This document shows positions 1 through 64,000 of a stretch of DNA of 64,000 bases, piece after piece. The stretch spans positions 168,684 to 232,683 of IMG/VR virus record IMGVR_UViG_3300044638_006750, one strand, 5' to 3'. A program made the position numbers and the translations under genes. The notes under the pieces were generated by a model. That model saw nothing but the letters and a program-made list of their open reading frames with translations, made no database searches and had not been told where the DNA came from. Numbering within the stretch: position 1 is the first letter of the stretch; each line of letters begins with the position of its first letter.

Positions 1-558
1 TGCTTTCTCAAAAATATTTAAAAGTATATCATGACATTTTCTAATCTCCCACTTACCAATAACAGAGAATATATATTTGTCTGGTTTATTTGTAATTTTA
101 TTAACTAGCGTATGATCGAATATGGAAGTATCAACACCCAATGGAACAACCGTTATAGGTGTTTTGATGCTATATTTATTCACTAATATATCTTTAGCCC
201 AATGACTAGCAACATATACATGATCACAGCAACGGAAATTATGTTGTTCAATATTTGTTATTGTATCTAATTCAAAAAATGGGAAAACCCTATATTCGCC
301 AGATCCTATGCGAGAAGCTAAATCCCAAGCGTGCCATATCTTGAGAGATACAGCTTTGTGATTATAACTATTTCTATTTTCTAGAGCTTGTTCTATAAGA
401 GGTATTTTGTTCTGATTTATAGCTATGGGTTGGCCAATAGGAAATAGTGAAGTTTTTACACCCCGCTCCATAAGAGCCACTAGTATATTACAGCCAGCCA
501 CCCCATATCCTGTGTAAGTTACGGGTGCTTGTAGATTTATTTCTGATAATTTGCTCAC
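1..558 (-). CDS. Glycosyltransferase, GT-B/GT4-like (N-terminal part; runs off the left edge)
   Basis: Not in the ORF track. Manually translated from GTG at 558: MSKLSEINLQAPVTYTGYGVAGCNIL...VVPLGVDTSIF...FSVIGKWEIRKCHDILL, open to base 1. The TGYG, PLGVD and GKWExRK motifs are typical of phage GT4-like enzymes. Confidence 0.75.
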   Translation of the reverse strand, partial: MSKLSEINLQAPVTYTGYGVAGCNILVALMERGVKTSLFPIGQPIAINQNKIPLIEQALENRNSYNHKAVSLKIWHAWDLASRIGSGEYRVFPFFELDTITNIEQHNFRCCDHVYVASHWAKDILVNKYSIKTPITVVPLGVDTSIFDHTLVNKITNKPDKYIFSVIGKWEIRKCHDILLNIFEKA

Positions 559-561
559 TAG

Positions 562-1662
562 TTAGACTCCGAAAATAGGGTTTTTATTAGAATGAATTTG
601 ATTAACTCTACAAAACTGTCCACATTTGATCATATGCTTAATATGTGAGGCGCCAATATAACAGCAGCAAGACCTAATACCTCCTAGTAATTCTTGCACA
701 ACTTTATCTAGAGATCCCCTGTAAGGTATAGTAATTTTTGTCCCCTCTGAGGCTCTATAGCTTTTTTTGCCGTCTTCGAAAATATCTTGTGAATGATGAG
801 TACTCATTCCATAGTATGTGAATCTTCCCTTGCTTTTTTCATCTGTACCAATTACTTTAGAGTAATCTCCACCAAATTCCCATTCTCCCTCACAAGGTTC
901 AGTACCAGCAAAATACCCACCAAGCATCACAAAATCACTTCCTGCACACAATGCTTTACACACATCTCCTACTGTTTTATGTCCACCATCAGAACAGATC
1001 AACCCCAATTTTTTAGGGCCATTTTGAAGACCATGAGCAACATATGAATTTTCTAAAACACAAGATAGTTGCGGTATTCCGCATCCAGTTAAAAATCTGG
1101 TAGTACAAGCACTGCCACCGCCTATACCCGCTTTAACTATGTCTATACCACCATATATTAAAAGTTCTTGCGTTGATGAAGTATTTGTAACATTACCTGC
1201 CATAATAATACTATCAGGAAAACTTTCTCTAACTTTATGACAATATTTAACAAATGCATCCATATGTCCATTTGGAACATCGATACAAATATTTGGTTGT
1301 TTGTGTAATAAATTTTTTAAGTCTAGCAGATAGTTAAGATCGCTTTTTTTATATCCTATCGAAACAAAAGTATAATCAATATTTTGAGGATAATTTGTAA
1401 AATAATCTAGTAGTTGCTGGATTGTGTGATACTTATGTAAACAAGCTATCATTTTATGATTAGCTAGTTGTTTGGCCATTTCAAAAGAACAAAAACTCAT
1501 ATTGGCACACATTATAGGTATGCCCGTCCAATGTCTAGGACTATGATAAAATTGAAAAGTTCTTTCTAGATTAATATCTGATCTACTAGTTAAAGTTGAT
1601 CTTTGAGGAACAATAAGAACATCATCAAAATCTAACTTTGTTTCATTAATAATTTTTTGCAT
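562..1662 (-). CDS. guaC: GMP reductase (IMPDH/GMPR family)
   Basis: KLDFDDVLIVPQRS start, GIGGGSACTTR catalytic-Cys loop, SDGG, YYGMS and YRASEG motifs; no CBS insert. Confidence 0.9.
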   Translation of the reverse strand: MQKIINETKLDFDDVLIVPQRSTLTSRSDINLERTFQFYHSPRHWTGIPIMCANMSFCSFEMAKQLANHKMIACLHKYHTIQQLLDYFTNYPQNIDYTFVSIGYKKSDLNYLLDLKNLLHKQPNICIDVPNGHMDAFVKYCHKVRESFPDSIIMAGNVTNTSSTQELLIYGGIDIVKAGIGGGSACTTRFLTGCGIPQLSCVLENSYVAHGLQNGPKKLGLICSDGGHKTVGDVCKALCAGSDFVMLGGYFAGTEPCEGEWEFGGDYSKVIGTDEKSKGRFTYYGMSTHHSQDIFEDGKKSYRASEGTKITIPYRGSLDKVVQELLGGIRSCCCYIGASHIKHMIKCGQFCRVNQIHSNKNPIFGV

Positions 1663-1665
1663 GTT

Positions 1666-2196
1666 TTATACCGAAAAGAAATACCACCTTTTGTGTGTAT
1701 CAATATTCTCTGAATTATCTATATGAGACAGATAGTTTTTAAGTTCGTCCCAATTAGAAAATATCATTTGGTGAGGTATAGTACCAAATAGCCAGTCCGG
1801 CGTTTGATTCTTACCTTGTTCCATATGTACTATTATGGGTTTTTTTTGTCTATTTGCCCAAAAAATTTCTTCGTATGTTCCACATGGATGAATATCTAAG
1901 TTTAGATTAACAATTAGAAAATCACTAATGTCTACTAATCTCAGATCTACACGACGTATAACCTTCATCATTTCTGCTAGTTCGTCGTATCTTTCAGACG
2001 CCTTTAGCTTTGTTTTTATAATATGAGAATCATTGTCTTCCATACCTGTTGTAGTCGGCTTTGTTATAGGGTTGAATACTACAACACCCTTTTGTTCTAA
2101 AAATGGAGTTATATTATCTCTCCATGTCATACCTCTGTCTGGAACTCTATCCATAGCACCAGCGAGATATACTCTTTGATTCTTTAGTCTATTCAT
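1666..2196 (-). CDS. Nucleoside 2-deoxyribosyltransferase / nucleotide N-hydrolase-like protein
   Basis: VYLAGAM start, DLRLVDISD, GTYEEIFWA with the catalytic Glu, KPII. Confidence 0.7.
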   Translation of the reverse strand: MNRLKNQRVYLAGAMDRVPDRGMTWRDNITPFLEQKGVVVFNPITKPTTTGMEDNDSHIIKTKLKASERYDELAEMMKVIRRVDLRLVDISDFLIVNLNLDIHPCGTYEEIFWANRQKKPIIVHMEQGKNQTPDWLFGTIPHQMIFSNWDELKNYLSHIDNSENIDTHKRWYFFSV

Positions 2197-2249
2197 AGAA
2201 ACACATTAATAAAAAAAGCACAAGAAGAAAAAGTAACATACAACATTAT

Positions 2250-2924
2250 TTATAGGTTAGACCAATCACCATTTAGTTTAGACCATTTGATATGCATAAG
2301 CGTTTCTGAGACACCAAAATAATATGGATTAATCAATCCTCTAAGTTTATTAGATTTAATTGTACTTGAAGCATTGTTGTGATGCTTACATAGTATACCG
2401 GGTGTTTTCTGAATAGTCCAGCCGTTTTTTCTTACACGCTTCATATAATCTATGTCTAAATGATAAAACGGACAACACAACCAGTCCCATTCTCCAACAT
2501 CGCTTAGCATCTCTGTTTTGTATGCACAAAACAAATCTTCATTTTCATTGGCGTCCTGATGAACCCATCCTATTTTTTTAGAGGTGTCACTAAATGATAA
2601 CTTAGCGGCTTCTAGCAGTATATTGTCCCCATTTTCTGTCATAACCTCGCAATCGTTGTGCATAAAGGTTATGAAGTCTGTATTTTCATTAATAGCAATA
2701 AACCTCATCCAATTATAGGTTTGAGCTGTGGTCAATGGTACTGGAGGTCTAATCAGCATGAATCCAAACTCAATATTTTGTCCAATATACTCAGCTAATG
2801 AACCATCATCACTATTGTCTATTAGTAGTGTATTAGGCCATAAATTAGGGACGCTTTTTAAAGCGGATAGGGTTAAATCTGGTCTGTTAACATGCGGAAT
2901 AAAATGAATAAATTTCATAATCAA
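2250..2924 (-). CDS. Glycosyltransferase, GT-A/GT2-like
   Basis: LIDNSDD, FMHND (DxD-like), YHLDIDY, and C-terminal HHNNASSTI. Confidence 0.65.
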   Translation of the reverse strand: MIMKFIHFIPHVNRPDLTLSALKSVPNLWPNTLLIDNSDDGSLAEYIGQNIEFGFMLIRPPVPLTTAQTYNWMRFIAINENTDFITFMHNDCEVMTENGDNILLEAAKLSFSDTSKKIGWVHQDANENEDLFCAYKTEMLSDVGEWDWLCCPFYHLDIDYMKRVRKNGWTIQKTPGILCKHHNNASSTIKSNKLRGLINPYYFGVSETLMHIKWSKLNGDWSNL

Positions 2925-3499
2925 CTATTTTTTTGATTTTGTTTATTATATGTATAGACAAAGACATCATAGTTGCCCCAGATATCTTCAATCAGATCAG
3001 AGATAAAATTCCAATTGCCTCCAGCAATACCAGACCCGAATTTTGGAGTATGTATTTCTATTTTTTGGTTTTCTGATTGTGCTTGAAAATTCTTGATGAA
3101 TTGACCAACAAGAGTCATTGATTTAACTAGTGCCTGATAATTTAAACATCTTCTATGATTTTTATCTGGTAATCCGTTTTGAGCTATCATATTAGCAAAC
3201 ATTAGTTTATAGCCATATTTATTTTTAACCGGAATCTCTATAATTTGTGCGTGTCCAAAATTATTTCTCATAAAGGTTTTACCAAGCATGTGATAATTTT
3301 CTTTTACGATAGGGTAGTGATTAGATACGGCAGCGGCAAAACCTCCGCCAAACACATCTATATTATTACATACATGAGGTACTATGACCGAACTTCCAAG
3401 TTTTTCAGAAGATAGTCTTTTTATTATTCTCTCAAAAATATCGTCATTACTTACTGTGTAAAAAGACCTATGAGATGCGTTGTGGTATTTTGTTTGCAT
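2921..3499 (-). CDS. Macro domain ADP-ribose hydrolase-like protein (TARG1/DarG/Poa1-type)
   Basis: PHVCNNIDVFGGGFAAAV, NMIAQ and TPKFGSGIAGGNW motifs. Confidence 0.8.
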   Translation of the reverse strand: MQTKYHNASHRSFYTVSNDDIFERIIKRLSSEKLGSSVIVPHVCNNIDVFGGGFAAAVSNHYPIVKENYHMLGKTFMRNNFGHAQIIEIPVKNKYGYKLMFANMIAQNGLPDKNHRRCLNYQALVKSMTLVGQFIKNFQAQSENQKIEIHTPKFGSGIAGGNWNFISDLIEDIWGNYDVFVYTYNKQNQKNS

Positions 3500-3560
3500 A
3501 GATTACTCCTCTTTTGACTTATAGTAGCTCCCAACCTACATACAAGCAAACCATCAGCAT

Positions 3561-4394
3561 CTAAGACAAAATCTGTTCTATCAGATCGTCAGATATCGCC
3601 ATTTCTTTATCGCTCGGGGAGTAGTATTTAGATTCTTCGTTAATCGTGGTATTATCAAAAATCCTATCTATCCACGTAAAACCATACTGATCCTTGTCAT
3701 ATTGAAGAACTGGAGTAGAATTATGTTCTAAAAAATTTTGATTAGATATTTTTTTCAAAAAATCAAATGATACTTTTTTTTCTAGCCTTTCTGCAATATT
3801 TTTAAACATAGCCATACTTAATATTCTACAAGGGTGGTTATGAGTAGCAAATAATTTTGTTTTTAAAAAATTTTGATTTATAAAATTACTAACATTTTCA
3901 TAACTGTGTTTAATTAATGATTTATCCAATCTATGTTTAGATTGAATGAAACTATTTCTTGTATCTTCAATAGATTTTTTATATATATGAACAATATCGT
4001 ATGCATATAATTCCAGCTCTAAGTTACTCATTCTAATTTCTTTTAGGTCTGAAATGTCAAATGTTTCAAAAAAGTTATTTGGAATATTTTTGTCTGTATT
4101 TAAAATTTGATAATTTTTTATAGTTTCTGTAATAATTAAATCTGTTTTCTGTAAAATGTTACGAATATCAGAGATCGGAAAAAGATAATTTTTCTCTGCA
4201 TTCCATTTCTGTCCCCAAAACGGAGTATAAATACAATAAATGTTAAACTCTGGAAAAAGTAAACTTAAATAATACATTATTGGAGTTGTTCTACAGCTTC
4301 CCAAAAATAAAATATTTCTAGGTCCACACCCTTTATAAATCATGAAATTATTGCTAGCATTTAATTCACTAAGTTTCGCAGCGAGTATTATCAT
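3561..4394 (-). CDS. WcbI-like polysaccharide biosynthesis protein
   Basis: FLGSCR near the N-terminus and LFATHNHP, resembling the GNCQ...F.T.NHP pattern of the WcbI family. Confidence 0.5.
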   Translation of the reverse strand: MIILAAKLSELNASNNFMIYKGCGPRNILFLGSCRTTPIMYYLSLLFPEFNIYCIYTPFWGQKWNAEKNYLFPISDIRNILQKTDLIITETIKNYQILNTDKNIPNNFFETFDISDLKEIRMSNLELELYAYDIVHIYKKSIEDTRNSFIQSKHRLDKSLIKHSYENVSNFINQNFLKTKLFATHNHPCRILSMAMFKNIAERLEKKVSFDFLKKISNQNFLEHNSTPVLQYDKDQYGFTWIDRIFDNTTINEESKYYSPSDKEMAISDDLIEQILS

Positions 4395-5038
4395 TGAATT
4401 AAATTTAAAATTTCTTTATATTTGTTTGTTTTTAAAGTATTACAACTTGATGATGAGAAGTGTATTAATTTCCCTATTTTTGGATAATTAGCTACAAGAT
4501 TTAAACTTTTATAATCTGTTTTACGGTTAGATAACATAATCATATCTGATGTATGTTCTTTATTATTTATAAGATGAATGTCTATTGGTTTTAGAACCAT
4601 AAATGATTTCAACATATTAAAATAATCTTCAGATCTACCAGACACTACACAAGGGACATGTCCCTGATAAATAGTTAATTCTGTGAAATCAAAAAAATTT
4701 ATATCTTCTTGAAATGTATTATTTATTACATCATAATCAATCATTACTCCTCCTCCTATGTTAGCCATTGCTAACCATCTCATATAACAATGATAGTCGT
4801 AGGACGAAGGATTGATGCTTGGGAATGTTTTTATTATTGTTGAATACTCATTATATAAAGGATGAGACAAAGCGTCTTTTTCGGATATTATCTTCAGTTC
4901 CCATCCATGATTTAGCCAAGATTTTGCACATAGCTCTATTAAAGACTCTTGAGAATATTCTTTTGCAGGCCGATGTTCGATCTCGGGTACAACTTCATAA
5001 TATGTATAGATAATATTATTTTTTGTGCAGTATTGCAT
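4391..5038 (-). CDS. Putative glycosyltransferase (DxD, GT32-like)
   Basis: YMRWLAM...GGVMIDYDV motif; position in the glyco-operon. Confidence 0.55.
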   Translation of the reverse strand: MQYCTKNNIIYTYYEVVPEIEHRPAKEYSQESLIELCAKSWLNHGWELKIISEKDALSHPLYNEYSTIIKTFPSINPSSYDYHCYMRWLAMANIGGGVMIDYDVINNTFQEDINFFDFTELTIYQGHVPCVVSGRSEDYFNMLKSFMVLKPIDIHLINNKEHTSDMIMLSNRKTDYKSLNLVANYPKIGKLIHFSSSSCNTLKTNKYKEILNLIQ

Positions 5039-6266
5039 AGTTATATTTTTCTTTTAGTTCTGTGATCGGCATATTTCTATTCTCTTCACTATTTAAACTT
5101 AAATTAACAATCAATGTTGTATACACATATTGTTTTTTTATATAGTTCCATAATATTTTATTGTGTTTAGATGATTCTCTATCAAAATGATAATGCATTA
5201 CTAATTTAAGCAAATAGTCGTATGGCATGTCTGGACTATGATATTTAATATACTCTGGCATTACAGACTTACAAAACTGCATATATTCCTGAAATAAAGG
5301 ATTTCCAGTAGCATATATAGAAGTTCCTCCATTAATATGGCTATTTAATAAGGACGAATATGATTCATTACTAACGCCATCATACTGAGAACCAGAAATT
5401 AAAAAAGGTTGGGATGAACAGTATTTAACCAGTCTATCTAACCACTTATCAGATAGATAACAGTCGCACTCCAACAATAAGCTAGAGTTGTATTTTCTTA
5501 ACAAATCCATAACTGCAAAGAAAACATAGTTTGGACCCGATTTATATCCGTATAGAGGGATTACATTTTCATCACAATCAGAATTTTTTCCCCAATAAAT
5601 ATCTAAGTCTTGAGGGATATCTAAATAAATAATCTCTAAATGTTTAAATTTGTTTTTTAAATTATTGATACCATTATTGTTTTCATAAAATTGTTGATCA
5701 TATTTTTTATTAGCTATAATTATTAAATCTATATTTTTTGACAAATCGGCATTGGTGTTTTTATCTATCTGGTCTAAGAAATTAAGATATGAGTTATCGG
5801 TAATTTCTTGTTCACCTGTTGCCAGTAAACAAATACATTCTAGGTTATTTTCATAGTGTTTAATGCTATCAAGCGAACAATACTGAGAGATATCTTTAAA
5901 TAATCTAGTATCTTCTTTATTGACTTCAAAATATGACAATATATGATCATTTGTAATTAAAGTTTTATCTATTTCATTAAAATCTTTTTTTAAGTTATTA
6001 ATAATTTGTTTAATATTATGATATTTTTTTTCATATAATTGAATTAGAGTATAATAATACCATTCTGAAAATTCAATATTCTTGCTTTCCAACACTAAAT
6101 TAATTTTTTCATCAATATTATCTATCAGTTCTGAGAGTTTGTAGTATGGCCAAGACTGATTGGGGTTTAAATTAATAGCTTTATATAATAGTTCTTTAGC
6201 TATTTCTGGTTGATTATTTTTAATACACAGCATTGCAGCTTTAGCGTATTCTTCCCAATTATTCAT
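5016..6266 (-). CDS. TPR-like N-terminus plus putative nucleotide-diphospho-sugar transferase domain
   Basis: AKELLYKAINLNPNQSWPYY is TPR-like; SGPN, LLECDC and HINGGTSIYA occur in the C-terminal half. Confidence 0.45.
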   Translation of the reverse strand: MNNWEEYAKAAMLCIKNNQPEIAKELLYKAINLNPNQSWPYYKLSELIDNIDEKINLVLESKNIEFSEWYYYTLIQLYEKKYHNIKQIINNLKKDFNEIDKTLITNDHILSYFEVNKEDTRLFKDISQYCSLDSIKHYENNLECICLLATGEQEITDNSYLNFLDQIDKNTNADLSKNIDLIIIANKKYDQQFYENNNGINNLKNKFKHLEIIYLDIPQDLDIYWGKNSDCDENVIPLYGYKSGPNYVFFAVMDLLRKYNSSLLLECDCYLSDKWLDRLVKYCSSQPFLISGSQYDGVSNESYSSLLNSHINGGTSIYATGNPLFQEYMQFCKSVMPEYIKYHSPDMPYDYLLKLVMHYHFDRESSKHNKILWNYIKKQYVYTTLIVNLSLNSEENRNMPITELKEKYNYAILHKK

Positions 6267-8421
6267 TATATCTTTCTATATTAGAGATGCCTAAATTTTT
6301 GATAATATCTAAGAATTTTTTTTGATTAATAGCTTGAAATTTTTTAGTGCCTTTTAAAATATCTGTTCCGCTAGAGGAACCCTCGTCGTGAATAGCCTCG
6401 CATCTTGGATCATATATGGTTTTTAATCCATAAAAATGAGCCCTGTACTGCCATTCACTATCTTCATAATACATAGAATCTAATTCATGGCTAAAAACAC
6501 CTATTTTATTAATTGCTCCTCTTTTCATATATAATAAACATCCTGAGCAATATCCAGTATATTTAGGAATATTATATTTATAAGTTTTAGGATGGTCATA
6601 TCTACCTTTATTCAAACCAGTACCATCACTGTATAACTCTGCTCCAGCTTCAGCTAGTCTTCCGTCAGGATATATTGTTTTACCTCCAGCCGCCGCTATA
6701 TAATCTGCTATATATGCGCTAGAATATAAATAATTTAACCAATATTTATCTATAATTTCAATATCATCATTAATTAATAATATATCTGACTCTTTGTATC
6801 TTGGATCAAGCATAATCTTATTATTTGGAATAATAAAATATTCATTTTGATTGTTTTTTATATATTCAATAGTATTAGGATATATTTGAACATATTTTTT
6901 TAATAGTCTCTCGGTTTCTTTATTTGTTCCATTATCTGTAACTACAATTTTATAATTTAAATAAGATGTTTTTTGTAAAATAGAATCTATACATTTACGT
7001 AATTTTTTGGGTTGATTATATGTAACTATACTAATTGTAACTTGTTTATCTTGTAGCGTGTGTTTGAGAACATTGATAGCAGACTCTTTGGATACTATTT
7101 TATCTAGATGTTCTTTCCCGGCCTCACCCAGCTGTATTTTTTGTTTATTTTTAAGACTAAAATAGTACTGTAGACCATCTATAAATTCAAAATTAGATTC
7201 TGCTATAATAGCATGGTTTTTATGTATAAAATTAATACCTTCGTTTCCTATACTGGAAGTTATAATAGGAATGCCACTCATACCAGCATCACATATTTTC
7301 CCTTTTATGCCTGCTCCCCAATTTAGAGGAGCAATTAATATACTTGTTTTTTTATATACATCAGAAATTTTTTCTATACAACCCAAGTATTCTATAGAAG
7401 GATCAGAAGAGATATTATCTTGTATTGTTTTATCTAAATTTGGACCAATAAGTAATAGTTTTGGTTTTATTTTAAGATTATTGTATATATTAGTTAGTTG
7501 AAAACTTTTAAAAATTTCTATAGATCTAATAGCACCATCTAGATTGGGACCATGGGCGTAATTTCCTATAAAAACTATATTATTCCCTAGTTTACAAGTA
7601 TGTTTGTGATGAATATTGCTTAATATTTTAATGTTATGATTATATCCTATTTCATCTTGTATATATTCTTTATCTTTTTCTGTAACGGCAAAAATTACAT
7701 TAGCAGATAAATATACTTGTTTTTCTATTTTTTTACGAACATCAAGAATGGATTGTTGTATATTTAAGTGTCCAGAGTCCTTTCCTCGCTGTTCTCTAAT
7801 CCAGTGTACATCAACAGTATCTATAATAATTTTAATATTTGGATAATATTTTTTTACGATGTCAAGATATTGATTAGCTATATCATACCAAGAAAAAATT
7901 ACATTGTCAAAAACAATATTTGATTTTTTAGCTTTTTTTAAATATGTGTCTAAGTATATTTGTTTGTCTATGTCTGGCAAAAAATATGGTATTTTTATAG
8001 CGTCTAGAGCATCTAGATATTTTTTTTTAGAGGATCCATTACAAAGAAACCAGACATTATATTGCAGATCTATTTTTAATATTTTAAGTATCTCTAATAA
8101 TCTATTGCCTCCGCTGCTGGTGTCGTAGTCTGGCGCCATTGGCGAAAAATATAATAGATTTTTACCATTATTCCAAATTTCTGGCACCAGTTCATGTGAT
8201 GAAACGGTCTCTGAAAACGATGGAACAATTTTTTTGTAAGCTCTATTCTCTTTACGTCCATATAAAATATAATGTTCTTTAGCCTTTTGTTCATCGTCTA
8301 TACCGGCGACTATGAGGTCAGGATGTAACAGCGTATAAATAATAGGATCAAAATCTTTAGGTAGCAAAAATCCATATTGCTCAACAACTCTTTTGGTATA
8401 TGTATTTGAAACCCATCTCAT
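6259..8421 (-). CDS. Bifunctional glycosyltransferase (GT4 + GT2) with an N-terminal FD..Y..HPDL..HY..YG.KE.R module
   Basis: SSGGNRL and APLNWGAGIKGKICDAGMSGIPIIT (GT4); IVTYNQ, VTDNG, LLINDDI, YYEDSEW and IHDEGSS (GT2). Confidence 0.85.
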   Translation of the reverse strand: MRWVSNTYTKRVVEQYGFLLPKDFDPIIYTLLHPDLIVAGIDDEQKAKEHYILYGRKENRAYKKIVPSFSETVSSHELVPEIWNNGKNLLYFSPMAPDYDTSSGGNRLLEILKILKIDLQYNVWFLCNGSSKKKYLDALDAIKIPYFLPDIDKQIYLDTYLKKAKKSNIVFDNVIFSWYDIANQYLDIVKKYYPNIKIIIDTVDVHWIREQRGKDSGHLNIQQSILDVRKKIEKQVYLSANVIFAVTEKDKEYIQDEIGYNHNIKILSNIHHKHTCKLGNNIVFIGNYAHGPNLDGAIRSIEIFKSFQLTNIYNNLKIKPKLLLIGPNLDKTIQDNISSDPSIEYLGCIEKISDVYKKTSILIAPLNWGAGIKGKICDAGMSGIPIITSSIGNEGINFIHKNHAIIAESNFEFIDGLQYYFSLKNKQKIQLGEAGKEHLDKIVSKESAINVLKHTLQDKQVTISIVTYNQPKKLRKCIDSILQKTSYLNYKIVVTDNGTNKETERLLKKYVQIYPNTIEYIKNNQNEYFIIPNNKIMLDPRYKESDILLINDDIEIIDKYWLNYLYSSAYIADYIAAAGGKTIYPDGRLAEAGAELYSDGTGLNKGRYDHPKTYKYNIPKYTGYCSGCLLYMKRGAINKIGVFSHELDSMYYEDSEWQYRAHFYGLKTIYDPRCEAIHDEGSSSGTDILKGTKKFQAINQKKFLDIIKNLGISNIERYNE

Positions 8422-9101
8422 ATGATTAAATCAGTATTGTAAAAATTTTGCAATAATTGAATTTCGTATTTAATTTTATTACATATTATGTTTTTTACTT
8501 TGTCTCCTATTATAGAATCAGAATCAACAGGAGACCTATTCATATGGTGATTAGTAATATGTAGTTGAAACGGATTTGAGTCATTAAAAATTTCACAAAG
8601 TTTTTGATTTTCTACCTGAAAAATAAAGTTATATTTTTTAAGTTCTTCTATAGCAATCTCATATTTTTCTTTTAAAGATTTTTCTTTATATTTCACATTA
8701 GTTAAATATTCTATAGTCATATTGCCAAATCTGTCTAAGTAATTATTAAGCAAATTTTCTGAAAGGTTGTCTATGTGTTGACCATAAAAATAATGAATGT
8801 GGCTTATCACTCGTTTAACAGGATCTCTGATAGTCAGTATTCTGTATGTGTCTTCTATAGAAAGCTTAAAAATATCTTCTATATAATAGCTGGGACTATG
8901 GTCTATGAACATCAGAGTATCAGAGTGAATTGTGTCTATTAAATGAGGTTGTTCATATAAACACATATTTCCATGAGTAAATTGCGAGATATATGCTGGG
9001 GCTTGTTGAAAATGTTCGTTGTTCTTATAGCCTTCATAAAATCCTCTTTTAAGACTGGACCCTCCACATCTGGGAATATGATTTAAAACTAAGTATTTCA
9101 T
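8418..9101 (-). CDS. Sulfotransferase family protein
   Basis: HIPRCGGSS (5'-PSB loop) and TIRDPVKRVISH (3'-PB motif). Confidence 0.8.
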   Translation of the reverse strand: MKYLVLNHIPRCGGSSLKRGFYEGYKNNEHFQQAPAYISQFTHGNMCLYEQPHLIDTIHSDTLMFIDHSPSYYIEDIFKLSIEDTYRILTIRDPVKRVISHIHYFYGQHIDNLSENLLNNYLDRFGNMTIEYLTNVKYKEKSLKEKYEIAIEELKKYNFIFQVENQKLCEIFNDSNPFQLHITNHHMNRSPVDSDSIIGDKVKNIICNKIKYEIQLLQNFYNTDLII

Positions 9102-9105
9102 ATGT

Positions 9106-9858
9106 TTAGTTACAAATTAGATTATTAATTAATAGTTTAGATAAAGGAACATCTTTATTGCAGACATACGAGTCTGAGCAATGATGTATGACACAATTGG
9201 GATCAATTAGCGAAAAACTATAGTGTAATAAATTCCTAGAATAATATCCTTGAGGAATATTATAGTAAAGCAATCCTTCAGCCGATGATTCTAATATACC
9301 CTCATGTTTGCCTGTTCCAGCATATTCTTTTGAAGCTGGACATGAAAGATATTCTTTCATCATTATTTTATCCATAATATACATTGCTTGATGATTTTCT
9401 GGTAAATTAATATAATTTGATTTGTATTTTTTAATATCTCTAATGGAGTAAGTCCTGGTTATATCTGTTAAATACCATCTGTTTTGCAAATGCTCTACCC
9501 TGATGAATCCGGGAAAAAATCTTTTATCATCTATTTCTTGTCTATGATATAACCAATAATCTATATTATTCTGATCGATAACTACATCGTCTTCTGTATA
9601 TATAAAATGTGTGTATGATGAGTCATCATAATATTTTTGCATTACTGGAATATGTTTCCACGGTAAATGGAACGGGTGTTCTAGCTCTCCAACATAATAA
9701 TATTCGGTATTTGGATTATTGCATATAACAGTTATATCTATATTATATGACGTATTTTGTAATTTATTTATCACACGTTCTAAAAATTTTTTTCTTTCTT
9801 CTCTGTAATAGAAAGTTATTACACAGGCTATTTTATCCGCCATACCAGTATCTTCCAT
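9106..9858 (-). CDS. Putative GT-A glycosyltransferase
   Basis: FIYTEDDV motif, PGFIRVE and VIHH; operon context. Confidence 0.55.
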   Translation of the reverse strand: MEDTGMADKIACVITFYYREERKKFLERVINKLQNTSYNIDITVICNNPNTEYYYVGELEHPFHLPWKHIPVMQKYYDDSSYTHFIYTEDDVVIDQNNIDYWLYHRQEIDDKRFFPGFIRVEHLQNRWYLTDITRTYSIRDIKKYKSNYINLPENHQAMYIMDKIMMKEYLSCPASKEYAGTGKHEGILESSAEGLLYYNIPQGYYSRNLLHYSFSLIDPNCVIHHCSDSYVCNKDVPLSKLLINNLICN

Positions 9859-10720
9859 TCTCTATTTTATTAGCATTATTTGGAATCAAATGTTCTGGAA
9901 TTTCTGTAATCCAATAATCTTTTGGCTTTCCACCAGAATCAATACCAAATAGTTTTTGTATACCAGAACCCATATGTATAGCATCTATATTAAAAGAATG
10001 AATATAGTCTGTTAGAATACACCCCATTGGACCACATCCCACAAAAGCTATATCAAAACTACCTAGCAATGAATCAATTTGCTCTTTCATTATCTTTATA
10101 TCTGTTAAATAATTGTCGTGTGATCCATTATTAAAAAATGTAAAAGGAGTTTTTATTCCAATCATATTTTTTATAGTACTCATTGATGGATATATTTTTT
10201 TTAAATTACCAGAAAAATATTGATCTAGCATCAAATCAGAAAAACCATTAATAATTAATACTCTTTTATTATCTAATAATGGTAATATGGGGGTATAAAT
10301 ACACCAATAGTCTTTGTATTGATCTAGTTCTGATTTATAAATATTGATTAAATTGGTTGAGCAGACCACTTCGTTCTCGATTGCAAAATTTGTTAGTATG
10401 GTTTTATATGGTTCTTTTAGTAAAAATCCATGAATAAATATATGCCAGTATGTAGCTTTATGTATTGATTGTTGACACATATTCAAAAATTGATTATACA
10501 CATCACTATTTTTTACTGATTCAGTATCTATATCAAAATATGTTCCACCAATAGTTTTATCATAAAATCCTGTAGAACTGTATAACCAATTAATAAATTG
10601 ATTTTCTAAATCAGTAATCATTATTTTATCTATTGAATTATCATATTTTTTAGACTTTAAGAGATGTCTACAAAACATAACGGTTGTTTCTGTGTTTCCG
10701 GGTCTGGTGAGTTTTAACAT
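9833..10720 (-). CDS. Glycan-related protein, possibly GT-D-like
   Basis: RVLII, FDIAFVGCGPMG and AIHMGSGIQKLFGI; operon context. Confidence 0.4.
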   Translation of the reverse strand: MLKLTRPGNTETTVMFCRHLLKSKKYDNSIDKIMITDLENQFINWLYSSTGFYDKTIGGTYFDIDTESVKNSDVYNQFLNMCQQSIHKATYWHIFIHGFLLKEPYKTILTNFAIENEVVCSTNLINIYKSELDQYKDYWCIYTPILPLLDNKRVLIINGFSDLMLDQYFSGNLKKIYPSMSTIKNMIGIKTPFTFFNNGSHDNYLTDIKIMKEQIDSLLGSFDIAFVGCGPMGCILTDYIHSFNIDAIHMGSGIQKLFGIDSGGKPKDYWITEIPEHLIPNNANKIENGRYWYGG

Positions 10721-10722
10721 AA

Positions 10723-11505
10723 TTATTTACAGTTTAATTGATATAATGATATATTGATATCTAAAATATTTGTACGCAGTGGAACCTCATGAATTTCTGC
10801 ATCATGATGGTTGTGATATATAGTAAAAGCATCTGGATGATTAATGCCAGATTTATAAAAACGATCAATAATTGGATAATAACTATAGTATCCGTTTGGT
10901 TTAACTGCCTCAGCAAATTTACGATCCCCTACTACTTCTCCTCTGAGATATCCAAATTTTTCCCATATATGTCGAGGAACGGCGAACTCTGTACAATTAA
11001 GCCAATGTACCTTTTGTATTAAATGCCAATCTTCTATATTCTTTTCAATATTTCTACATGTAGACAAAGCTGATCCGCCATAAGCTTTTTGATCATCTTT
11101 TATAAAAGATTCATATAGTGTTTCATAAAATAATAGATAGTCTTTAGCTAATACCGCATCATCTTCAGTAAAAATTACATAGTCGCTATGCTGGAAACAC
11201 TCATCAATTAAGATTTTTGCTCCTTTATATGGTCCAACATTATTATTAGATAATTTAATTATTATATTTTTATATAAGTATTTTTTCTGTTCTTTATAGC
11301 TATAAATATAGTTAATCACATGTTTATTTGCAGCATACCAATGACTCCTATTGTTATAGGACATATTATGAGTATTGTCAATAAAAAAAACAAGAGTATA
11401 TTTTTCTTTTCCTATACACTTTTCTAAAGACGCGAGCAAATCTTGAAGTGTGTCTATTTTTACAAAACACTGTATTCCTATTACGTAATTATTTTGTTGT
11501 TGCAT
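10723..11505 (-). CDS. GT-A glycosyltransferase (GT2/GT13-like)
   Basis: LVFFID, NNVG and VIFTEDDAVLAKDYL. Confidence 0.65.
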   Translation of the reverse strand: MQQQNNYVIGIQCFVKIDTLQDLLASLEKCIGKEKYTLVFFIDNTHNMSYNNRSHWYAANKHVINYIYSYKEQKKYLYKNIIIKLSNNNVGPYKGAKILIDECFQHSDYVIFTEDDAVLAKDYLLFYETLYESFIKDDQKAYGGSALSTCRNIEKNIEDWHLIQKVHWLNCTEFAVPRHIWEKFGYLRGEVVGDRKFAEAVKPNGYYSYYPIIDRFYKSGINHPDAFTIYHNHHDAEIHEVPLRTNILDINISLYQLNCK

Positions 11506-12490
11506 AGTGGTCTAGTGTCCACGCTATAGTTTTTTTCATAGATGTATCAAAATCTACTTTTGGCTTCCAGCCCATATTAGCTAGTTTTGTTCCGTCTAGA
11601 GCATATCTACGGTCATGTCCTGGCCTGGTTTTATGAAAGTCTACATATTCTAATATTGGTGTCTTGTTCATTATATTGCCAATATATTTAACTATTTCAT
11701 CATTTTTAAATTTGGTATCACCCACTACATTATAATGTTCACCAGATATACCGTGTTCAAGTAAAAATAAAGTAGCATTTGCAGCGTTTCTAGCATGGAG
11801 CCAGTGTCTTTCTCCAACATATTCAATTTTTCCATCATCATCTATTTTGGAATGTATTGGTATGGGTAGGTCATGAACAATATGATGTATAGCTTTCGCT
11901 ATTAATTTTTCTTTATTTTGTCTTTCACCAAACATATTCATCGTATATGTTGTAATAATTGGAAGACCATATGTGACATGGTAACTGATTCCAGCAGCGC
12001 CTTGTCCGCACTTACTTCCACTATATGGATTAGACGGCCTCCATCTATCGTCCTCTTTGTAATCATAATCGTTTGGTGCGGGCCCAAAAACCTCATCTGT
12101 TAAATAATTGATAAATACTGCGTCAGGATTAGTTTTTCTATACCATTCCAGTAAATTAACTGTGCCAATTACATTATCCTCAAAAAATTGTTTTGGATGA
12201 GTAATACTTCTGTCTACATGACTATTAGCAGCAAGATGAATAATATAGTCTACTTTTCCTATGCTTTCTGAAAGATGATCTGAAATATCATATTTTAAAT
12301 CATGATACAAAAATTTAATTCTATTTTGAGAATTCTGTATATGTTTACTCATCACAAGTCTATTCATATCTCCTATGTTAGAAAGTCTACATAAGGCGAT
12401 AATATCCCAATTAGTATCGACCAGAACCTCTTCTATCATATGAGAACCAAAAAATCCTGCCGCGCCAGTAATAAGAACAGTTTTTTTCAT
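11489..12490 (-). CDS. rfbB: dTDP-glucose 4,6-dehydratase-like SDR
   Basis: TGAAGFFG, HLAANSHVDRSI, TDEVFG, YSGSK and RPGHDRRYALD. Confidence 0.85.
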   Translation of the reverse strand: MKKTVLITGAAGFFGSHMIEEVLVDTNWDIIALCRLSNIGDMNRLVMSKHIQNSQNRIKFLYHDLKYDISDHLSESIGKVDYIIHLAANSHVDRSITHPKQFFEDNVIGTVNLLEWYRKTNPDAVFINYLTDEVFGPAPNDYDYKEDDRWRPSNPYSGSKCGQGAAGISYHVTYGLPIITTYTMNMFGERQNKEKLIAKAIHHIVHDLPIPIHSKIDDDGKIEYVGERHWLHARNAANATLFLLEHGISGEHYNVVGDTKFKNDEIVKYIGNIMNKTPILEYVDFHKTRPGHDRRYALDGTKLANMGWKPKVDFDTSMKKTIAWTLDHYATTK

Positions 12491-12511
12491 AGTATTAACA
12501 CCATTAAATTT

Positions 12512-13210
12512 TTAGTTGGTTGGTACGCAATATGTAAATTGTTGATTTTGATTAATATGACAAAATTCTATATCATGTTTGATAACTTTAATATTATTTT
12601 GTCGAAGCCATGTCAAGAGTCTGGTTTCTGAATTACCCGGTATAGCATTACATATATTATAGAAGTCACAATAAATTTGCATAGCTTTTGGTCTACCTAT
12701 AGCCAATCTATCACAAATGCCATCAAAATCGAATTTTTGTGGTACTATAATAGTATGATTATCCAAACCGTTTAAATTTATGTTTAATATTGGCTTATAG
12801 AAAAACAGATCTGGTCGTATTCTGATTATATAGTCAAAGGTATCAGATATTTCTGATATTAAATTATAGGCTCCTTTTACAAAATACCACTGCAACATAA
12901 AATGTTTAAATTTATCTTCATGAACAGTATTATTATTCATTTGACTATGAAATTGTGACCAACCACCTATACCATTAGGTATGCAGAACGCATGAAGGTC
13001 TTCTACTGGATCTTTTTTCCATATTTTTTTTTCTATAATTTTTTGATATTCATTAATAACAGTTTCAATATTATAATTTCCCTCTAGTATATTAAAAACA
13101 TAATTAATGTCATAGTCTTGAAAAATATCTTCAAAATATTTTTGTATAGTTGGATAACTATAGACAAAACCTCTTAATTGTCCAGAAAATAAAAATGCTA
13201 CTTTACTCAT
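12512..13210 (-). CDS. Putative glycosyltransferase (GQLR...RIRPDL type)
   Basis: VAFLFSGQLR, YIIRIRPDL and CDRLAIG motifs, which are common in phage glyco-loci. Confidence 0.45.
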   Translation of the reverse strand: MSKVAFLFSGQLRGFVYSYPTIQKYFEDIFQDYDINYVFNILEGNYNIETVINEYQKIIEKKIWKKDPVEDLHAFCIPNGIGGWSQFHSQMNNNTVHEDKFKHFMLQWYFVKGAYNLISEISDTFDYIIRIRPDLFFYKPILNINLNGLDNHTIIVPQKFDFDGICDRLAIGRPKAMQIYCDFYNICNAIPGNSETRLLTWLRQNNIKVIKHDIEFCHINQNQQFTYCVPTN

Positions 13211-14150
13211 ATAATGATTGATATATTTCTATAAATTCTTTAGATCTCGTTGGTAATACGTCTTCATTATTTATTAATTTTAACGTATTTCTATATCCAA
13301 CAATTTCATTTTCTAAATTTTTAATTAAGTCCTGAGGATTTCTATCTTGATAAACAGATGCCTTATTATATATAAGAGAATTTGGAAAAACTCTTTGTAT
13401 AGTATAGGATGGCCATATGTCATCCATTCTCCCAACATGAGGAAGAACATAATAGTGTTTCATTACAGATTTATGTAAAAATGTATTTTGGCTATTAAAT
13501 GGAGATATGTTAGTGCTACAATATGGTCTGGTAATATCAAATTTAACTAGTGGTTTATATGATAGTCTACACATAGCATCTATATCTGGATCCCCATCCC
13601 ACAAATCAGCTTGAATCAATGGTTTAAGATGTGTTTTCCCTCTATATATAAAAGAATTTTTTTTCCATAAAAGCTCTATAGGAAATCCTCTGTGCCATAA
13701 ATGAGGGTAGTTTGTTACGGAAAGAGGATCGAATACGCCGCTGTCATTTTCATACAGATCACACTCTATAGTTTTATCTATATGTATGTCCGATGACCAT
13801 GAATCATATGGTATATTATCATCATCTACCGTAGCTATAATAGTATTATTAGTTTTTGATGCATATATAAATCCTATATTTCTTCTTTGAATAGAATTCC
13901 ATCCTATATTATCTGATAATTCTTTAAGAGAATATTCTTGTTCATCTGGATGTATATACTGAACAGCTTTTCCGTGTTCTTTAGCTAATTTTTGATATAG
14001 TTCATGTGGAGTTTTTTTATCTCCAACTATAAAAAATATATATTCTTTTTCTTGAGCAATTTTACAAAACTTTATAGTCGCCTCTGTTGGGCTATTGATT
14101 GTTGTGGTAACTATACTAATACTCATTTTTGATAAACGCTTTCTAGCCAT
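13203..14150 (-). CDS. STELLO (DUF288)/RGP-like GT75-type protein
   Basis: VGDKKTP, RRNIGF, TVDDDN, WHRGFP, DGDPDIDA, FNSQNT and GRMDDIW. Confidence 0.75.
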   Translation of the reverse strand: MARKRLSKMSISIVTTTINSPTEATIKFCKIAQEKEYIFFIVGDKKTPHELYQKLAKEHGKAVQYIHPDEQEYSLKELSDNIGWNSIQRRNIGFIYASKTNNTIIATVDDDNIPYDSWSSDIHIDKTIECDLYENDSGVFDPLSVTNYPHLWHRGFPIELLWKKNSFIYRGKTHLKPLIQADLWDGDPDIDAMCRLSYKPLVKFDITRPYCSTNISPFNSQNTFLHKSVMKHYYVLPHVGRMDDIWPSYTIQRVFPNSLIYNKASVYQDRNPQDLIKNLENEIVGYRNTLKLINNEDVLPTRSKEFIEIYQSLYE

Positions 14151-15094
14151 TTATATAGCTTAATAGTACCATCCTTAAGTGGGTAGTTTGGCTGCCATCC
14201 TAGTTTTTGTTTAATAAGAGTATTATCAGAATTTCTACCCTTGACACCCTCTGGACCAGGAATATTTTTAATAGTTAAATTTTTACCAGATATATCAATA
14301 ATCATTTGAGTAAAATTATTAATGCTAATCATTTCATCAGAACCTATATTCACAGGACCAGAAAAATTAGATCTGTTTAATCTAATAATGCCTTCCACAC
14401 ATTCGTCTACGTATAAAAATGACCTAGTTTGATTGCCACTACCCCAAATTTCAATAGTGGAATTATTGGGGGCTTCTAAAACTTTTCTGCATAGTGCTGC
14501 TGGAGATTTTTCCCTGCCCCCTTTGTATGTGCATTCTATACCAAAAATATTATGAAATCTAGCAACATGAATATTTAAACCAAAATTACGTTGGTATGCA
14601 AGATAAAGTCTTTCACTAAATAATTTCTCCCAGCCATACTCACTATCTGGTTCAGCAGGGTATGCTGAAGCTTCGTTGCATTTAGGATTGTCTGGATCTG
14701 TTTGATTATATGCTGGATATGCACAAGCGCTGCTACTATAGAATAAAGATCCGACGCCATATTTATGAGCATACTTTGCAACCAACAGGTTTATAGATGC
14801 GGAGTTAGTCATAACATTAGCGTCATTTTCTCCTGTAAAAATATATCCCGCGCCTCCCATATCAGCAGCTAATTGATATATTTCATCGAATGGTTTATTG
14901 TTGGAATCTAATAAAACAGCTGATACAGTATCCTCGTCTGTAAGATCCCCTATAATAAATTCATCTGCTGGACTAATAGAATAAGCAGGATGGTGAAGAT
15001 CGACACTACGAACCCATAGTCCTTCAAGCTTTAGTCTTTTGACTAAATGAGATCCTATAAATCCTCCGCCTCCTAATACTAATGCAGTTTTCAT
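14123..15094 (-). CDS. GDP-mannose 3,5-epimerase-like NAD-dependent epimerase
   Basis: GGGGFIG, LAADMGGAGYI, YSSSACAYP, YGWEK, RFHNIFG and GPEGVKGRNSDN. Confidence 0.85.
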   Translation of the reverse strand: MKTALVLGGGGFIGSHLVKRLKLEGLWVRSVDLHHPAYSISPADEFIIGDLTDEDTVSAVLLDSNNKPFDEIYQLAADMGGAGYIFTGENDANVMTNSASINLLVAKYAHKYGVGSLFYSSSACAYPAYNQTDPDNPKCNEASAYPAEPDSEYGWEKLFSERLYLAYQRNFGLNIHVARFHNIFGIECTYKGGREKSPAALCRKVLEAPNNSTIEIWGSGNQTRSFLYVDECVEGIIRLNRSNFSGPVNIGSDEMISINNFTQMIIDISGKNLTIKNIPGPEGVKGRNSDNTLIKQKLGWQPNYPLKDGTIKLYKWLESVYQK

Positions 15095-15103
15095 TATTTT
15101 TAT

Positions 15104-15661
15104 TTACTCCTTAATTATGTACCAGCTGTGATCTAAAAAGGTTTTAAGCGAAGTATTTTTATTTAAAATAAACTCATCTATAGCTTGTTTGGTTCCTGGA
15201 TGATCTATACTGTAATCATGTCCAGCTAAAATACCACCACTTATTAGTTTTGGATACCAAACAGAAATGTCTGTTTTCACATTATCATAGTCATGATTAC
15301 CATCTATATAAACCATATCTATAGATTCATTTGCAAATCTAGAACAGGCTTTTGTTGATATGGTTTTTAACTTTTTACATCTGTTGTTTTTAATAAAATC
15401 TTCCAATCTAGCATCAAAAATTTTTTCATAGATCGGATTTTGGTTCCATGGATCGACACAATGTATAGAATGAATATTTTCAAAGCCAAGAAAAATAGTT
15501 GTGGATTCACCAAGGTGAGAACCTATTTCAACCAAATTATTAATATTGGGTTTATCTTTTAGTATACTATTTATCATACTAATTAGTCCAACAACTTGGC
15601 TAGACTCAGCATCTGACCACCAAGGGAAAAATCGTACAGACATAATATAATTAGTGTCCAT
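15104..15661 (-). CDS. Class I SAM-dependent methyltransferase (Methyltransf_24-like)
   Basis: VEIGSHLGES, VDPW, VYIDGNHDY and GGILAGHDY. Confidence 0.85.
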   Translation of the reverse strand: MDTNYIMSVRFFPWWSDAESSQVVGLISMINSILKDKPNINNLVEIGSHLGESTTIFLGFENIHSIHCVDPWNQNPIYEKIFDARLEDFIKNNRCKKLKTISTKACSRFANESIDMVYIDGNHDYDNVKTDISVWYPKLISGGILAGHDYSIDHPGTKQAIDEFILNKNTSLKTFLDHSWYIIKE

Positions 15662-15664
15662 GAT

Positions 15665-15907
15665 CTACCATTTTTCTATAGGACACTTTTGGTCGGCCCA
15701 GGCTAATTTATTTAGAAAATGTTTTTTATTTGATAAATTACAACCACATATGCCACATTGATTATTTACTCTGTCAAAATTTTCACAATATATACAAATA
15801 TTCCATCTTCGATCTATTTCAACCTGGGTTGATTTTGGAAAACCAGCCCATACATGAAACCACAAAGATTTAAGAAAGGTTGTTATTCTTAATAAGAGTA
15901 TCGACAT
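15665..15907 (-). CDS. Small Cys-rich protein (DUF6171-like)
   Basis: R..IC..C......C..CGC...K......CP..KW pattern. Confidence 0.55.
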   Translation of the reverse strand: MSILLLRITTFLKSLWFHVWAGFPKSTQVEIDRRWNICIYCENFDRVNNQCGICGCNLSNKKHFLNKLAWADQKCPIEKW

Positions 15908-16127
15908 TTGTCTGGTTCTTTATAGGATAAAAGTTATTATCTTTATCTAGAGAATATAAGCTAGACTCCTGCACTATAGTATTAGGCTTAAACCAAGATG
16001 CACAGCCATTTTTTAGGTTTATACAATTTTTTTCGCCACTTTTTTTGAAATCTGCTGTTACAATATATAGATTATCTAAATAATTAAAGCAGTCTGCGTG
16101 TTTCAATTCCTCTATGTATTTGTCCAT
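15870..16127 (-). CDS. Hypothetical protein
   Basis: ORF tiles with its neighbours in the operon. Confidence 0.55.
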   Translation of the reverse strand: MDKYIEELKHADCFNYLDNLYIVTADFKKSGEKNCINLKNGCASWFKPNTIVQESSLYSLDKDNNFYPIKNQTNVDTLIKNNNLS

Positions 16128-16137
16128 AAATTAGATC

Positions 16138-16350
16138 TTATCGATTGTACTTTCTCAGTTGTTCTTCCCAATCCTCCCACAGTTCGTCTTGGTTCATGTC
16201 TATTTTTTTAGATTTGAATTCATTCTTGATTTTAATTTTTTTCTTGAATTCCTCATTCTCTTGTTTTTGGATTGGCAAACCCTTTTTCTTAAAAAAATTT
16301 TCTCTTCTTAAAGATTTTCTATCCTCATAATCTTTTTTATTTTTTGACAT
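16138..16350 (-). CDS. Hypothetical basic protein, first gene of the leftward operon
   Basis: GGAG upstream; lies downstream of the promoter at 16402-16429. Confidence 0.55.
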   Translation of the reverse strand: MSKNKKDYEDRKSLRRENFFKKKGLPIQKQENEEFKKKIKIKNEFKSKKIDMNQDELWEDWEEQLRKYNR

Positions 16351-16401
16351 GACAAATCGAATTTTATCTCCCTAGCTATTGAAGTAAAGTGAACAACCAA
16401 T

Positions 16402-16429
16402 ATAGTACACCCAGACTGATGGTTGTCAA
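16402..16429 (-). promoter_or_regulatory. Sigma70-type promoter for the leftward glyco-operon
   Basis: Minus strand TTGACA-16-TACTAT. Confidence 0.6.
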
Positions 16430-16456
16430 TATCTTTTTTGTCTAGATTTTCTTTGC

Positions 16457-16486
16457 TTGACAGAGCTAAAAACGAGCTTATATATT
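16457..16486 (+). promoter_or_regulatory. Sigma70-type promoter for the rightward glyco-operon
   Basis: TTGACA at 16457 and TATATT at 16481 (18 nt spacer); divergent from the previous promoter. Confidence 0.5.
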
Positions 16487-16549
16487 ATGCAGGCCCGGTA
16501 AGATAACTTATAGGGTATACTTTACCTCTAATACAATACAATCTATTAC

Positions 16550-18208
16550 ATGCATAATACAACTCTCGTTACGGGTATATGGGATCTTGGTAGGTCTGGA
16601 CTAGAAGAGGGGTGGTCAAGGAAATTTGATCATTACGTAGACCACTTCAAGAGGCTGCTAGAAGCAACAAAAGACACGAATATGTGTGTTTTTATAGATC
16701 CTGAGCACGAAAAGATAGTATGGGATGTACGAGATAAAAGCAACACAGCAGTCATTAATCAATCTGCAAAATCATTTAACAGTAGTTTTTTTCCATTTTT
16801 TGATAAAGTACAATCTATAAGAACCAATCCAGACTGGTATAATCAGGTTGGATGGCTTAAAGAAAGCACACAAGCTAAAATGGAATGGTATAATCCGATG
16901 GTTATGAGCAAAATGTTCATGCTGCATAACGCTAAATGCTATAACATATTCAATACAGACTATTATTTTTGGATAGATGGAGGTATAACTAATACTATAC
17001 ATCCTGGATATTTTTATCATGACAAAGTAATAGAAAAAATAGAACAATTAGTTAATAAATTCTTGTTCGTATGTTTTCCATATGAAACAAATAGCGAAAT
17101 ACATGGTTTTAAGATAGATGCCATGAAAAAATTCGCACAATCAGAAATTGTCAATAGGGTTGCAAGAGGAGGATTTTTTGGTGGACATAAAGAATTTATA
17201 TCATATGCAAATGATATGTATTATGGTCTTCTAAGAGACTCATTGAACGAAGGGTTGATGGGAACCGAAGAAAGTATTTTTACATTAATGACTTATCTTG
17301 ATCCTGAAGTTTTTCAGGTAGAAATGATTAATGATAATGGTTTGCTTGGTACATTTTTTGAAAATGTGAAGGACAATAAAACAGAATTAGCTAAAAGTAT
17401 TAGTCCTAAAAAAGTATCTCATAAAAATAATGATATTATAGTATATATTAATGCTTTCAATTCTCCAGAGCAACTACAAATGGTTTGCGATTCTTTTGAA
17501 AAGAACGATAAAGCCTTTTTAACAGACACTAAAATTTATCTTATTAATAATACCACAAAAGAAGAACTATTTCCTATATACGATAAAATATCAGAAAAAT
17601 ATGGTTTTACAGAAATAAGGAAAGGCAATATTGGGGTTTGTGGAGGTAGGCAACTAGCCGCCGAACACTTCGCTGAGTTGGGTGCAAAATATATGTTATT
17701 TTTTGAAGATGATATGTTGGTTGATAGTGGAGAAAATAGATATTGTAAATTTGGTTTTAGAAAAAATATTAGCAATTTATTAAAAAACTCTATCTCTATT
17801 ATGGATATAGAGAACTATGATTTTTTGAAGTTAACATTTAGTGAGTTTTATGGTAATAATTCAGAACAATGGGCGTGGCATAATGTGCCAGGAGAGAGGA
17901 AAATAGAATACTTTGGAAATATAAAAAAAAGACCACAAACAAAGTTTTCTTCTATAAAAACATTTAACGGTATTCCATATGCAGAGGGAGAGATTTACTA
18001 TTCCAACTGGCCTCATATTATATCTCAGGACGGAAACAAGAAAATGTTTCTAGACACTACATGGGCGCATCCTTTTGAACAGACATGGATGAGCCATATT
18101 TATACATTAACAAGAGAAAACCAAGTTAAGCCTGCAATTCTTTTAGCTAGTCCAATAACACATAATAGGGTGCATTTCTATGAAGCGTCAGAGAGGAAAG
18201 AAAACTGA
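16550..18208 (+). CDS. HtrL/YibB (WlaTC)-like glycosyltransferase fused to a GT-A domain
   Basis: TLVTGIWDLGR, YFWIDGG, GGFFGG and GTEESIFT (HtrL-like); LFFEDDM in the C-terminal domain. Confidence 0.7.
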   Translation: MHNTTLVTGIWDLGRSGLEEGWSRKFDHYVDHFKRLLEATKDTNMCVFIDPEHEKIVWDVRDKSNTAVINQSAKSFNSSFFPFFDKVQSIRTNPDWYNQVGWLKESTQAKMEWYNPMVMSKMFMLHNAKCYNIFNTDYYFWIDGGITNTIHPGYFYHDKVIEKIEQLVNKFLFVCFPYETNSEIHGFKIDAMKKFAQSEIVNRVARGGFFGGHKEFISYANDMYYGLLRDSLNEGLMGTEESIFTLMTYLDPEVFQVEMINDNGLLGTFFENVKDNKTELAKSISPKKVSHKNNDIIVYINAFNSPEQLQMVCDSFEKNDKAFLTDTKIYLINNTTKEELFPIYDKISEKYGFTEIRKGNIGVCGGRQLAAEHFAELGAKYMLFFEDDMLVDSGENRYCKFGFRKNISNLLKNSISIMDIENYDFLKLTFSEFYGNNSEQWAWHNVPGERKIEYFGNIKKRPQTKFSSIKTFNGIPYAEGEIYYSNWPHIISQDGNKKMFLDTTWAHPFEQTWMSHIYTLTRENQVKPAILLASPITHNRVHFYEASERKEN

Positions 18209-19457
18209 TAATTTGATTTTTGTACAGATAGCGTCATATCGTGATCCAGAGCTATTGAATACTCTAAGAGATATGATTAATAATGCTGTACATCCAGAAA
18301 ATCTTAGAATCGGTATCGCTTGGCAGCATAGCGATGCAGACAGTTGGGATAAACTTGATGAATTTAAAGATGATTCTAGGTTTAGAATTCTAGACATCAA
18401 TTACAAAGACTCTAAGGGTGTTTGTTGGGCGAGAAATGCCGTTCAACAACTATATGATGGAGAAAAGTACACCCTACAACTAGATTCACACCATAGATTT
18501 GCAAAAGACTGGGATAAAACTTTAATAGATATGCTAGTAGGACTACAAAAGGAAGGCTATGCAAAGCCCCTTATTACTGCATATATACCTAGTTTTGATC
18601 CAGAACATGATCCGGAAAAAAGGGTTCAAGAACCATGGAAAATGAATTTCGATAGATTCATACCCGAGGGCGCAATATTCTTTTTGCCAGCATCTCTTGA
18701 ATCTTTCAACGATAAGGATAGACCTATTAAGGGAAGATTCTATTCTGCTCATTTTGCTTTTACTGTTGGAGAATTTTGTAAAGAAGTTCCACATGATCCT
18801 AATTACTACTTTCATGGAGAAGAAATTAGCATAGCAGTTAGAGCATATACTCATGGTTATGATATATTTCATCCTCATAAAGTTGTTTGCTGGCACGAAT
18901 ATACTAGAAAAGGCAGATCAAAACAATGGGACGATGATCCTGTTTGGCCTCAAAGAAATAATGATTCTCATATGAGAAACAGAAAGTTGTTCGAAATGGA
19001 CGGATTAACAAATGATATTGATTTTGGTCCATGGGGTTTTGGTAAAAAGCGTACAGTAGCAGATTATGAGAAATATGCAGGTATATCGTTTAAGAAAAGA
19101 GCTGTACAAAGATACACATTAGACCATAAAGAGCCGCCAAATCCAACTTATGCCACAGAAGAAGAATATCAAAAATCATTTCTGAATATCTTCAAGCACT
19201 GTATTGATATTGGCTATTCTCAAGTACCCGAAACAGATTATGATTTCTGGTGTGTTGCATTTAAAGATGAAAATGGTCAGGATCTTTATAGACAAGATGC
19301 TGATGAAGCAGAAATTGCAAGAATGAAAAATGATCCTGATGGCTACTGTAAGGTATGGAGAGAGTTTTCTACAGAAGTTAAACCAAAAAGTTGGGTGGTG
19401 TGGCCTCATAGTAGATCAAAAGGCTGGTGTGATATGATTCAAGGAAATCTTCCGTGA
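18180..19457 (+). CDS. GT60/Gnt1-like GlcNAc transferase (Skp1-hydroxyproline GlcNAcT family) with a C-terminal extension
   Basis: IFVQIASYRD, GVCWAR, LQLDSHHRF, FHGEEI and AYTHGYDIFHP. Confidence 0.8.
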   Translation: MKRQRGKKTDNLIFVQIASYRDPELLNTLRDMINNAVHPENLRIGIAWQHSDADSWDKLDEFKDDSRFRILDINYKDSKGVCWARNAVQQLYDGEKYTLQLDSHHRFAKDWDKTLIDMLVGLQKEGYAKPLITAYIPSFDPEHDPEKRVQEPWKMNFDRFIPEGAIFFLPASLESFNDKDRPIKGRFYSAHFAFTVGEFCKEVPHDPNYYFHGEEISIAVRAYTHGYDIFHPHKVVCWHEYTRKGRSKQWDDDPVWPQRNNDSHMRNRKLFEMDGLTNDIDFGPWGFGKKRTVADYEKYAGISFKKRAVQRYTLDHKEPPNPTYATEEEYQKSFLNIFKHCIDIGYSQVPETDYDFWCVAFKDENGQDLYRQDADEAEIARMKNDPDGYCKVWREFSTEVKPKSWVVWPHSRSKGWCDMIQGNLP

Positions 19458-20455
19458 CAAATATAAGATTTCATAGAATTGATAATAAAGCATGGGGAAG
19501 ATATCACGCTATTTGGTTTAGAAAATTTGCCAAATATCTGGAACAATTTTTCAATGTGGAATGGAAAGATTATTTTGATCCAGATAATCAAGTAGCTTCG
19601 TCAAGACTTGAACTACTAAGTGATATTAGAGGTTTTGATCATAATCCTCCATTAAGCGATGTTGATTGTGTTATAGAAAATTTAGATACTAAAAAATTTG
19701 TAGTATTAACATTTACAGAATATTTTAATTCTTATGTTGTACACTATTTAAAATCCCCCAACTGTCAAAAATTATTATCCGCACACTTCAATTATCATAA
19801 TATTTACTATTGGCTTAAAAGAGATAATTTAGTACACAGATTGCCCGACGTTGCACCTTGGTTTTTTGGTTCTATAGACGAATGGGATGTTGCAAAATAT
19901 AGAAATGTCAGAAATGAAACGCCGGTCGAAGAACAAAATACTGCTTTGTTTTGGAAAGGGTCCGGTATAGGCTCTTATAGAAAAGTTATAGAGATCCTTA
20001 GAGATAGACAAGTTTTAGATACTCAAACACTACCATTTGATCTATACATGACAACCTTGGCGAAACAAAAAATAGCTTTAGCATATTATATGGATTTAGA
20101 TAGGTATACTAACCCATACGACTATCCCGGCGAATTTTGTTATAGAGATATGGAATATTGCGCTTTAGGCGTTCCATTTATAAGAATAGAATATAAAGAC
20201 TGTGTACATAATGGCCTAATACAAAATTATCATTATATTAGTATACCAAGAGAAACAGCATACGGTATTTATGAAAAAAATGGCAATGATGGTGTAGCAT
20301 CATTAATAGAAGATAAGTATAATGAGATTATTCAGGATAACGACCTATTGGCTTATATTTCTGGTAATCAAAAACAATGGTTCGATAATTATGCGATGTG
20401 GCCTAATAGTGCAAAATTAGCTATACAACTAACCGGAATAGATCAATGGATTTAA
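19454..20455 (+). CDS. Hypothetical, possibly glycosyltransferase-related
   Basis: C-terminal YRDMEYCALGVPFI...HYISI resembles GT-B acceptor/donor-half motifs. Confidence 0.4.
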   Translation: MTNIRFHRIDNKAWGRYHAIWFRKFAKYLEQFFNVEWKDYFDPDNQVASSRLELLSDIRGFDHNPPLSDVDCVIENLDTKKFVVLTFTEYFNSYVVHYLKSPNCQKLLSAHFNYHNIYYWLKRDNLVHRLPDVAPWFFGSIDEWDVAKYRNVRNETPVEEQNTALFWKGSGIGSYRKVIEILRDRQVLDTQTLPFDLYMTTLAKQKIALAYYMDLDRYTNPYDYPGEFCYRDMEYCALGVPFIRIEYKDCVHNGLIQNYHYISIPRETAYGIYEKNGNDGVASLIEDKYNEIIQDNDLLAYISGNQKQWFDNYAMWPNSAKLAIQLTGIDQWI

Positions 20456-21327
20456 AAAATCTGACCATAACAACATGTTTGTACTATGACCTGTGCGGCA
20501 CCGAATTCGGAGGCAGAGTTCATCCAAGAAATAAATATTTCTATGGACTAGTATCCATGCTCAAAATGGATTCCTCTATTGTTCTCTATTGTTGGGAAAA
20601 AAATATTCAAGAACTGACAGATTTTATAGTATCTCAGTGTGGACCTGATGCCTTAAATAAAATTAAATTTATACCATATGATCTTTATAAGAGTCCTCTT
20701 TATGGTGTGATAAGAACACTAAAAGATCCAGAAGAGCAAAAAAAGTCTGATAGAACATATGATTTAATGCAAGCAAAATTCTTAATGGTCAAAAATACAA
20801 TTGAGAATAATTTTTTTAATACTGACAATTTCTACTATATGGATGTAGGGCTATCCAGCTCTGCATTATTTCCATTTAAGTATCTGCCAATGAAAGACGA
20901 TCCTATGAAGAAGTGGTCGGATTGTTCTTTGTTTAATAATACATTAGTTGATGGACTTATTAATTTAATAGATCCAAATAAAGTAGTCATGTGGAGAATA
21001 TCTGATTGGTTACACTGGATAGACCCGTCTCATCTTAGATCAACTGTTAGAGAATCCATTATTGGTGGTATATTTGGAGGCAAAAAAGAACCCATGATTC
21101 AATATTGTAATGATATAACAGATAGATTTATTGACATGGTTATTAATAAAAAAACCTTGTATTTGGATGAAGTTATTATGACTATAGAACATAATTTTAA
21201 TCCTGACAAATATAAAAAGGTAGATTTTGATGTATGGTATCATGAAGATAGTGGAGATTGGTGTCAGGCGGCAATAGTGGGTAAGAAAAGTTTTTATAAA
21301 ACATTCGAGGAGCTTAATAACATATAA
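20446..21327 (+). CDS. Second HtrL/YibB (WlaTC)-like protein
   Basis: ITTCLY, AKFLMV, FYYMDVG, GGIFGG and LDEVIMT. Confidence 0.65.
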   Translation: MDLKNLTITTCLYYDLCGTEFGGRVHPRNKYFYGLVSMLKMDSSIVLYCWEKNIQELTDFIVSQCGPDALNKIKFIPYDLYKSPLYGVIRTLKDPEEQKKSDRTYDLMQAKFLMVKNTIENNFFNTDNFYYMDVGLSSSALFPFKYLPMKDDPMKKWSDCSLFNNTLVDGLINLIDPNKVVMWRISDWLHWIDPSHLRSTVRESIIGGIFGGKKEPMIQYCNDITDRFIDMVINKKTLYLDEVIMTIEHNFNPDKYKKVDFDVWYHEDSGDWCQAAIVGKKSFYKTFEELNNI

Positions 21328-21992
21328 TGCAAACTGATCATGTAGGAAGAATATTAAATCCAGAGGGTGGATATTTAGACATTAATGGGAAACCAATAAC
21401 AGGATGCTGTGCTTTTGCAGGGATTACTGCTATGCAACACGAAGGAGCGTTTGAAGTTTTTAGGTCTTTATTAGAGACAGTTAGACCTGCCAGAGTTCTC
21501 GAAATAGGAACCGCTGCTGGGGGTCTATGTCTTTACATCAGGCACACATTAAATACTTTAGGTATGTCTGATGTACCGATTAAAACTTTTGATATCTATG
21601 ATACATCTACACATAGGGTTTTAGAAAAAGAAAATAATTTAGAAGTTATTTATACTAATATATTTAGTAAAGATTATTTAAACTTAGAGAATCCTGATCT
21701 AATAGAAACTTTTATTAAATCAGAAGGTACAACGCTAGTTTTGTGTGACGGAGGAAATAAAATCAATGAGTTTAATCTAGTAGCTCCTATGTTGAAATCT
21801 GGAGATATTATTATGGCTCATGATTATTCTCCAAACCTTGAATATTTTAAAGAACACATAATGAATAAGGTGTGGTGCTGGATGGAGATTCAAGATTCTG
21901 ATGTGCAGCAGGCCGTCGATAGTAATAATTTAGAACCTTTTATGGCAACAGAATTTGCTAATGTTGTATGGTTATGTCGTCGCAAAGTATAA
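21327..21992 (+). CDS. SAM-dependent O-methyltransferase (CmcI/Methyltransf_24-like)
   Basis: LEIGTAAGG, VLCDGG and GDIIMAHDY. Confidence 0.7.
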   Translation: MQTDHVGRILNPEGGYLDINGKPITGCCAFAGITAMQHEGAFEVFRSLLETVRPARVLEIGTAAGGLCLYIRHTLNTLGMSDVPIKTFDIYDTSTHRVLEKENNLEVIYTNIFSKDYLNLENPDLIETFIKSEGTTLVLCDGGNKINEFNLVAPMLKSGDIIMAHDYSPNLEYFKEHIMNKVWCWMEIQDSDVQQAVDSNNLEPFMATEFANVVWLCRRKV

Positions 21993-22591
21993 TATCGGAA
22001 GAAGATTTTGCTTCAGTATGTTCAAAATTAACAGATGTTTTTTTTGTTCAAATCGGTGCTAATGATGGTGTGTCGTTTGATCCGATACATGATCTAGTCC
22101 TTCGTTACAACTGGTCCGGTATTCTTGTGGAGCCAGGAGCAGAAGCTTTTGATGCACTAAAACATAATTATTCTGGACGAAGCAATTTAATGTTTTTGAA
22201 TTACGCTATATCAGACCGTGATGGTTTTGTAGAATTATACTGTGGTACTACAACTCCACACTTTACGCTTGATTTTATAAAAGCAAAACATATGTTTGAC
22301 GTTGAACCCAAAGCCGTAAGAGTACCCTGTATGTCTATGAAGACACTTATGAACCGATATGTTAAAAATAACAAGATCGATATATTACAGATAGATGCCG
22401 AAGGTCATGATCATATCATACTGAACGATATGGACTTTGAACAATACTTGCCAAAGATAGTTAGATTTGAGTATGTTTCTATAGGAGACAAATTTTTAAA
22501 TAATTGCTTGACCAAACTATTACATTTCGGGTATACTGTACATTACAGTTCTGATGGTGCGGACGTTATAGCTATAAGAGAAATTAAATGA
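21968..22591 (+). CDS. FkbM-family methyltransferase
   Basis: VQIGANDG, ILVEP, IDILQIDAEGHD and PKIVRFE. Confidence 0.85.
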   Translation: MVMSSQSIISEEDFASVCSKLTDVFFVQIGANDGVSFDPIHDLVLRYNWSGILVEPGAEAFDALKHNYSGRSNLMFLNYAISDRDGFVELYCGTTTPHFTLDFIKAKHMFDVEPKAVRVPCMSMKTLMNRYVKNNKIDILQIDAEGHDHIILNDMDFEQYLPKIVRFEYVSIGDKFLNNCLTKLLHFGYTVHYSSDGADVIAIREIK

Positions 22592-22968
22592 AAATTATAT
22601 CTTGGTCTTTTATTTTTTTACTCATGTTTTCGAATGCATATAGTCAAGAACATGTAAATGTTTTTAGTGGATTGCCATTCGTAGGTATGGCCAATACAGC
22701 ACCAGCTGCCTATAACAACAGTGTATCATCTGTTATAGCGGCAGAGGGAGGCTATGCTATAGATATGAGTCAAGCTTTTATTAATAGTCAAGCTGGCTAT
22801 AGTATGGTTTTAGACAATCATACAAAAAGAATAGACACATACTTTAAAGGCAGAGTTAGTAATGCTTACTATAGAGACATGGAAGAATGGAGAAGATCAG
22901 AAAAAACTAGACTGAAACGACTGGGCCTATGGAATGGTGAGACTATTAGAGATTTATATAGACCATAG
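22588..22968 (+). CDS. Secreted hypothetical protein (signal peptide)
   Basis: MKIISWSFIFLLMFSNAYS is a signal peptide. The SQA.IN...A....DN..K...TYF..R..N..YR pattern recalls planctomycete secreted proteins. Confidence 0.55.
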   Translation: MKIISWSFIFLLMFSNAYSQEHVNVFSGLPFVGMANTAPAAYNNSVSSVIAAEGGYAIDMSQAFINSQAGYSMVLDNHTKRIDTYFKGRVSNAYYRDMEEWRRSEKTRLKRLGLWNGETIRDLYRP

Positions 22969-22970
22969 TC

Positions 22971-23876
22971 TCATGGTGTAGGTTGGATGATTCCATACCC
23001 TTCATATTTTCTTATCCCTTTATGCCTAGTATTTTTTAATTGAATAGCTGTTTTTTTGAATAGCTCTATATAGTCTTCTTTAGTTGTCAGTTGATTACCA
23101 TAGTATGATTTAGCTAATGCTGCACACCCAACAGCAAATGGGTTGCTCATGCTCGTACCGCTCATTTTGGCATAAGTATTTCCTGGGTAGCAGCTTAATA
23201 TATCATGTCCTGGGGCAAGAAAATCTAGCTCGTCTCCGCTACAAGTAAAACTAGTTCTTTCAAAATTACTATCTATCGCCCCAATACTTATTGGATAGTC
23301 GTACTTAGCTGGATACAGTATTTCAGAACTCTCACCAGAGTTACCAGCTGCGCAGAATACAACAATATTTTTGCTTTTAGCAAAATCTATAGCTTTTTCT
23401 AGTCTTGGACTAGGAACAGGTGAACCTAGTGACATTGTAATAAAATCTGCCTTATTATCAATAGCCCAATATATACCTTTGATAATATCTTCATTGCTCC
23501 CCATACCACTATCGTTAAGGGCTTTTATTGGCATAATTTTTGCTTTTGGAGCAACACCAACCATGCCTAATCCATTGTCTGAAGCAGCTATAGTTCCTGC
23601 CACATGTGTTCCATGTCCACATTTATCTATGGGGTCTCTTGATGGCTCTACAAAGTTTACTCCTTGTACTAAGTTATGTTTAAGATCATCATGATCTAAA
23701 TCGCATCCAGTATCTATTACAGCAACAACTATACCATCTCCTTTAGAAAATTTCCAATGATTTTTTATTTTGAATGTTTCTATTTCCCATCCATAAAATT
23801 GGCTGTCTTCTGGTGATAAGCCATATACTGGCTCTACTTCATATGGTAATAATGAATAATTATTTTTTCTTTTCAT
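22971..23876 (-). CDS. Subtilisin-like S8 serine peptidase
   Basis: Catalytic triad motifs VIDTG, HGTHVAG and GTSMSNP; oxyanion AAGN. Confidence 0.93.
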   Translation of the reverse strand: MKRKNNYSLLPYEVEPVYGLSPEDSQFYGWEIETFKIKNHWKFSKGDGIVVAVIDTGCDLDHDDLKHNLVQGVNFVEPSRDPIDKCGHGTHVAGTIAASDNGLGMVGVAPKAKIMPIKALNDSGMGSNEDIIKGIYWAIDNKADFITMSLGSPVPSPRLEKAIDFAKSKNIVVFCAAGNSGESSEILYPAKYDYPISIGAIDSNFERTSFTCSGDELDFLAPGHDILSCYPGNTYAKMSGTSMSNPFAVGCAALAKSYYGNQLTTKEDYIELFKKTAIQLKNTRHKGIRKYEGYGIIQPTP

Positions 23877-24657
23877 GCTTTATAGTCTCTCTTATCCATT
23901 CTTTATATAAGCTTACTCTTGTGTGACAACTCTCATCATTGTATGTAGAATTAGAAGATCCATCATATCCTATAACTGATGAATTAATTCCAGCAAGCCT
24001 GTTATCTATAAAAAGACCACCCCCGCTGTCTCCACTACAAATTAAAAATTCTAGCTCTGTAGGCTTTTGATGCCTTTTAGATGGTGAACAGATCAGTACA
24101 TGTCTTTCTATTTTATCTATAAAGTTCGATCCTGCTCTTCTTAAGCCATCATGTTTTTTGGTGCCAGAATTAAATGTTCCCGTAAAACCCCAACCAGATA
24201 TAGAACATAATTTACCAATTTCATCATCTTCTTCATAAATAGATGGATAAAAATCTAAATCTATAGGATCTTCTATGTATCCTAAAGCTATATCAGCATA
24301 GCCAAAAACATTTGTATCATAATCTTTGTGCATAATCATATTTTTAATATTATATTTATTTTCGCCTATATTTACTGTCCAACTATGACAATTCTCAACA
24401 ACATGTGCAGCTGTTATAATCCAGTGAGGATCTATTACTACGGCAGATCCACAGGACATACCCTTGCCGTCAAAACAACATAATTTCACTACACTATGAA
24501 ACTTAGCTCCATAATCAATATATTTTTGATCTGAAGTATGAGGATCTATTGTTCCAGCAATAGAAAAAATTGATAAAAAATTCCATATGAATAAAGCATA
24601 AATATAAGATTTCATATACCGCTCCTTTTCACACCACTTTGTATATATTATATACAC
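23860..24657 (-). CDS. Trypsin-like S1 serine peptidase (exported)
   Basis: TAAHV, DIAL and GDSGGG; hydrophobic N-terminus from MKSYIYALFIW. Confidence 0.9.
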   Translation of the reverse strand: MYIIYTKWCEKERYMKSYIYALFIWNFLSIFSIAGTIDPHTSDQKYIDYGAKFHSVVKLCCFDGKGMSCGSAVVIDPHWIITAAHVVENCHSWTVNIGENKYNIKNMIMHKDYDTNVFGYADIALGYIEDPIDLDFYPSIYEEDDEIGKLCSISGWGFTGTFNSGTKKHDGLRRAGSNFIDKIERHVLICSPSKRHQKPTELEFLICSGDSGGGLFIDNRLAGINSSVIGYDGSSNSTYNDESCHTRVSLYKEWIRETIKHEKKK

Positions 24658-24688
24658 TATAAGTCAAGGGGCCTAGGAATTGTCCAGA

Positions 24689-25012
24689 CTATTCTGTTTT
24701 GTATGGTCTGTGTTGTATTTTTTGATTGATTTCATAGCAATCTTCTACTACGGATGAATTCCAACTTTTAAAATCCATTAGATGCCCGAACATAAGATGA
24801 CATTGTTCAGAGCATAATGTAATTAAATTTGATGGATCAAGTTCTCTATTTGGGTCTATGTGTACAGGAACTATGTGGTGTACTTCAAGATTTTTGTTTT
24901 TCCCGCACGCTCTGCATCTAGATTCTTTTTTTAAATGCTCTTTTCTCACCGCCTGCCACTGAGGAGACCTAACAGCGAATCTTAGCTGTTTAGAAAAAAG
25001 TTTATTAAACAT
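24689..25012 (-). CDS. Small HNH endonuclease
   Basis: CRACG...LEVHHI...NLITLC..CH. Confidence 0.85.
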   Translation of the reverse strand: MFNKLFSKQLRFAVRSPQWQAVRKEHLKKESRCRACGKNKNLEVHHIVPVHIDPNRELDPSNLITLCSEQCHLMFGHLMDFKSWNSSVVEDCYEINQKIQHRPYKTE

Positions 25013-25015
25013 AAT

Positions 25016-26017
25016 CTATAATACCTTAGCAGCTATTAAACATCCTTTAGCTACTGCGTGTAATGGATCATTAGCATGTCTTATTTCTTTTATCTCAACA
25101 GGAAATCCATTTTCTTGCATTTTTAATTTAAAATGTTCGATATATCCATCTGCTAACGATGTACCACCAGCAACCACTATGGTTAATGGATTTTTAAATT
25201 TTGGTAGTGATTTATGATTTATTAATGCAGAAGCTAAATTTTTAGTGGTATAGTCTATAAGTCTTTCATAATATGCTGATACAGCAGCCAACACTGGGTT
25301 GTCGCATGTTTCTCCTATTTTAAATCCACCACCTTCTTTTTCAACCTGTACTACACTATCTGGTTCTCCTGTGGCTACAGCACTCATTCTATCAATCCAG
25401 TCGCCGGATTTAGTTGTGGAAAACAAAACTGTTGGTTCGCCATTAAGCATTACACAAACATTAGTCATTCCCGCTCCACAACTAACCCCAATACCTGTAT
25501 AGTCTTCTGATTCTAATTCAGCATAACATAAGGCTTCTGCTTCATTGATAGCTCTAGCATTATAACCACATTCTGCTAAAATAGTTTTAACAACATCTTC
25601 ATGATATCCAACATCAAAATCGTCGTCTTCTTGATCAACTGGTTGTGCTGGGACACAGAATACCAGTTTTTCATTTTCTTCAGATGCTTTACCTGCTACT
25701 TCTTTTAAAATAAAAGCCAAGATTCTTTTTGCGTCTTTTTCTTTAGCCGAAACAACACCTCTATACATAGGTCTTTTAGCGGTATCATTTCTTTCAATAG
25801 CTTTTTCAATAGCATCTTTACCTAATAGAATAAAAGACCCATCTGAGTCTTTAATAAAAACTTTTCCAGTCAATCCTTTTTCTATCATTTTTGTAGCTAC
25901 TGGTGTTGTTGGTTTAATAACATAAAATGCATCTCTAAAATCTTTATATTGCATTTGATTATTATCGTCAGAAGATAATACTATATATGATGTTCCAACA
26001 TCTAAACCTTTAGCCAT
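25016..26017 (-). CDS. Actin-fold ATPase (MreB/MamK/ParM/FtsA superfamily)
   Basis: Phosphate-1 GLDVGTS, connect-1 NEAEA, phosphate-2 SCGAGMTN, adenosine AGGTS and connect-2 AVAKGC. Confidence 0.85.
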   Translation of the reverse strand: MAKGLDVGTSYIVLSSDDNNQMQYKDFRDAFYVIKPTTPVATKMIEKGLTGKVFIKDSDGSFILLGKDAIEKAIERNDTAKRPMYRGVVSAKEKDAKRILAFILKEVAGKASEENEKLVFCVPAQPVDQEDDDFDVGYHEDVVKTILAECGYNARAINEAEALCYAELESEDYTGIGVSCGAGMTNVCVMLNGEPTVLFSTTKSGDWIDRMSAVATGEPDSVVQVEKEGGGFKIGETCDNPVLAAVSAYYERLIDYTTKNLASALINHKSLPKFKNPLTIVVAGGTSLADGYIEHFKLKMQENGFPVEIKEIRHANDPLHAVAKGCLIAAKVL

Positions 26018-26027
26018 AATTTTACCT

Positions 26028-26342
26028 CTAACCTTTCATATTTTTTAGTTTATTGATAGAAGAACCAATATTTTCCTGACTATTCTTAATTTCTCCTAAA
26101 CCTTCATATTTTTTTTCTAATTGATCAGTTTTAATATCTACTACAAATTTACTGTTATCAATTGATATTGGTTGTCCTGTTGATGTATTTTTGATCGACG
26201 ACAATACTTTTGCAGTAGGCGTCTCTTGTTTAAATACACCATCAAAAGACAATAATCTCCCTACTAGTAGTCCTAATAGGAAGATTATTATGTATGAAAA
26301 TATAAAAAGAGTTATTATGGCTATAATTATTATGTTATTCAT
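26028..26342 (-). CDS. Single-pass membrane protein
   Basis: About 30 hydrophobic N-terminal residues followed by a soluble tail. Confidence 0.6.
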   Translation of the reverse strand: MNNIIIIAIITLFIFSYIIIFLLGLLVGRLLSFDGVFKQETPTAKVLSSIKNTSTGQPISIDNSKFVVDIKTDQLEKKYEGLGEIKNSQENIGSSINKLKNMKG

Positions 26343-26405
26343 TTAGTCTCATAATATATTCCTTAATAGTGTTATTGTCCTCAAGGGGCCGCAAAAATTG
26401 CCTGA

Positions 26406-27305
26406 CTATGACTTATAGTTGCCAATAATACGACCTTTCTGTGTACGATGTACATACCCCATACGAATCAGAAAAGGTTCGATACTATTCTCTATGGTCT
26501 CTACTGCAATACCGGTTAATGAAGATATACTCTTTAGTCCAAGAGGATTAGCTCTATTTTTCTTTAGTAGATCTAGGTACATTCTGTCATATACGTCTAA
26601 ACCCATGCTATCAATTCCTTGATTTAAAAACACTTCATCTACATCGGGCTTAATACTTTTATGAAAGCTTGTATAACTCTTGTACCACATTAAACGAGCA
26701 TTAAGTATTCTAGGAGTACCCTTGCTACGTTTTGCTATCTCTAATAATTCATCATCAGATAATTCAAGTCCAAGCTTAACTGCATTCGATCTTGCTAGTT
26801 TAGCTAATTCATCATCATTATAAAAGGAAAGATGTTCTTTGATTTGAAACCTGTCATAAAATGGTTGACTAAGCCTTCCACCACAAGTTGTTGCTCCAAC
26901 CAAGGTAAAAAGAGGGAGTTCTATTAACTCTGGCTTGTTCTCTACTACGATACTAAGAACAAAATCTTCCATTACAGGATAAAGGAATTCTTCTACAACT
27001 TTTGGAAGTCTATGGATCTCATCAATAAACAAAACCGATCTTGGAGCAATACCCATTAGATACGGAAGTAAATTCTTTATACTTCTAACATTCGCCCCAT
27101 TGACCGTATACAGGTTTTCACCCATTTCTGACGCTATGGCACTAGCCACAGTGGTCTTGCCAAGCCCCGGAGGGCCGTCAATTAAAACATGAGGCATCGT
27201 AGAGCCTGTGCTTTTACAACCCGCCACAACGATGCGTAAACGATTTACAACCTCGTCTTGCCCAATGATATCCTCAAACTTAGAAGGGCGAACAATATTA
27301 GCCAT
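26406..27305 (-). CDS. ruvB: Holliday junction branch-migration helicase RuvB
   Basis: RPSKFEDIIGQ, GPPGLGKTT, LFIDEIHRL, GATT, GTPR and IEPFLI...RTQKGR. Start placed at the ATG after GGAGG. Confidence 0.92.
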   Translation of the reverse strand: MANIVRPSKFEDIIGQDEVVNRLRIVVAGCKSTGSTMPHVLIDGPPGLGKTTVASAIASEMGENLYTVNGANVRSIKNLLPYLMGIAPRSVLFIDEIHRLPKVVEEFLYPVMEDFVLSIVVENKPELIELPLFTLVGATTCGGRLSQPFYDRFQIKEHLSFYNDDELAKLARSNAVKLGLELSDDELLEIAKRSKGTPRILNARLMWYKSYTSFHKSIKPDVDEVFLNQGIDSMGLDVYDRMYLDLLKKNRANPLGLKSISSLTGIAVETIENSIEPFLIRMGYVHRTQKGRIIGNYKS

Positions 27306-27696
27306 TTTTACCTCCAATAGTAACCAAAATATTCTTAATTAGTGACGCCGTATCAGATGTTGGATTGCTTGCATGAGCTTCTGCTACTATAGTTTTAGCT
27401 TCTGAAGCTTTGAATCCATACCCAACTAGAATTTTAACACACTGACCCAGGTCGGCCAATGTCGTTTCTTTTACTACTTTTTGTGTGTTCGTCTTAGCTG
27501 ATTTTTTATCATATAGAATCTCTATATTGCTAATTCTTTTTGGTTTTAGCATAGTTTTACAATCACAAACTATAATAAAACCTTTGGTCTGGGATTCTGC
27601 CAGAGAAAGCCAATGTTCTACAGAACATACTGGACACGTATATTTACAGTGTACGTTTAGCTCAGTCGGTTTCAGGTTTTTGATTTTCTTGTTCAT
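27298..27696 (-). CDS. Zn-ribbon protein with a RuvA C-terminal (domain III)-like tail
   Basis: CPVC...CDC at the N-terminus; the C-terminal CVKILVGYGFKASEAKTIV...TASLIKNIL matches the RuvA-CTD pattern L..LGf...EA..........li+.al. Directly upstream of ruvB. Confidence 0.6.
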   Translation of the reverse strand: MNKKIKNLKPTELNVHCKYTCPVCSVEHWLSLAESQTKGFIIVCDCKTMLKPKRISNIEILYDKKSAKTNTQKVVKETTLADLGQCVKILVGYGFKASEAKTIVAEAHASNPTSDTASLIKNILVTIGGKNG

Positions 27697-28099
27697 CGTT
27701 ATCTTTTATCCAAAATACAAAGTCATTAAGATCAGGATCATACGAACTATCTATAATGTCTTTCTTTACCAAAGTGTGTAGTATATTACTTACCATTCTG
27801 CTGTTAAAAGATTCTATCATTTCCATGAACTTTTTGTCATTAATTAAATATCTAACTTTATCAGATGTTTTACTTTTTTGTATCTTAACTAAGGATTTTG
27901 CAATTACTAAACATTCTTGTTGAGTAAGGACTTCATTTAACTCTGATACCTCATCTTCCGATAGGTCAGACATTAACATACTGAGTTCATCACTTGTCTT
28001 TTCAGATGTAGTACTAAAATTATCAAATACTAAAATTCTAGTACTTTCAACTAATTTATCTAAATCTTCAACTATAAACCATTCTGTATTTTTTCCCAT
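27662..28099 (-). CDS. Hypothetical protein
   Basis: ORF tiles in the operon. Confidence 0.6.
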   Translation of the reverse strand: MGKNTEWFIVEDLDKLVESTRILVFDNFSTTSEKTSDELSMLMSDLSEDEVSELNEVLTQQECLVIAKSLVKIQKSKTSDKVRYLINDKKFMEMIESFNSRMVSNILHTLVKKDIIDSSYDPDLNDFVFWIKDNDEQENQKPETD

Positions 28100-28114
28100 A
28101 ATATTTTTGTGATA

Positions 28115-28525
28115 TTAATTTAGTATATCAAACATTCCTTTGTAGTAATGTGGCTGATTGATAAAATGCACAGCGTGTGACTGTATATGATTTTTATATC
28201 CTATATCAATAGGATCCAAAACAAAATACTTTTTTTTCCAAATTGGAGAACCTTGATAGTTATTCCCCAAATACTGGAAGGAATTACCCTTACCAGTATT
28301 GGAGAAGTAACTATTCACAGGAAACGACTTTTTTGGAAAACCAGAAATATTAGGTATAGTATACCATACATTTGGTGAAGATTCAACTATATCATTCAAA
28401 GCATCTTGTAGCCATTTACTCCAAGCATCCCATGCTGTTGGATCAAACTTGAAGTAATGCTTGTATGGATCTTTAGCATTATCATAGTCATGCTCATCAT
28501 CATTATAGTCATAATCTTCATGCAT
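28115..28525 (-). CDS. Hypothetical protein with an acidic N-terminus
   Basis: ORF tiles in the operon; AGGA upstream. Confidence 0.55.
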   Translation of the reverse strand: MHEDYDYNDDEHDYDNAKDPYKHYFKFDPTAWDAWSKWLQDALNDIVESSPNVWYTIPNISGFPKKSFPVNSYFSNTGKGNSFQYLGNNYQGSPIWKKKYFVLDPIDIGYKNHIQSHAVHFINQPHYYKGMFDILN

Positions 28526-28529
28526 AGTA

Positions 28530-29672
28530 TTATCCTATACAAAACTTGTCACTAATTTGAGAAGCTAGGTCTTTAGCAGCACTGGAGAGGAACCTGTTGT
28601 TACTAAAGTACAAAGGAGTTGATACTTGATTAAGGAACTCCACTACCGTTTTTAAAAGTTTGGTCTGCTGACCATCAAGGTTTATATCTTCGTCAGGCAG
28701 AGCATCCTCCGTATCATCAGACCTATCCTCGTTTATGGGCATCACCGGCATGGGTTCTCCATAGGCACGCTCATATTCAAGGTTATTAATATAAGACGTA
28801 CTATTACAAGCATAGTCATTTTGAAGACTGTTAAGAATTTGTTTCGCAACATTCATTGGTACTGGAACTCCGTTTTCGTCTGACTGCTTATAAGCCTTGG
28901 CGTACCCCTTGTACCATTCATCGCTACACTTTTCAGGAATAATCTGTAGAGTAGCAGGTTGACCAGTAAGGGCTGACTTTAGATCAGCAACATTAATTGG
29001 TTGACCAGTGCTACCGGGAAGGATGCTGGTAAAATAAGGAGCTTTCTTTTCCCACTCCTTACGCCACCAAGTATAAGGAACACGATAAATCTGATTAGGT
29101 TTGATAGCCCTTGGATCGCCATCAAAGTAGTTTACGAGCTTTTTCTGTAGACCATTCCAGAAAGTTTTGTTTGCCCCAACAATATTGCGTGAAGCATCAT
29201 CAAAGATCCAATAACACTGATATCCATTACGAGTATCTATAACCCAACTTGGCTTTACGGGAAACTCATTGATTTTCTTCAGAAACCTCTTCTTGTGCTG
29301 CATAACAATGCTTGGCTTAAAATAAGTACCATCAGCATTTCTGCCAGCGTCCATATCGCAAAAACAACAAGTAAATTGCTTGATAGCATAAAGCTTACGT
29401 CCACCATTAACATAGAAGTAAGCATCAGAGTGCTTATCGACATTTGCTTCTAGCATCTCGTTAAGATCATTGGTATGATTCATACTACTAATCTTCTTGC
29501 GAGGATTTCCATTGTACACAAAGATATGGTTTTGTTTGAAAGAGTTCAAGAAGCAATCTCGTTCATTACGATAATGACCACTATTTAGATTCTTATCAAA
29601 GGGATTAAAACCAAGAACATCACTAAAACTGTTGTTATTCATCTTTTCCACCATTACGTTTCCTGTAATCAT
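28530..29672 (-). CDS. RepB-like primase / primase-polymerase (AEP fold)
   Basis: FCDMDAG (DxD), DTRNGYQCYW (motif II, normally containing His) and GDP....NQIYRVPYT. Confidence 0.65.
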   Translation of the reverse strand: MITGNVMVEKMNNNSFSDVLGFNPFDKNLNSGHYRNERDCFLNSFKQNHIFVYNGNPRKKISSMNHTNDLNEMLEANVDKHSDAYFYVNGGRKLYAIKQFTCCFCDMDAGRNADGTYFKPSIVMQHKKRFLKKINEFPVKPSWVIDTRNGYQCYWIFDDASRNIVGANKTFWNGLQKKLVNYFDGDPRAIKPNQIYRVPYTWWRKEWEKKAPYFTSILPGSTGQPINVADLKSALTGQPATLQIIPEKCSDEWYKGYAKAYKQSDENGVPVPMNVAKQILNSLQNDYACNSTSYINNLEYERAYGEPMPVMPINEDRSDDTEDALPDEDINLDGQQTKLLKTVVEFLNQVSTPLYFSNNRFLSSAAKDLASQISDKFCIG

Positions 29673-29736
29673 CTAGATTATCTGGGGACAAGAACATCTT
29701 ATCCAAGGGCAGTTAATCTTCTCAAGTTATTGATAA

Positions 29737-29801
29737 AGGGAGTTGGGGAATCGAACCCCAAAAGATCATCGTTGAATCTCTCTAGTCCCAGACTACTCCA
29801 C
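29737..29801 (-). ncRNA. tRNA-like (degenerate or mini-tRNA) element
   Basis: T arm TGGGG-TTCGATT-CCCCA, acceptor pairing GGAGT/ACTCC, mini hairpin AGTC-TGG-GACT and arm AGAGAT/ATCTTT with a 9-nt loop; about 65 nt; no CCA. Confidence 0.45.
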
Positions 29802-29806
29802 ATTTT

Positions 29807-30661
29807 TCAGTTATAATACTCCGCATCGGGATCATAATCTTCATCTTCATCGTCAAACTGATCCCAGTAACTTTCATCATAGTCATTTAGATATTCATCG
29901 TCATCGTCGTTGTAATCATCCTCGTCAAAATCACTCTTATAGAGAGGCTTGAGAAGCTCTCCTTGATATTCGCCAACAACCTCATAACGACAAGTACGAA
30001 GTTTCTCGCAATTGCAATCTGTAGGAACGCTGACTACATCCTTGGGATTAATCTTGACGATTACAATCTTATCTCCAGCATCTAGACTACCATAACTAGC
30101 AACATAGTTAAGTGCGCCTGCATGAAGACCATTTGAACAACCTCGACCACGATCATCATCAACTTTTGCCCTAGTCATTTCACAAATATCACCAACCTTG
30201 TTACGGAATTTACCGGCATACTTATCCATATAGTCTCCACGTACTGCCTTATACGCAAGAAAATAACCATCTTCTGTAATTGGCAAATACTGATGCTCCA
30301 AGAAATCATACAGTTCCTTCTGACTTTGCATACTTGGATTTTCCATAAGATTATTTAGGAAATTTACAAGAGGCTCAAAAGGCAATCCCTTACTCATAAA
30401 CTCCAAAATACGCTTACTGATAGCACCGTGAACTTCTTCTCCTTCATAATAGACCTTGCCATTCTTGATCTCGACAAGACCCTGACTAAAGGAAGCAACA
30501 GCTTTTTGAATATCGACAAGCTCAGTCAACTCATCTTCTGTAGCCGATGAAAGCTTCTCCATAATCAGCCTATAGTTAATATGATCCGGCAAAACCTGAT
30601 GAGCCTTATTGTTAAGGATTAGTGTCAGATTTCCATCAACCCACATAAAAGGAACGCTCAT
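29807..30661 (-). CDS. rIIB: rIIB-like protein
   Basis: ITEDGYFLAYKAV, VDDD....CSNGLHAG and KINPKDVVSVPTD...KLRTCRYEV. Confidence 0.88.
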   Translation of the reverse strand: MSVPFMWVDGNLTLILNNKAHQVLPDHINYRLIMEKLSSATEDELTELVDIQKAVASFSQGLVEIKNGKVYYEGEEVHGAISKRILEFMSKGLPFEPLVNFLNNLMENPSMQSQKELYDFLEHQYLPITEDGYFLAYKAVRGDYMDKYAGKFRNKVGDICEMTRAKVDDDRGRGCSNGLHAGALNYVASYGSLDAGDKIVIVKINPKDVVSVPTDCNCEKLRTCRYEVVGEYQGELLKPLYKSDFDEDDYNDDDDEYLNDYDESYWDQFDDEDEDYDPDAEYYN

Positions 30662-30684
30662 AATCTTTCTCCTGTGAAATTAAA

Positions 30685-33330
30685 TCAAACAATTGTCTTA
30701 CTTACCAGTTTTCTGAATGACTCCGTATCATTCATTTTATAGCTCCAACTATTAGGACCATGATAGTATGTGCTTCTAAATGCTGACAACGGATTATCAT
30801 TAGTAAGTTCTCTCAAGTTGCCGTTGACCTCATGGCTACACACAATATACTTCAACATCGGCTGGTTGTCAAGAGCCTCTTTAATCTGCTTTCGCAACTC
30901 ATCGATTTTTATCAATTTATCTTTCAAAGATCCGTCTGGCTTAATAGCCTTCTGGATAGATGTATCATCCGAATAGAGTTCCTTAACCCACCTATTTAGG
31001 TGAAGATAAGCAACATTAGCATCACGAATTTCATTACTATTGATCCCATTGATGCCGATCTTATTAAGAATCTTAGTCATATGGGCAAAGTAATCAGATT
31101 GCTTAAATTTGGCAATATCAAACTTGTTTCTGTGAATGGTATCTGCAAAGAACTCCATGATCATACAATGATCGACCAAATCTACAATCTTGGTATCGGA
31201 AATACTAGAAGCATAATCCAGACCAAAGATATTCAGTATGTGCCAGAGAAACTGCCTATCGGTATAGTTTCTATTATAGTACGAATCTCTATTCTCTTGT
31301 TTATTAAACTCTTCCTTGGCATACTCAACAAGACCATTATAGACAGAAACATCCTTGAATTTATTTGCATAAACCGATTCCAGTTTAGACTTCATAAAAT
31401 CATTAAAATTAATTAGGTTGTATCCTTCTTTGATCAACTTTTGAGCATAGCTTTCCTTAATAGCATAGATATTAGTATCTCCATATAGACTCTTAATGAG
31501 ATCTTTACAAGACTCATCTTTGGTCATTCTGCTGATATCTCTAACAGCAGGATAACCTTGTACAGAACCATATCTTAGAATTGGCACATACACAATATCT
31601 TCTTCGTCAAGAACACTATCTCGCTCATCTTGATCAGTAATTTCTCTCATATAATGAGAGTCGTTCATAGTACCAGACAGAGCCTTGGCACTCGACAGAC
31701 TACCATGAATCAGAAAGATATTATCAACACTAACACTGCCAGCGGGATCACGACTACCAGTTTTGCGTGGGCCGTTACTAAGCAGACTCTTATACTGTGA
31801 TACCAATACTACATTAGATTCTCCACCAATATCCTTGATGATATCGTCAAAACCTTCTGTAGAATCTTCTGGAGTATCGCTATCAATCATTAAATAAGCA
31901 AAGCAGTTATTTTGATTACAGTATTTAGTAACAATTTTCTTTGCTGTTTCAGCACCCTTAACATCAGATCGGAAAAATACCATCTTCCCAGTTTTACGAT
32001 TGGCATTATCCCAATAATAAGAACCTCTTCCGCTAAGAGTTTCATGATGAATTTTATCTGTGAGATAAATCATCCTACGACTACGATATCCAGCAGTTCT
32101 AAAATTGAACACATAAAACTGCTTACTCTTCTTAAACTTGTATTCAAGATCCTTACCGCTTTGAAGATCATAAACCTTACCATTACTATCAGTCCATGAT
32201 GCCCCAGCAGTCCATCCTCCTGCAATATCACTAAGATTATAGTAGGTGGTATATGCTTCAACCAGACTATTAGCATTAGCAAGTTTGTCTGTCATATCTT
32301 GATTGAGTTGCAAATAAATATCTTGTGTACGTTCACGCAGGGTTTTAATAACTTGCTTAGTGTATTGCAAACCCTCACGACTAACATCCATCTCCAATTC
32401 ACCAATGCCAAATTGGATCTCCAAATAAAGACCTTGGTTGAGAATCTCACGCACAAGATTCTTCCAGTTGTCTACGTCGGCCTTACGAAAAGCCCTGTTC
32501 CATGCTTGAATATGATCCGGTTGATCTGGCTTTTCTTCTCCGACAATCTTATTAGCATCAACAGGATAAGCAATATTACCCATAATTGCAACAATACCAC
32601 TACTGATATTATTATGGTTACTTGGATACTTACTACTATCACTAGCGATTCTTCCGATCTTCCAACCAGTACCTTCAATCACAATATTGTTATGAGAATA
32701 TGATCCGTCATTGATAGAGTTACAAACACCACCCTCAATAATTGGCTTTAGCTTAAAATAATGATAAATCCTCTTGCTTTTCTGAGTAAATTCCCAATGG
32801 TCATTTTGTTTAACCGCAAAAGTAATTTCAAGACCATTTGGTTCATTGGTTTTTGTAATACTAACAAGATTCAAACTCGGAACTCCATTCTCATCCATCG
32901 CTGCAATATATGTCAGTTTTTGTCCATCATAATAAGAGATAGTAGTAAAACTCTTAGTATAGGCAAAGGGACTCTTAGAACCTAGACCAAGACAACCAAC
33001 AAAATCATTGCTAGTATTTTTATTACTCGCACCATAAGTAGTATACAGTTCCTCCATATCTGCTTGACTAAGACCAGTACCATAGTCACGCACAGTAAAA
33101 GAAGGATTGGCCTGTGTAGGCAGAATCACCTTAAAAGGATTCTTGTTTCCCGCTGCAATATGAGCATCATATGCATTAGTAGACAACTCACGCACAACAG
33201 CCATAACCTTGTCGGAATAAAGAGAGTCCGACAAAATCTTAAACATTTTGCTTGTCTGTGCGATGCTGAATTGATTAGCACTCTGAACACCAGACGAATG
33301 GATTTCAACTGTCCTATCTGCCAACTTCAT
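30685..33330 (-). CDS. rIIA: rIIA-like protein (N-terminal GHKL/HATPase domain)
   Basis: LSDSLYSDK..AVVRELSTNAYDA, VRDYGTG and GCLGLGSKSPFAYT; upstream of rIIB. Confidence 0.88.
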   Translation of the reverse strand: MKLADRTVEIHSSGVQSANQFSIAQTSKMFKILSDSLYSDKVMAVVRELSTNAYDAHIAAGNKNPFKVILPTQANPSFTVRDYGTGLSQADMEELYTTYGASNKNTSNDFVGCLGLGSKSPFAYTKSFTTISYYDGQKLTYIAAMDENGVPSLNLVSITKTNEPNGLEITFAVKQNDHWEFTQKSKRIYHYFKLKPIIEGGVCNSINDGSYSHNNIVIEGTGWKIGRIASDSSKYPSNHNNISSGIVAIMGNIAYPVDANKIVGEEKPDQPDHIQAWNRAFRKADVDNWKNLVREILNQGLYLEIQFGIGELEMDVSREGLQYTKQVIKTLRERTQDIYLQLNQDMTDKLANANSLVEAYTTYYNLSDIAGGWTAGASWTDSNGKVYDLQSGKDLEYKFKKSKQFYVFNFRTAGYRSRRMIYLTDKIHHETLSGRGSYYWDNANRKTGKMVFFRSDVKGAETAKKIVTKYCNQNNCFAYLMIDSDTPEDSTEGFDDIIKDIGGESNVVLVSQYKSLLSNGPRKTGSRDPAGSVSVDNIFLIHGSLSSAKALSGTMNDSHYMREITDQDERDSVLDEEDIVYVPILRYGSVQGYPAVRDISRMTKDESCKDLIKSLYGDTNIYAIKESYAQKLIKEGYNLINFNDFMKSKLESVYANKFKDVSVYNGLVEYAKEEFNKQENRDSYYNRNYTDRQFLWHILNIFGLDYASSISDTKIVDLVDHCMIMEFFADTIHRNKFDIAKFKQSDYFAHMTKILNKIGINGINSNEIRDANVAYLHLNRWVKELYSDDTSIQKAIKPDGSLKDKLIKIDELRKQIKEALDNQPMLKYIVCSHEVNGNLRELTNDNPLSAFRSTYYHGPNSWSYKMNDTESFRKLVSKTIV

Positions 33331-33374
33331 TTTCTTTCTCCAAAAGTGTTACTTATCGAACCTGTGATTTTGCT

Positions 33375-33403
33375 ATTATAGCATCGGCAACACCGCTTGT
33401 CAA
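33375..33403 (-). promoter_or_regulatory. Consensus sigma70 promoter of rIIA
   Basis: TTGACA-agcggtgttgccgatgc (17)-TATAAT. Confidence 0.85.
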
Positions 33404-33410
33404 GCTTGAA

Positions 33411-33650
33411 TTATTTTTTGTTGCCGTCTAGCAAAATTTTGATACCGATAGATAGATTGACCAATCCCAATATTCTCATCATGGGTACTGGTATAAATAA
33501 TGCCCATATCCCTATACCAACATCGATTATTCCTAATAAGTATTTCATAACTTTTGGTACTATGCCAATTGACGAAATTACGTAGGTGATTGGTCCTAAC
33601 AATATTAAGCATAGCAATATAATTGAGACGACCACCGCTAAACTACCCAT
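33411..33650 (-). CDS. Small membrane protein
   Basis: Three hydrophobic segments. Confidence 0.6.
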   Translation of the reverse strand: MGSLAVVVSIILLCLILLGPITYVISSIGIVPKVMKYLLGIIDVGIGIWALFIPVPMMRILGLVNLSIGIKILLDGNKK

Positions 33651-33961
33651 TACTCGTCCTCATCATCATATGTCTCATAGTCTTCTACTTCATATTCATC
33701 ATCGTATGGATTCCATTCTGTATTATATTTTTCAGATTCTTCTTCTTGAAAATCTTGTAAAATTTCCGCAGCATCCATTATAATTTCAAGCTGTTGTATC
33801 TTATCGATTAAGAGAGATATTTTATTGTCTAAATTTTTAATAGCTCTTTTAATATCTCCAATATCTTTTGATAAATGAGTATCTACTTTATGTATCTCTT
33901 GGTTTGATTTAGCAATTTGCTTGATGATATCGTCATAATCTTTTGGCATCCTTGTACCCAT
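33650..33961 (-). CDS. Coiled-coil hypothetical with an acidic tail
   Basis: Heptad-like pattern; 1-nt overlaps with both neighbours. Confidence 0.6.
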   Translation of the reverse strand: MGTRMPKDYDDIIKQIAKSNQEIHKVDTHLSKDIGDIKRAIKNLDNKISLLIDKIQQLEIIMDAAEILQDFQEEESEKYNTEWNPYDDEYEVEDYETYDDEDE

Positions 33962-34305
33962 TATAGTTTTTTGTACTCTTTTATATCTCCATTTTCAATA
34001 ATCTTTTTATCTTCATAGCTAGAAGCTACTCTACGATAGAATTCTTGCTTGATATTTTCTAATACACCAGTTATGACAGCAATTTTGGAATAGGAAATAT
34101 CACCCATAATACCTGAAATAATCCGAGAAAAAGCATAATTTATATCACCACATATGCTTAAAAATTCTTCATTTGTAAGTTTTTCTTTATATGGGTTTGA
34201 GTAGAGATTATCTTGATTTGTAGATACGTTGCCCCTCAAACACTCCATCATATGATCAATACATCCATCTAAACTGGATCTGTTTTCTTCTTTGATATAA
34301 GGCAT
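33961..34305 (-). CDS. Conserved phage hypothetical (MPYIK..R type)
   Basis: MPYIKEENR...GDINY...EFYRRVASSYEDKKI.ENGD pattern. Confidence 0.6.
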   Translation of the reverse strand: MPYIKEENRSSLDGCIDHMMECLRGNVSTNQDNLYSNPYKEKLTNEEFLSICGDINYAFSRIISGIMGDISYSKIAVITGVLENIKQEFYRRVASSYEDKKIIENGDIKEYKKL

Positions 34306-34307
34306 AA

Positions 34308-34835
34308 TTAGTTATCCTCGCATTGACATTCGTAGGTATTACAATATGAACATTTAGGCCCAGGGTCAGGATTACCCCATGCATTACTATAACCGTTAAA
34401 GCTTTCTTTGCCAGTATCTATACATACTAATTTTTTAGACCGTCCCCTTTTAACAAATCCTACGTTGTACCAATGACAATCCCAAAATTTAAGGTTGGTC
34501 TTTACTGCAATATCTTCAACTAAAGTTTGAAGTTTTTTCATAGTAATTTTAGTATGATTTACAGGACTGGCTTTTTCTACTACATAACCCCATAAGCTTG
34601 GTTCATCAACACAATAAAAACCATATGGGGCATAATCTAATTTACAAATTTTGCTATAAATTTTTGGAGCTAGATCAAACCGAGTTAGTAATTTTTGATA
34701 CTTATAAGATTCTATTGCAGTTTTTTTATTGCCAAATTCTTTAAATACAATATCCTTATGACCAACTATCTCATGGACATTGCAAAACCCTCCCTGAGTA
34801 TGGTCTTTAGATAAGTCTATTAATAGATTAGACAT
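34308..34835 (-). CDS. Minimal protein-kinase-like fold protein
   Basis: GGFCNV (Gly loop-like), VFKEF (Lys), DCHWYNVG (catalytic D.H..N) and CIDTG (DFG-like); C-terminal CxxCxxxxCxC. Confidence 0.55.
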   Translation of the reverse strand: MSNLLIDLSKDHTQGGFCNVHEIVGHKDIVFKEFGNKKTAIESYKYQKLLTRFDLAPKIYSKICKLDYAPYGFYCVDEPSLWGYVVEKASPVNHTKITMKKLQTLVEDIAVKTNLKFWDCHWYNVGFVKRGRSKKLVCIDTGKESFNGYSNAWGNPDPGPKCSYCNTYECQCEDN

Positions 34836-35152
34836 TAGTATGAAATAATATGGGGTATTTCACCAGTAATATTATACAAAAATTCTTTAGCTTTATCCAG
34901 TGAATAGAACTCTCCTAAAAAAATAGGAGAATACCTATCATCATATTCGTATCTTTTGCCATATATTTGATAGAATGGTTCGTCAAGAGCCTCTTCTTCT
35001 GTATTCAAGAATTGTTCAGCGGTTTTAATTTGATCTATAAATGTGCCGCCTTCATAGTCTGGGAATTCTCTTACTGTAACTAGTTCAAAATATTCTATCG
35101 GAGATTTTGAATTTGTATTTTTAACTAAACCATTGCACAGAGTATTTGTCAT
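34835..35152 (-). CDS. Hypothetical protein
   Basis: ORF tiles with 1-nt overlaps. Confidence 0.55.
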   Translation of the reverse strand: MTNTLCNGLVKNTNSKSPIEYFELVTVREFPDYEGGTFIDQIKTAEQFLNTEEEALDEPFYQIYGKRYEYDDRYSPIFLGEFYSLDKAKEFLYNITGEIPHIISY

Positions 35153-35454
35153 TAGTTTTTCCTATACAGGGGAACCACTGTCGTTTGATCAACATAGGGA
35201 TTATTTTGGGTTCTAAGATCGAATAGATCTCCACGATCATTTATTCTAGCCCAAGCAACAGGACTAGTAAAATTTGGCCCCCTTAGTTTTTTGAGTTCAT
35301 CCTTTGCATTATTGACCCAAAATATATCAGCACCGGATGCCCAAGCAAAATCAATGATAGATTCAAGGGGATCAGCATTTTTATCCATATAGTCTGCCAG
35401 TTCTATAAAAGTTCTTCGTATACTATCTTCCCAATTTTCATACTCTTCGATCAT
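35152..35454 (-). CDS. Hypothetical protein
   Basis: ORF tiles with overlaps. Confidence 0.55.
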   Translation of the reverse strand: MIEEYENWEDSIRRTFIELADYMDKNADPLESIIDFAWASGADIFWVNNAKDELKKLRGPNFTSPVAWARINDRGDLFDLRTQNNPYVDQTTVVPLYRKN

Positions 35455-35666
35455 GCAAATCCTATGCGGGTTTTCTCGCTAAGAGTAACCTCTATTTCAT
35501 TTTCATGAAACCACTTACTATCATGAGAACGACCATTCCACCAACTACATTCATAGGTTACATGATTATTACCACGAACGCAAACAGCACTAATCGTGCC
35601 AAACACATCGTCTGCCAACTTAACCTTACTACCGATTTTAAATGTTTCTAGAGAGTTTTTGCTCAT
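35451..35666 (-). CDS. Small SH3-like (YodC/DUF2158-like) protein
   Basis: FKIGSKVKL...V......YECSWWNG...F.E.E+. Confidence 0.45.
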   Translation of the reverse strand: MSKNSLETFKIGSKVKLADDVFGTISAVCVRGNNHVTYECSWWNGRSHDSKWFHENEIEVTLSEKTRIGFA

Positions 35667-35692
35667 AAAATTTCCTTTTATTTTTAGTTTAG

Positions 35693-35917
35693 TTAAGCTT
35701 CTTCTGAAGCATCATAATATCCAGTATCGTATCCTTCTTCGTGACCCATAGCATATGCTGCCAACAACCACTTGATTATATCATCCGTTCGTTCTTGTTC
35801 AACAGACACTTTTATATCATCCAACATTCGGTCTATTCTTGGCCCGAATCCTTCATCTTGATACAACCATTGATCAAATGTCATAATATTTCTTTTCTGT
35901 GAAGTTTCATATGGCAA
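35693..35917 (-). CDS. Hypothetical protein
   Basis: ORF in the operon; probable start at MTFDQW. Confidence 0.5.
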   Translation of the reverse strand: MPYETSQKRNIMTFDQWLYQDEGFGPRIDRMLDDIKVSVEQERTDDIIKWLLAAYAMGHEEGYDTGYYDASEEA

Positions 35918-36351
35918 TTAGCGCATAATAGTATACATTTCTTGATTTCTTTTAATATTGTTGTCCAAGCCCTATGCCAATTACTACATAGGTTGAATTT
36001 TTTTGTATTTGGATTTTTATGATGAAAAGTTAATACATCACGGTCACAATTTCCACAATTCTTACATTTGCCTCCAAGGATATTTATAGCTTTCGATCTT
36101 TGAATACCTCGTCTTTTGAAGGTTCTACAAGTAGGACAAACATTGTTTTTTGTCCATTTAAAATCTCTACCACATTCAGTACAGTGTTTTTTACTATTTT
36201 TATCTCTTTGTGGAAGATGCAATCTTTTTGTATTGCGCTTACCGAAGGGCGAACATTCTAGACAATATATTCTTTTGTTTATGTTTCTTTCTATTCCATC
36301 AATTACAACACGATTTGTAAATTCTTTTGAACACTTTAAGCATTTTTTCAT
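35881..36351 (-). CDS. HNH homing endonuclease-like protein with Zn fingers
   Basis: GGKCKNCG...LTFHHKNP...KCILLCANCH..LH; GGAG RBS. Confidence 0.85.
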   Translation of the reverse strand: MKKCLKCSKEFTNRVVIDGIERNINKRIYCLECSPFGKRNTKRLHLPQRDKNSKKHCTECGRDFKWTKNNVCPTCRTFKRRGIQRSKAINILGGKCKNCGNCDRDVLTFHHKNPNTKKFNLCSNWHRAWTTILKEIKKCILLCANCHMKLHRKEIL

Positions 36352-36425
36352 CTTTCCATCTCCTGAGTGTAGTCTAGTTCTGATTTACACCGAAGATGAA
36401 AATATCTACCATTTATCCTACATAG

Positions 36426-36510
36426 TACCGGGGGCGGGATTCGAACCCGCAGCGTTTCTTATGTGAGGGATTTTAAGTCCCTTGCGTTTCGCCAATTTCG
36501 CCACCCCGGC
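36426..36510 (-). tRNA. trnL: tRNA-Leu(UAA), CCA not encoded
   Basis: GCCGGGG/CCCCGGT acceptor stem, AGGGA-CTTAAAA-TCCCT anticodon arm, long variable region and GCGGG-TTCGAAT-CCCGC T arm; followed by CTA. Confidence 0.93.
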
Positions 36511-36512
36511 AT

Positions 36513-36596
36513 GATACCCCTGACTACCAAACTAGTGACTTGAGGTTGATTATTGCAGTTTGTAGCCTCATAGTTTAGTTTTAGTAGCAGGGATAC
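36513..36596 (-). ncRNA. Long imperfect hairpin directly 5' of tRNA-Leu
   Basis: Arms 36513-36534 and 36576-36596 are near-complementary; inner TGAGG (36541-45) pairs with CCTCA (36566-70). Confidence 0.4.
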
Positions 36597-36608
36597 TTGG
36601 GTTTTATA

Positions 36609-36893
36609 TCAACCGTTCAGATGAGCGGCCTTGAGACGGCGAACAGTCTCAGCCATAGCCTCGACATTATCAATCGTCTTAGTGGGCTTCGCACGCTCCA
36701 TAGCGGGAAGATCAATACCCTTCTTTGCAAGAGCAGCCTTGGCTCTAGCATAACGAGCCATTGTACTAGCAACCTTCTGTCCAGTCTTACTGGAAATCTC
36801 AGCATAAGTCTTGCTAGAGAAAACAGCCTCAAGAAACGCATCATCACTGCAACGAACCCTAGTCTGCTTTTCCGTAGTAGTAACTTCAGCCAT
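36609..36893 (-). CDS. Small basic, Ala-rich protein, possibly HTH DNA-binding
   Basis: GGAGG RBS before MAEVTT; TYAEISSKTGQKVASTMARYARAK is HTH-like; has its own promoter. Confidence 0.6.
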   Translation of the reverse strand: MAEVTTTEKQTRVRCSDDAFLEAVFSSKTYAEISSKTGQKVASTMARYARAKAALAKKGIDLPAMERAKPTKTIDNVEAMAETVRRLKAAHLNG

Positions 36894-36975
36894 AATCAAC
36901 CTCCAAATTCTTAACCAAACTTTTGCAACGCTAGGCTCAATCTCATGATTGATGTTACCCGTCGTTGACTCTTTC

Positions 36976-37004
36976 ATTCTACAACACAGTATCGGCACTG
37001 TCAA
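36976..37004 (-). promoter_or_regulatory. Sigma70 promoter
   Basis: TTGACA-gtgccgatactgtgttg (17)-TAGAAT. Confidence 0.8.
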
Positions 37005-37041
37005 TGGGTTGTCTTGAAAAAATTTCGTTCTAAGCTGAAAT

Positions 37042-37227
37042 TTATTCGTTAGACGGCAATACAATAGCCAGTGCTAAATAAACCCAAAATAGAATACTAC
37101 CGGTAAATATAGCTCCTAATAAGAATCCTAGTCTTAGTAATGATACGTCAATGCCAGTAGTCTCAGATATTCCTCCGCAAACGCCGAATATAACTTTATT
37201 GTTTTTACTTTTGTGTAGATTTGACAT
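37042..37227 (-). CDS. pspC: PspC-domain membrane protein
   Basis: LHKSKNNKVIFGVCGGISE..GID...LRL...YLALAIVLP. Confidence 0.85.
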   Translation of the reverse strand: MSNLHKSKNNKVIFGVCGGISETTGIDVSLLRLGFLLGAIFTGSILFWVYLALAIVLPSNE

Positions 37228-37233
37228 GGTATA

Positions 37234-37500
37234 TTAGTATAGGGTAATTTTAAGTATAAAATAATCTTCTTGATCGTTTTCTATGTTCTGTATATTGGCT
37301 ATTTCGCCTTTGCCTAAAAAAGAATCTCCAACTAATAAAAATGGTCCACTCTCTATATTAGCAGATGTAATAAATGCTGGATCAAATTGGCAACCAAACT
37401 TAGCCCAATCACAGTAGCCTTCTATTAAATATTCTTTTTCACCAATTTGAGTAATAATTCTTTGGTTTCTGTTTTTATCAGAACGAACACACCGGCTCAT
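37234..37500 (-). CDS. Hypothetical protein
   Basis: ORF tiles in the operon. Confidence 0.55.
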   Translation of the reverse strand: MSRCVRSDKNRNQRIITQIGEKEYLIEGYCDWAKFGCQFDPAFITSANIESGPFLLVGDSFLGKGEIANIQNIENDQEDYFILKITLY

Positions 37501-37693
37501 TCAAAGTCTCACTATCAAGAATATAGCCTTCATTGTTGTATGACGTTAGGCCACTAAGAACGTCTTTAAGCCTTTTGTTTTCTTCCTCTAGTGTATTCAT
37601 GATATTTTCCGCTTGATTCAAAGCGGCTTGCAGATGCTTGATTCTTTCAGCTAATTGATCGTTCATAAATTCTGACATTGTTCTAACAACCAT
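37478..37693 (-). CDS. Coiled-coil hypothetical
   Basis: GGAGG before MVVRT; heptad repeats. Confidence 0.55.
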   Translation of the reverse strand: MVVRTMSEFMNDQLAERIKHLQAALNQAENIMNTLEEENKRLKDVLSGLTSYNNEGYILDSETLNEPVCSF

Positions 37694-37739
37694 GATTAGC
37701 CTCCATTTAGTTGATAGGTATACAGTATCATATACACCT

Positions 37740-38018
37740 TTAGAGGCTAAGTCCATTCAAGAAATTTTGTAAATCTCTTAGCTGTTTTTTATCCAGAACC
37801 ATCTGATCGGCGTATGGTTTTCTACGCAATAAAACATTATAGCAATACCTCAATCTCTGCCATAATGACATCTTATGACTATAAGAATCCGCATTTTCAT
37901 ATATGGCAACATCTGCCATATTAATGGTATGATCATATTCTATAACCAATAACTCGCTTTTACAAGAGCATGGTATGAATATTGTCTTATTTTCTCTTAG
38001 ATTTGTTACGCTTCCCAT
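37740..38018 (-). CDS. Hypothetical protein
   Basis: Probable start MGSVT; CSC motif. Confidence 0.5.
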   Translation of the reverse strand: MGSVTNLRENKTIFIPCSCKSELLVIEYDHTINMADVAIYENADSYSHKMSLWQRLRYCYNVLLRRKPYADQMVLDKKQLRDLQNFLNGLSL

Positions 38019-38083
38019 GTTTAAAAATCCTGTCGTAATTTTTAGCCCATGTTTTTGCGTCAACACTCTTTGGCCTTGGACAA

Positions 38084-38287
38084 CTACCCTTGCCGTTCTG
38101 GCTCATTTTCTTCCTCTGTGATATGCACAAAGCCATCTTCTTTTAGAAGATAAACCTTCCCAGAATCACCGTATATTTCATACATGTATGATAAATCCTC
38201 TTGAGGCATCATCTTATTGAGATAACCTCTTTCTACAACATCACCATTTTTCATTATTTCTACTCTGTTAAATCTCATTGGATTCAT
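38084..38287 (-). CDS. Hypothetical protein
   Basis: Overlaps the stop of the upstream gene. Confidence 0.5.
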   Translation of the reverse strand: MNPMRFNRVEIMKNGDVVERGYLNKMMPQEDLSYMYEIYGDSGKVYLLKEDGFVHITEEENEPERQG

Positions 38288-38994
38288 TCTAGTACATAGC
38301 TCCAGTACCTACTATCTGATTTATTTTGAAGAGCATCCCAATAGATCGACCTTGCAATATAAGATGGAACATTCAACTTGCCGCAATTAACACTCCAATG
38401 CTGTTCCATCCTCTTATACTTTGTTGTGCCTTCCTTACTTTTATTATAAGTCAGATGCTCCATGTTGTACAGTCTGAGTTGGTGAACATCCCCACACAAA
38501 ACCCTACATTCATTAGGATGTATCATTTCCAAAGCAAAACTAACTTTTGCCATACCCAAACCCACAATACGGTTGACAATCTCGTCTCTCTTCTTAACAT
38601 GATACTTCTTGGTTGTAAAATAAAAGTCTTTCGGATTCTGCCAAAACTGTTGACTAAAATTCCAAATATACTTAGTTCTATTATTATGCAAACCCACGCC
38701 TGAGTTAGCCAGTTTGTTTCTCAGAACTTCTTCACTATCTATCCATTGATCAAAGTCTTTAATGGCTTGATAACCGGAGCAGTTACCCTTCCAAGTAGTG
38801 TGAACAGAGCAATAAGCAAAAAGATACCTCCTAAAAATATCATCGGTATTCTGTGGTCGTACACTTTCCCAGTATTCCTTATACGATACAACCTTTTCTC
38901 TAGGAAAGTTTGCAAAAAATTCATCGGCCTTGCTCCTACAATAAGTTGTTTTCTTCTCTTTGTTTGTTTCGACCAGTTCCATTGTTTGCTCCAA
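38284..38994 (-). CDS. HhH-GPD-like DNA glycosylase/AP lyase (Ogg-type)
   Basis: GLHNNRTKYI, IVGLGMAKVSF (HhH with Lys) and LCGDVHQLR (catalytic Asp-His). Confidence 0.7.
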   Translation of the reverse strand: MEQTMELVETNKEKKTTYCRSKADEFFANFPREKVVSYKEYWESVRPQNTDDIFRRYLFAYCSVHTTWKGNCSGYQAIKDFDQWIDSEEVLRNKLANSGVGLHNNRTKYIWNFSQQFWQNPKDFYFTTKKYHVKKRDEIVNRIVGLGMAKVSFALEMIHPNECRVLCGDVHQLRLYNMEHLTYNKSKEGTTKYKRMEQHWSVNCGKLNVPSYIARSIYWDALQNKSDSRYWSYVLE

Positions 38995-39018
38995 ATGTCT
39001 TGTGTACCAATGCTATCG

Positions 39019-39047
39019 ATTCTACACCTGTGTGATCGACTTGTCAA
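39019..39047 (-). promoter_or_regulatory. Sigma70 promoter of the glycosylase operon
   Basis: TTGACA-agtcgatcacacaggtg (17)-TAGAAT, followed by GGAG and the ATG at 38994. Confidence 0.8.
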
Positions 39048-39100
39048 CAGCATTTCTTTAATCTCGTTTGGACCCAACACAAATACAAGTTTTTATTGTT

Positions 39101-39790
39101 TTAATTATCTAGTCTAAAAGTATCAACACCCGAAAAAGAAACATATCTATTATTATTTTTTTGAATAAAAATATCATTATTAGACTTAGGAATATTTTTA
39201 AATAAATCTTCTGTTAGTATAAAATCATAAATTGGTTTATATTCCATAGGTAAATTTTCATTCTTACAAGAATTATCGTTTAGAGTAAAAATAAAAGTTC
39301 TATGATTTATATGTTTATAATAAAGAGAATTATTTTGTCCAGGCACTATAAATACAACAATATAATTAAGACCAGGATATTTTATATCTATAATATTTAA
39401 AAATTTATCTATCAATAGAATTTCTTCTTCATAATTTTGTTTAATTATTGTTCTTATAAATATTGTGTTGGTTGTTTGATTATTTAATACATTATTTAAT
39501 CTTTCAATTCTACGATAAAAATCATTGATTATTTTTGGATCTAATAAATTATGATGATAAAACCCAAAATATTTTCCTCTAAAACTCAACCCTGAATATG
39601 AATAATTTTCTATTATATCTACTTCTAATTTTTTAGGAAAAAAATTTTGAAAATTAGTTTCGAAACAATCTATTATACCAGCAAAAGTTGATCTAATATT
39701 ATCAAAAGGAAGTGCTTGTTCGTATAAATTATTACCCCTCAAACTGATTGTAGTACCACACCACCCCCCTATAGAAATGAACTTATACAT
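39101..39790 (-). CDS. DUF1796-like putative papain-fold peptidase
   Basis: FISIGGWC, ALPFDNI, FYHH and FYRRIERL. Confidence 0.65.
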   Translation of the reverse strand: MYKFISIGGWCGTTISLRGNNLYEQALPFDNIRSTFAGIIDCFETNFQNFFPKKLEVDIIENYSYSGLSFRGKYFGFYHHNLLDPKIINDFYRRIERLNNVLNNQTTNTIFIRTIIKQNYEEEILLIDKFLNIIDIKYPGLNYIVVFIVPGQNNSLYYKHINHRTFIFTLNDNSCKNENLPMEYKPIYDFILTEDLFKNIPKSNNDIFIQKNNNRYVSFSGVDTFRLDN

Positions 39791-39793
39791 GGT

Positions 39794-40045
39794 TCAATCC
39801 ATTAGGTCTGGATAAAAATTTTCTATTCTACTATCCTCTATTTGTTTAGCAATGCTTGCTATAAGCTCTTCTATAGATTTTGCTTTTGTTGTATGCCAAA
39901 CATTTTGAGCTTGGTGTTGAGCCTTTACCTCTCCTATCCAATATTCTTTTTCTTTTCTAATGAAGAGACCTTTTTTGCCAATGATATCATCCAAATTCGG
40001 AGGGAATTGCTCTATTGTTTCTAATAATTTTTCGATTTCTCGCAT
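39794..40045 (-). CDS. Hypothetical protein
   Basis: ORF between island genes. Confidence 0.5.
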   Translation of the reverse strand: MREIEKLLETIEQFPPNLDDIIGKKGLFIRKEKEYWIGEVKAQHQAQNVWHTTKAKSIEELIASIAKQIEDSRIENFYPDLMD

Positions 40046-40051
40046 AATATT

Positions 40052-41206
40052 TTACTCCTTATGATTGACTATAAAAAAACTTTGATATACTTCTTTTTGA
40101 GTTAACCTAAATCTGATACCATAATTTGTAGTAAATTCTTCAACAGCCTGACAAACACCCGGAAATCTTTCTCTCATATAGTCATGTCCACAGATAAGAC
40201 CGTTATTTTTAACAACTCTTCTAGCTGCATTAAGTTCTTGTATGCATTGTTCGTATGTGTGAACAGTATCTATATATACAAAATCTAAAGTATTATCTTC
40301 TAAGGAATTTAAAAATCCAACAGAATCTTGTTTTACTACATGAATATTTTCATTATTAATAAATCTTTGTTTAACGTGATCAAATAAAATACTCCCATCT
40401 TGATATATTTTTTCTTTAGTCCCATGAATAACACCACTAAAAGTATCTACTAAATATAGTTTTTTGAATTTTTTAGTATCTATTAGGACTTTAGAAAAAT
40501 CTCCCTCAAAAACACCTAGCTCACAACCAACAATATCTTCTGGTAAGACACTCTTTATTTGATGTCTATAATCTATAAACCAGTATTTATCTACTGCATT
40601 TTGTCTATTTTGAAAATGGTTTGGTTGTTTCCATAGTGCAAAATCATCTGGTAATTCTAGTATTTGATCTTTTAATAAATGAGGAACAATCAATTTTTGA
40701 TTATATTTTTTTTCTAAAGTGGCACATAGTTGTATGTCATCTTCTAAATCATCAATAATAATATTTTTTAAATTTTTTTGTTTAGTGAATATAAATCTAC
40801 CAAGTAGAAAATCTACCGCTGTATCTTCATCTACATTAGTGATCCATCCCCAGTTTTTATAGGGCAAATATTTATGGATTTTTTTGCCAAAACCACCCAC
40901 AGCGATACAATCAGAGTTGTTATCTAACAACTTAATTAGTTCATTAAAAATTTCTATATCTTTAAATATTAAATCATCATCTAAAGAACACACAAAATCT
41001 GTCTGTGCTTGTTGTAACATCCACCATCTAGGAGGACATTTGCTATTGATGGATGATGTAATTTGCCAATCGATCCTAGAATCTTTGGGCCAGACTCCAC
41101 TATTATCCCATAGAAAAATTTTTACTTTTCCATATAAAAAATCGAGTATTTTGTTTAAATTATCTGGTCTTCGCCAATTCAACAAGCCTACTGTTAAATT
41201 TATCAT
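40052..41206 (-). CDS. GT-A glycosyltransferase fused to a class I methyltransferase
   Basis: LLNWRR, LWDN and SLDDD (GT); ELGVFEG, VYIDTVHTY and GHDY (MTase). Confidence 0.8.
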   Translation of the reverse strand: MINLTVGLLNWRRPDNLNKILDFLYGKVKIFLWDNSGVWPKDSRIDWQITSSINSKCPPRWWMLQQAQTDFVCSLDDDLIFKDIEIFNELIKLLDNNSDCIAVGGFGKKIHKYLPYKNWGWITNVDEDTAVDFLLGRFIFTKQKNLKNIIIDDLEDDIQLCATLEKKYNQKLIVPHLLKDQILELPDDFALWKQPNHFQNRQNAVDKYWFIDYRHQIKSVLPEDIVGCELGVFEGDFSKVLIDTKKFKKLYLVDTFSGVIHGTKEKIYQDGSILFDHVKQRFINNENIHVVKQDSVGFLNSLEDNTLDFVYIDTVHTYEQCIQELNAARRVVKNNGLICGHDYMRERFPGVCQAVEEFTTNYGIRFRLTQKEVYQSFFIVNHKE

Positions 41207-43058
41207 ACTTAAGTTTTTTCCTTTTTAATAAATTAGAATAGTATTGTAAAATTAATTCATTTGATGAGTATGAGTTTTTAGTTAAATGCACAAAAAGAAC
41301 AGGACTATCATCTTCTATAGTATACCATTTTTTATGATCACGATATGTGTGTATTACATTAGAATTCCATGGTGCGATATTACAGCCTTTATTTTGTGAT
41401 ATTTTAACTATATTATTATATTCTAAAGCCATAATATCTAAATATTTTTGATCATCAAATAACCCAGCTTGAAAATTTTTTTCACATTTCCACTCTACTG
41501 CTTTTTTCCACCAATTAATTGCAGGCAATCCCTGTTTGGAAGAACCAACAAATCCCGCATTAAAAAAACCATCAGTAAAATTTAGAGCATATTGATACCC
41601 TTCAGGAATTAATGACCTATGGTGTTTAGTTAATAATACTCCGTCTATATCATCAAAAAGAAAATTCCAATAGTTAATAAATAATATGTCACAATCTATA
41701 TATATAACTTTATCATATGATTGTAAAAAGTATTCAATTAAAACAGGTTTAAGATACCATCTTATAATGTCGTTATTTGATTTATATTTATCTGGTATGA
41801 GCCTATTAATTGCTTCTGGTAAAGACTGGAAAGATATTTTATTAAATTGAAACTCTTGAAATTGTTCATCTATAATAACGCTTTTATAATCGGAATATTT
41901 ATTATATTTCATTGCATTTTTTAAACATATTAAAGCTTCTTTTTTATAATTTCTATCAACAATAGTAAATAATAGTGTTTTGGTATTGGAACTGAATGGG
42001 TTGGAGATTAATAACCTCTCCTGTTCTTTATAATGGTCAAACCCTATTTTTTGTCTTTCTAACATTTTAAATTTCTCTATATCTAAAGTATCACCAAACC
42101 ATTTATAATGATTAGTAATAAAAGTTTGATAGAAAAATTTTATATATTGAGCATTATACACTGAGTGATGTCCTGCTAGAATATCTATTTTATAGTGCAT
42201 CAGTATGCATTTCGCTGAATCTGCCAACATTATATCTTTAGTAATATTTTTTTTAATAGGAAATTGCCTAATAATAGGCTGATATCTTTCTATATTTTTA
42301 GGTATGTCATAAGACATACTAATTCTATCTAATAATACTGAACGAACAAAATAAGAACCTGTTTTTATACATTCATCTCTTAATTTTTTAAAAGATTGAT
42401 ATGGGGATATATCATGAAATTCATCTAGATCAGCCACAACATACCAACATTTTGTTTGTGATTTAATATTGTTGATTCTTATAGAATCATTTGTACCATT
42501 ATGTCCTATCGGACTAGACATTGAACCATCATTATAGACAATAAACTTTAATTTATTTAATATTATTATATCTAGATTAAGAGATAAGACATATAATTTA
42601 ACAGATTCATCGCATATAAAAATAATATTATCTATATCTAAATTAGTATAGTGTTCTAAAAAATGAGGTAATAAATCTTTATATCTATTTGATTTTGAAT
42701 AAATATTACAAATTAAAATTATATCATTCGATACTACATCTGGAGAAGAATTATAATATTGTTCAGGATTGGTCGATGCTAATTTATCTTGATAGTTTTT
42801 AAAAAATTTTGAATTTGATTGACCGTATTTCATCCAATGAAAATATAATCTTTGTTTATCTGATATTCCTTGATCTGAACAGTAAGGCTGATAAAAATCT
42901 ATACATTCAGGATATTCTGATTGATAAAAAATTTCATCGAAACTAGAATCTAATATATTACTCTTATAAAAATCTTCTATCATAATAATTATCTTAATTT
43001 TTCCAGTAGGCTGGGGTTTAGTTTCATAAAATTTGAGCGAATATATTCTGGGCCACAA
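41160..43058 (-). CDS. Dual glycosyltransferase (GT2-like + GT8-like) with an N-terminal FDE.FY module
   Basis: HFLEHY..L and VADLDEF; YIDCDI, FNAGFVG, DDQKYLD and NIAPWN. True start is probably about 42983. Confidence 0.8.
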   Translation of the reverse strand: MWPRIYSLKFYETKPQPTGKIKIIIMIEDFYKSNILDSSFDEIFYQSEYPECIDFYQPYCSDQGISDKQRLYFHWMKYGQSNSKFFKNYQDKLASTNPEQYYNSSPDVVSNDIILICNIYSKSNRYKDLLPHFLEHYTNLDIDNIIFICDESVKLYVLSLNLDIIILNKLKFIVYNDGSMSSPIGHNGTNDSIRINNIKSQTKCWYVVADLDEFHDISPYQSFKKLRDECIKTGSYFVRSVLLDRISMSYDIPKNIERYQPIIRQFPIKKNITKDIMLADSAKCILMHYKIDILAGHHSVYNAQYIKFFYQTFITNHYKWFGDTLDIEKFKMLERQKIGFDHYKEQERLLISNPFSSNTKTLLFTIVDRNYKKEALICLKNAMKYNKYSDYKSVIIDEQFQEFQFNKISFQSLPEAINRLIPDKYKSNNDIIRWYLKPVLIEYFLQSYDKVIYIDCDILFINYWNFLFDDIDGVLLTKHHRSLIPEGYQYALNFTDGFFNAGFVGSSKQGLPAINWWKKAVEWKCEKNFQAGLFDDQKYLDIMALEYNNIVKISQNKGCNIAPWNSNVIHTYRDHKKWYTIEDDSPVLFVHLTKNSYSSNELILQYYSNLLKRKKLKYDKFNSRLVELAKTR

Positions 43059-44254
43059 CCATTTCTTTTTGTTTTATTTTGAACTTTTATATCTATAACT
43101 TTACATAAATTTTCTATAGAAATAGAACCATCGAATTCAAAATATATATCCTCAATTATTTTTTGTTTATGATCTGTATATATATTATTTTTAAATGTTA
43201 TTACCTTATTATTAATATATAAATTTTCTAATACAACATATGGACAAGGATCCTCTTCTGAAAATAATATAAAATAATCTATGGCTTTATAATAAATATA
43301 AGGAAGACTAACTTCTGGTATATGATATATATTATGCATTGATGGAAAATAGTTTGCGGTCCCGCCTATCCATAAAAAATTATATTGAGGGTATATTTTG
43401 GAGATTTCGATAAATAGATTGGGATTTTTTCTATTTTCGGTTTGTCCGCACATACCTATAGTTATTTTAGAATGATTTAAGTATCCATAGCTATTAATAA
43501 TAGCTGGAATATTTTTTTTGGATTCTGAATCTATTAAACTTAAAGTATCATCTAAAAATATTGGTTGCTGTATTTCTGGTCTATAATTATGTTTTATATA
43601 AAACTGGTTTTGTATTCTATCAGATACAACATATGTTGGCAGAATACCATATCTTCCGTATGCGTGTTCTGGTTCATGACTATGTATAATAATATTATTG
43701 TAATGATTATATAGTTTAATAAATTGCACAAAACAAATATTTATACCATTAATATAAAAAATCTTTGGCTGTAATTTTTCATATATATAACATAATAATA
43801 ATAAATTTTGTTTATATGAAATAATATCATTATTATTTATTTTGTATTTATTATATAAATTTACATTATATTGCGCATCTAAAATACAAACTTTATATCC
43901 TTGATTTTGTAAATATTTATATAGACTGAATAGGTGGTGGCTGGCTCCATATAGATTAGACACACTATTTACTAAAATTATACTATTTTTATGTTGTTCA
44001 TATTGATTAATAACTTTAAATAAAGACTGATTAATATTATAGATATACTTATTAACATTTAAAGTTGACGATACTTCGTCTTTAGGAAGACTATAATTCA
44101 TATAATGAAAATATAATCTATGTTTATCATCTATATTATTATGTTTACAATAAGGCTGATAAAAATCTTTTGTTTCCGGATATCTTGCAGCATAAAAATG
44201 CTCATCGAAGTCCATATCTATTTTATTGTTTTTGTAAAATTCAAGAATATCCAT
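42989..44254 (-). CDS. GT4-like glycosyltransferase with an N-terminal FDE.FY module
   Basis: YGASHHL, HSHE, GQTENRKNP, FLWIG and SEEDPCPYVVLE. Confidence 0.8.
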   Translation of the reverse strand: MDILEFYKNNKIDMDFDEHFYAARYPETKDFYQPYCKHNNIDDKHRLYFHYMNYSLPKDEVSSTLNVNKYIYNINQSLFKVINQYEQHKNSIILVNSVSNLYGASHHLFSLYKYLQNQGYKVCILDAQYNVNLYNKYKINNNDIISYKQNLLLLCYIYEKLQPKIFYINGINICFVQFIKLYNHYNNIIIHSHEPEHAYGRYGILPTYVVSDRIQNQFYIKHNYRPEIQQPIFLDDTLSLIDSESKKNIPAIINSYGYLNHSKITIGMCGQTENRKNPNLFIEISKIYPQYNFLWIGGTANYFPSMHNIYHIPEVSLPYIYYKAIDYFILFSEEDPCPYVVLENLYINNKVITFKNNIYTDHKQKIIEDIYFEFDGSISIENLCKVIDIKVQNKTKRNGCGPEYIRSNFMKLNPSLLEKLR

Positions 44255-44465
44255 TACTGCAAAACATTTTTAAGATTAATCTGAAATATTGTTTGATTTA
44301 GTTCTATTAGTTCTTTATTTTTTGTAGGTAGTATACTATATAGATTCGTATCTAAACAATAGAAAAAAAGTTATCTATGCCTAGTCGATCAAACTCCGTA
44401 ATTCTATCTAAACATTGTCCTAGATACTTAGTATTAGCAAAAATTACTATCCTATAGTTTGACAT
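44254..44465 (-). pseudogene. Frameshifted small ORF (GT77/nucleotide-diphospho-sugar transferase N-terminus-like)
   Basis: The ATG at 44465 lies 3 nt after the upstream stop and the TAA overlaps the next ATG (TAATG). The span is 212 nt; one extra T in the T7 run (44363-44369) gives a 70-aa ORF YRIVIFANTKY...GIDNFFFYCLD. Confidence 0.5.
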
Positions 44466-44468
44466 AGA

Positions 44469-45023
44469 TTATTCATGTTCATAACTTTCAGTAGACCAAC
44501 CATCCTTGGTTACTGTTACACGCACATGATCTCCAAATATAGATTTATAACAATCTTCATCTATAGATGATAGAATTTGACCAATATCTTCTAAAATAGC
44601 AAGTCTATTTTTGGTTTCGTCAATTGAGCCACTCTCTATGCGATTGATTTCATCTTCTAGATAGCTATAGCCATATTTTTCTTTTTTACATTCCTCTATT
44701 CTTTTTTGCAGTGCTGCTATCTCTTTCTTTGGGTTGTGTAATACATCTAAAAATTGTCTAAGTTCATAGGTGCTTTCGTCTTGTTCTGAACCATTAATAG
44801 AAATATAATCTGTATGGGCGCTAAAAACACACTCATCTCCATCATTAAAATATGGAGTATATTGAGTCCAACTAAAACTTTTAAGGTCTGGGTATTTTTT
44901 GAAAATATCTTTGAAACCTTTAGATATCAGCTTTGAACTTTCTTTTTGTGCCTGTTTTTCTAGTTTCTCTATTTGTTTTTGAATATCGTTGAGCTTAGAT
45001 TTAATTTCTTTAATATTTACCAT
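44469..45023 (-). CDS. Conserved phage hypothetical (WTQYTPYFNDG motif)
   Basis: FSWTQYTPYFNDGDECVF; coiled coils. Confidence 0.65.
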   Translation of the reverse strand: MVNIKEIKSKLNDIQKQIEKLEKQAQKESSKLISKGFKDIFKKYPDLKSFSWTQYTPYFNDGDECVFSAHTDYISINGSEQDESTYELRQFLDVLHNPKKEIAALQKRIEECKKEKYGYSYLEDEINRIESGSIDETKNRLAILEDIGQILSSIDEDCYKSIFGDHVRVTVTKDGWSTESYEHE

Positions 45024-45034
45024 TATGGTATCTC

Positions 45035-45439
45035 CTAGTCAAAATTAACAGTTGTGTATTTTTTGGTTTTTTCTATCTTCTTAAAACTATCAGGAATACC
45101 TTCCCTGCCATTGTTCATCCAGTTTTTAATTTCAATTTCTTGTAAATAATCTTGTGCTGTAGGAATAAATTTCATTCCAAAGTCTTCGAGAATATGTTGT
45201 TCTCCAATGTCTCTTACAGAAACTTCTCTACCATCACTATTGATTATAATAGGCCCAAAAATTTTTTCAAGTGGGCCGTCTGCTCCTATAAACCAACTAT
45301 TATGAGTCAAACATCTATGCCTATTATCACCAATACAATCTTTACTACTATCCATTAGATTATGAATAGGCATATAATCCTCTGGTTGTCCACCAAATTT
45401 TTTAACACTATTTTTAGCGTGAATCCAAGGTTTAGACAT
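45035..45439 (-). CDS. DUF6915-like protein
   Basis: PWIHAKNSVKKFGG..EDY..IH..MDSSK....DNRHR..THN.W and GEQHILED. Confidence 0.6.
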   Translation of the reverse strand: MSKPWIHAKNSVKKFGGQPEDYMPIHNLMDSSKDCIGDNRHRCLTHNSWFIGADGPLEKIFGPIIINSDGREVSVRDIGEQHILEDFGMKFIPTAQDYLQEIEIKNWMNNGREGIPDSFKKIEKTKKYTTVNFD

Positions 45440-46746
45440 TATACAGTCCTAGCAACCCCATGAAGGATTTTAAAAGTAGGAAAACGAAGACTTATACCAC
45501 CTTCTTGGTTTTGACTCTCACTAAAATATTGAACAGTAATAATTTTTCCTAGAATTTTCTTGGGATTCTTATAAAAATCTTGTCTTTGTTCAATACTAAA
45601 GCCCGACCCAACCCTAACAGGATGATTTTTATGCATGATGGTGACACAAGACAGCATAGTTTCCTCACATTCTGCCCCATCCTTAACATAGCGAAATGGT
45701 CCCATTTCAACATCGACTACTTCATATTCATCATCGCTAAAACTTTTATACTTGAGTAGTTCTTTACTTCTTTTCCCCTTATACGGAGCATCTGCCCGAA
45801 GCATGAGTCCTTCCCACTTTTCTTCGCTAGAATAAGAGATCAAAGACTCAAAATCATCGTCTGTATCAACCCGTACTTGCTCAAGTAAACTTAGACAATC
45901 ACACTCATTCTTTTTCATAATCTCTTTAAGATTATTGAGTCTAATACTGAACGGTCGATTCTTTTCTCCCTTTTTAGTATAAAATTCATCGTGAGAAATC
46001 ATATCAAAAATTTTATAAGAAGGATTCTGGATAGTATGATCTTTCTTGCGGAGTTCTTTCATTACTCCTTGAAAATCTTCATTACCGTCTTCATCAAGAA
46101 GGCACAATTCTCCATCTAATACTACATTAGATATACCGAGAGCCTTAATGCCACCAGCAACAATATCCAAAGTTTCAAAAGTTTTTCCCGTGCGGGAATA
46201 AAAAGAAGTGTTACCATTATCATCAACAACAGCAATACATCTAGCACCATCGATCTTCCGACTAACATACCAGCCATCCTTCCAGTCTACAATATTAGGA
46301 TCGTACTTATCTGCCAAAGCGACACTAAACTCTGGTATATGATCTGGTATAGCCTTATTAATAATTTTATCACCAGCACGAGTTTTTAGATCCTTATCAA
46401 TAATACAATGAATCAGCTCCTCGTATTCTTCATGCTGATCAATGAAACTATTAACAGCACCAATAGCATCATGGCCGGTAATAGAACGAGAGTTAAGAGC
46501 ATCCAAAAGCTTAAAAATAGTGTCATGAGTCTTACCTTTAAGAGAGAACTTTTTCTTTAGATTATCGCTGGTAACATTATATTGCCACAATGGATGATAT
46601 GTATAAAGCAAAATTTTCTTCGTGAAATTTGCCGCTTCACTGTTATGATTGCAATAATCCTCTATAATGCCCTGTTTATCAATAGTGCTACTAGTAGCAC
46701 GAAGATCCCGAACCATCCCCCAAACATAATCAAAATGATGAGTCAT
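45439..46746 (-). CDS. lig: ATP-dependent DNA ligase
   Basis: KIDGAR (motif I), LDGEL, IFD, EGLMLR, LLKYK and LRFPTF. Start moved to MTHHF after the CACAGGAG RBS. Confidence 0.93.
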   Translation of the reverse strand: MTHHFDYVWGMVRDLRATSSTIDKQGIIEDYCNHNSEAANFTKKILLYTYHPLWQYNVTSDNLKKKFSLKGKTHDTIFKLLDALNSRSITGHDAIGAVNSFIDQHEEYEELIHCIIDKDLKTRAGDKIINKAIPDHIPEFSVALADKYDPNIVDWKDGWYVSRKIDGARCIAVVDDNGNTSFYSRTGKTFETLDIVAGGIKALGISNVVLDGELCLLDEDGNEDFQGVMKELRKKDHTIQNPSYKIFDMISHDEFYTKKGEKNRPFSIRLNNLKEIMKKNECDCLSLLEQVRVDTDDDFESLISYSSEEKWEGLMLRADAPYKGKRSKELLKYKSFSDDEYEVVDVEMGPFRYVKDGAECEETMLSCVTIMHKNHPVRVGSGFSIEQRQDFYKNPKKILGKIITVQYFSESQNQEGGISLRFPTFKILHGVARTV

Positions 46747-46771
46747 CCAAATTTTCTCCTGTGTTTGTCCT

Positions 46772-46800
46772 AGTATAGCACACGACGATCTCTTTGTCAA
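46772..46800 (-). promoter_or_regulatory. Sigma70 promoter of the ligase gene
   Basis: TTGACA-aagagatcgtcgtgtgc (17)-TATACT. Confidence 0.8.
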
Positions 46801-47009
46801 GTATCGTCTATTCGTTTGCGTTTCTTGAACACAATAGCCAATGACTGCACCAAATCACTTCCTGCCGTTTGAAATATACACGGTAAAATAGCATGTATAA
46901 TTAAACAGAGACCGGCTAGAATACAAACTACACCATGAAAAGTAGCAAATTTAAAATGCTGATAATAAGTCATATTATTTTCTTGTATATGTTTTTTTAT
47001 ACTATTCAT
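46797..47009 (-). CDS. Small membrane protein (DUF6356-like)
   Basis: KHIQENNMTYYQHFKFA...IIHAILPCIF. Confidence 0.55.
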   Translation of the reverse strand: MNSIKKHIQENNMTYYQHFKFATFHGVVCILAGLCLIIHAILPCIFQTAGSDLVQSLAIVFKKRKRIDDT

Positions 47010-47349
47010 ATCTTTTGGGTCTCGATAAAAAGTAATTCATAGCGTTAACTACGGATTGAAAGTTGTCTCCGAGCTTGCCTATCCCAGTATTACATGGTTC
47101 ACATAGCCATCCTCTAAAGCTATTATCTTCATGATCGTGGTCTAAGCACCATTTGTATGGTATTTTTCCGCAACACTCACAGACTTCTGGTTTTGGTGGT
47201 GCCTTTTTGTGTAATTTGTTTCTCACCTTCGATTGTTTTTTTACACATTTTCTACATCTGCTATCTAGATTGTCTTTGTACATACTATGTTTGGGAAAAC
47301 TAGCTTTATTTTTTCTTTTACCGCAGTACGAACAAATTTTTCTAGTCAT
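47002..47349 (-). CDS. Endonuclease VII-like protein
   Basis: CECCG...LDHDH....RGWLC..CNTGIG..GD; N-terminal Zn finger. Confidence 0.85.
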   Translation of the reverse strand: MTRKICSYCGKRKNKASFPKHSMYKDNLDSRCRKCVKKQSKVRNKLHKKAPPKPEVCECCGKIPYKWCLDHDHEDNSFRGWLCEPCNTGIGKLGDNFQSVVNAMNYFLSRPKRYE

Positions 47350-48593
47350 GAGAATAATTCATGAATCACTTTACCATTATTGGCAATTTTCATGGGTCTA
47401 CCATTTTTGGCAGTGAATATAGTTTCTAATGAAATATCTATAGATTTTAGTACACTAGCCATTAAGTCTTGAGAGGTATATGGTTCAGAAATTACTTCTT
47501 TACCATCTTTACTCGTCTCACCAACAATTACTCCCTTTTTAAAACCAGCCCCTCCAACAACAACACTCCAACTTCTTGCCCAATGATCTCTACCGGCATT
47601 TCCATTAATATTTGGTGTGCGTCCAAATTCTCCCATCCATACTATTGCTGTGCTATCCAACAACCCTCTGTTATTTAAATCTTCTATTAAAGCACTCATA
47701 GCCTTGTCCATTTCGGGAAGTTTTTGATTTTGCAATGTTGGGAATACATCTTGATGGTTATCCCACCCACCAAGATCTACTTCTATAAATGGCGCCCCTA
47801 TTTCTACTAGACGCCTAGCCATCAAACAACCTCTGCCAAACCCTGTATTTCCATATCGTTCCTGAATTTGCTTGGGTTCTTTGGACACTTTAAAAACATC
47901 CATCTGAGAACTACTCATCAACTTTACTGTTTTGGTTAAAAGCTTGGCATGGTCATTGGCATACTCTCCACGATTTTCTTTTATAAATTTGTCTTCTATT
48001 GTTTTGAGCATTTGTAATCTTTGATTAACTCTGTTAGGCTCTATACCCATATCTAAATCACGAACTGTCCCATTAGAATTAACCACAAATGGAGCATAAG
48101 TAGCTCCTAAAAAACCTGGACCTACACTTGGACTCCCGATACTAACGAATGGAGGAATGTCAAGCTCTGGAATACTAGATATTAATTCATGAGATACAAC
48201 AGAACCATAGCTTGGATGTTCTATATTTGGATTAGGAACATAGCCAGTATGTAAATAATAGCGTCCTCTCATATGATCTGCTTCTCTTGTACTCATACTT
48301 CGTACAATATTCATGTGATGCATTTGTTTTGACATAAGAGGTAAATGCTCACAAATTTCAATGCCGTCAGCAGACGTTGAGATGGGTTTAAATGGCCCCC
48401 CAGTTGGACTCCCAGGCTTTAAATCCCATATGTCAATGGTGCTAGGACCGCCGCCCATCCATAGCAGAATGACAGACTTGGTTTTTTTTGTCGTATCAGC
48501 AGTATTAGCTAATATAGAATTAGCAAAATATGTTGAAGAAGATGCCAGACAAGAAGATGCTGCTAAATGTGATAAAAAATGTCTTCTGTTCAT
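47346..48593 (-). CDS. DUF1501-family protein with a Tat signal
   Basis: MNRRHFL, LLWMGGGPSTIDIWDLKP, ARRLVEIG, GGWDNH, WMGEFGRTP and GRDHW. Confidence 0.9.
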   Translation of the reverse strand: MNRRHFLSHLAASSCLASSSTYFANSILANTADTTKKTKSVILLWMGGGPSTIDIWDLKPGSPTGGPFKPISTSADGIEICEHLPLMSKQMHHMNIVRSMSTREADHMRGRYYLHTGYVPNPNIEHPSYGSVVSHELISSIPELDIPPFVSIGSPSVGPGFLGATYAPFVVNSNGTVRDLDMGIEPNRVNQRLQMLKTIEDKFIKENRGEYANDHAKLLTKTVKLMSSSQMDVFKVSKEPKQIQERYGNTGFGRGCLMARRLVEIGAPFIEVDLGGWDNHQDVFPTLQNQKLPEMDKAMSALIEDLNNRGLLDSTAIVWMGEFGRTPNINGNAGRDHWARSWSVVVGGAGFKKGVIVGETSKDGKEVISEPYTSQDLMASVLKSIDISLETIFTAKNGRPMKIANNGKVIHELFS

Positions 48594-48608
48594 ATAATAT
48601 GCTTTAAG

Positions 48609-48960
48609 TGGAGGCGAGGGGAGTCGAACCCCTGTCCTATCAGTAGTTCATTATATCTTCTACAAGTTTAGGTTGTTCATAAGTTTTATGAAAGATTAAA
48701 GAACAAACAACATTCATCTTTCCGTACCAACTAATCTCAGGCTAGAACCCGTTGGCAATTCTAGCAGCCGAAGGCTTTTACGACGATTTTTTGGACGCTA
48801 CCTTCATTGCTTCCTAAAATCGTTACTGCTTTTTATTAAGCAGCAAGTGCTAACTGATTTGCGCCAGTTAAAGCGTTTAATCTGGTTTTATAGTAGCCAC
48901 CAGATCAACTACTACTTGCCAATATAAATCTGCTATTGTAGTCGAAACCTTTACGCCCCC
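48609..48960 (-). ncRNA. ssrA: tmRNA, tag peptide (A)GANQLALAA
   Basis: 5' GGGGGCGTAAAGGTTTCGAC; 3' GGGGTTCGACTCCCCTCGCCTCCA; G3-U pair; tag ORF 48865-48833 after TTTAACT, ending TAA TAA; CCA not encoded. Confidence 0.95.
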
Positions 48961-48966
48961 ATATTT

Positions 48967-49146
48967 TTATAGCCAGCCAAATACTTTTAACATAATTACT
49001 GTAGACATACACAGACCAATCAAAGAAGATATTGTTCTTATAAATTCCATTTTATGGTTATGTTTATCTATCCATAACTCAGCCCTATCTCTTAATTTAC
49101 CTCTTTTTTTAAGTTTCTCCAGTCTTTTTTGACTAATGGAAGTCAT
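48967..49146 (-). CDS. Small membrane protein (59 aa)
   Basis: Manual translation MTSISQKRLEKLKK...LIGLCMSTVIMLKVFGWL. Confidence 0.5.
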   Translation of the reverse strand: MTSISQKRLEKLKKRGKLRDRAELWIDKHNHKMEFIRTISSLIGLCMSTVIMLKVFGWL

Positions 49147-49147
49147 A

Positions 49148-49387
49148 TTAAACTGTTCTTTCTCTGAGAATTTTTTTCATAATTTCTTTTAGTAGTTCAT
49201 TCATTTCTTCATCAGATATATTAGGTTTTGGTATCTCTGGTTCAAGAAATAAACCTCTGGCCGGACCAGCCTCAAGTTTTTGGACTCTATAAAGTAATCT
49301 CTTATTATCTATGCTATATAAAATATTGAAACCCATTGAACATATCAATAAGCCGGTTAACAGAACAATATAAGGAGATATTTTCAT
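49148..49387 (-). CDS. Membrane-anchored hypothetical
   Basis: N-terminal TM segment; promoter TTGACA-16-TACAAT at 49419-49446. Confidence 0.55.
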   Translation of the reverse strand: MKISPYIVLLTGLLICSMGFNILYSIDNKRLLYRVQKLEAGPARGLFLEPEIPKPNISDEEMNELLKEIMKKILRERTV

Positions 49388-49442
49388 TACAGTTCCTTGT
49401 GGGTTGCATGACTCATGTATTGTAAGAGATGTTTTTGATATG

Positions 49443-49979
49443 TCAAGAGTTTTCCATAAGGTATCTCTGCCACCCCATAACTATACCACTTGCAGTACCA
49501 ACATTTAATGATCTTACACTTCCATAACCCGGAATCGTAATAATACTGTCTACTTGTTGAAGAATTTGACTATCTAATCCAGAATTCTCTTCTCCAAATA
49601 TAAAAACAGTATTTTCCACATACTGATTATAAGAATATAGATTAATGGTTTTATCTTCAAACTCAGGAATATTATTTTCTATCGCAACGGTGCGACAGTT
49701 TTGTTTGTGCATCTCTTCAAAGAAACTATCAAAATTATTATAGTGATGAATAGGAGTGTAGTGATATGTTCCGACACTGCCCCTTTTATCCCATTTTTTC
49801 TTTGGGGCTATATGATATACGTTCCTAAATCCAAAAAAGTTAGCATTTCTAACCATTGTACTAAAATTAAAATCTCCACCAATATTAACCATAGCAACAC
49901 TAGAACAGATTGTCCTACTGCAACAATATTCTTTAATATCTGGAATCGAATAATTTTTTAAGCTATCTATTACGTTCAT
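49443..49979 (-). CDS. SpoU/TrmH-family (SPOUT) RNA 2'-O-methyltransferase
   Basis: NFSTMVRNANFFG, IFGEENSGL and ITIPGYGSVRSLNVGTASGI. Confidence 0.88.
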   Translation of the reverse strand: MNVIDSLKNYSIPDIKEYCCSRTICSSVAMVNIGGDFNFSTMVRNANFFGFRNVYHIAPKKKWDKRGSVGTYHYTPIHHYNNFDSFFEEMHKQNCRTVAIENNIPEFEDKTINLYSYNQYVENTVFIFGEENSGLDSQILQQVDSIITIPGYGSVRSLNVGTASGIVMGWQRYLMENS

Positions 49980-50497
49980 AGTCTAGACATCACTTGATTG
50001 GCTATGTATTCTGCACTCTCAAATTTTCTAGCAATATTTTCGTATGAAATATAAAACTCTTCAAGAAAAGTTAAGATTTTTTCATCTATCTTTCTAGCCA
50101 TATTTATACTGGATAATCGTCCAGATGAATCATAGTCATCGTTACATCTTTCAATATAGTAATTGGTATTTTGAAAACTATTAAATATATCAATAACAGA
50201 CTGAGAAAAAGACGGAGGATATCTATCTGCTTTATAGAAAAGACTCAAACATATAGGAGAGTCTGTAATAATAACATCTACTTTGTCTATCAAAACTTCT
50301 AAACTATAAAGTTGTTTGCCAAAAACATATGGTTGACACTCAAGGGTCGAGTGCCTATTTTCCCATGTAAGAGTTTTCGCATATTCTGTAACTAATTCAC
50401 AACTGATTTTCTGTTGTTTTAAACAGAAAAAAGTTCCAGCGGCTAATGTGCTTTTGCCAACACCGGGACCACCAAACAAATTAACTATTAGTGTCAT
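49976..50497 (-). CDS. P-loop NTPase / nucleotide kinase-like (AAA_28/NadR type)
   Basis: GGPGVGKST, VTEYAK and IITDSP. Confidence 0.75.
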   Translation of the reverse strand: MTLIVNLFGGPGVGKSTLAAGTFFCLKQQKISCELVTEYAKTLTWENRHSTLECQPYVFGKQLYSLEVLIDKVDVIITDSPICLSLFYKADRYPPSFSQSVIDIFNSFQNTNYYIERCNDDYDSSGRLSSINMARKIDEKILTFLEEFYISYENIARKFESAEYIANQVMSRL

Positions 50498-50651
50498 CGA
50501 TATTTAAAAGTGTTGATAATTCTTGAATATATTGATCTAGTTGTAGAGCAATTTCTCCGCAACTTCTACAAGTGTCTGAATATAAGTATTCTTTTAAGTC
50601 ATCTATTTTGATTTTTAGATCTATGATTTTTTCTCTTTTTTCATTTGACAT
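50481..50651 (-). CDS. Small hypothetical (56 aa)
   Basis: Manual translation MSNEKREKII...CRSC...; fills the gap between genes. Confidence 0.45.
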   Translation of the reverse strand: MSNEKREKIIDLKIKIDDLKEYLYSDTCRSCGEIALQLDQYIQELSTLLNIDDTNS

Positions 50652-50653
50652 TA

Positions 50654-51010
50654 TTAAGAAGGCTTGTTAGGAATACTGGTTTGTGCTTTATCAGATAACC
50701 AAAAAACCATCTCATTGGTCTTTTCGTCCCAGGCACATTCAAGATAACCTCTAGACGCTAACCTAGCCAAACCAACACCATATAACCACTCTCTAATTTC
50801 GTTAAAGATGTTGTCAAAAATCGTTTCTGTAATAATCAGATGATCATCCTCATCTAATCCCAGACTATGTTTTTTGATTAAAGAAATAACTTGGTTGATA
50901 CTAATAAAATTATCCAAATTTTCACTGTAGTTTTCTGCAAAAGATTTTGCAGCACCTTCTCTCATTGCGACGGCATATCCTTGCAAATCTATGATTGAGT
51001 ATTTTTCCAT
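50654..51010 (-). CDS. Hypothetical protein
   Basis: ORF tiles in the operon. Confidence 0.6.
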   Translation of the reverse strand: MEKYSIIDLQGYAVAMREGAAKSFAENYSENLDNFISINQVISLIKKHSLGLDEDDHLIITETIFDNIFNEIREWLYGVGLARLASRGYLECAWDEKTNEMVFWLSDKAQTSIPNKPS

Positions 51011-51025
51011 TATTATCTCTTTACA

Positions 51026-51310
51026 TCAAAAATATTTTTTGACCCCCTTTTGGGAATCCTCTTTATCTCTACACCGAGCCAGTAAATTATCAATAGTATT
51101 TTGCATACTATATTCTCCTCTACTTAGCCACTTTTGATCTTCATAAAGAGCCGTTGTAATTTGAGGCAAATAGAATTGTATTGCTCTTTCAAATTCTTCA
51201 GGAAAATAGGTTTTTAGTATACGCTCTATATGAAAAAGAGCATCAACTATCTGATCTCTATGATCAATTAACTTATTTATCTGATGTTTCTGCTCGTTTG
51301 TAAGACTCAC
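51026..51310 (-). CDS. Hypothetical protein
   Basis: ORF tiles in the operon. Confidence 0.6.
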   Translation of the reverse strand: MSLTNEQKHQINKLIDHRDQIVDALFHIERILKTYFPEEFERAIQFYLPQITTALYEDQKWLSRGEYSMQNTIDNLLARCRDKEDSQKGVKKYF

Positions 51311-51717
51311 GACACAACCTCTGTTTTTTGTTTAAGCTTCATCAACTTATGCTTAGTTTTCCAAACACCAGTTTCTTTGTTCTGAATATCTCCACCCATA
51401 TAAATATGTGCGAATCCACTATGCTTGTCCAAACCCCATGCTTGAATACCATTTGCGTCAATCGCATGAACAACAAAACGACCTCTATAGCCCATTGGAA
51501 TGAACTCTCCATGACTGACAAAATATGGGCCTCCAGCCACTCTAATGCGATCACCCTTTACCAGTTCTTTCCAATTAAAATCCCTGATAATCTTGGTATT
51601 CTTCGCTTCCTTGCTCTTAGCCTTAAAAACAAATGGAGTGTTACACTTCTTGCACATATAAGCACGCGGACCAGTTGTAGTGCCGCACTTTTCGCAAGTT
51701 TTTTGACCCTTAGCCAT
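51307..51717 (-). CDS. Zn-ribbon protein
   Basis: CEKCG...CKKC; CACAGGAG RBS and its own promoter. Confidence 0.65.
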   Translation of the reverse strand: MAKGQKTCEKCGTTTGPRAYMCKKCNTPFVFKAKSKEAKNTKIIRDFNWKELVKGDRIRVAGGPYFVSHGEFIPMGYRGRFVVHAIDANGIQAWGLDKHSGFAHIYMGGDIQNKETGVWKTKHKLMKLKQKTEVVS

Positions 51718-51755
51718 AAATCAATTCTCCTGTGATTGGTTATCGTTATGCTCTA

Positions 51756-51783
51756 AGCATACCATACATATCGTCTCTGTCAA
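51756..51783 (-). promoter_or_regulatory. Sigma70 promoter
   Basis: TTGACA-gagacgatatgtatgg (16)-TATGCT. Confidence 0.65.
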
Positions 51784-51793
51784 GAGGTTTTCT

Positions 51794-52063
51794 TTAGCGA
51801 TTCTGAAATTGAACGATAGGCAGAGCGCTCATGACTATTAATTCTTCTAGGGTTTTTAAATCATTTGTATTAATTGATCTTAAATAAGCATCAAACTTAT
51901 TCCAATCTTTACTGTCTATGATCAAAGAATATTCTCTATTAGAATAGCCATAAGAATTTTTATCATCATAACATTCTATTCTTCCAGCAGACCAATTATT
52001 ACCATTTTCATCAATCCATGTCTGATTCATTATTAATTCTTGTACAAGATAATAACTCCACAT
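51794..52063 (-). CDS. Hypothetical protein
   Basis: ORF in the operon. Confidence 0.5.
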   Translation of the reverse strand: MWSYYLVQELIMNQTWIDENGNNWSAGRIECYDDKNSYGYSNREYSLIIDSKDWNKFDAYLRSINTNDLKTLEELIVMSALPIVQFQNR

Positions 52064-52485
52064 TATATTTTTCCCTTACAACTTTTGCAGATGGTGGTTA
52101 TCCAACCGCTCTTGTCAGGCTCTCCTCTTTCTCCACATTTTTCGCAAGTGTTAAAACTCCAACATTCTGCCATACGAATCAAGCCCCGGATATAGTCATC
52201 TCCTCCATAGTAATAAATTCTTAATCCTCCAAATTTCTCTTTTATTTGAGTGAACCTAAATTTTTCATATGAAACGGTTTCTTTGTTATTTTCGGTTAAA
52301 TAGTGATTATTTTGTTGTATGTTTAATTCGTGTTGAGCAACAATAAAACAAAAAGACTGTAGAATCTGATACCATCCATCTCCACATTCTATTCCATAAG
52401 CTCCTATTGGTTCTGTCTTATTATCTTTTAGAGAAAACATTTCTGGATACTTAGAATATAGTGACAGCTCTAGTATTTCTTGCAT
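52063..52485 (-). CDS. Conserved phage hypothetical (QIKEKFG motif, C-terminal Zn finger)
   Basis: ECGDGWY, QIKEKFGGLRIY and CEKCG...ICKSC. Confidence 0.65.
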   Translation of the reverse strand: MQEILELSLYSKYPEMFSLKDNKTEPIGAYGIECGDGWYQILQSFCFIVAQHELNIQQNNHYLTENNKETVSYEKFRFTQIKEKFGGLRIYYYGGDDYIRGLIRMAECWSFNTCEKCGERGEPDKSGWITTICKSCKGKI

Positions 52486-52734
52486 CTAAAACTTCCTTTT
52501 TAAGTCATCTGGCTTCTTATCTGTATCTGGTATAATTTCTAGCTTACCAGGAAAATAGTGACAAAAATAACTAGCACTAATACGCTTTTTAATCAAACCC
52601 TCTTCCTCTACTTGAATATAGACATTAATACGATATCTATTTTCATAGACATTAATAATACGTGTCATCAAAAAATGCTTAGGCTTCTCAACCTGCTTAA
52701 ACAATAGGCTTTCTATTTCAATAGTGTGCATCAA
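52486..52734 (-). CDS. Hypothetical protein
   Basis: ORF tiles in the operon. Confidence 0.55.
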   Translation of the reverse strand: MMHTIEIESLLFKQVEKPKHFLMTRIINVYENRYRINVYIQVEEEGLIKKRISASYFCHYFPGKLEIIPDTDKKPDDLKRKF

Positions 52735-52949
52735 GAGTGTCCCTGCCCTTTCTCTGCAAAAATTGAGTCCATATTTATAGTAAGAGTCATTTTATCGTCA
52801 AATATATATGTATCACAATCATATTCATTACCAGTTTCAGCATCATGAATAAGAACCGGAGTATTCCAGTCGAACTTACCAATATTCTCAATGTTATTTG
52901 CTTGATTATAAAGATAGCTATACAAATCAAGCCATGTCATTTGTTTCAT
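52731..52949 (-). CDS. Hypothetical protein
   Basis: ORF tiles in the operon. Confidence 0.55.
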   Translation of the reverse strand: MKQMTWLDLYSYLYNQANNIENIGKFDWNTPVLIHDAETGNEYDCDTYIFDDKMTLTINMDSIFAEKGQGHS

Positions 52950-53164
52950 CTTGCTCTCCTATTTGCTCTATCAAGTATACGAATAGTTTCTTTAGCATTA
53001 GCGGCAACCATAACTAAACTTGGGGCTGTTTTATGATTCCAGTCCATATAGCCCACTCTACGTTCTTCCGAAGAACATTCAATACAAACCATAGGACGAT
53101 TATATTCAGTAAGAAATTCAACCCGTCCCTCTGGAATCGAACCTTTGCAATAGTTGCAGACCAT
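52946..53164 (-). CDS. TraR/DksA-like C4 zinc-finger protein
   Basis: CNYCKGSIPEGRVEFL.....CIECS matches C..CG..IP..RL.......CI.C. Confidence 0.65.
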   Translation of the reverse strand: MVCNYCKGSIPEGRVEFLTEYNRPMVCIECSSEERRVGYMDWNHKTAPSLVMVAANAKETIRILDRANRRAR

Positions 53165-53200
53165 ATAACGCTCCGATGGGTAATGATGCCAAGAGTCCCA

Positions 53201-53229
53201 TTTATATCACACTATCGGCGTTCTGTCAA
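53201..53229 (-). promoter_or_regulatory. Sigma70 promoter
   Basis: TTGACA-gaacgccgatagtgtga (17)-TATAAA. Confidence 0.75.
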
Positions 53230-53243
53230 CAGTTCTTTAAACA

Positions 53244-53993
53244 TTAAGTCCACAGGTGGCGGCGAATTTTAATAAGCTCTATCATCATATCCTCGTCCTC
53301 TTTATCATAGGCTTCTTCTATTTGTAGAAGCTTTAAATAATGCTTATGACATCCTTTTGGAGCCTTCATCTTAAAATTGCTTGATTCCATCGTATCATAT
53401 ATTTCAGCCCAACCACTTTTTTCCATTGGGCTAGGTCTATTTGGTCTTTTATTTTTCCACCATTCATAAAGCTTTTGTACTTTACGGCTAGACTTTGCTT
53501 GTTCGCTCAAAACACGTTTACCATCCTTATTTTTCTGTTTCAGATTATTGGCCCACTTAAAGTAATCGTAAGCGGCATCAATACAGCGACCATTTTTGAA
53601 TTTGTATTTTTTGCTATCTTTCCAAGACATATTATGAGCGAGTTCAATTTCTACAAAATCAACCAACTCATTAAATAGACCGTGCATCATCCTATGATCA
53701 AATTCATAGTAATGTCCCGGCCTTAATCCGGTTTTAAGAAAATGGGTTTTGTCTATCCACCTATTACGAATGTAAAACTTAACTTCTCTATAAACATCAT
53801 ACGGAAAACATAGTGTGTTCTGTAGTTTCTTGAGAAATTTTTCTGTAAACCAATATCTGACAGGCTTTCTTTTCTTTAGATCACTATAATAGTCATCCCA
53901 TGCGTCCCATTCTAAAGCAAAGGGTTTCTGTTCTCCCCTAATCCAGTCAGCAAATTTACTAGATGACCAATAATGAGTTCTTGTTCTTAGCAT
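53244..53993 (-). CDS. Conserved phage hypothetical (Trp-rich)
   Basis: Long ORF; probable start MLRTR; ends MIELIKIRRHLWT. Confidence 0.65.
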   Translation of the reverse strand: MLRTRTHYWSSSKFADWIRGEQKPFALEWDAWDDYYSDLKKRKPVRYWFTEKFLKKLQNTLCFPYDVYREVKFYIRNRWIDKTHFLKTGLRPGHYYEFDHRMMHGLFNELVDFVEIELAHNMSWKDSKKYKFKNGRCIDAAYDYFKWANNLKQKNKDGKRVLSEQAKSSRKVQKLYEWWKNKRPNRPSPMEKSGWAEIYDTMESSNFKMKAPKGCHKHYLKLLQIEEAYDKEDEDMMIELIKIRRHLWT

Positions 53994-54459
53994 AAAATTT
54001 ACCTTTAGCATATCTAAAAAAGTAATCACTATCTATTGTTATCTGATCACCATCACTATCTTCAAAATTATTGTCGCCCAAACTCCAGTAAATATCATTC
54101 AATCCAACTGCATTTAAAATTTTAGCACAATTAACACAAGGCTTACTGAGCCTCATTCTTCCATCTCTTCCAATTCGTACAACAACAATGCTCCAATTAG
54201 AATCAATGGAATTATACCTATCAAGTAATTGAGAAATAAGATGAGATTCAGCATGACTGTACGGAAACTCCTTGTATGTAGGAATATTAAATTTCTGACC
54301 CATTCTAAATGCCTTGGCATTAACCTTAATCGGGTTGTTTTGGCTGAGACAAACAGGTTTATTGCCATCAAATGCTATAGCGAAGTGATAGCGTCTTTGA
54401 TAGATATTTGGAACGAATCTTTCATATGAAAGTTTAATTGCTGTTTTCAGAATCTTCAT
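53959..54459 (-). CDS. Zn-dependent cytidine/dCMP deaminase-like protein
   Basis: HAESHLI and LSKPCVNC. Confidence 0.75.
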   Translation of the reverse strand: MKILKTAIKLSYERFVPNIYQRRYHFAIAFDGNKPVCLSQNNPIKVNAKAFRMGQKFNIPTYKEFPYSHAESHLISQLLDRYNSIDSNWSIVVVRIGRDGRMRLSKPCVNCAKILNAVGLNDIYWSLGDNNFEDSDGDQITIDSDYFFRYAKGKFYAKNKNSLLVI

Positions 54460-54652
54460 TAGAAATCTCATCCAAAACTTTGTTAATTTTATCCAAGTTA
54501 TTTTTGATCGGGGTATACACAGAATCAGAATCTGGATAGTAAATATCGTCTGTCATAGCTTCTGGATATAATTGACTACGCATAGGAATAGGTGTAACTT
54601 TTTTAGCCCTGGGTGTAGTTGGGTCTAATGGTGTTCTCTCCGGTTCTTTCAT
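54434..54652 (-). CDS. Pro-rich hypothetical
   Basis: GGAG RBS. Confidence 0.5.
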   Translation of the reverse strand: MKEPERTPLDPTTPRAKKVTPIPMRSQLYPEAMTDDIYYPDSDSVYTPIKNNLDKINKVLDEISNEDSENSN

Positions 54653-54662
54653 ATTCTACTCC

Positions 54663-54809
54663 TTATTTTGATGCTAACATATACAAGCCAACATTAGCAA
54701 AAGCATATCCAAGATAAGCTATTAGCATACCAATATTACCCTTGTATCCTTGTTCTAAAGCAACATACAAGTAGACCACTCCGGTTAATGCTATTAGCCA
54801 TGCACTCAT
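54663..54809 (-). CDS. Small two-TM membrane protein (48 aa)
   Basis: Manual translation MSAWLIALTGVVYLYVA...YLGYAFANVGLYMLASK. Confidence 0.55.
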   Translation of the reverse strand: MSAWLIALTGVVYLYVALEQGYKGNIGMLIAYLGYAFANVGLYMLASK

Positions 54810-54968
54810 ATTAATTTTTTTCTATTGGGATATATCTAGTTCCATCTTCAGATACTTGCTCCTTACCAATAATAATCTTTGGATCTTGCTTGAGCAAGCC
54901 AATAATAGCTTGGGTATTTACATTATCACTAATCGCAATAGTACCAATTTGAGGCATACTTAATTCCT

Positions 54969-55883
54969 TTAAATAAGAGTTGTGTTTAAAATCTTCCTAT
55001 ATTCAGCAATTGCTAAGTCTTTAGCTTTGAGTTCCATATCAATATCAAACTCCAAACCATAATTATCAAACTTTTGTTCTGCATAATCAGCATGGGCGCG
55101 TGGATTATTACCCGGACGACTTTCGCTATAATGAAAAAGAGGTCTGGTTTGCCAAGTATCCCAGCACATATTAATTGCTTCAATTTCTGTTGTGTTGTTT
55201 GGATGGCACTTATGGTGGAGATAGTCAAAACAAATCGGTATACGAGTAATTGGATGAAAAATATCTACAAGTTCACGCACACTCCAACAATTAAGCTTGT
55301 CATCATTTTCTATAGTGAGTCGAGCCTGACAGTTTTCGTCTAATCGTTTAAAGTTTTGAAAAAATCTGTTGGCGATTTCTTTTCTTGTTCCATTGTTATT
55401 ATGAACATGAAGATTCATTGGAGATCTAGTATCTGCCGGAAGTCCAATTCTATCAAAGAAACTGCTGTAGAAGTTGAGTTCTGTAATGGTTTTTTCGACA
55501 ACTTTTTCGGAGAGACTAGCCAAACTGTTAAATTCACTTGGATGAGCAGAAACACGAACCCCAGTAGAGGAAATAGTTTCCGCAATATCATCAAACTCGT
55601 CTTGTATTTCGTCATGATTAGGCAAGTCCTCAAGGTTAACATTCGCCTGATCATAAGTGATCAGAGGGAAAATGTCACTACTGACCCTATAAACATAATC
55701 ATTTTCTGCACAAAACTGAATTGTTTTATTAGTTACAGCAAGATTGTTGAGTATGCGTGAGCCAAGAATCCTAAGTGCTTCTTCTCGCGGCAAAGAACTA
55801 AAACGCTTGTAAGTCATTGTTTGGTGACTAAAACCTTGATCTTTAAGAGTGAGAGAGATACAGCAGAGGCCGAGTTTTATCAT
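54969..55883 (-). CDS. uvsE: UV-damage endonuclease UvsE/UvdE
   Basis: KLGLCCISL, YRVSSDIFP, RVSAHP, LTIENDDK, FDYLHH, HYSE, HADY and ELKAKDLA. Confidence 0.93.
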   Translation of the reverse strand: MIKLGLCCISLTLKDQGFSHQTMTYKRFSSLPREEALRILGSRILNNLAVTNKTIQFCAENDYVYRVSSDIFPLITYDQANVNLEDLPNHDEIQDEFDDIAETISSTGVRVSAHPSEFNSLASLSEKVVEKTITELNFYSSFFDRIGLPADTRSPMNLHVHNNNGTRKEIANRFFQNFKRLDENCQARLTIENDDKLNCWSVRELVDIFHPITRIPICFDYLHHKCHPNNTTEIEAINMCWDTWQTRPLFHYSESRPGNNPRAHADYAEQKFDNYGLEFDIDMELKAKDLAIAEYRKILNTTLI

Positions 55884-55927
55884 TTTGGTGTAAATATGAG
55901 TAAATTGGGTTTGTGTTCGTTCAAGCC

Positions 55928-55955
55928 ATTATACCGGAGGTTCTATGAAAGTCAA
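55928..55955 (-). promoter_or_regulatory. Sigma70 promoter of uvsE, overlapping the start of the HNH gene
   Basis: TTGACT-16-TATAAT. Confidence 0.65.
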
Positions 55956-56505
55956 GACGTGTATCAAGTGCAATATGACTAAAACATTGTCTAAATTTCC
56001 TAAAAAAACCAATCAATGTAAAAGCTGTAGGGCTGAGTATATGAAACAGTGGCAAAAAACACGAATAGATACTAGAGATAGAACAGAATATAGAAAAGAA
56101 TATTATGCTAAAAATAAACAAAAATTTAAACAATGGAATAAAACTTGGAGAAAAAATAATGACCGCTCTGAATATCATAGAAAGTATCGAGATAAAAATC
56201 CATCCGCAAAATTAGCCTGTTATTGTAGAAACAGGATTAGGGCCGCTATAAAAAATCAATGGAAAGCGGAGAGTTCTTTGTGTCTTACTGGCTGTAAAAG
56301 TTGGCATGAAGTTAAAAATCATTTGGAATCAAAATTTGAAAAAGGAATGAGTTGGGAAAACATGGGAGAGTGGCATATTGATCATATAAAACCATGCTCT
56401 AGTTTTGATTTAACCGATCCAGAAGAACAAAAGCGGTGTTTTCATTACACTAATTTACAGCCTTTATGGGCAAAGGACAACTTGTCTAAGTCTGATAAGG
56501 TGTAA
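55945..56505 (+). CDS. HNH homing-endonuclease-like protein, inverted relative to its neighbours
   Basis: C..C N-terminal Zn finger, WHIDHIKPC, HYTNLQPLWAKDNLSKS; GGAGG RBS. Confidence 0.88.
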   Translation: MKVKTCIKCNMTKTLSKFPKKTNQCKSCRAEYMKQWQKTRIDTRDRTEYRKEYYAKNKQKFKQWNKTWRKNNDRSEYHRKYRDKNPSAKLACYCRNRIRAAIKNQWKAESSLCLTGCKSWHEVKNHLESKFEKGMSWENMGEWHIDHIKPCSSFDLTDPEEQKRCFHYTNLQPLWAKDNLSKSDKV

Positions 56506-56535
56506 ATCGTCACTTTGTCAACCGACACTTGAGAA

Positions 56536-57141
56536 TTATTCGTATTCAACCAACAATGCCTTTCGGACAGAATCAGTTAAATTATTACGATCTAGATAAA
56601 AAGACAGATCGTTATTAAAAATATTAGGCATATGTTCTAATACTCTTTGAGAATATATTGGGCGTAGAGGTTTGAGTCTTAATTCTCTATTAATATGATA
56701 GCTCCATAAATATGCATTAATAGCACGAATATATTTGTCGGCGTCAAAATCTTCAATAGGACAGTTTCTTATAAGTTTTAATACTTTTTTTTCGCAATCA
56801 TGTTCTATCTCTAGTATGTCGTGCAAACTTTTATTCAATGCCTCTTCAGGTACAATAGATTCTTTGTTTGATATCCAGTCGAATAAAATGTCGTATGTTT
56901 CTGTGCTTTTTTCCCATAGTTTGCGATCAGTTTTCCATTGGAGAAAATGACAATATTCATGAATTAATATTTCAAAACCCATATCGTGTTTCATGGCTAC
57001 AACAAATTCTTCTGACCCTGTATCCGTACCAAACCAACCACCATATCCATCAATATGTTCTTTTTGATGAAGATGTACAGAAAACCCGTGTGATAAAAGA
57101 TCTCTTATTACTTTAATTGTAAAATTTTGTTTGGTTTCCAT
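56536..57141 (-). CDS. Hypothetical with a zincin HExxH motif
   Basis: LIHEYCHFLQ followed by IEHDCE. Confidence 0.5.
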   Translation of the reverse strand: METKQNFTIKVIRDLLSHGFSVHLHQKEHIDGYGGWFGTDTGSEEFVVAMKHDMGFEILIHEYCHFLQWKTDRKLWEKSTETYDILFDWISNKESIVPEEALNKSLHDILEIEHDCEKKVLKLIRNCPIEDFDADKYIRAINAYLWSYHINRELRLKPLRPIYSQRVLEHMPNIFNNDLSFYLDRNNLTDSVRKALLVEYE

Positions 57142-57143
57142 GT

Positions 57144-57323
57144 TTATATCTGTTCTACTGAATAAATTTTGACTACTTTTCTATTAGGGTTTGGATGCTG
57201 ATGCTGATATTTATATGCAGCTTCTTCTTTGGAGGAAGCAGATATTGTTTCATTAACTAATAGTGTTTGTTTATGGTCATCGATTATGTTGTAAACCTGT
57301 GCAGATACACTATATTCTTTCAT
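57144..57323 (-). CDS. Small hypothetical (59 aa)
   Basis: Manual translation MKEYSVSAQVY...KIYSVEQI; fills the gap between genes. Confidence 0.45.
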   Translation of the reverse strand: MKEYSVSAQVYNIIDDHKQTLLVNETISASSKEEAAYKYQHQHPNPNRKVVKIYSVEQI

Positions 57324-57960
57324 CGTTCCACCCCAAAGCCTCTGCTGTCATAGGAAATTGTTGAGCAAAAATATCTTTGCATTGATTAGCTATAATCATA
57401 TGTTCTTTTTGAGTGCCGTGTCCAGATCTTAATTGTATATAATGTATCCAACTACGAACTGTTCCGCTCATATAAATGCGGGTAGGAGTTGCTAATGGTA
57501 ATACAAATCTTGCACACTCTTTAGCAACGCCATCGGCTATCATAGCATCATAAATAGCCTTTGCTTTGGCGAAATGTTCACGAATTTTTACATTCCATTT
57601 GACTCTCAGTTCATTTGGAATATCATCTATACTATTTTGTCTATTCTTATTATCTTGTCTTCTAATCTCAAATAGAGGAATTTCTTCTGCTAATAGCGTA
57701 GTATCCGCATATCTTTGACTAAATTCTTGAAATGTAAAACTTCTATGTCTTAAAATTTGTGCTGCTAGTCCTCTAGTGGTATTAATTTCTAGCGTCATAA
57801 ATCCTTGTTCAAAAATACTCCAATGCTGATGATCAATACAATACTTTAATAGTTTTGCATAATTATCATTATTTTGATTGCTCGGATTGCTTACTCTGGC
57901 ACAATATGCCATTAGTTTTTCAGCATCTGGCGTAACAGCAATTATTTTGACATTAGACAT
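57310..57960 (-). CDS. thyX: Flavin-dependent thymidylate synthase
   Basis: ARVSNP, HWSIFE, RHRSFTFQEFSQRY, ECARFVLP and TQKEH. Confidence 0.95.
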   Translation of the reverse strand: MSNVKIIAVTPDAEKLMAYCARVSNPSNQNNDNYAKLLKYCIDHQHWSIFEQGFMTLEINTTRGLAAQILRHRSFTFQEFSQRYADTTLLAEEIPLFEIRRQDNKNRQNSIDDIPNELRVKWNVKIREHFAKAKAIYDAMIADGVAKECARFVLPLATPTRIYMSGTVRSWIHYIQLRSGHGTQKEHMIIANQCKDIFAQQFPMTAEALGWNDERI

Positions 57961-57975
57961 ATGATTCCTTCTATT

Positions 57976-58554
57976 TTATTCAAAAATAGTCCAACAAGTT
58001 TTGGATATTGGTTTAAAATTTAATGAACTATTTGAAGCAAATTCTTGAACAGCTTTTTTAACTCCGGCCCAATCATCATGATAATCATGTCCGTACATTT
58101 TTTTATGTCCAGACTTAATCTTTGGCCACCATGTAGTTATGTCATTAATGACATCAATATATTCATGGCTAGCGTCTATAAACACAGTATCAAAATATTC
58201 ATCTGGAAAATCTTTTGCAGCATCGACAGACTTTTTCCTGATGATTTTTATCTTTTCTTGAACCGGAGATAAATTATTTAGAAAATGTAGATATAGTCCA
58301 TCTGTTGTTTGTAAAAGGGGGTCGTATGCTGGCATATTCGGCATATGTTCTAATGATCCAGCCCATGTGTCGATAGCATATGCTTCAAAATTTTTATTAC
58401 TATTGATAGCTTCCACAATAAAGTAAGCTAAACTTTTACCTTTCCAAACACCTACTTCTGCAAATTTAAAAGTGTTTGGTGCTGAATTAACAATATGCGA
58501 ATATAAATCTTCAAAATCAAACCAGCCATCTATGTTTTGATAGAAATGATTCAT
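57976..58554 (-). CDS. Class I SAM methyltransferase (Methyltransf_24-like)
   Basis: EVGVWKGKS, IDTW, VFIDASHEY and GHDY. Confidence 0.85.
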   Translation of the reverse strand: MNHFYQNIDGWFDFEDLYSHIVNSAPNTFKFAEVGVWKGKSLAYFIVEAINSNKNFEAYAIDTWAGSLEHMPNMPAYDPLLQTTDGLYLHFLNNLSPVQEKIKIIRKKSVDAAKDFPDEYFDTVFIDASHEYIDVINDITTWWPKIKSGHKKMYGHDYHDDWAGVKKAVQEFASNSSLNFKPISKTCWTIFE

Positions 58555-58556
58555 GA

Positions 58557-58811
58557 TTAATAGTTAGATATTTCTGGGAAATCTATTGTTTTATTTTCTT
58601 GATATTCTTTTTGGTATTCAGTCCACTTATTGTCTGTCATTGTATTAAAAATAGCTGTGGCTAATTTACTAACGCTTGGAGCAATACCACTAATAGTATG
58701 ATCTGAGCTTTTAGCCCAGTAGTACGATGCTCCGTTTATTGAATCGTCTTTTTCTTTAACTACTTCAAAACCTTTATCCTTAGCCCATCTTTTAACTTCT
58801 GACCAAAGCAT
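58557..58811 (-). CDS. Hypothetical protein
   Basis: GAGG RBS. Confidence 0.55.
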   Translation of the reverse strand: MLWSEVKRWAKDKGFEVVKEKDDSINGASYYWAKSSDHTISGIAPSVSKLATAIFNTMTDNKWTEYQKEYQENKTIDFPEISNY

Positions 58812-58822
58812 AATTTATTACC

Positions 58823-59068
58823 TCAAATATATTTTCTAGTCTTAGAATCGTAAGACTCTATCGGTTTATCGTAATGTTTCCATGCTTCTTGATGCTTGAA
58901 TCCTATAAGTTGTTTTTCTTGTTGTCCAATAATCTCTCTTTGGTATTCAATAAGACGATAAAGTTCTATAATATAATCAAGAACTTGTTGACCTTTATAC
59001 TCCTCAAGTATTTCATTAACTCTAGATGGATTAACAGGCTCGTATTTAAAAGTTCCATCCCAACTCAT
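58823..59068 (-). CDS. Hypothetical protein
   Basis: ORF tiles in the operon. Confidence 0.55.
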   Translation of the reverse strand: MSWDGTFKYEPVNPSRVNEILEEYKGQQVLDYIIELYRLIEYQREIIGQQEKQLIGFKHQEAWKHYDKPIESYDSKTRKYI

Positions 59069-59277
59069 TTACTTTCCTTTTCTACCATATTAGCAATTTT
59101 CATTAGCTCTCTATCATCCATTTTAGATAGTTCATTTCTACACTCAGACAACAAGTTAAACAAAGAATAATCTTGACCGGGATCTTTTTCGACCAAAACA
59201 TCCGTGTATACTTTTTGGCTTAACATACTTAATGCTTTACTAAGTTTAAGAATCAATTTATTGTGTTGACCAGTCAT
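59065..59277 (-). CDS. Hypothetical protein
   Basis: ORF tiles in the operon. Confidence 0.5.
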   Translation of the reverse strand: MTGQHNKLILKLSKALSMLSQKVYTDVLVEKDPGQDYSLFNLLSECRNELSKMDDRELMKIANMVEKESK

Positions 59278-59639
59278 TTCTGCATCATCTCCTCATAAGT
59301 TAGTTGCTTCTTATAATCAAAACCACGACAGAATCCAGTTTTGTATATTTCTTTCATAGTTTCTATATGATCAAACTCTGCGAAAAAATCTCTATTGTTT
59401 TTTGCCCATTCTACCCAAGATTTTTCATCATCGCTCTCACCATATAGGTCTTCAAAATAAACATCGACAGGATCATAATTTGCATTATGAAGCCTAGTGT
59501 CTACAGTTCCAAAGACTATACTATGAAATTTTCCATCATCTCCAACTTTTTTGGAAATAGATGAGACTACTAACTTATCCATAAAGCAATTATAAATTGT
59601 GTCTCCAATTTTAACGCCCTGAGCTAAATCTATTCTCAT
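59274..59639 (-). CDS. Hypothetical protein
   Basis: ORF downstream of the promoter at 59726. Confidence 0.55.
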   Translation of the reverse strand: MRIDLAQGVKIGDTIYNCFMDKLVVSSISKKVGDDGKFHSIVFGTVDTRLHNANYDPVDVYFEDLYGESDDEKSWVEWAKNNRDFFAEFDHIETMKEIYKTGFCRGFDYKKQLTYEEMMQK

Positions 59640-59725
59640 ATTGATAACATTAGTTTAAAAAAGTAATATGTTACAAACACCAATAATATCTCTAATACCC
59701 ATGTGTAATCTGTTCGCATACACTC

Positions 59726-59754
59726 ATCATATCATATCGGCTGGCAACAGTCAA
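59726..59754 (-). promoter_or_regulatory. Sigma70 promoter
   Basis: TTGACT-gttgccagccgatatga (17)-TATGAT. Confidence 0.7.
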
Positions 59755-59758
59755 GACC

Positions 59759-60040
59759 TTAATCGTCATCTTCGCAGGATAATTTTCCTATCGGATAATT
59801 CGGATTTGCCAATAAAGAAATTCTGCCATCACTATAATTTACTTTATAGATATAAATATCTTTTACATTTGGATCTTTTTTTAAGTCTTCAATTAGTTGC
59901 TCGGTATTATATTCACTCAGTCTAGTACGATATTTGGGTAAATATTCTTTATATTCTTTTCCCATACTTTTATATGTATAATACATACGGCCTTGACATT
60001 CACTATCTATTGAACTTCGTATTATCATAGTAGCCTCCAT
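59759..60040 (-). CDS. Hypothetical protein
   Basis: ORF present in the track. Confidence 0.5.
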   Translation of the reverse strand: MEATMIIRSSIDSECQGRMYYTYKSMGKEYKEYLPKYRTRLSEYNTEQLIEDLKKDPNVKDIYIYKVNYSDGRISLLANPNYPIGKLSCEDDD

Positions 60041-60067
60041 TAAATGCTACTATAAATATACCCCTAA

Positions 60068-60580
60068 TTAGTTAGTTTTTATTTTCTCTCTAGACTCATA
60101 TTCTTCTTGAGTTAAATACTTTTGAGTTTTCATATCAAAACTTGAGAATGTTCCCATCCCCATACATTTGCTGCAACCTGTTTTTTCTACTTTTGGCCCA
60201 ATCTCAGCATATTCTTTCATCATGGTCATAAAAGTAGTTTGGGCTAATGGACAAAGAAATTTACCACCAAAAGGATATTTATCCTTGTCTTCGATGTTAT
60301 CACAAACTTTGCATCTGTCAATACTTATATGTTTATTGAACCATAGTGTCATCTTGGCTTGATACATTAGTTCATTAACATCTTCTTTTCTTTCTCCAGT
60401 ACCTTTACAATACAAGCATTTGATAAAGATTTCTTTATATTTTTCATTATAAGATTGTAATCGTATAGATTTTAGATAGTCATATAAGTTATACTTTTCT
60501 GGTATAAAAAATGTTAAAATGAATAAAATTATAGCAGATACTATTAGGAATTGTTGATAGGGTTCGATTTTAGTGTTCAT
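60068..60580 (-). CDS. Membrane-anchored protein with DnaJ-type CxxCxGxG zinc motifs
   Basis: N-terminal TM segment, CLYCKGTG and CSKCMGMG. Confidence 0.6.
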   Translation of the reverse strand: MNTKIEPYQQFLIVSAIILFILTFFIPEKYNLYDYLKSIRLQSYNEKYKEIFIKCLYCKGTGERKEDVNELMYQAKMTLWFNKHISIDRCKVCDNIEDKDKYPFGGKFLCPLAQTTFMTMMKEYAEIGPKVEKTGCSKCMGMGTFSSFDMKTQKYLTQEEYESREKIKTN

Positions 60581-60703
60581 GATATTAACTCCACAAATTT
60601 CCAGATTCCTAGTCCCATAAGAAGTAATAGCATCACCATACCTAGTGTAGCTAAAGTTGCTACTACAGAAAACATTAGCTTAAATATTGGATCTGGTTCA
60701 AGA

Positions 60704-60955
60704 TTATGGAACATAATCAACACACTCTACTTTCTTAACAACTGCGTTATTATTAATATGTTTAATCATTTCAATATGTTTTTTAGCTTTATCAAATGAA
60801 GTAAATTTAATTACGCTTCTAATTGGTGGAACTTCTGAATGACCAAACCATTCATATTCAGATAGATAACTCCAAAATAACCATCCTTTTTTCTGAATCT
60901 GATACCACTCGTACCCATTTCCATTAACAAATTTACATATTTTATATTTGGTCAT
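60704..60955 (-). CDS. Hypothetical protein
   Basis: ORF present in the track. Confidence 0.5.
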   Translation of the reverse strand: MTKYKICKFVNGNGYEWYQIQKKGWLFWSYLSEYEWFGHSEVPPIRSVIKFTSFDKAKKHIEMIKHINNNAVVKKVECVDYVP

Positions 60956-61211
60956 TATCTAATTTCCTATTTAGATTGTAAATACGACACTTTTGTAATG
61001 TTGCATAAACAGTGATGAAAATACCAATAAGTTGCATAGAATACCAGAAGTATAGTTCAATTATTAAACCATTCATAAATTTCAAACCATCTCCAATTCT
61101 CTATTGATTTTCTATTAGATCTACTATGATAGTCATTATACTGAATCTTGAATCCTCTTGGACTAAATTTGTAATGATAAGATCCAAACCTAACATTAAA
61201 ATATAAATCAC

Positions 61212-61649
61212 TCATTCCATACCACCCATCAACCACTTCTTAACATTAATAGGATGCTCATTACTAAACTGAGGAGTTGAACTAATGTAGCCAGCAGCAA
61301 GATTAATAATAACATTTTGTTTCTCTATCACATTTTCCAAGTCTTTAATTCGTTGAAAATTATTAAGATCAGACTTAAATGCGTTATTAAGTTTAATATC
61401 TTGCTCTTCGGTTTTCTTTTGTAAAGGGATTATTCTTGTTGTCCATAATTCATCTATATCTTTTTTTCTTTGCTCTTCTGATTTTGCTAGTTTTTCTTCT
61501 AAGTCTTTATAACTTTTATTAGGTGAATAAACTCTCGCTGTGCATTTTTCAAATTCTGCTTTTTCTTTTTTCAAGTCAGCTATGATATATCTTAGCTCAT
61601 CATTTATTTGAACTAACTCGTCATAAGTTAGTTTATTGGAGTCTCTCAT
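61212..61649 (-). CDS. Coiled-coil hypothetical
   Basis: Heptad pattern. Confidence 0.55.
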   Translation of the reverse strand: MRDSNKLTYDELVQINDELRYIIADLKKEKAEFEKCTARVYSPNKSYKDLEEKLAKSEEQRKKDIDELWTTRIIPLQKKTEEQDIKLNNAFKSDLNNFQRIKDLENVIEKQNVIINLAAGYISSTPQFSNEHPINVKKWLMGGME

Positions 61650-62107
61650 ATAAATAACCTATCTTTAAGTAATTCTCTAACGGTTTCTGTGATATTAATT
61701 CCATTAACTATAATGGTATCTTTGTTTGGAAATCTTCCAGCTTCCCGATCATACAACCACCATATAGCAAACTCTTGATCTTTAGTCAACTTGATATCGC
61801 TAGGCATATTTTTATTCATGTCTAGCAATAATTGATTTAGGGTTTCTTTGTCGGCATAAATAGTTTGATTGTACTGTTCTGCTGTTGTTATCCTATTAAT
61901 ATCAGTAGCAGAAATATACGAGCAATTATTTACAGGAAAAGGAGCGTATTTGAGAGGGTTTTGATATTGCCCCCAATTATTCTTATCATACAAATCCTGC
62001 ATCTTCTCATCAAGTTCTGTAGTTAATTCTTGATAAGTCTTTGATGGAAACATCCAATCAAACAGACTAGACAAACCTTTTATAAAACTCATTTTGATAG
62101 CATCCAC
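61646..62107 (-). CDS. Hypothetical protein
   Basis: ORF tiles in the operon. Confidence 0.5.
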   Translation of the reverse strand: MDAIKMSFIKGLSSLFDWMFPSKTYQELTTELDEKMQDLYDKNNWGQYQNPLKYAPFPVNNCSYISATDINRITTAEQYNQTIYADKETLNQLLLDMNKNMPSDIKLTKDQEFAIWWLYDREAGRFPNKDTIIVNGINITETVRELLKDRLFI

Positions 62108-62361
62108 AGTGTTAATACGACTAAAATTGCTTCACTAATGGGAAATAAACCAAATACCAATGATCTAAACCAATAAGTTAAAAACGCACAAACCCAACAA
62201 ACTATTGGAAAACTCAAAAAAATATAGCAAACTAAAATAGCCCAAGGATCATGTTGAGCCTGTGGACTATCCATAACCATTGTTCCCATTAAACAAGGAA
62301 CTACGGCAAATAGTCCTAATACTATATTCCAAAAAGCTAAAGCATCTACAAAGTTATTCAT
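62089..62361 (-). CDS. Small membrane protein
   Basis: Three hydrophobic segments. Confidence 0.55.
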   Translation of the reverse strand: MNNFVDALAFWNIVLGLFAVVPCLMGTMVMDSPQAQHDPWAILVCYIFLSFPIVCWVCAFLTYWFRSLVFGLFPISEAILVVLTLWMLSK

Positions 62362-62555
62362 TTTGATCCCACTTTACTACCAGCAACTAGACCTGTTAGC
62401 CATAATGCTGCTAAATATGTCCACAGATTAGTTTGAATATTAGTATGGAACAGAGTATTAATAGCCCAAATACTAATAAAAGGAGACAGAAACAACAATA
62501 CCACCACCAGTAGAACTATTCCACCAAGAAGTCCATAATCACTATTTCTAATCAT
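62358..62555 (-). CDS. Small membrane protein
   Basis: Two hydrophobic segments. Confidence 0.55.
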   Translation of the reverse strand: MIRNSDYGLLGGIVLLVVVLLFLSPFISIWAINTLFHTNIQTNLWTYLAALWLTGLVAGSKVGSK

Positions 62556-62711
62556 ATTTGCTTTCTGTAAAAAAAGTTTCGTTAGCCATAAAGCCTAAAA
62601 TAAATCCAGCACTCAATAAAGATACCAGTTGCTCTTGATAAAAACAGCAAGCTAGAAAAATAGCAGCAATGCTATAAACTAGTATTAATTTTTGTTTTTG
62701 CGATTTAGTCA

Positions 62712-63191
62712 TTATTTCCCTACTTTCACTATTTCAAACCCAAACCCTAATAAGCGAAAGTTAAAACCATAACCCCAGTCATATGTATAGTAATAAAATT
62801 CTGTGGTCAAGTCGAGACTAAAACCGTACTGGTAAAGATCATCACTTGGATGCCATTCAGAATCTAATTTAGGACGTTGATAAAACAAGAAATTAAACGG
62901 ATGAAACCATTTTACTTCAATATTATCATACCACTTTCTGTTATCTTCAGGAAGATAGTTTTCTTGACAATTTTCACAAATCCACAATCCTCCAGCAGAT
63001 TCAATTCCGTTATTATGACTCTTGATGGGACAAAGATAACTATTATTCACACTAGTTTCTCTTTCACAAGTATAGATAGTTTCTCCACAGAATACACATT
63101 TTTCAGTAGGGGCATCGGGATTAACACACTTATCAGTATCACTCATAATAATGAAGTTTTCTCTTATAAATTTCTGGATATTGATCTTCAA
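62712..63191 (-). CDS. Zn-finger hypothetical
   Basis: CVFCG...CPIKSH...CENC. Confidence 0.5.
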   Translation of the reverse strand: MKINIQKFIRENFIIMSDTDKCVNPDAPTEKCVFCGETIYTCERETSVNNSYLCPIKSHNNGIESAGGLWICENCQENYLPEDNRKWYDNIEVKWFHPFNFLFYQRPKLDSEWHPSDDLYQYGFSLDLTTEFYYYTYDWGYGFNFRLLGFGFEIVKVGK

Positions 63192-63342
63192 TATTACTAG
63201 AATCGTCTTCGATTCCTAAAGCATACAAAGCGTGACAATAAAATGCAAGTCCTTCAAATTCACTTTCTGGATATTCTCTATGATCTCTATCATAATCTAC
63301 TACTAAAGTTCGTAGTTTTTCTAAAAATTCTTGATTAGTCAT
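63139..63342 (-). CDS. Hypothetical protein
   Basis: ORF tiles in the operon. Confidence 0.5.
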   Translation of the reverse strand: MTNQEFLEKLRTLVVDYDRDHREYPESEFEGLAFYCHALYALGIEDDSSNIEDQYPEIYKRKLHYYE

Positions 63343-63677
63343 AATACTTCCGTCAGAATTCTCCAGCTTTTAAGTTTGAGTCCTTCGTTAATAACTTCGA
63401 TTGGTTTGTTTTTGAGTTGATCTATGGTAGAGACTTTAGCGTCTTTGAGCAACTGGTTGATTTTTTTGACCATCTCTACTCTTTGATTAGACCGATCTTC
63501 TTCTGTCCATTTAGTATATTTATCTACCTTAACATCTTCGCTCCATCCACCCTCAATAAAATCAATACAACCCATCCCACTAAAACTTAATGTTACAGTA
63601 AGTCCGAATTGCATATCTTGGTATCCACCATATCCAAAACTAACCTTCTCAATTTTGCCTAGTGCCTTTTCTTCCAT
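63339..63677 (-). CDS. Conserved phage hypothetical
   Basis: LGKIEKVSFGYGGYQD..FGL pattern. Confidence 0.55.
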   Translation of the reverse strand: MEEKALGKIEKVSFGYGGYQDMQFGLTVTLSFSGMGCIDFIEGGWSEDVKVDKYTKWTEEDRSNQRVEMVKKINQLLKDAKVSTIDQLKNKPIEVINEGLKLKSWRILTEVL

Positions 63678-63678
63678 T

Positions 63679-63999
63679 TTATTCTTTCAACAAAAAGTCA
63701 TTATTGATAGCTTTAAAACTAACTTCTCCACAAAAGCTCCGAATTACTATTCCTTCACGGTCTTGACTTGGTTTAGCAGAGTTGAAGTGGTCGCTATATT
63801 TGCCCTTCGCCATCTCTAGTAGATCGGTCTTAGTATATCCGAAACTTGAGCCTTTGTCAACTATAGGAACAAAATTCAAGCCAAGTTGAGAGGCTACAAT
63901 CAAAGATTTATCCAAACATAACTTCTGACCAGTTCTAATATCTATCACATTAAATATGTAAAGATCAGCATGAGATAATCCTAATGGGTTTTTTTTGTA
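63679..63999 (-). CDS. RNA ligase (Rnl2/DRB0094-like), C-terminal part; runs off the right edge
   Basis: The frame stays open to the edge: KNPLGLSHADLYIFNVID (motif III/IIIa), REGIV (IV) and SFKAINNDFLLK (V). Confidence 0.75.
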   Translation of the reverse strand, partial: YKKNPLGLSHADLYIFNVIDIRTGQKLCLDKSLIVASQLGLNFVPIVDKGSSFGYTKTDLLEMAKGKYSDHFNSAKPSQDREGIVIRSFCGEVSFKAINNDFLLKE

Positions 64000-64000
64000 T

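What the first reader, a model, noticed from the sequence alone, without database searches (positions are those of the whole stretch)
42825..44215. Shared N-terminal FDE.FY...YP..DFYQPYC...RLYFH..Y module on tandem glycosyltransferases
ORF 44254 has FDEHFYAARYPETKDFYQPYCKHNNIDDKHRLYFHYMNY. ORF 43058 has FDEIFYQSEYPECIDFYQPYCSDQGISDKQRLYFHWMKYG. The rest of the two proteins are unrelated folds (GT-B versus GT-A). A related FDP..Y...HPDL...HY..YG.KE.R module starts ORF 8421. A common tag on different GTs suggests a docking or targeting domain that assembles a glycosylation complex on one substrate.
Basis: seen in the sequence. Interest (0 to 1): 0.6.

Follow-up and report, generated by a model that had tools for sequence, protein, structure and literature searches.

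The report
Portable tag on phage glycan enzymes
Two neighbouring sugar-transferring enzymes of a 233-kb lake-water phage begin with the same small, independently folding 55-residue domain; it is a virus-specific version of a widespread but uncatalogued bacterial repeat attached to many unrelated sugar-modifying enzymes, probably to steer them to a common work site.

Summary
P0001 (window 42989-44254, minus strand) and P0002 (41160-42983, minus strand) share 31 of 53 N-terminal residues (E 5e-17) and nothing else. P0003 (6259-8421) carries a shorter relative (profile-profile probability 95%). The window is the end of a complete 232,683-bp freshwater jumbo phage.

The module is a real, portable domain:
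- AlphaFold2 gives a confident five-helix fold (pLDDT 88) with no match in the PDB, Pfam or NCBIfam.
- About 170 protein clusters carry it, and every context I examined was viral.
- It is usually N-terminal and sits on at least 20 catalytic families: many glycosyltransferase families, sulfotransferases and methyltransferases.
- The P0001 catalytic domain also occurs without it.
- Synonymous sites between copies are saturated while the protein is conserved.
- The tagged genes lie in a hypervariable island next to the DNA ligase gene, and inside that island only the module-coding piece is conserved between relatives.

Its ancestor is the bacterial repeat FDxxxY..NPDV..HYxxxGxxEGR. That repeat occurs N-terminally on glycan enzymes and C-terminally on secreted RTX and cadherin-type proteins.

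Most likely the module is a non-catalytic targeting domain that holds interchangeable enzymes at a constant element of the glycan assembly site. The partner is unknown.

The parts
44090..44254 (-). Long-type module of P0001 (codons 1-55)
   Evidence: BLASTP against P0002. AlphaFold2 pLDDT 87.9, pTM 0.73, five short helices. Bridged by contigs of other runs.
42989..44254 (-). P0001, 421 aa: module plus a GT-B-like (Glycos_transf_1-like) catalytic domain. First gene of the island operon.
   Evidence: Homologues: P0107 (passes PF00534), P0120 (two modules), L028:13492-15687 (no module).
42819..42983 (-). Long-type module of P0002 (codons 1-55)
   Evidence: 70% DNA identity to the P0001-type module.
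41160..42983 (-). P0002, 607 aa: module plus a GT-A-like domain (Glyco_tranf_2_4) plus a second C-terminal domain with no Pfam family match. Starts 5 nt after the P0001 stop codon.
   Evidence: Orthologues P0048 and P0082 (PF13704, 44.2 bits).
8236..8364 (-). Short-type module of P0003 (residues ~20-62), of the form FD..Y...HPDL...HY..YG..ENR
   Evidence: hhalign of long-type against short-type profiles, 95.2%. Orthologues keep it.
6259..8421 (-). P0003, 720 aa: short module plus GT4 (Glyco_trans_1_4) plus GT2, inside the large glycan cluster
40052..41206 (-). Third gene of the island operon, 384 aa: N-terminal part without a family match plus Methyltransf_24. It has no module.
39101..40045 (-). 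Remaining island genes: a DUF1796 papain-like protein (39101-39790) and an 83-aa ORF (39794-40045)
44255..44468 (.). Intergenic region upstream of P0001. It is 96% identical in L001 together with module codons 1-51, after which homology stops.
   Evidence: The 26-nt direct repeat flanking a 2.6-kb cassette in L001 is shown.
44469..47010 (-). Conserved left flank of the island: 184-aa and 134-aa phage genes and the ATP-dependent DNA ligase (45439-46800)
38284..38994 (-). Conserved right flank of the island: Ogg-like DNA glycosylase gene

Best explanation
The shared stretch is a portable, autonomously folding, non-catalytic domain of about 55 residues. It is a virus-specific 'long' variant of the bacterial repeat FDxxxY..(N/Y)PD(V/L)..HYxxxGxxEGR, lengthened by an insertion of about 8-12 residues. 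It works as an address label. Fused usually to the N-terminus of interchangeable glycan-tailoring catalytic domains (glycosyltransferases of many families, sulfotransferases, methyltransferases), it most likely holds them at one constant element of the glycan assembly site. That element could be the carrier or primer end of the acceptor, the substrate protein, or a scaffold. The catalytic cassettes behind the label are swapped freely in a hypervariable island. Shown here: the domain's existence, fold confidence, portability, protein-level selection and ancestry. Inferred: the targeting function and the constancy of the partner. Unknown: what the partner is.
For: (1) The module folds on its own: AF2 with 150 homologues gives pLDDT 87.9 and pTM 0.73, five short helices. 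(2) It is promiscuous. A profile search of 1.84 billion representatives finds 172 clusters (126 at E<=1e-10). Of 212 module hits, 121 are N-terminal, 46 internal (mostly second tandem copies) and 12 C-terminal. The 91 longer carriers match 33 Pfam families, among them GT2, GT7C, GT25, GT47, RgpF, CAP59, GT8, GT11, GT1/4, GT64, NodZ/FUT8, four sulfotransferase families and a methyltransferase. (3) It is separable. The P0001 catalytic domain occurs with one module (P0001, P0107), with two (P0120) and with none behind a different N-terminus (L028:13492-15687). (4) Selection acts on the protein, not the DNA. Over 435 module pairs the median pS is 0.705 (saturated) and the median pN is 0.345. (5) It is constant inside a variable island. 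In relatives L019, L020, L034 and L039 the slot between the ligase gene and the Ogg-like gene holds unrelated genes. In L019 and L020 the only piece inside that slot still alignable as DNA is the ~150-bp module (72-84% identity, similar to the ligase gene at 67-75%). In L034 and L039 the module is still found, but only at the protein level. A conserved label beside changing enzymes argues for a conserved partner. (6) Ancestry: long and short types align profile to profile at 95.2% and occur in tandem in single proteins (P0153, P0164, L028:11226-13394). The canonical short repeat is N-terminal on bacterial FkbM and other methyltransferases, GT2, GT4, GT9, RgpF, WsaF, WbsX and LicD enzymes. (7) The neighbourhood is glycan biosynthesis: nucleotide-sugar dehydratases and epimerases, methyltransferases, a sulfotransferase-like gene and other GTs.
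Against: There is no binding data of any kind and the partner is unidentified. Only 3 of roughly 20 glycan genes in this genome carry the tag, so it is not needed by most enzymes of the pathway. The ancestral repeat is also found at the C-terminus of secreted RTX, cadherin, Calx-beta, Ig-like and metalloprotease proteins, so its general role cannot be tied to a cytoplasmic assembly site. The fold has no solved relative to lean on (best Z 3.0-3.6).
Confidence: 0.4

Rival explanations
1. Module-module docking: tags on different enzymes bind each other and assemble a multi-enzyme glycosylation complex.
For: Several tagged genes lie side by side in many phages (this window; L013, L016, L020, L024, L027/L028). 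Many proteins carry two modules in tandem. AF2 models such a pair as one compact unit (P0020:1-132, pLDDT 86.8, pTM 0.69, linker pLDDT 75-81), which is higher than two free 60-residue domains should give.
Against: The complete relative G002 has one tagged gene only. Bacterial carriers often hold 2-8 repeats in one chain, which fits avidity for a ligand as well as self-association. No PAE or interface could be inspected.
Confidence: 0.2
2. Glycan-binding module: the repeat binds a polysaccharide, and tandem copies give avidity. It would keep cytoplasmic enzymes on the growing chain and keep secreted proteins on surface glycans.
For: The module is rich in aromatic residues (13 Phe/Tyr among the first 55 residues of P0001, read). 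It occurs on cytoplasmic glycan enzymes and on extracellular RTX, cadherin and Calx-beta proteins. Tandem arrays of up to 8 copies exist (P0148). There is precedent for a cytoplasmic carbohydrate-binding module in O-antigen export, the C-terminal domain of Wzt (PMC9445017, abstract seen).
Against: The phage module is highly conserved (55-70% identity) while the enzymes behind it, and so presumably the glycans, vary. A small all-helical fold is unusual for carbohydrate-binding modules (established knowledge: most are beta-sandwiches).
Confidence: 0.2
3. Peripheral membrane or carrier-lipid anchor: the module places soluble enzymes at the inner face of the cytoplasmic membrane, where undecaprenyl-linked intermediates are.
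For: The tagged enzymes have no signal peptide or transmembrane segment, because the module starts at residue 1. The invariant Arg46, His50 and Tyr residues could bind a phosphate head group (inference only). E. coli WbdD shows that such pathways need membrane recruitment (PMC3482155, abstract seen).
Against: The same repeat occurs on secreted proteins. No amphipathic helix or basic patch was demonstrated.
Confidence: 0.1
4. The conservation is at the DNA level: the 5' ends are homology patches for cassette exchange, or a leftover of a local duplication, and the protein segment has no function of its own.
For: Between the window and L001, homology (96%) runs through the upstream region and module codons 1-51 and stops there. 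A 2.6-kb cassette in L001 is flanked by a 26-nt direct repeat.
Against: Synonymous sites between modules are saturated while amino acids are kept. The fold is confident. Homology reaches bacterial repeats that share no DNA similarity.
Confidence: 0.05

Closest known systems
Bacterial repeat FDxxxY(L)xx(N/Y)PDVxxAGxxPLxHYxxxGxxEGR (no Pfam, NCBIfam or PDB entry found here)
   Same: Same motif skeleton (FD, Y, P-D/E, HY, G). Profile-profile probability 95.2%. Same habit of sitting N-terminally on glycan-modifying enzymes, singly or in tandem. P0003 carries this short type.
   Different: The P0001/P0002 type has an insertion (consensus DFYQPYC) and an extra N-terminal helix, has mostly lost the EGR, and carries a near-invariant Cys. 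It was found only on viral contigs and not in 185,579 prokaryote species genomes by two pattern scans.
C-terminal carbohydrate-binding domain of the O-antigen ABC transporter Wzt (PMC9445017)
   Same: A non-catalytic cytoplasmic module that ties a glycan-pathway protein to a defined part of the acceptor. It is a model for how the tag could work.
   Different: No sequence or fold relation was found. The Wzt domain sits on a transporter, not on enzymes, and glycan binding by the present module is untested.
Recruitment and scaffold regions of ABC-transporter-dependent O-antigen enzymes, for example E. coli O9a WbdD (PMC3482155) and the modular Klebsiella enzymes (PMC11231755)
   Same: Multi-module glycan enzymes whose non-catalytic parts position the catalytic modules at the membrane.
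   Different: Those use coiled coils and amphipathic helices specific to each system. Here a single small domain family is reused across more than 20 catalytic families.
Docking tags of other multi-enzyme systems (dockerin-cohesin of cellulosomes, docking domains of PKS/NRPS); recalled knowledge, not tested
   Same: A short common tag on diverse catalytic subunits.
   Different: No receptor (cohesin-like) protein was identified and there is no sequence or fold similarity.
PRD domains (LicT, AtxA, Mga regulators)
   Same: They recur at the top of the structure searches as small helical bundles.
   Different: Z is only 2.6-3.6 with 4-9% identity, far below the level that means a shared fold. Not a member.

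Membership tests
Bacterial FD..Y..NPDV..HY...G..EGR repeat (uncurated family) | FD-x3-Y followed three residues later by (N/Y/H)-P-(D/E) | tested here: met
   P0001 has FDEHFY...YPE, P0002 has FDEIFY...YPE and P0003 has FDPIIY...HPD.
Bacterial FD..Y..NPDV..HY...G..EGR repeat (uncurated family) | H-(Y/F/W)-x3-G followed by E-(G/N)-R | tested here: inconclusive
   The His is invariant in all types. P0002 keeps HW..YG, P0001 has HY..YS (no Gly), and neither keeps EGR. P0003 keeps HY..YG..ENR. Intermediates such as P0019, P0067 and P0091 have the long insertion together with G..EGR.
Bacterial FD..Y..NPDV..HY...G..EGR repeat (uncurated family) | Statistically supported homology between independent profiles | tested here: met
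   hhalign of A7 (40 long-type modules, no short type included) against A5 (15 short-type repeats): probability 95.2%, E 2.8e-8, 38 columns. Both types occur in tandem in single proteins.
Bacterial FD..Y..NPDV..HY...G..EGR repeat (uncurated family) | Fusion to glycan-modifying catalytic domains | tested here: met
Thioredoxin / protein disulfide isomerase (WCGHC region) | CxxC active site within a full thioredoxin fold of about 100 residues, with significant profile match | tested here: not met
   Best PDB profile hits have E 0.05-2 over about 25 residues (..DFY.PYC against ..DFWAPWC). There is a single Cys, no CxxC, the domain is 55 residues and the model is all-helical.
Any Pfam-A or NCBIfam family (for the module) | Score above the curated cut-off | tested here: not met
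   There was no hit above any curated cut-off for the long, tandem or canonical forms. The best E-value was 0.0016, and every score was below its cut-off.
PRD domain | Structural match well above background (Z of 8 or more for helical folds) | tested here: not met
   Z 2.6-3.6. ESM Atlas TM 0.51 to one PRD cluster.
GT-B glycosyltransferase, Glycos_transf_1 (catalytic part of P0001) | Pfam PF00534 above its gathering score | tested here: inconclusive
   P0001 itself scores 14.4 bits against 26.4. Its homologue P0107 (phmmer E 3e-33) scores 27.1 bits against 26.4. Membership is by transitive homology only, and no structure was predicted.
GT-A glycosyltransferase, Glyco_tranf_2_4 (first catalytic part of P0002) | Pfam PF13704 above its gathering score | tested here: inconclusive
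   P0002 scores 21.5 bits against 27.5. Its orthologue P0082 scores 44.2 bits.
Docking-tag systems (dockerin-cohesin type) | A dedicated receptor protein that binds the tag | not testable with these tools
   No candidate receptor was identified. The only complex job (module against module) returned no verdict.

The most novel reading that the evidence does not exclude
The module and its bacterial ancestor form an undescribed, widespread domain family with a new small helical fold. It would act as a universal address label of glycan assembly lines, binding a constant feature such as the polyprenyl-pyrophosphate or primer end of the acceptor. The phage long variant would then plug phage-encoded enzymes into a host or phage assembly site, so that a phage can rewrite a glycan simply by swapping the catalytic cassette behind a fixed tag.
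Probability: 0.25. Interest if true: 0.75.

Novelty: new variant of a known kind. Interest (0 to 1): 0.55.

Why it matters
Non-catalytic modules decide where and on what glycosyltransferases act, yet few are understood in bacteria and almost none in phages. This one small domain family has no Pfam, NCBIfam or PDB match in my searches, but it is attached to more than 20 catalytic families in phages. Its ancestral repeat is attached to at least 640 proteins found in a single length-limited search. If it is an address label, it would explain how large phages diversify glycans by cassette exchange. It would point to the constant element of the pathway, whether carrier, scaffold or substrate. It would also give glyco-engineers a portable tag for recruiting foreign enzymes. 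At the least it deserves a curated family, and its structure and ligand can be tested directly.

Tried and rejected
- **Thioredoxin-like reading of DFYQPYC.** Only weak PDB profile hits (E>=0.05), no CxxC and a helical model. Rejected.
- **Family and sequence libraries.** Pfam, NCBIfam and PDB sequence searches on the long, tandem and canonical forms found nothing above any cut-off.
- **Structure searches.** Foldseek PDB, VIA-align wide and ESM Atlas, on the single and the tandem model, gave no meaningful match.
- **Complex prediction of the P0001 and P0002 modules.** The tool's verdict was 'no answer' (score 0.00, below the mark of 0.34, controls not run). I use it neither for nor against binding.
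- **Cultured-phage database.** No DNA or tblastn match to the island or the module.
- **Phage lineage.** T4-like cyanophage is not supported: no Gp23 Pfam hit (although that search rang in no control genome either) and no psbA. 'Moraphage' (PMC12619734) is not supported by the one hallmark I tested, because there is no HSP70/DnaK hit.
- **Literature.** Motif-string and topic searches gave nothing on this repeat.
- **Promoter scan of the island.** 50 sites found against 50 expected. Uninformative.
- **Genome scans.** Two pattern scans of prokaryote genomes for the long type found none, but pattern scans have limited sensitivity.
- **False positive.** P0022 (3179 aa, repetitive) has no module motif.
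- **Word search with the P0003 module.** It found only orthologues.
- **Read laying.** It showed presence in other lakes but no informative joints.
Full report
**What is there**

The window is the last 64 kb of a 232,683-bp virus record that CheckV rates as complete. It is a jumbo tailed phage:
- a distant large terminase and portal protein;
- an rIIA-like gene and an ATP-dependent DNA ligase;
- structural genes of up to 4,284 codons;
- a tmRNA gene and a tRNA-Leu gene.

It has no near relative among cultured phages. Its DNA is found in lake-water and freshwater metagenomes from many separate studies.

On the minus strand, three genes run head to tail after a 214-bp spacer downstream of the 184-aa gene:
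- P0001 (42989-44254, 421 aa);
- P0002 (41160-42983, 607 aa, starting 5 nt after the P0001 stop codon);
- a 384-aa protein with a Methyltransf_24 domain (40052-41206).

**The observation**

P0001 and P0002 share 31 of 53 residues at their N-termini (E 5e-17) and nothing else of significance.

Their catalytic parts belong to different classes:
- P0001 is GT-B-like. Its homologue P0107 passes the Glycos_transf_1 cut-off.
- P0002 is GT-A-like. Its orthologue P0082 passes the Glyco_tranf_2_4 cut-off.

P0003 (6259-8421; GT4 plus GT2) starts with a shorter motif, FD..Y...HPDL...HY..YG..ENR. A profile of 40 long-type modules, built without any short-type sequence, aligns to a profile of short-type repeats with 95.2% probability and E 2.8e-8. 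The long type differs by an insertion of about 8-12 residues.

No further copy exists in the genome. Error-free contigs from four other freshwater runs bridge both junctions between module and catalytic domain.

**It is a domain**

With an alignment of 150 modules, AlphaFold2 models residues 1-55 of P0001 as five short helices, with pLDDT 87.9 and pTM 0.73.

No solved or predicted structure matches it convincingly:
- Foldseek against the PDB found nothing.
- VIA-align gave a best Z of 3.0 for the single model and 3.6 for the tandem model, with PRD domains recurring only at noise level.
- The ESM Atlas gave TM of about 0.5 or less.

No Pfam, NCBIfam or PDB sequence matches the long, tandem or canonical form above a cut-off. 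A faint likeness of DFYQPYC to the thioredoxin WCGHC region is chance: E>=0.05, one Cys only and a helical model.

**It is portable**

A word search restricted to residues 1-58 found the module on 14 proteins with unrelated Pfam content: RgpF, GT2, GT47, fucosyltransferases and a CST-I sialyltransferase-like protein.

A profile search of 1.84 billion representative proteins found 172 clusters, 126 of them at E<=1e-10. One, P0022, is a repetitive false positive.

Of 212 module hits, 121 are N-terminal, 46 internal (mostly the second of a tandem pair), 12 C-terminal and 33 on short ORFs or fragments.

The 91 longer carriers match 33 Pfam families: GT2, GT7C, GT25, GT47, RgpF, CAP59, GT8, GT11, GT1/4, GT64, NodZ/FUT8, four sulfotransferase families and a methyltransferase.

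The P0001 catalytic domain itself occurs with one module (P0001, P0107), with two (P0120), and with none behind a different N-terminus (L028:13492-15687).

Every genomic context I inspected is viral. That covers 27 IMG/VR loci and four metagenomic loci (L011-L014), the latter with glycan clusters beside genes such as RNR, PhoH, HNH and CsrA. Two pattern scans of 185,579 prokaryote species genomes found no long-type copy.

**Where it sits**

In relatives L019, L020, L034 and L039, the slot between the DNA ligase gene and an Ogg-like gene holds different genes each time.
- In L019 and L020 the only piece inside the slot that still aligns as DNA is the ~150-bp module (72-84% identity). That is similar to the flanking ligase gene (67-75%).
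- In L034 and L039 the module is still present but is detected only at the protein level.

In the closest relative, L001, 96% identity runs through the upstream spacer and module codons 1-51 and then stops. L001 also has an extra 2.6-kb cassette whose first gene (P0004) carries its own module on a CAP59/GT2-like enzyme. A 26-nt direct repeat flanks that cassette.

The module's conservation is not a DNA-level effect. Over 435 module pairs, synonymous differences are saturated (median pS 0.705) while non-synonymous differences are held at 0.345.

**Ancestry**

The short type is the canonical bacterial repeat FDxxxY(L)xx(N/Y)PDVxxAGxxPLxHYxxxGxxEGR. One Bacteroidales MAG protein, P0148, is made of eight copies.

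A single length-limited search with P0148 returned 640 proteins:
- In enzymes the repeats are N-terminal. These include FkbM and other methyltransferases, GT2, GT4, GT9, PF04577, RgpF, WsaF, WbsX and LicD.
- In secreted-type proteins they are C-terminal. These include HemolysinCabind (RTX), cadherin, Calx-beta, Ig-like and matrixin/serralysin proteins.

Long and short types occur side by side in single phage proteins (P0153, P0164, L028:11226-13394).

**How it most likely works**

The anatomy fits a targeting label that keeps interchangeable enzymes at one constant element of the assembly site. That anatomy is a small stable domain, terminal, non-catalytic, reused on many catalytic families and conserved while the enzymes change. 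I give this reading 0.4. Which element it binds is open.

Four narrower readings compete:
Tagged genes are adjacent in several phages, and an AF2 tandem model is compact (pTM 0.69 for 132 residues). However, one complete relative has a single tagged gene, and the complex test gave no verdict.
- **Glycan binding (0.2).** This fits the aromatic richness, the tandem arrays and the extracellular carriers. It fits poorly with a conserved tag beside variable enzymes and with an all-helical fold.
- **Membrane or carrier-lipid anchor (0.1).** This would suit soluble enzymes acting on lipid-linked intermediates, but the repeat also occurs on secreted proteins.
- **Pure DNA-level or vestigial explanation (0.05).** largely excludes it.

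**Comparison and verdict**

The kind of thing, an accessory targeting module on glycan enzymes, is known. Examples are the Wzt carbohydrate-binding domain (PMC9445017) and WbdD recruitment (PMC3482155).

This particular family is not in the libraries I searched, has no solved structure, and its long variant appears confined to large aquatic phages. I therefore rate it a new variant of a known kind, with interest 0.55.

Noticed in passing
window 48606-48960 (-): A full-length tmRNA gene in a phage genome (Rfam RF00023, 119.6 bits; ARAGORN tag peptide GANQLALAA). L019, L020 and L039 show DNA similarity over part of this gene. It could hint at the host.
   Followed up: partly
window 36426-36510 (-): A tRNA-Leu gene (anticodon TAA), found by ARAGORN and Rfam.
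   Followed up: no
window 3561-22000: A large glycan-biosynthesis cluster of about 18 kb. It holds two NAD-dependent sugar dehydratase/epimerase genes, Methyltransf_24, a sulfotransferase-like gene, WcbI-like, MGAT2-like, HtrL_YibB and a GlcNAc-transferase (PF11397, 253 bits). Elsewhere the genome has a GlmS-like amidotransferase (genome 42006-43832).
   Followed up: partly
L001 3121-3149 and 5758-5786, corresponding to window 44468-44496: A 2.6-kb cassette (a tagged CAP59/GT2-like enzyme, a methyltransferase-like gene and a sulfotransferase-like gene) that is present in L001 but absent from the window. It is flanked by a 26-nt direct repeat made of the last codons of the 184-aa gene. This looks like cassette gain or loss by short-repeat recombination.
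   Followed up: yes
L001 6001-6279: A 92-aa ORF made of a module 93% identical to that of P0001 followed by an unrelated 37-residue tail and a stop codon. It is either a stand-alone module or a truncated gene; the contig ends 81 nt later. Many hits are also short (39-200 aa), and most of those may be contig-end fragments.
   Followed up: partly
window 47346-48593 (-): A DUF1501 protein (Pfam 340.7 bits) encoded by the phage. From memory, this family is typical of Planctomycetota and Verrucomicrobiota, so it may be a host clue.
   Followed up: no
window 562-2196 (-): An IMPDH/GMP-reductase-family gene (185.6 bits) next to a nucleoside 2-deoxyribosyltransferase-like gene. This suggests nucleotide salvage or base modification.
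   Followed up: no
window 39101-39790 (-): A DUF1796 (putative papain-like cysteine peptidase) gene inside the variable glycan island (98.9 bits).
   Followed up: no
genome 64020-129571 (outside the window; loci L005-L008): A run of giant ORFs (4284, 1763, 2219, 1923 and 2266 aa), presumably virion fibres or decoration proteins. They are candidate substrates for the phage's glycosylation genes.
   Followed up: no
window 39500-45400 in runs X2, X3, X4 and X6: Identical short contigs of this exact island occur in lake and freshwater metagenomes from different studies dated 2016, 2020 and 2024. This island genotype is therefore widespread and stable in nature.
   Followed up: partly
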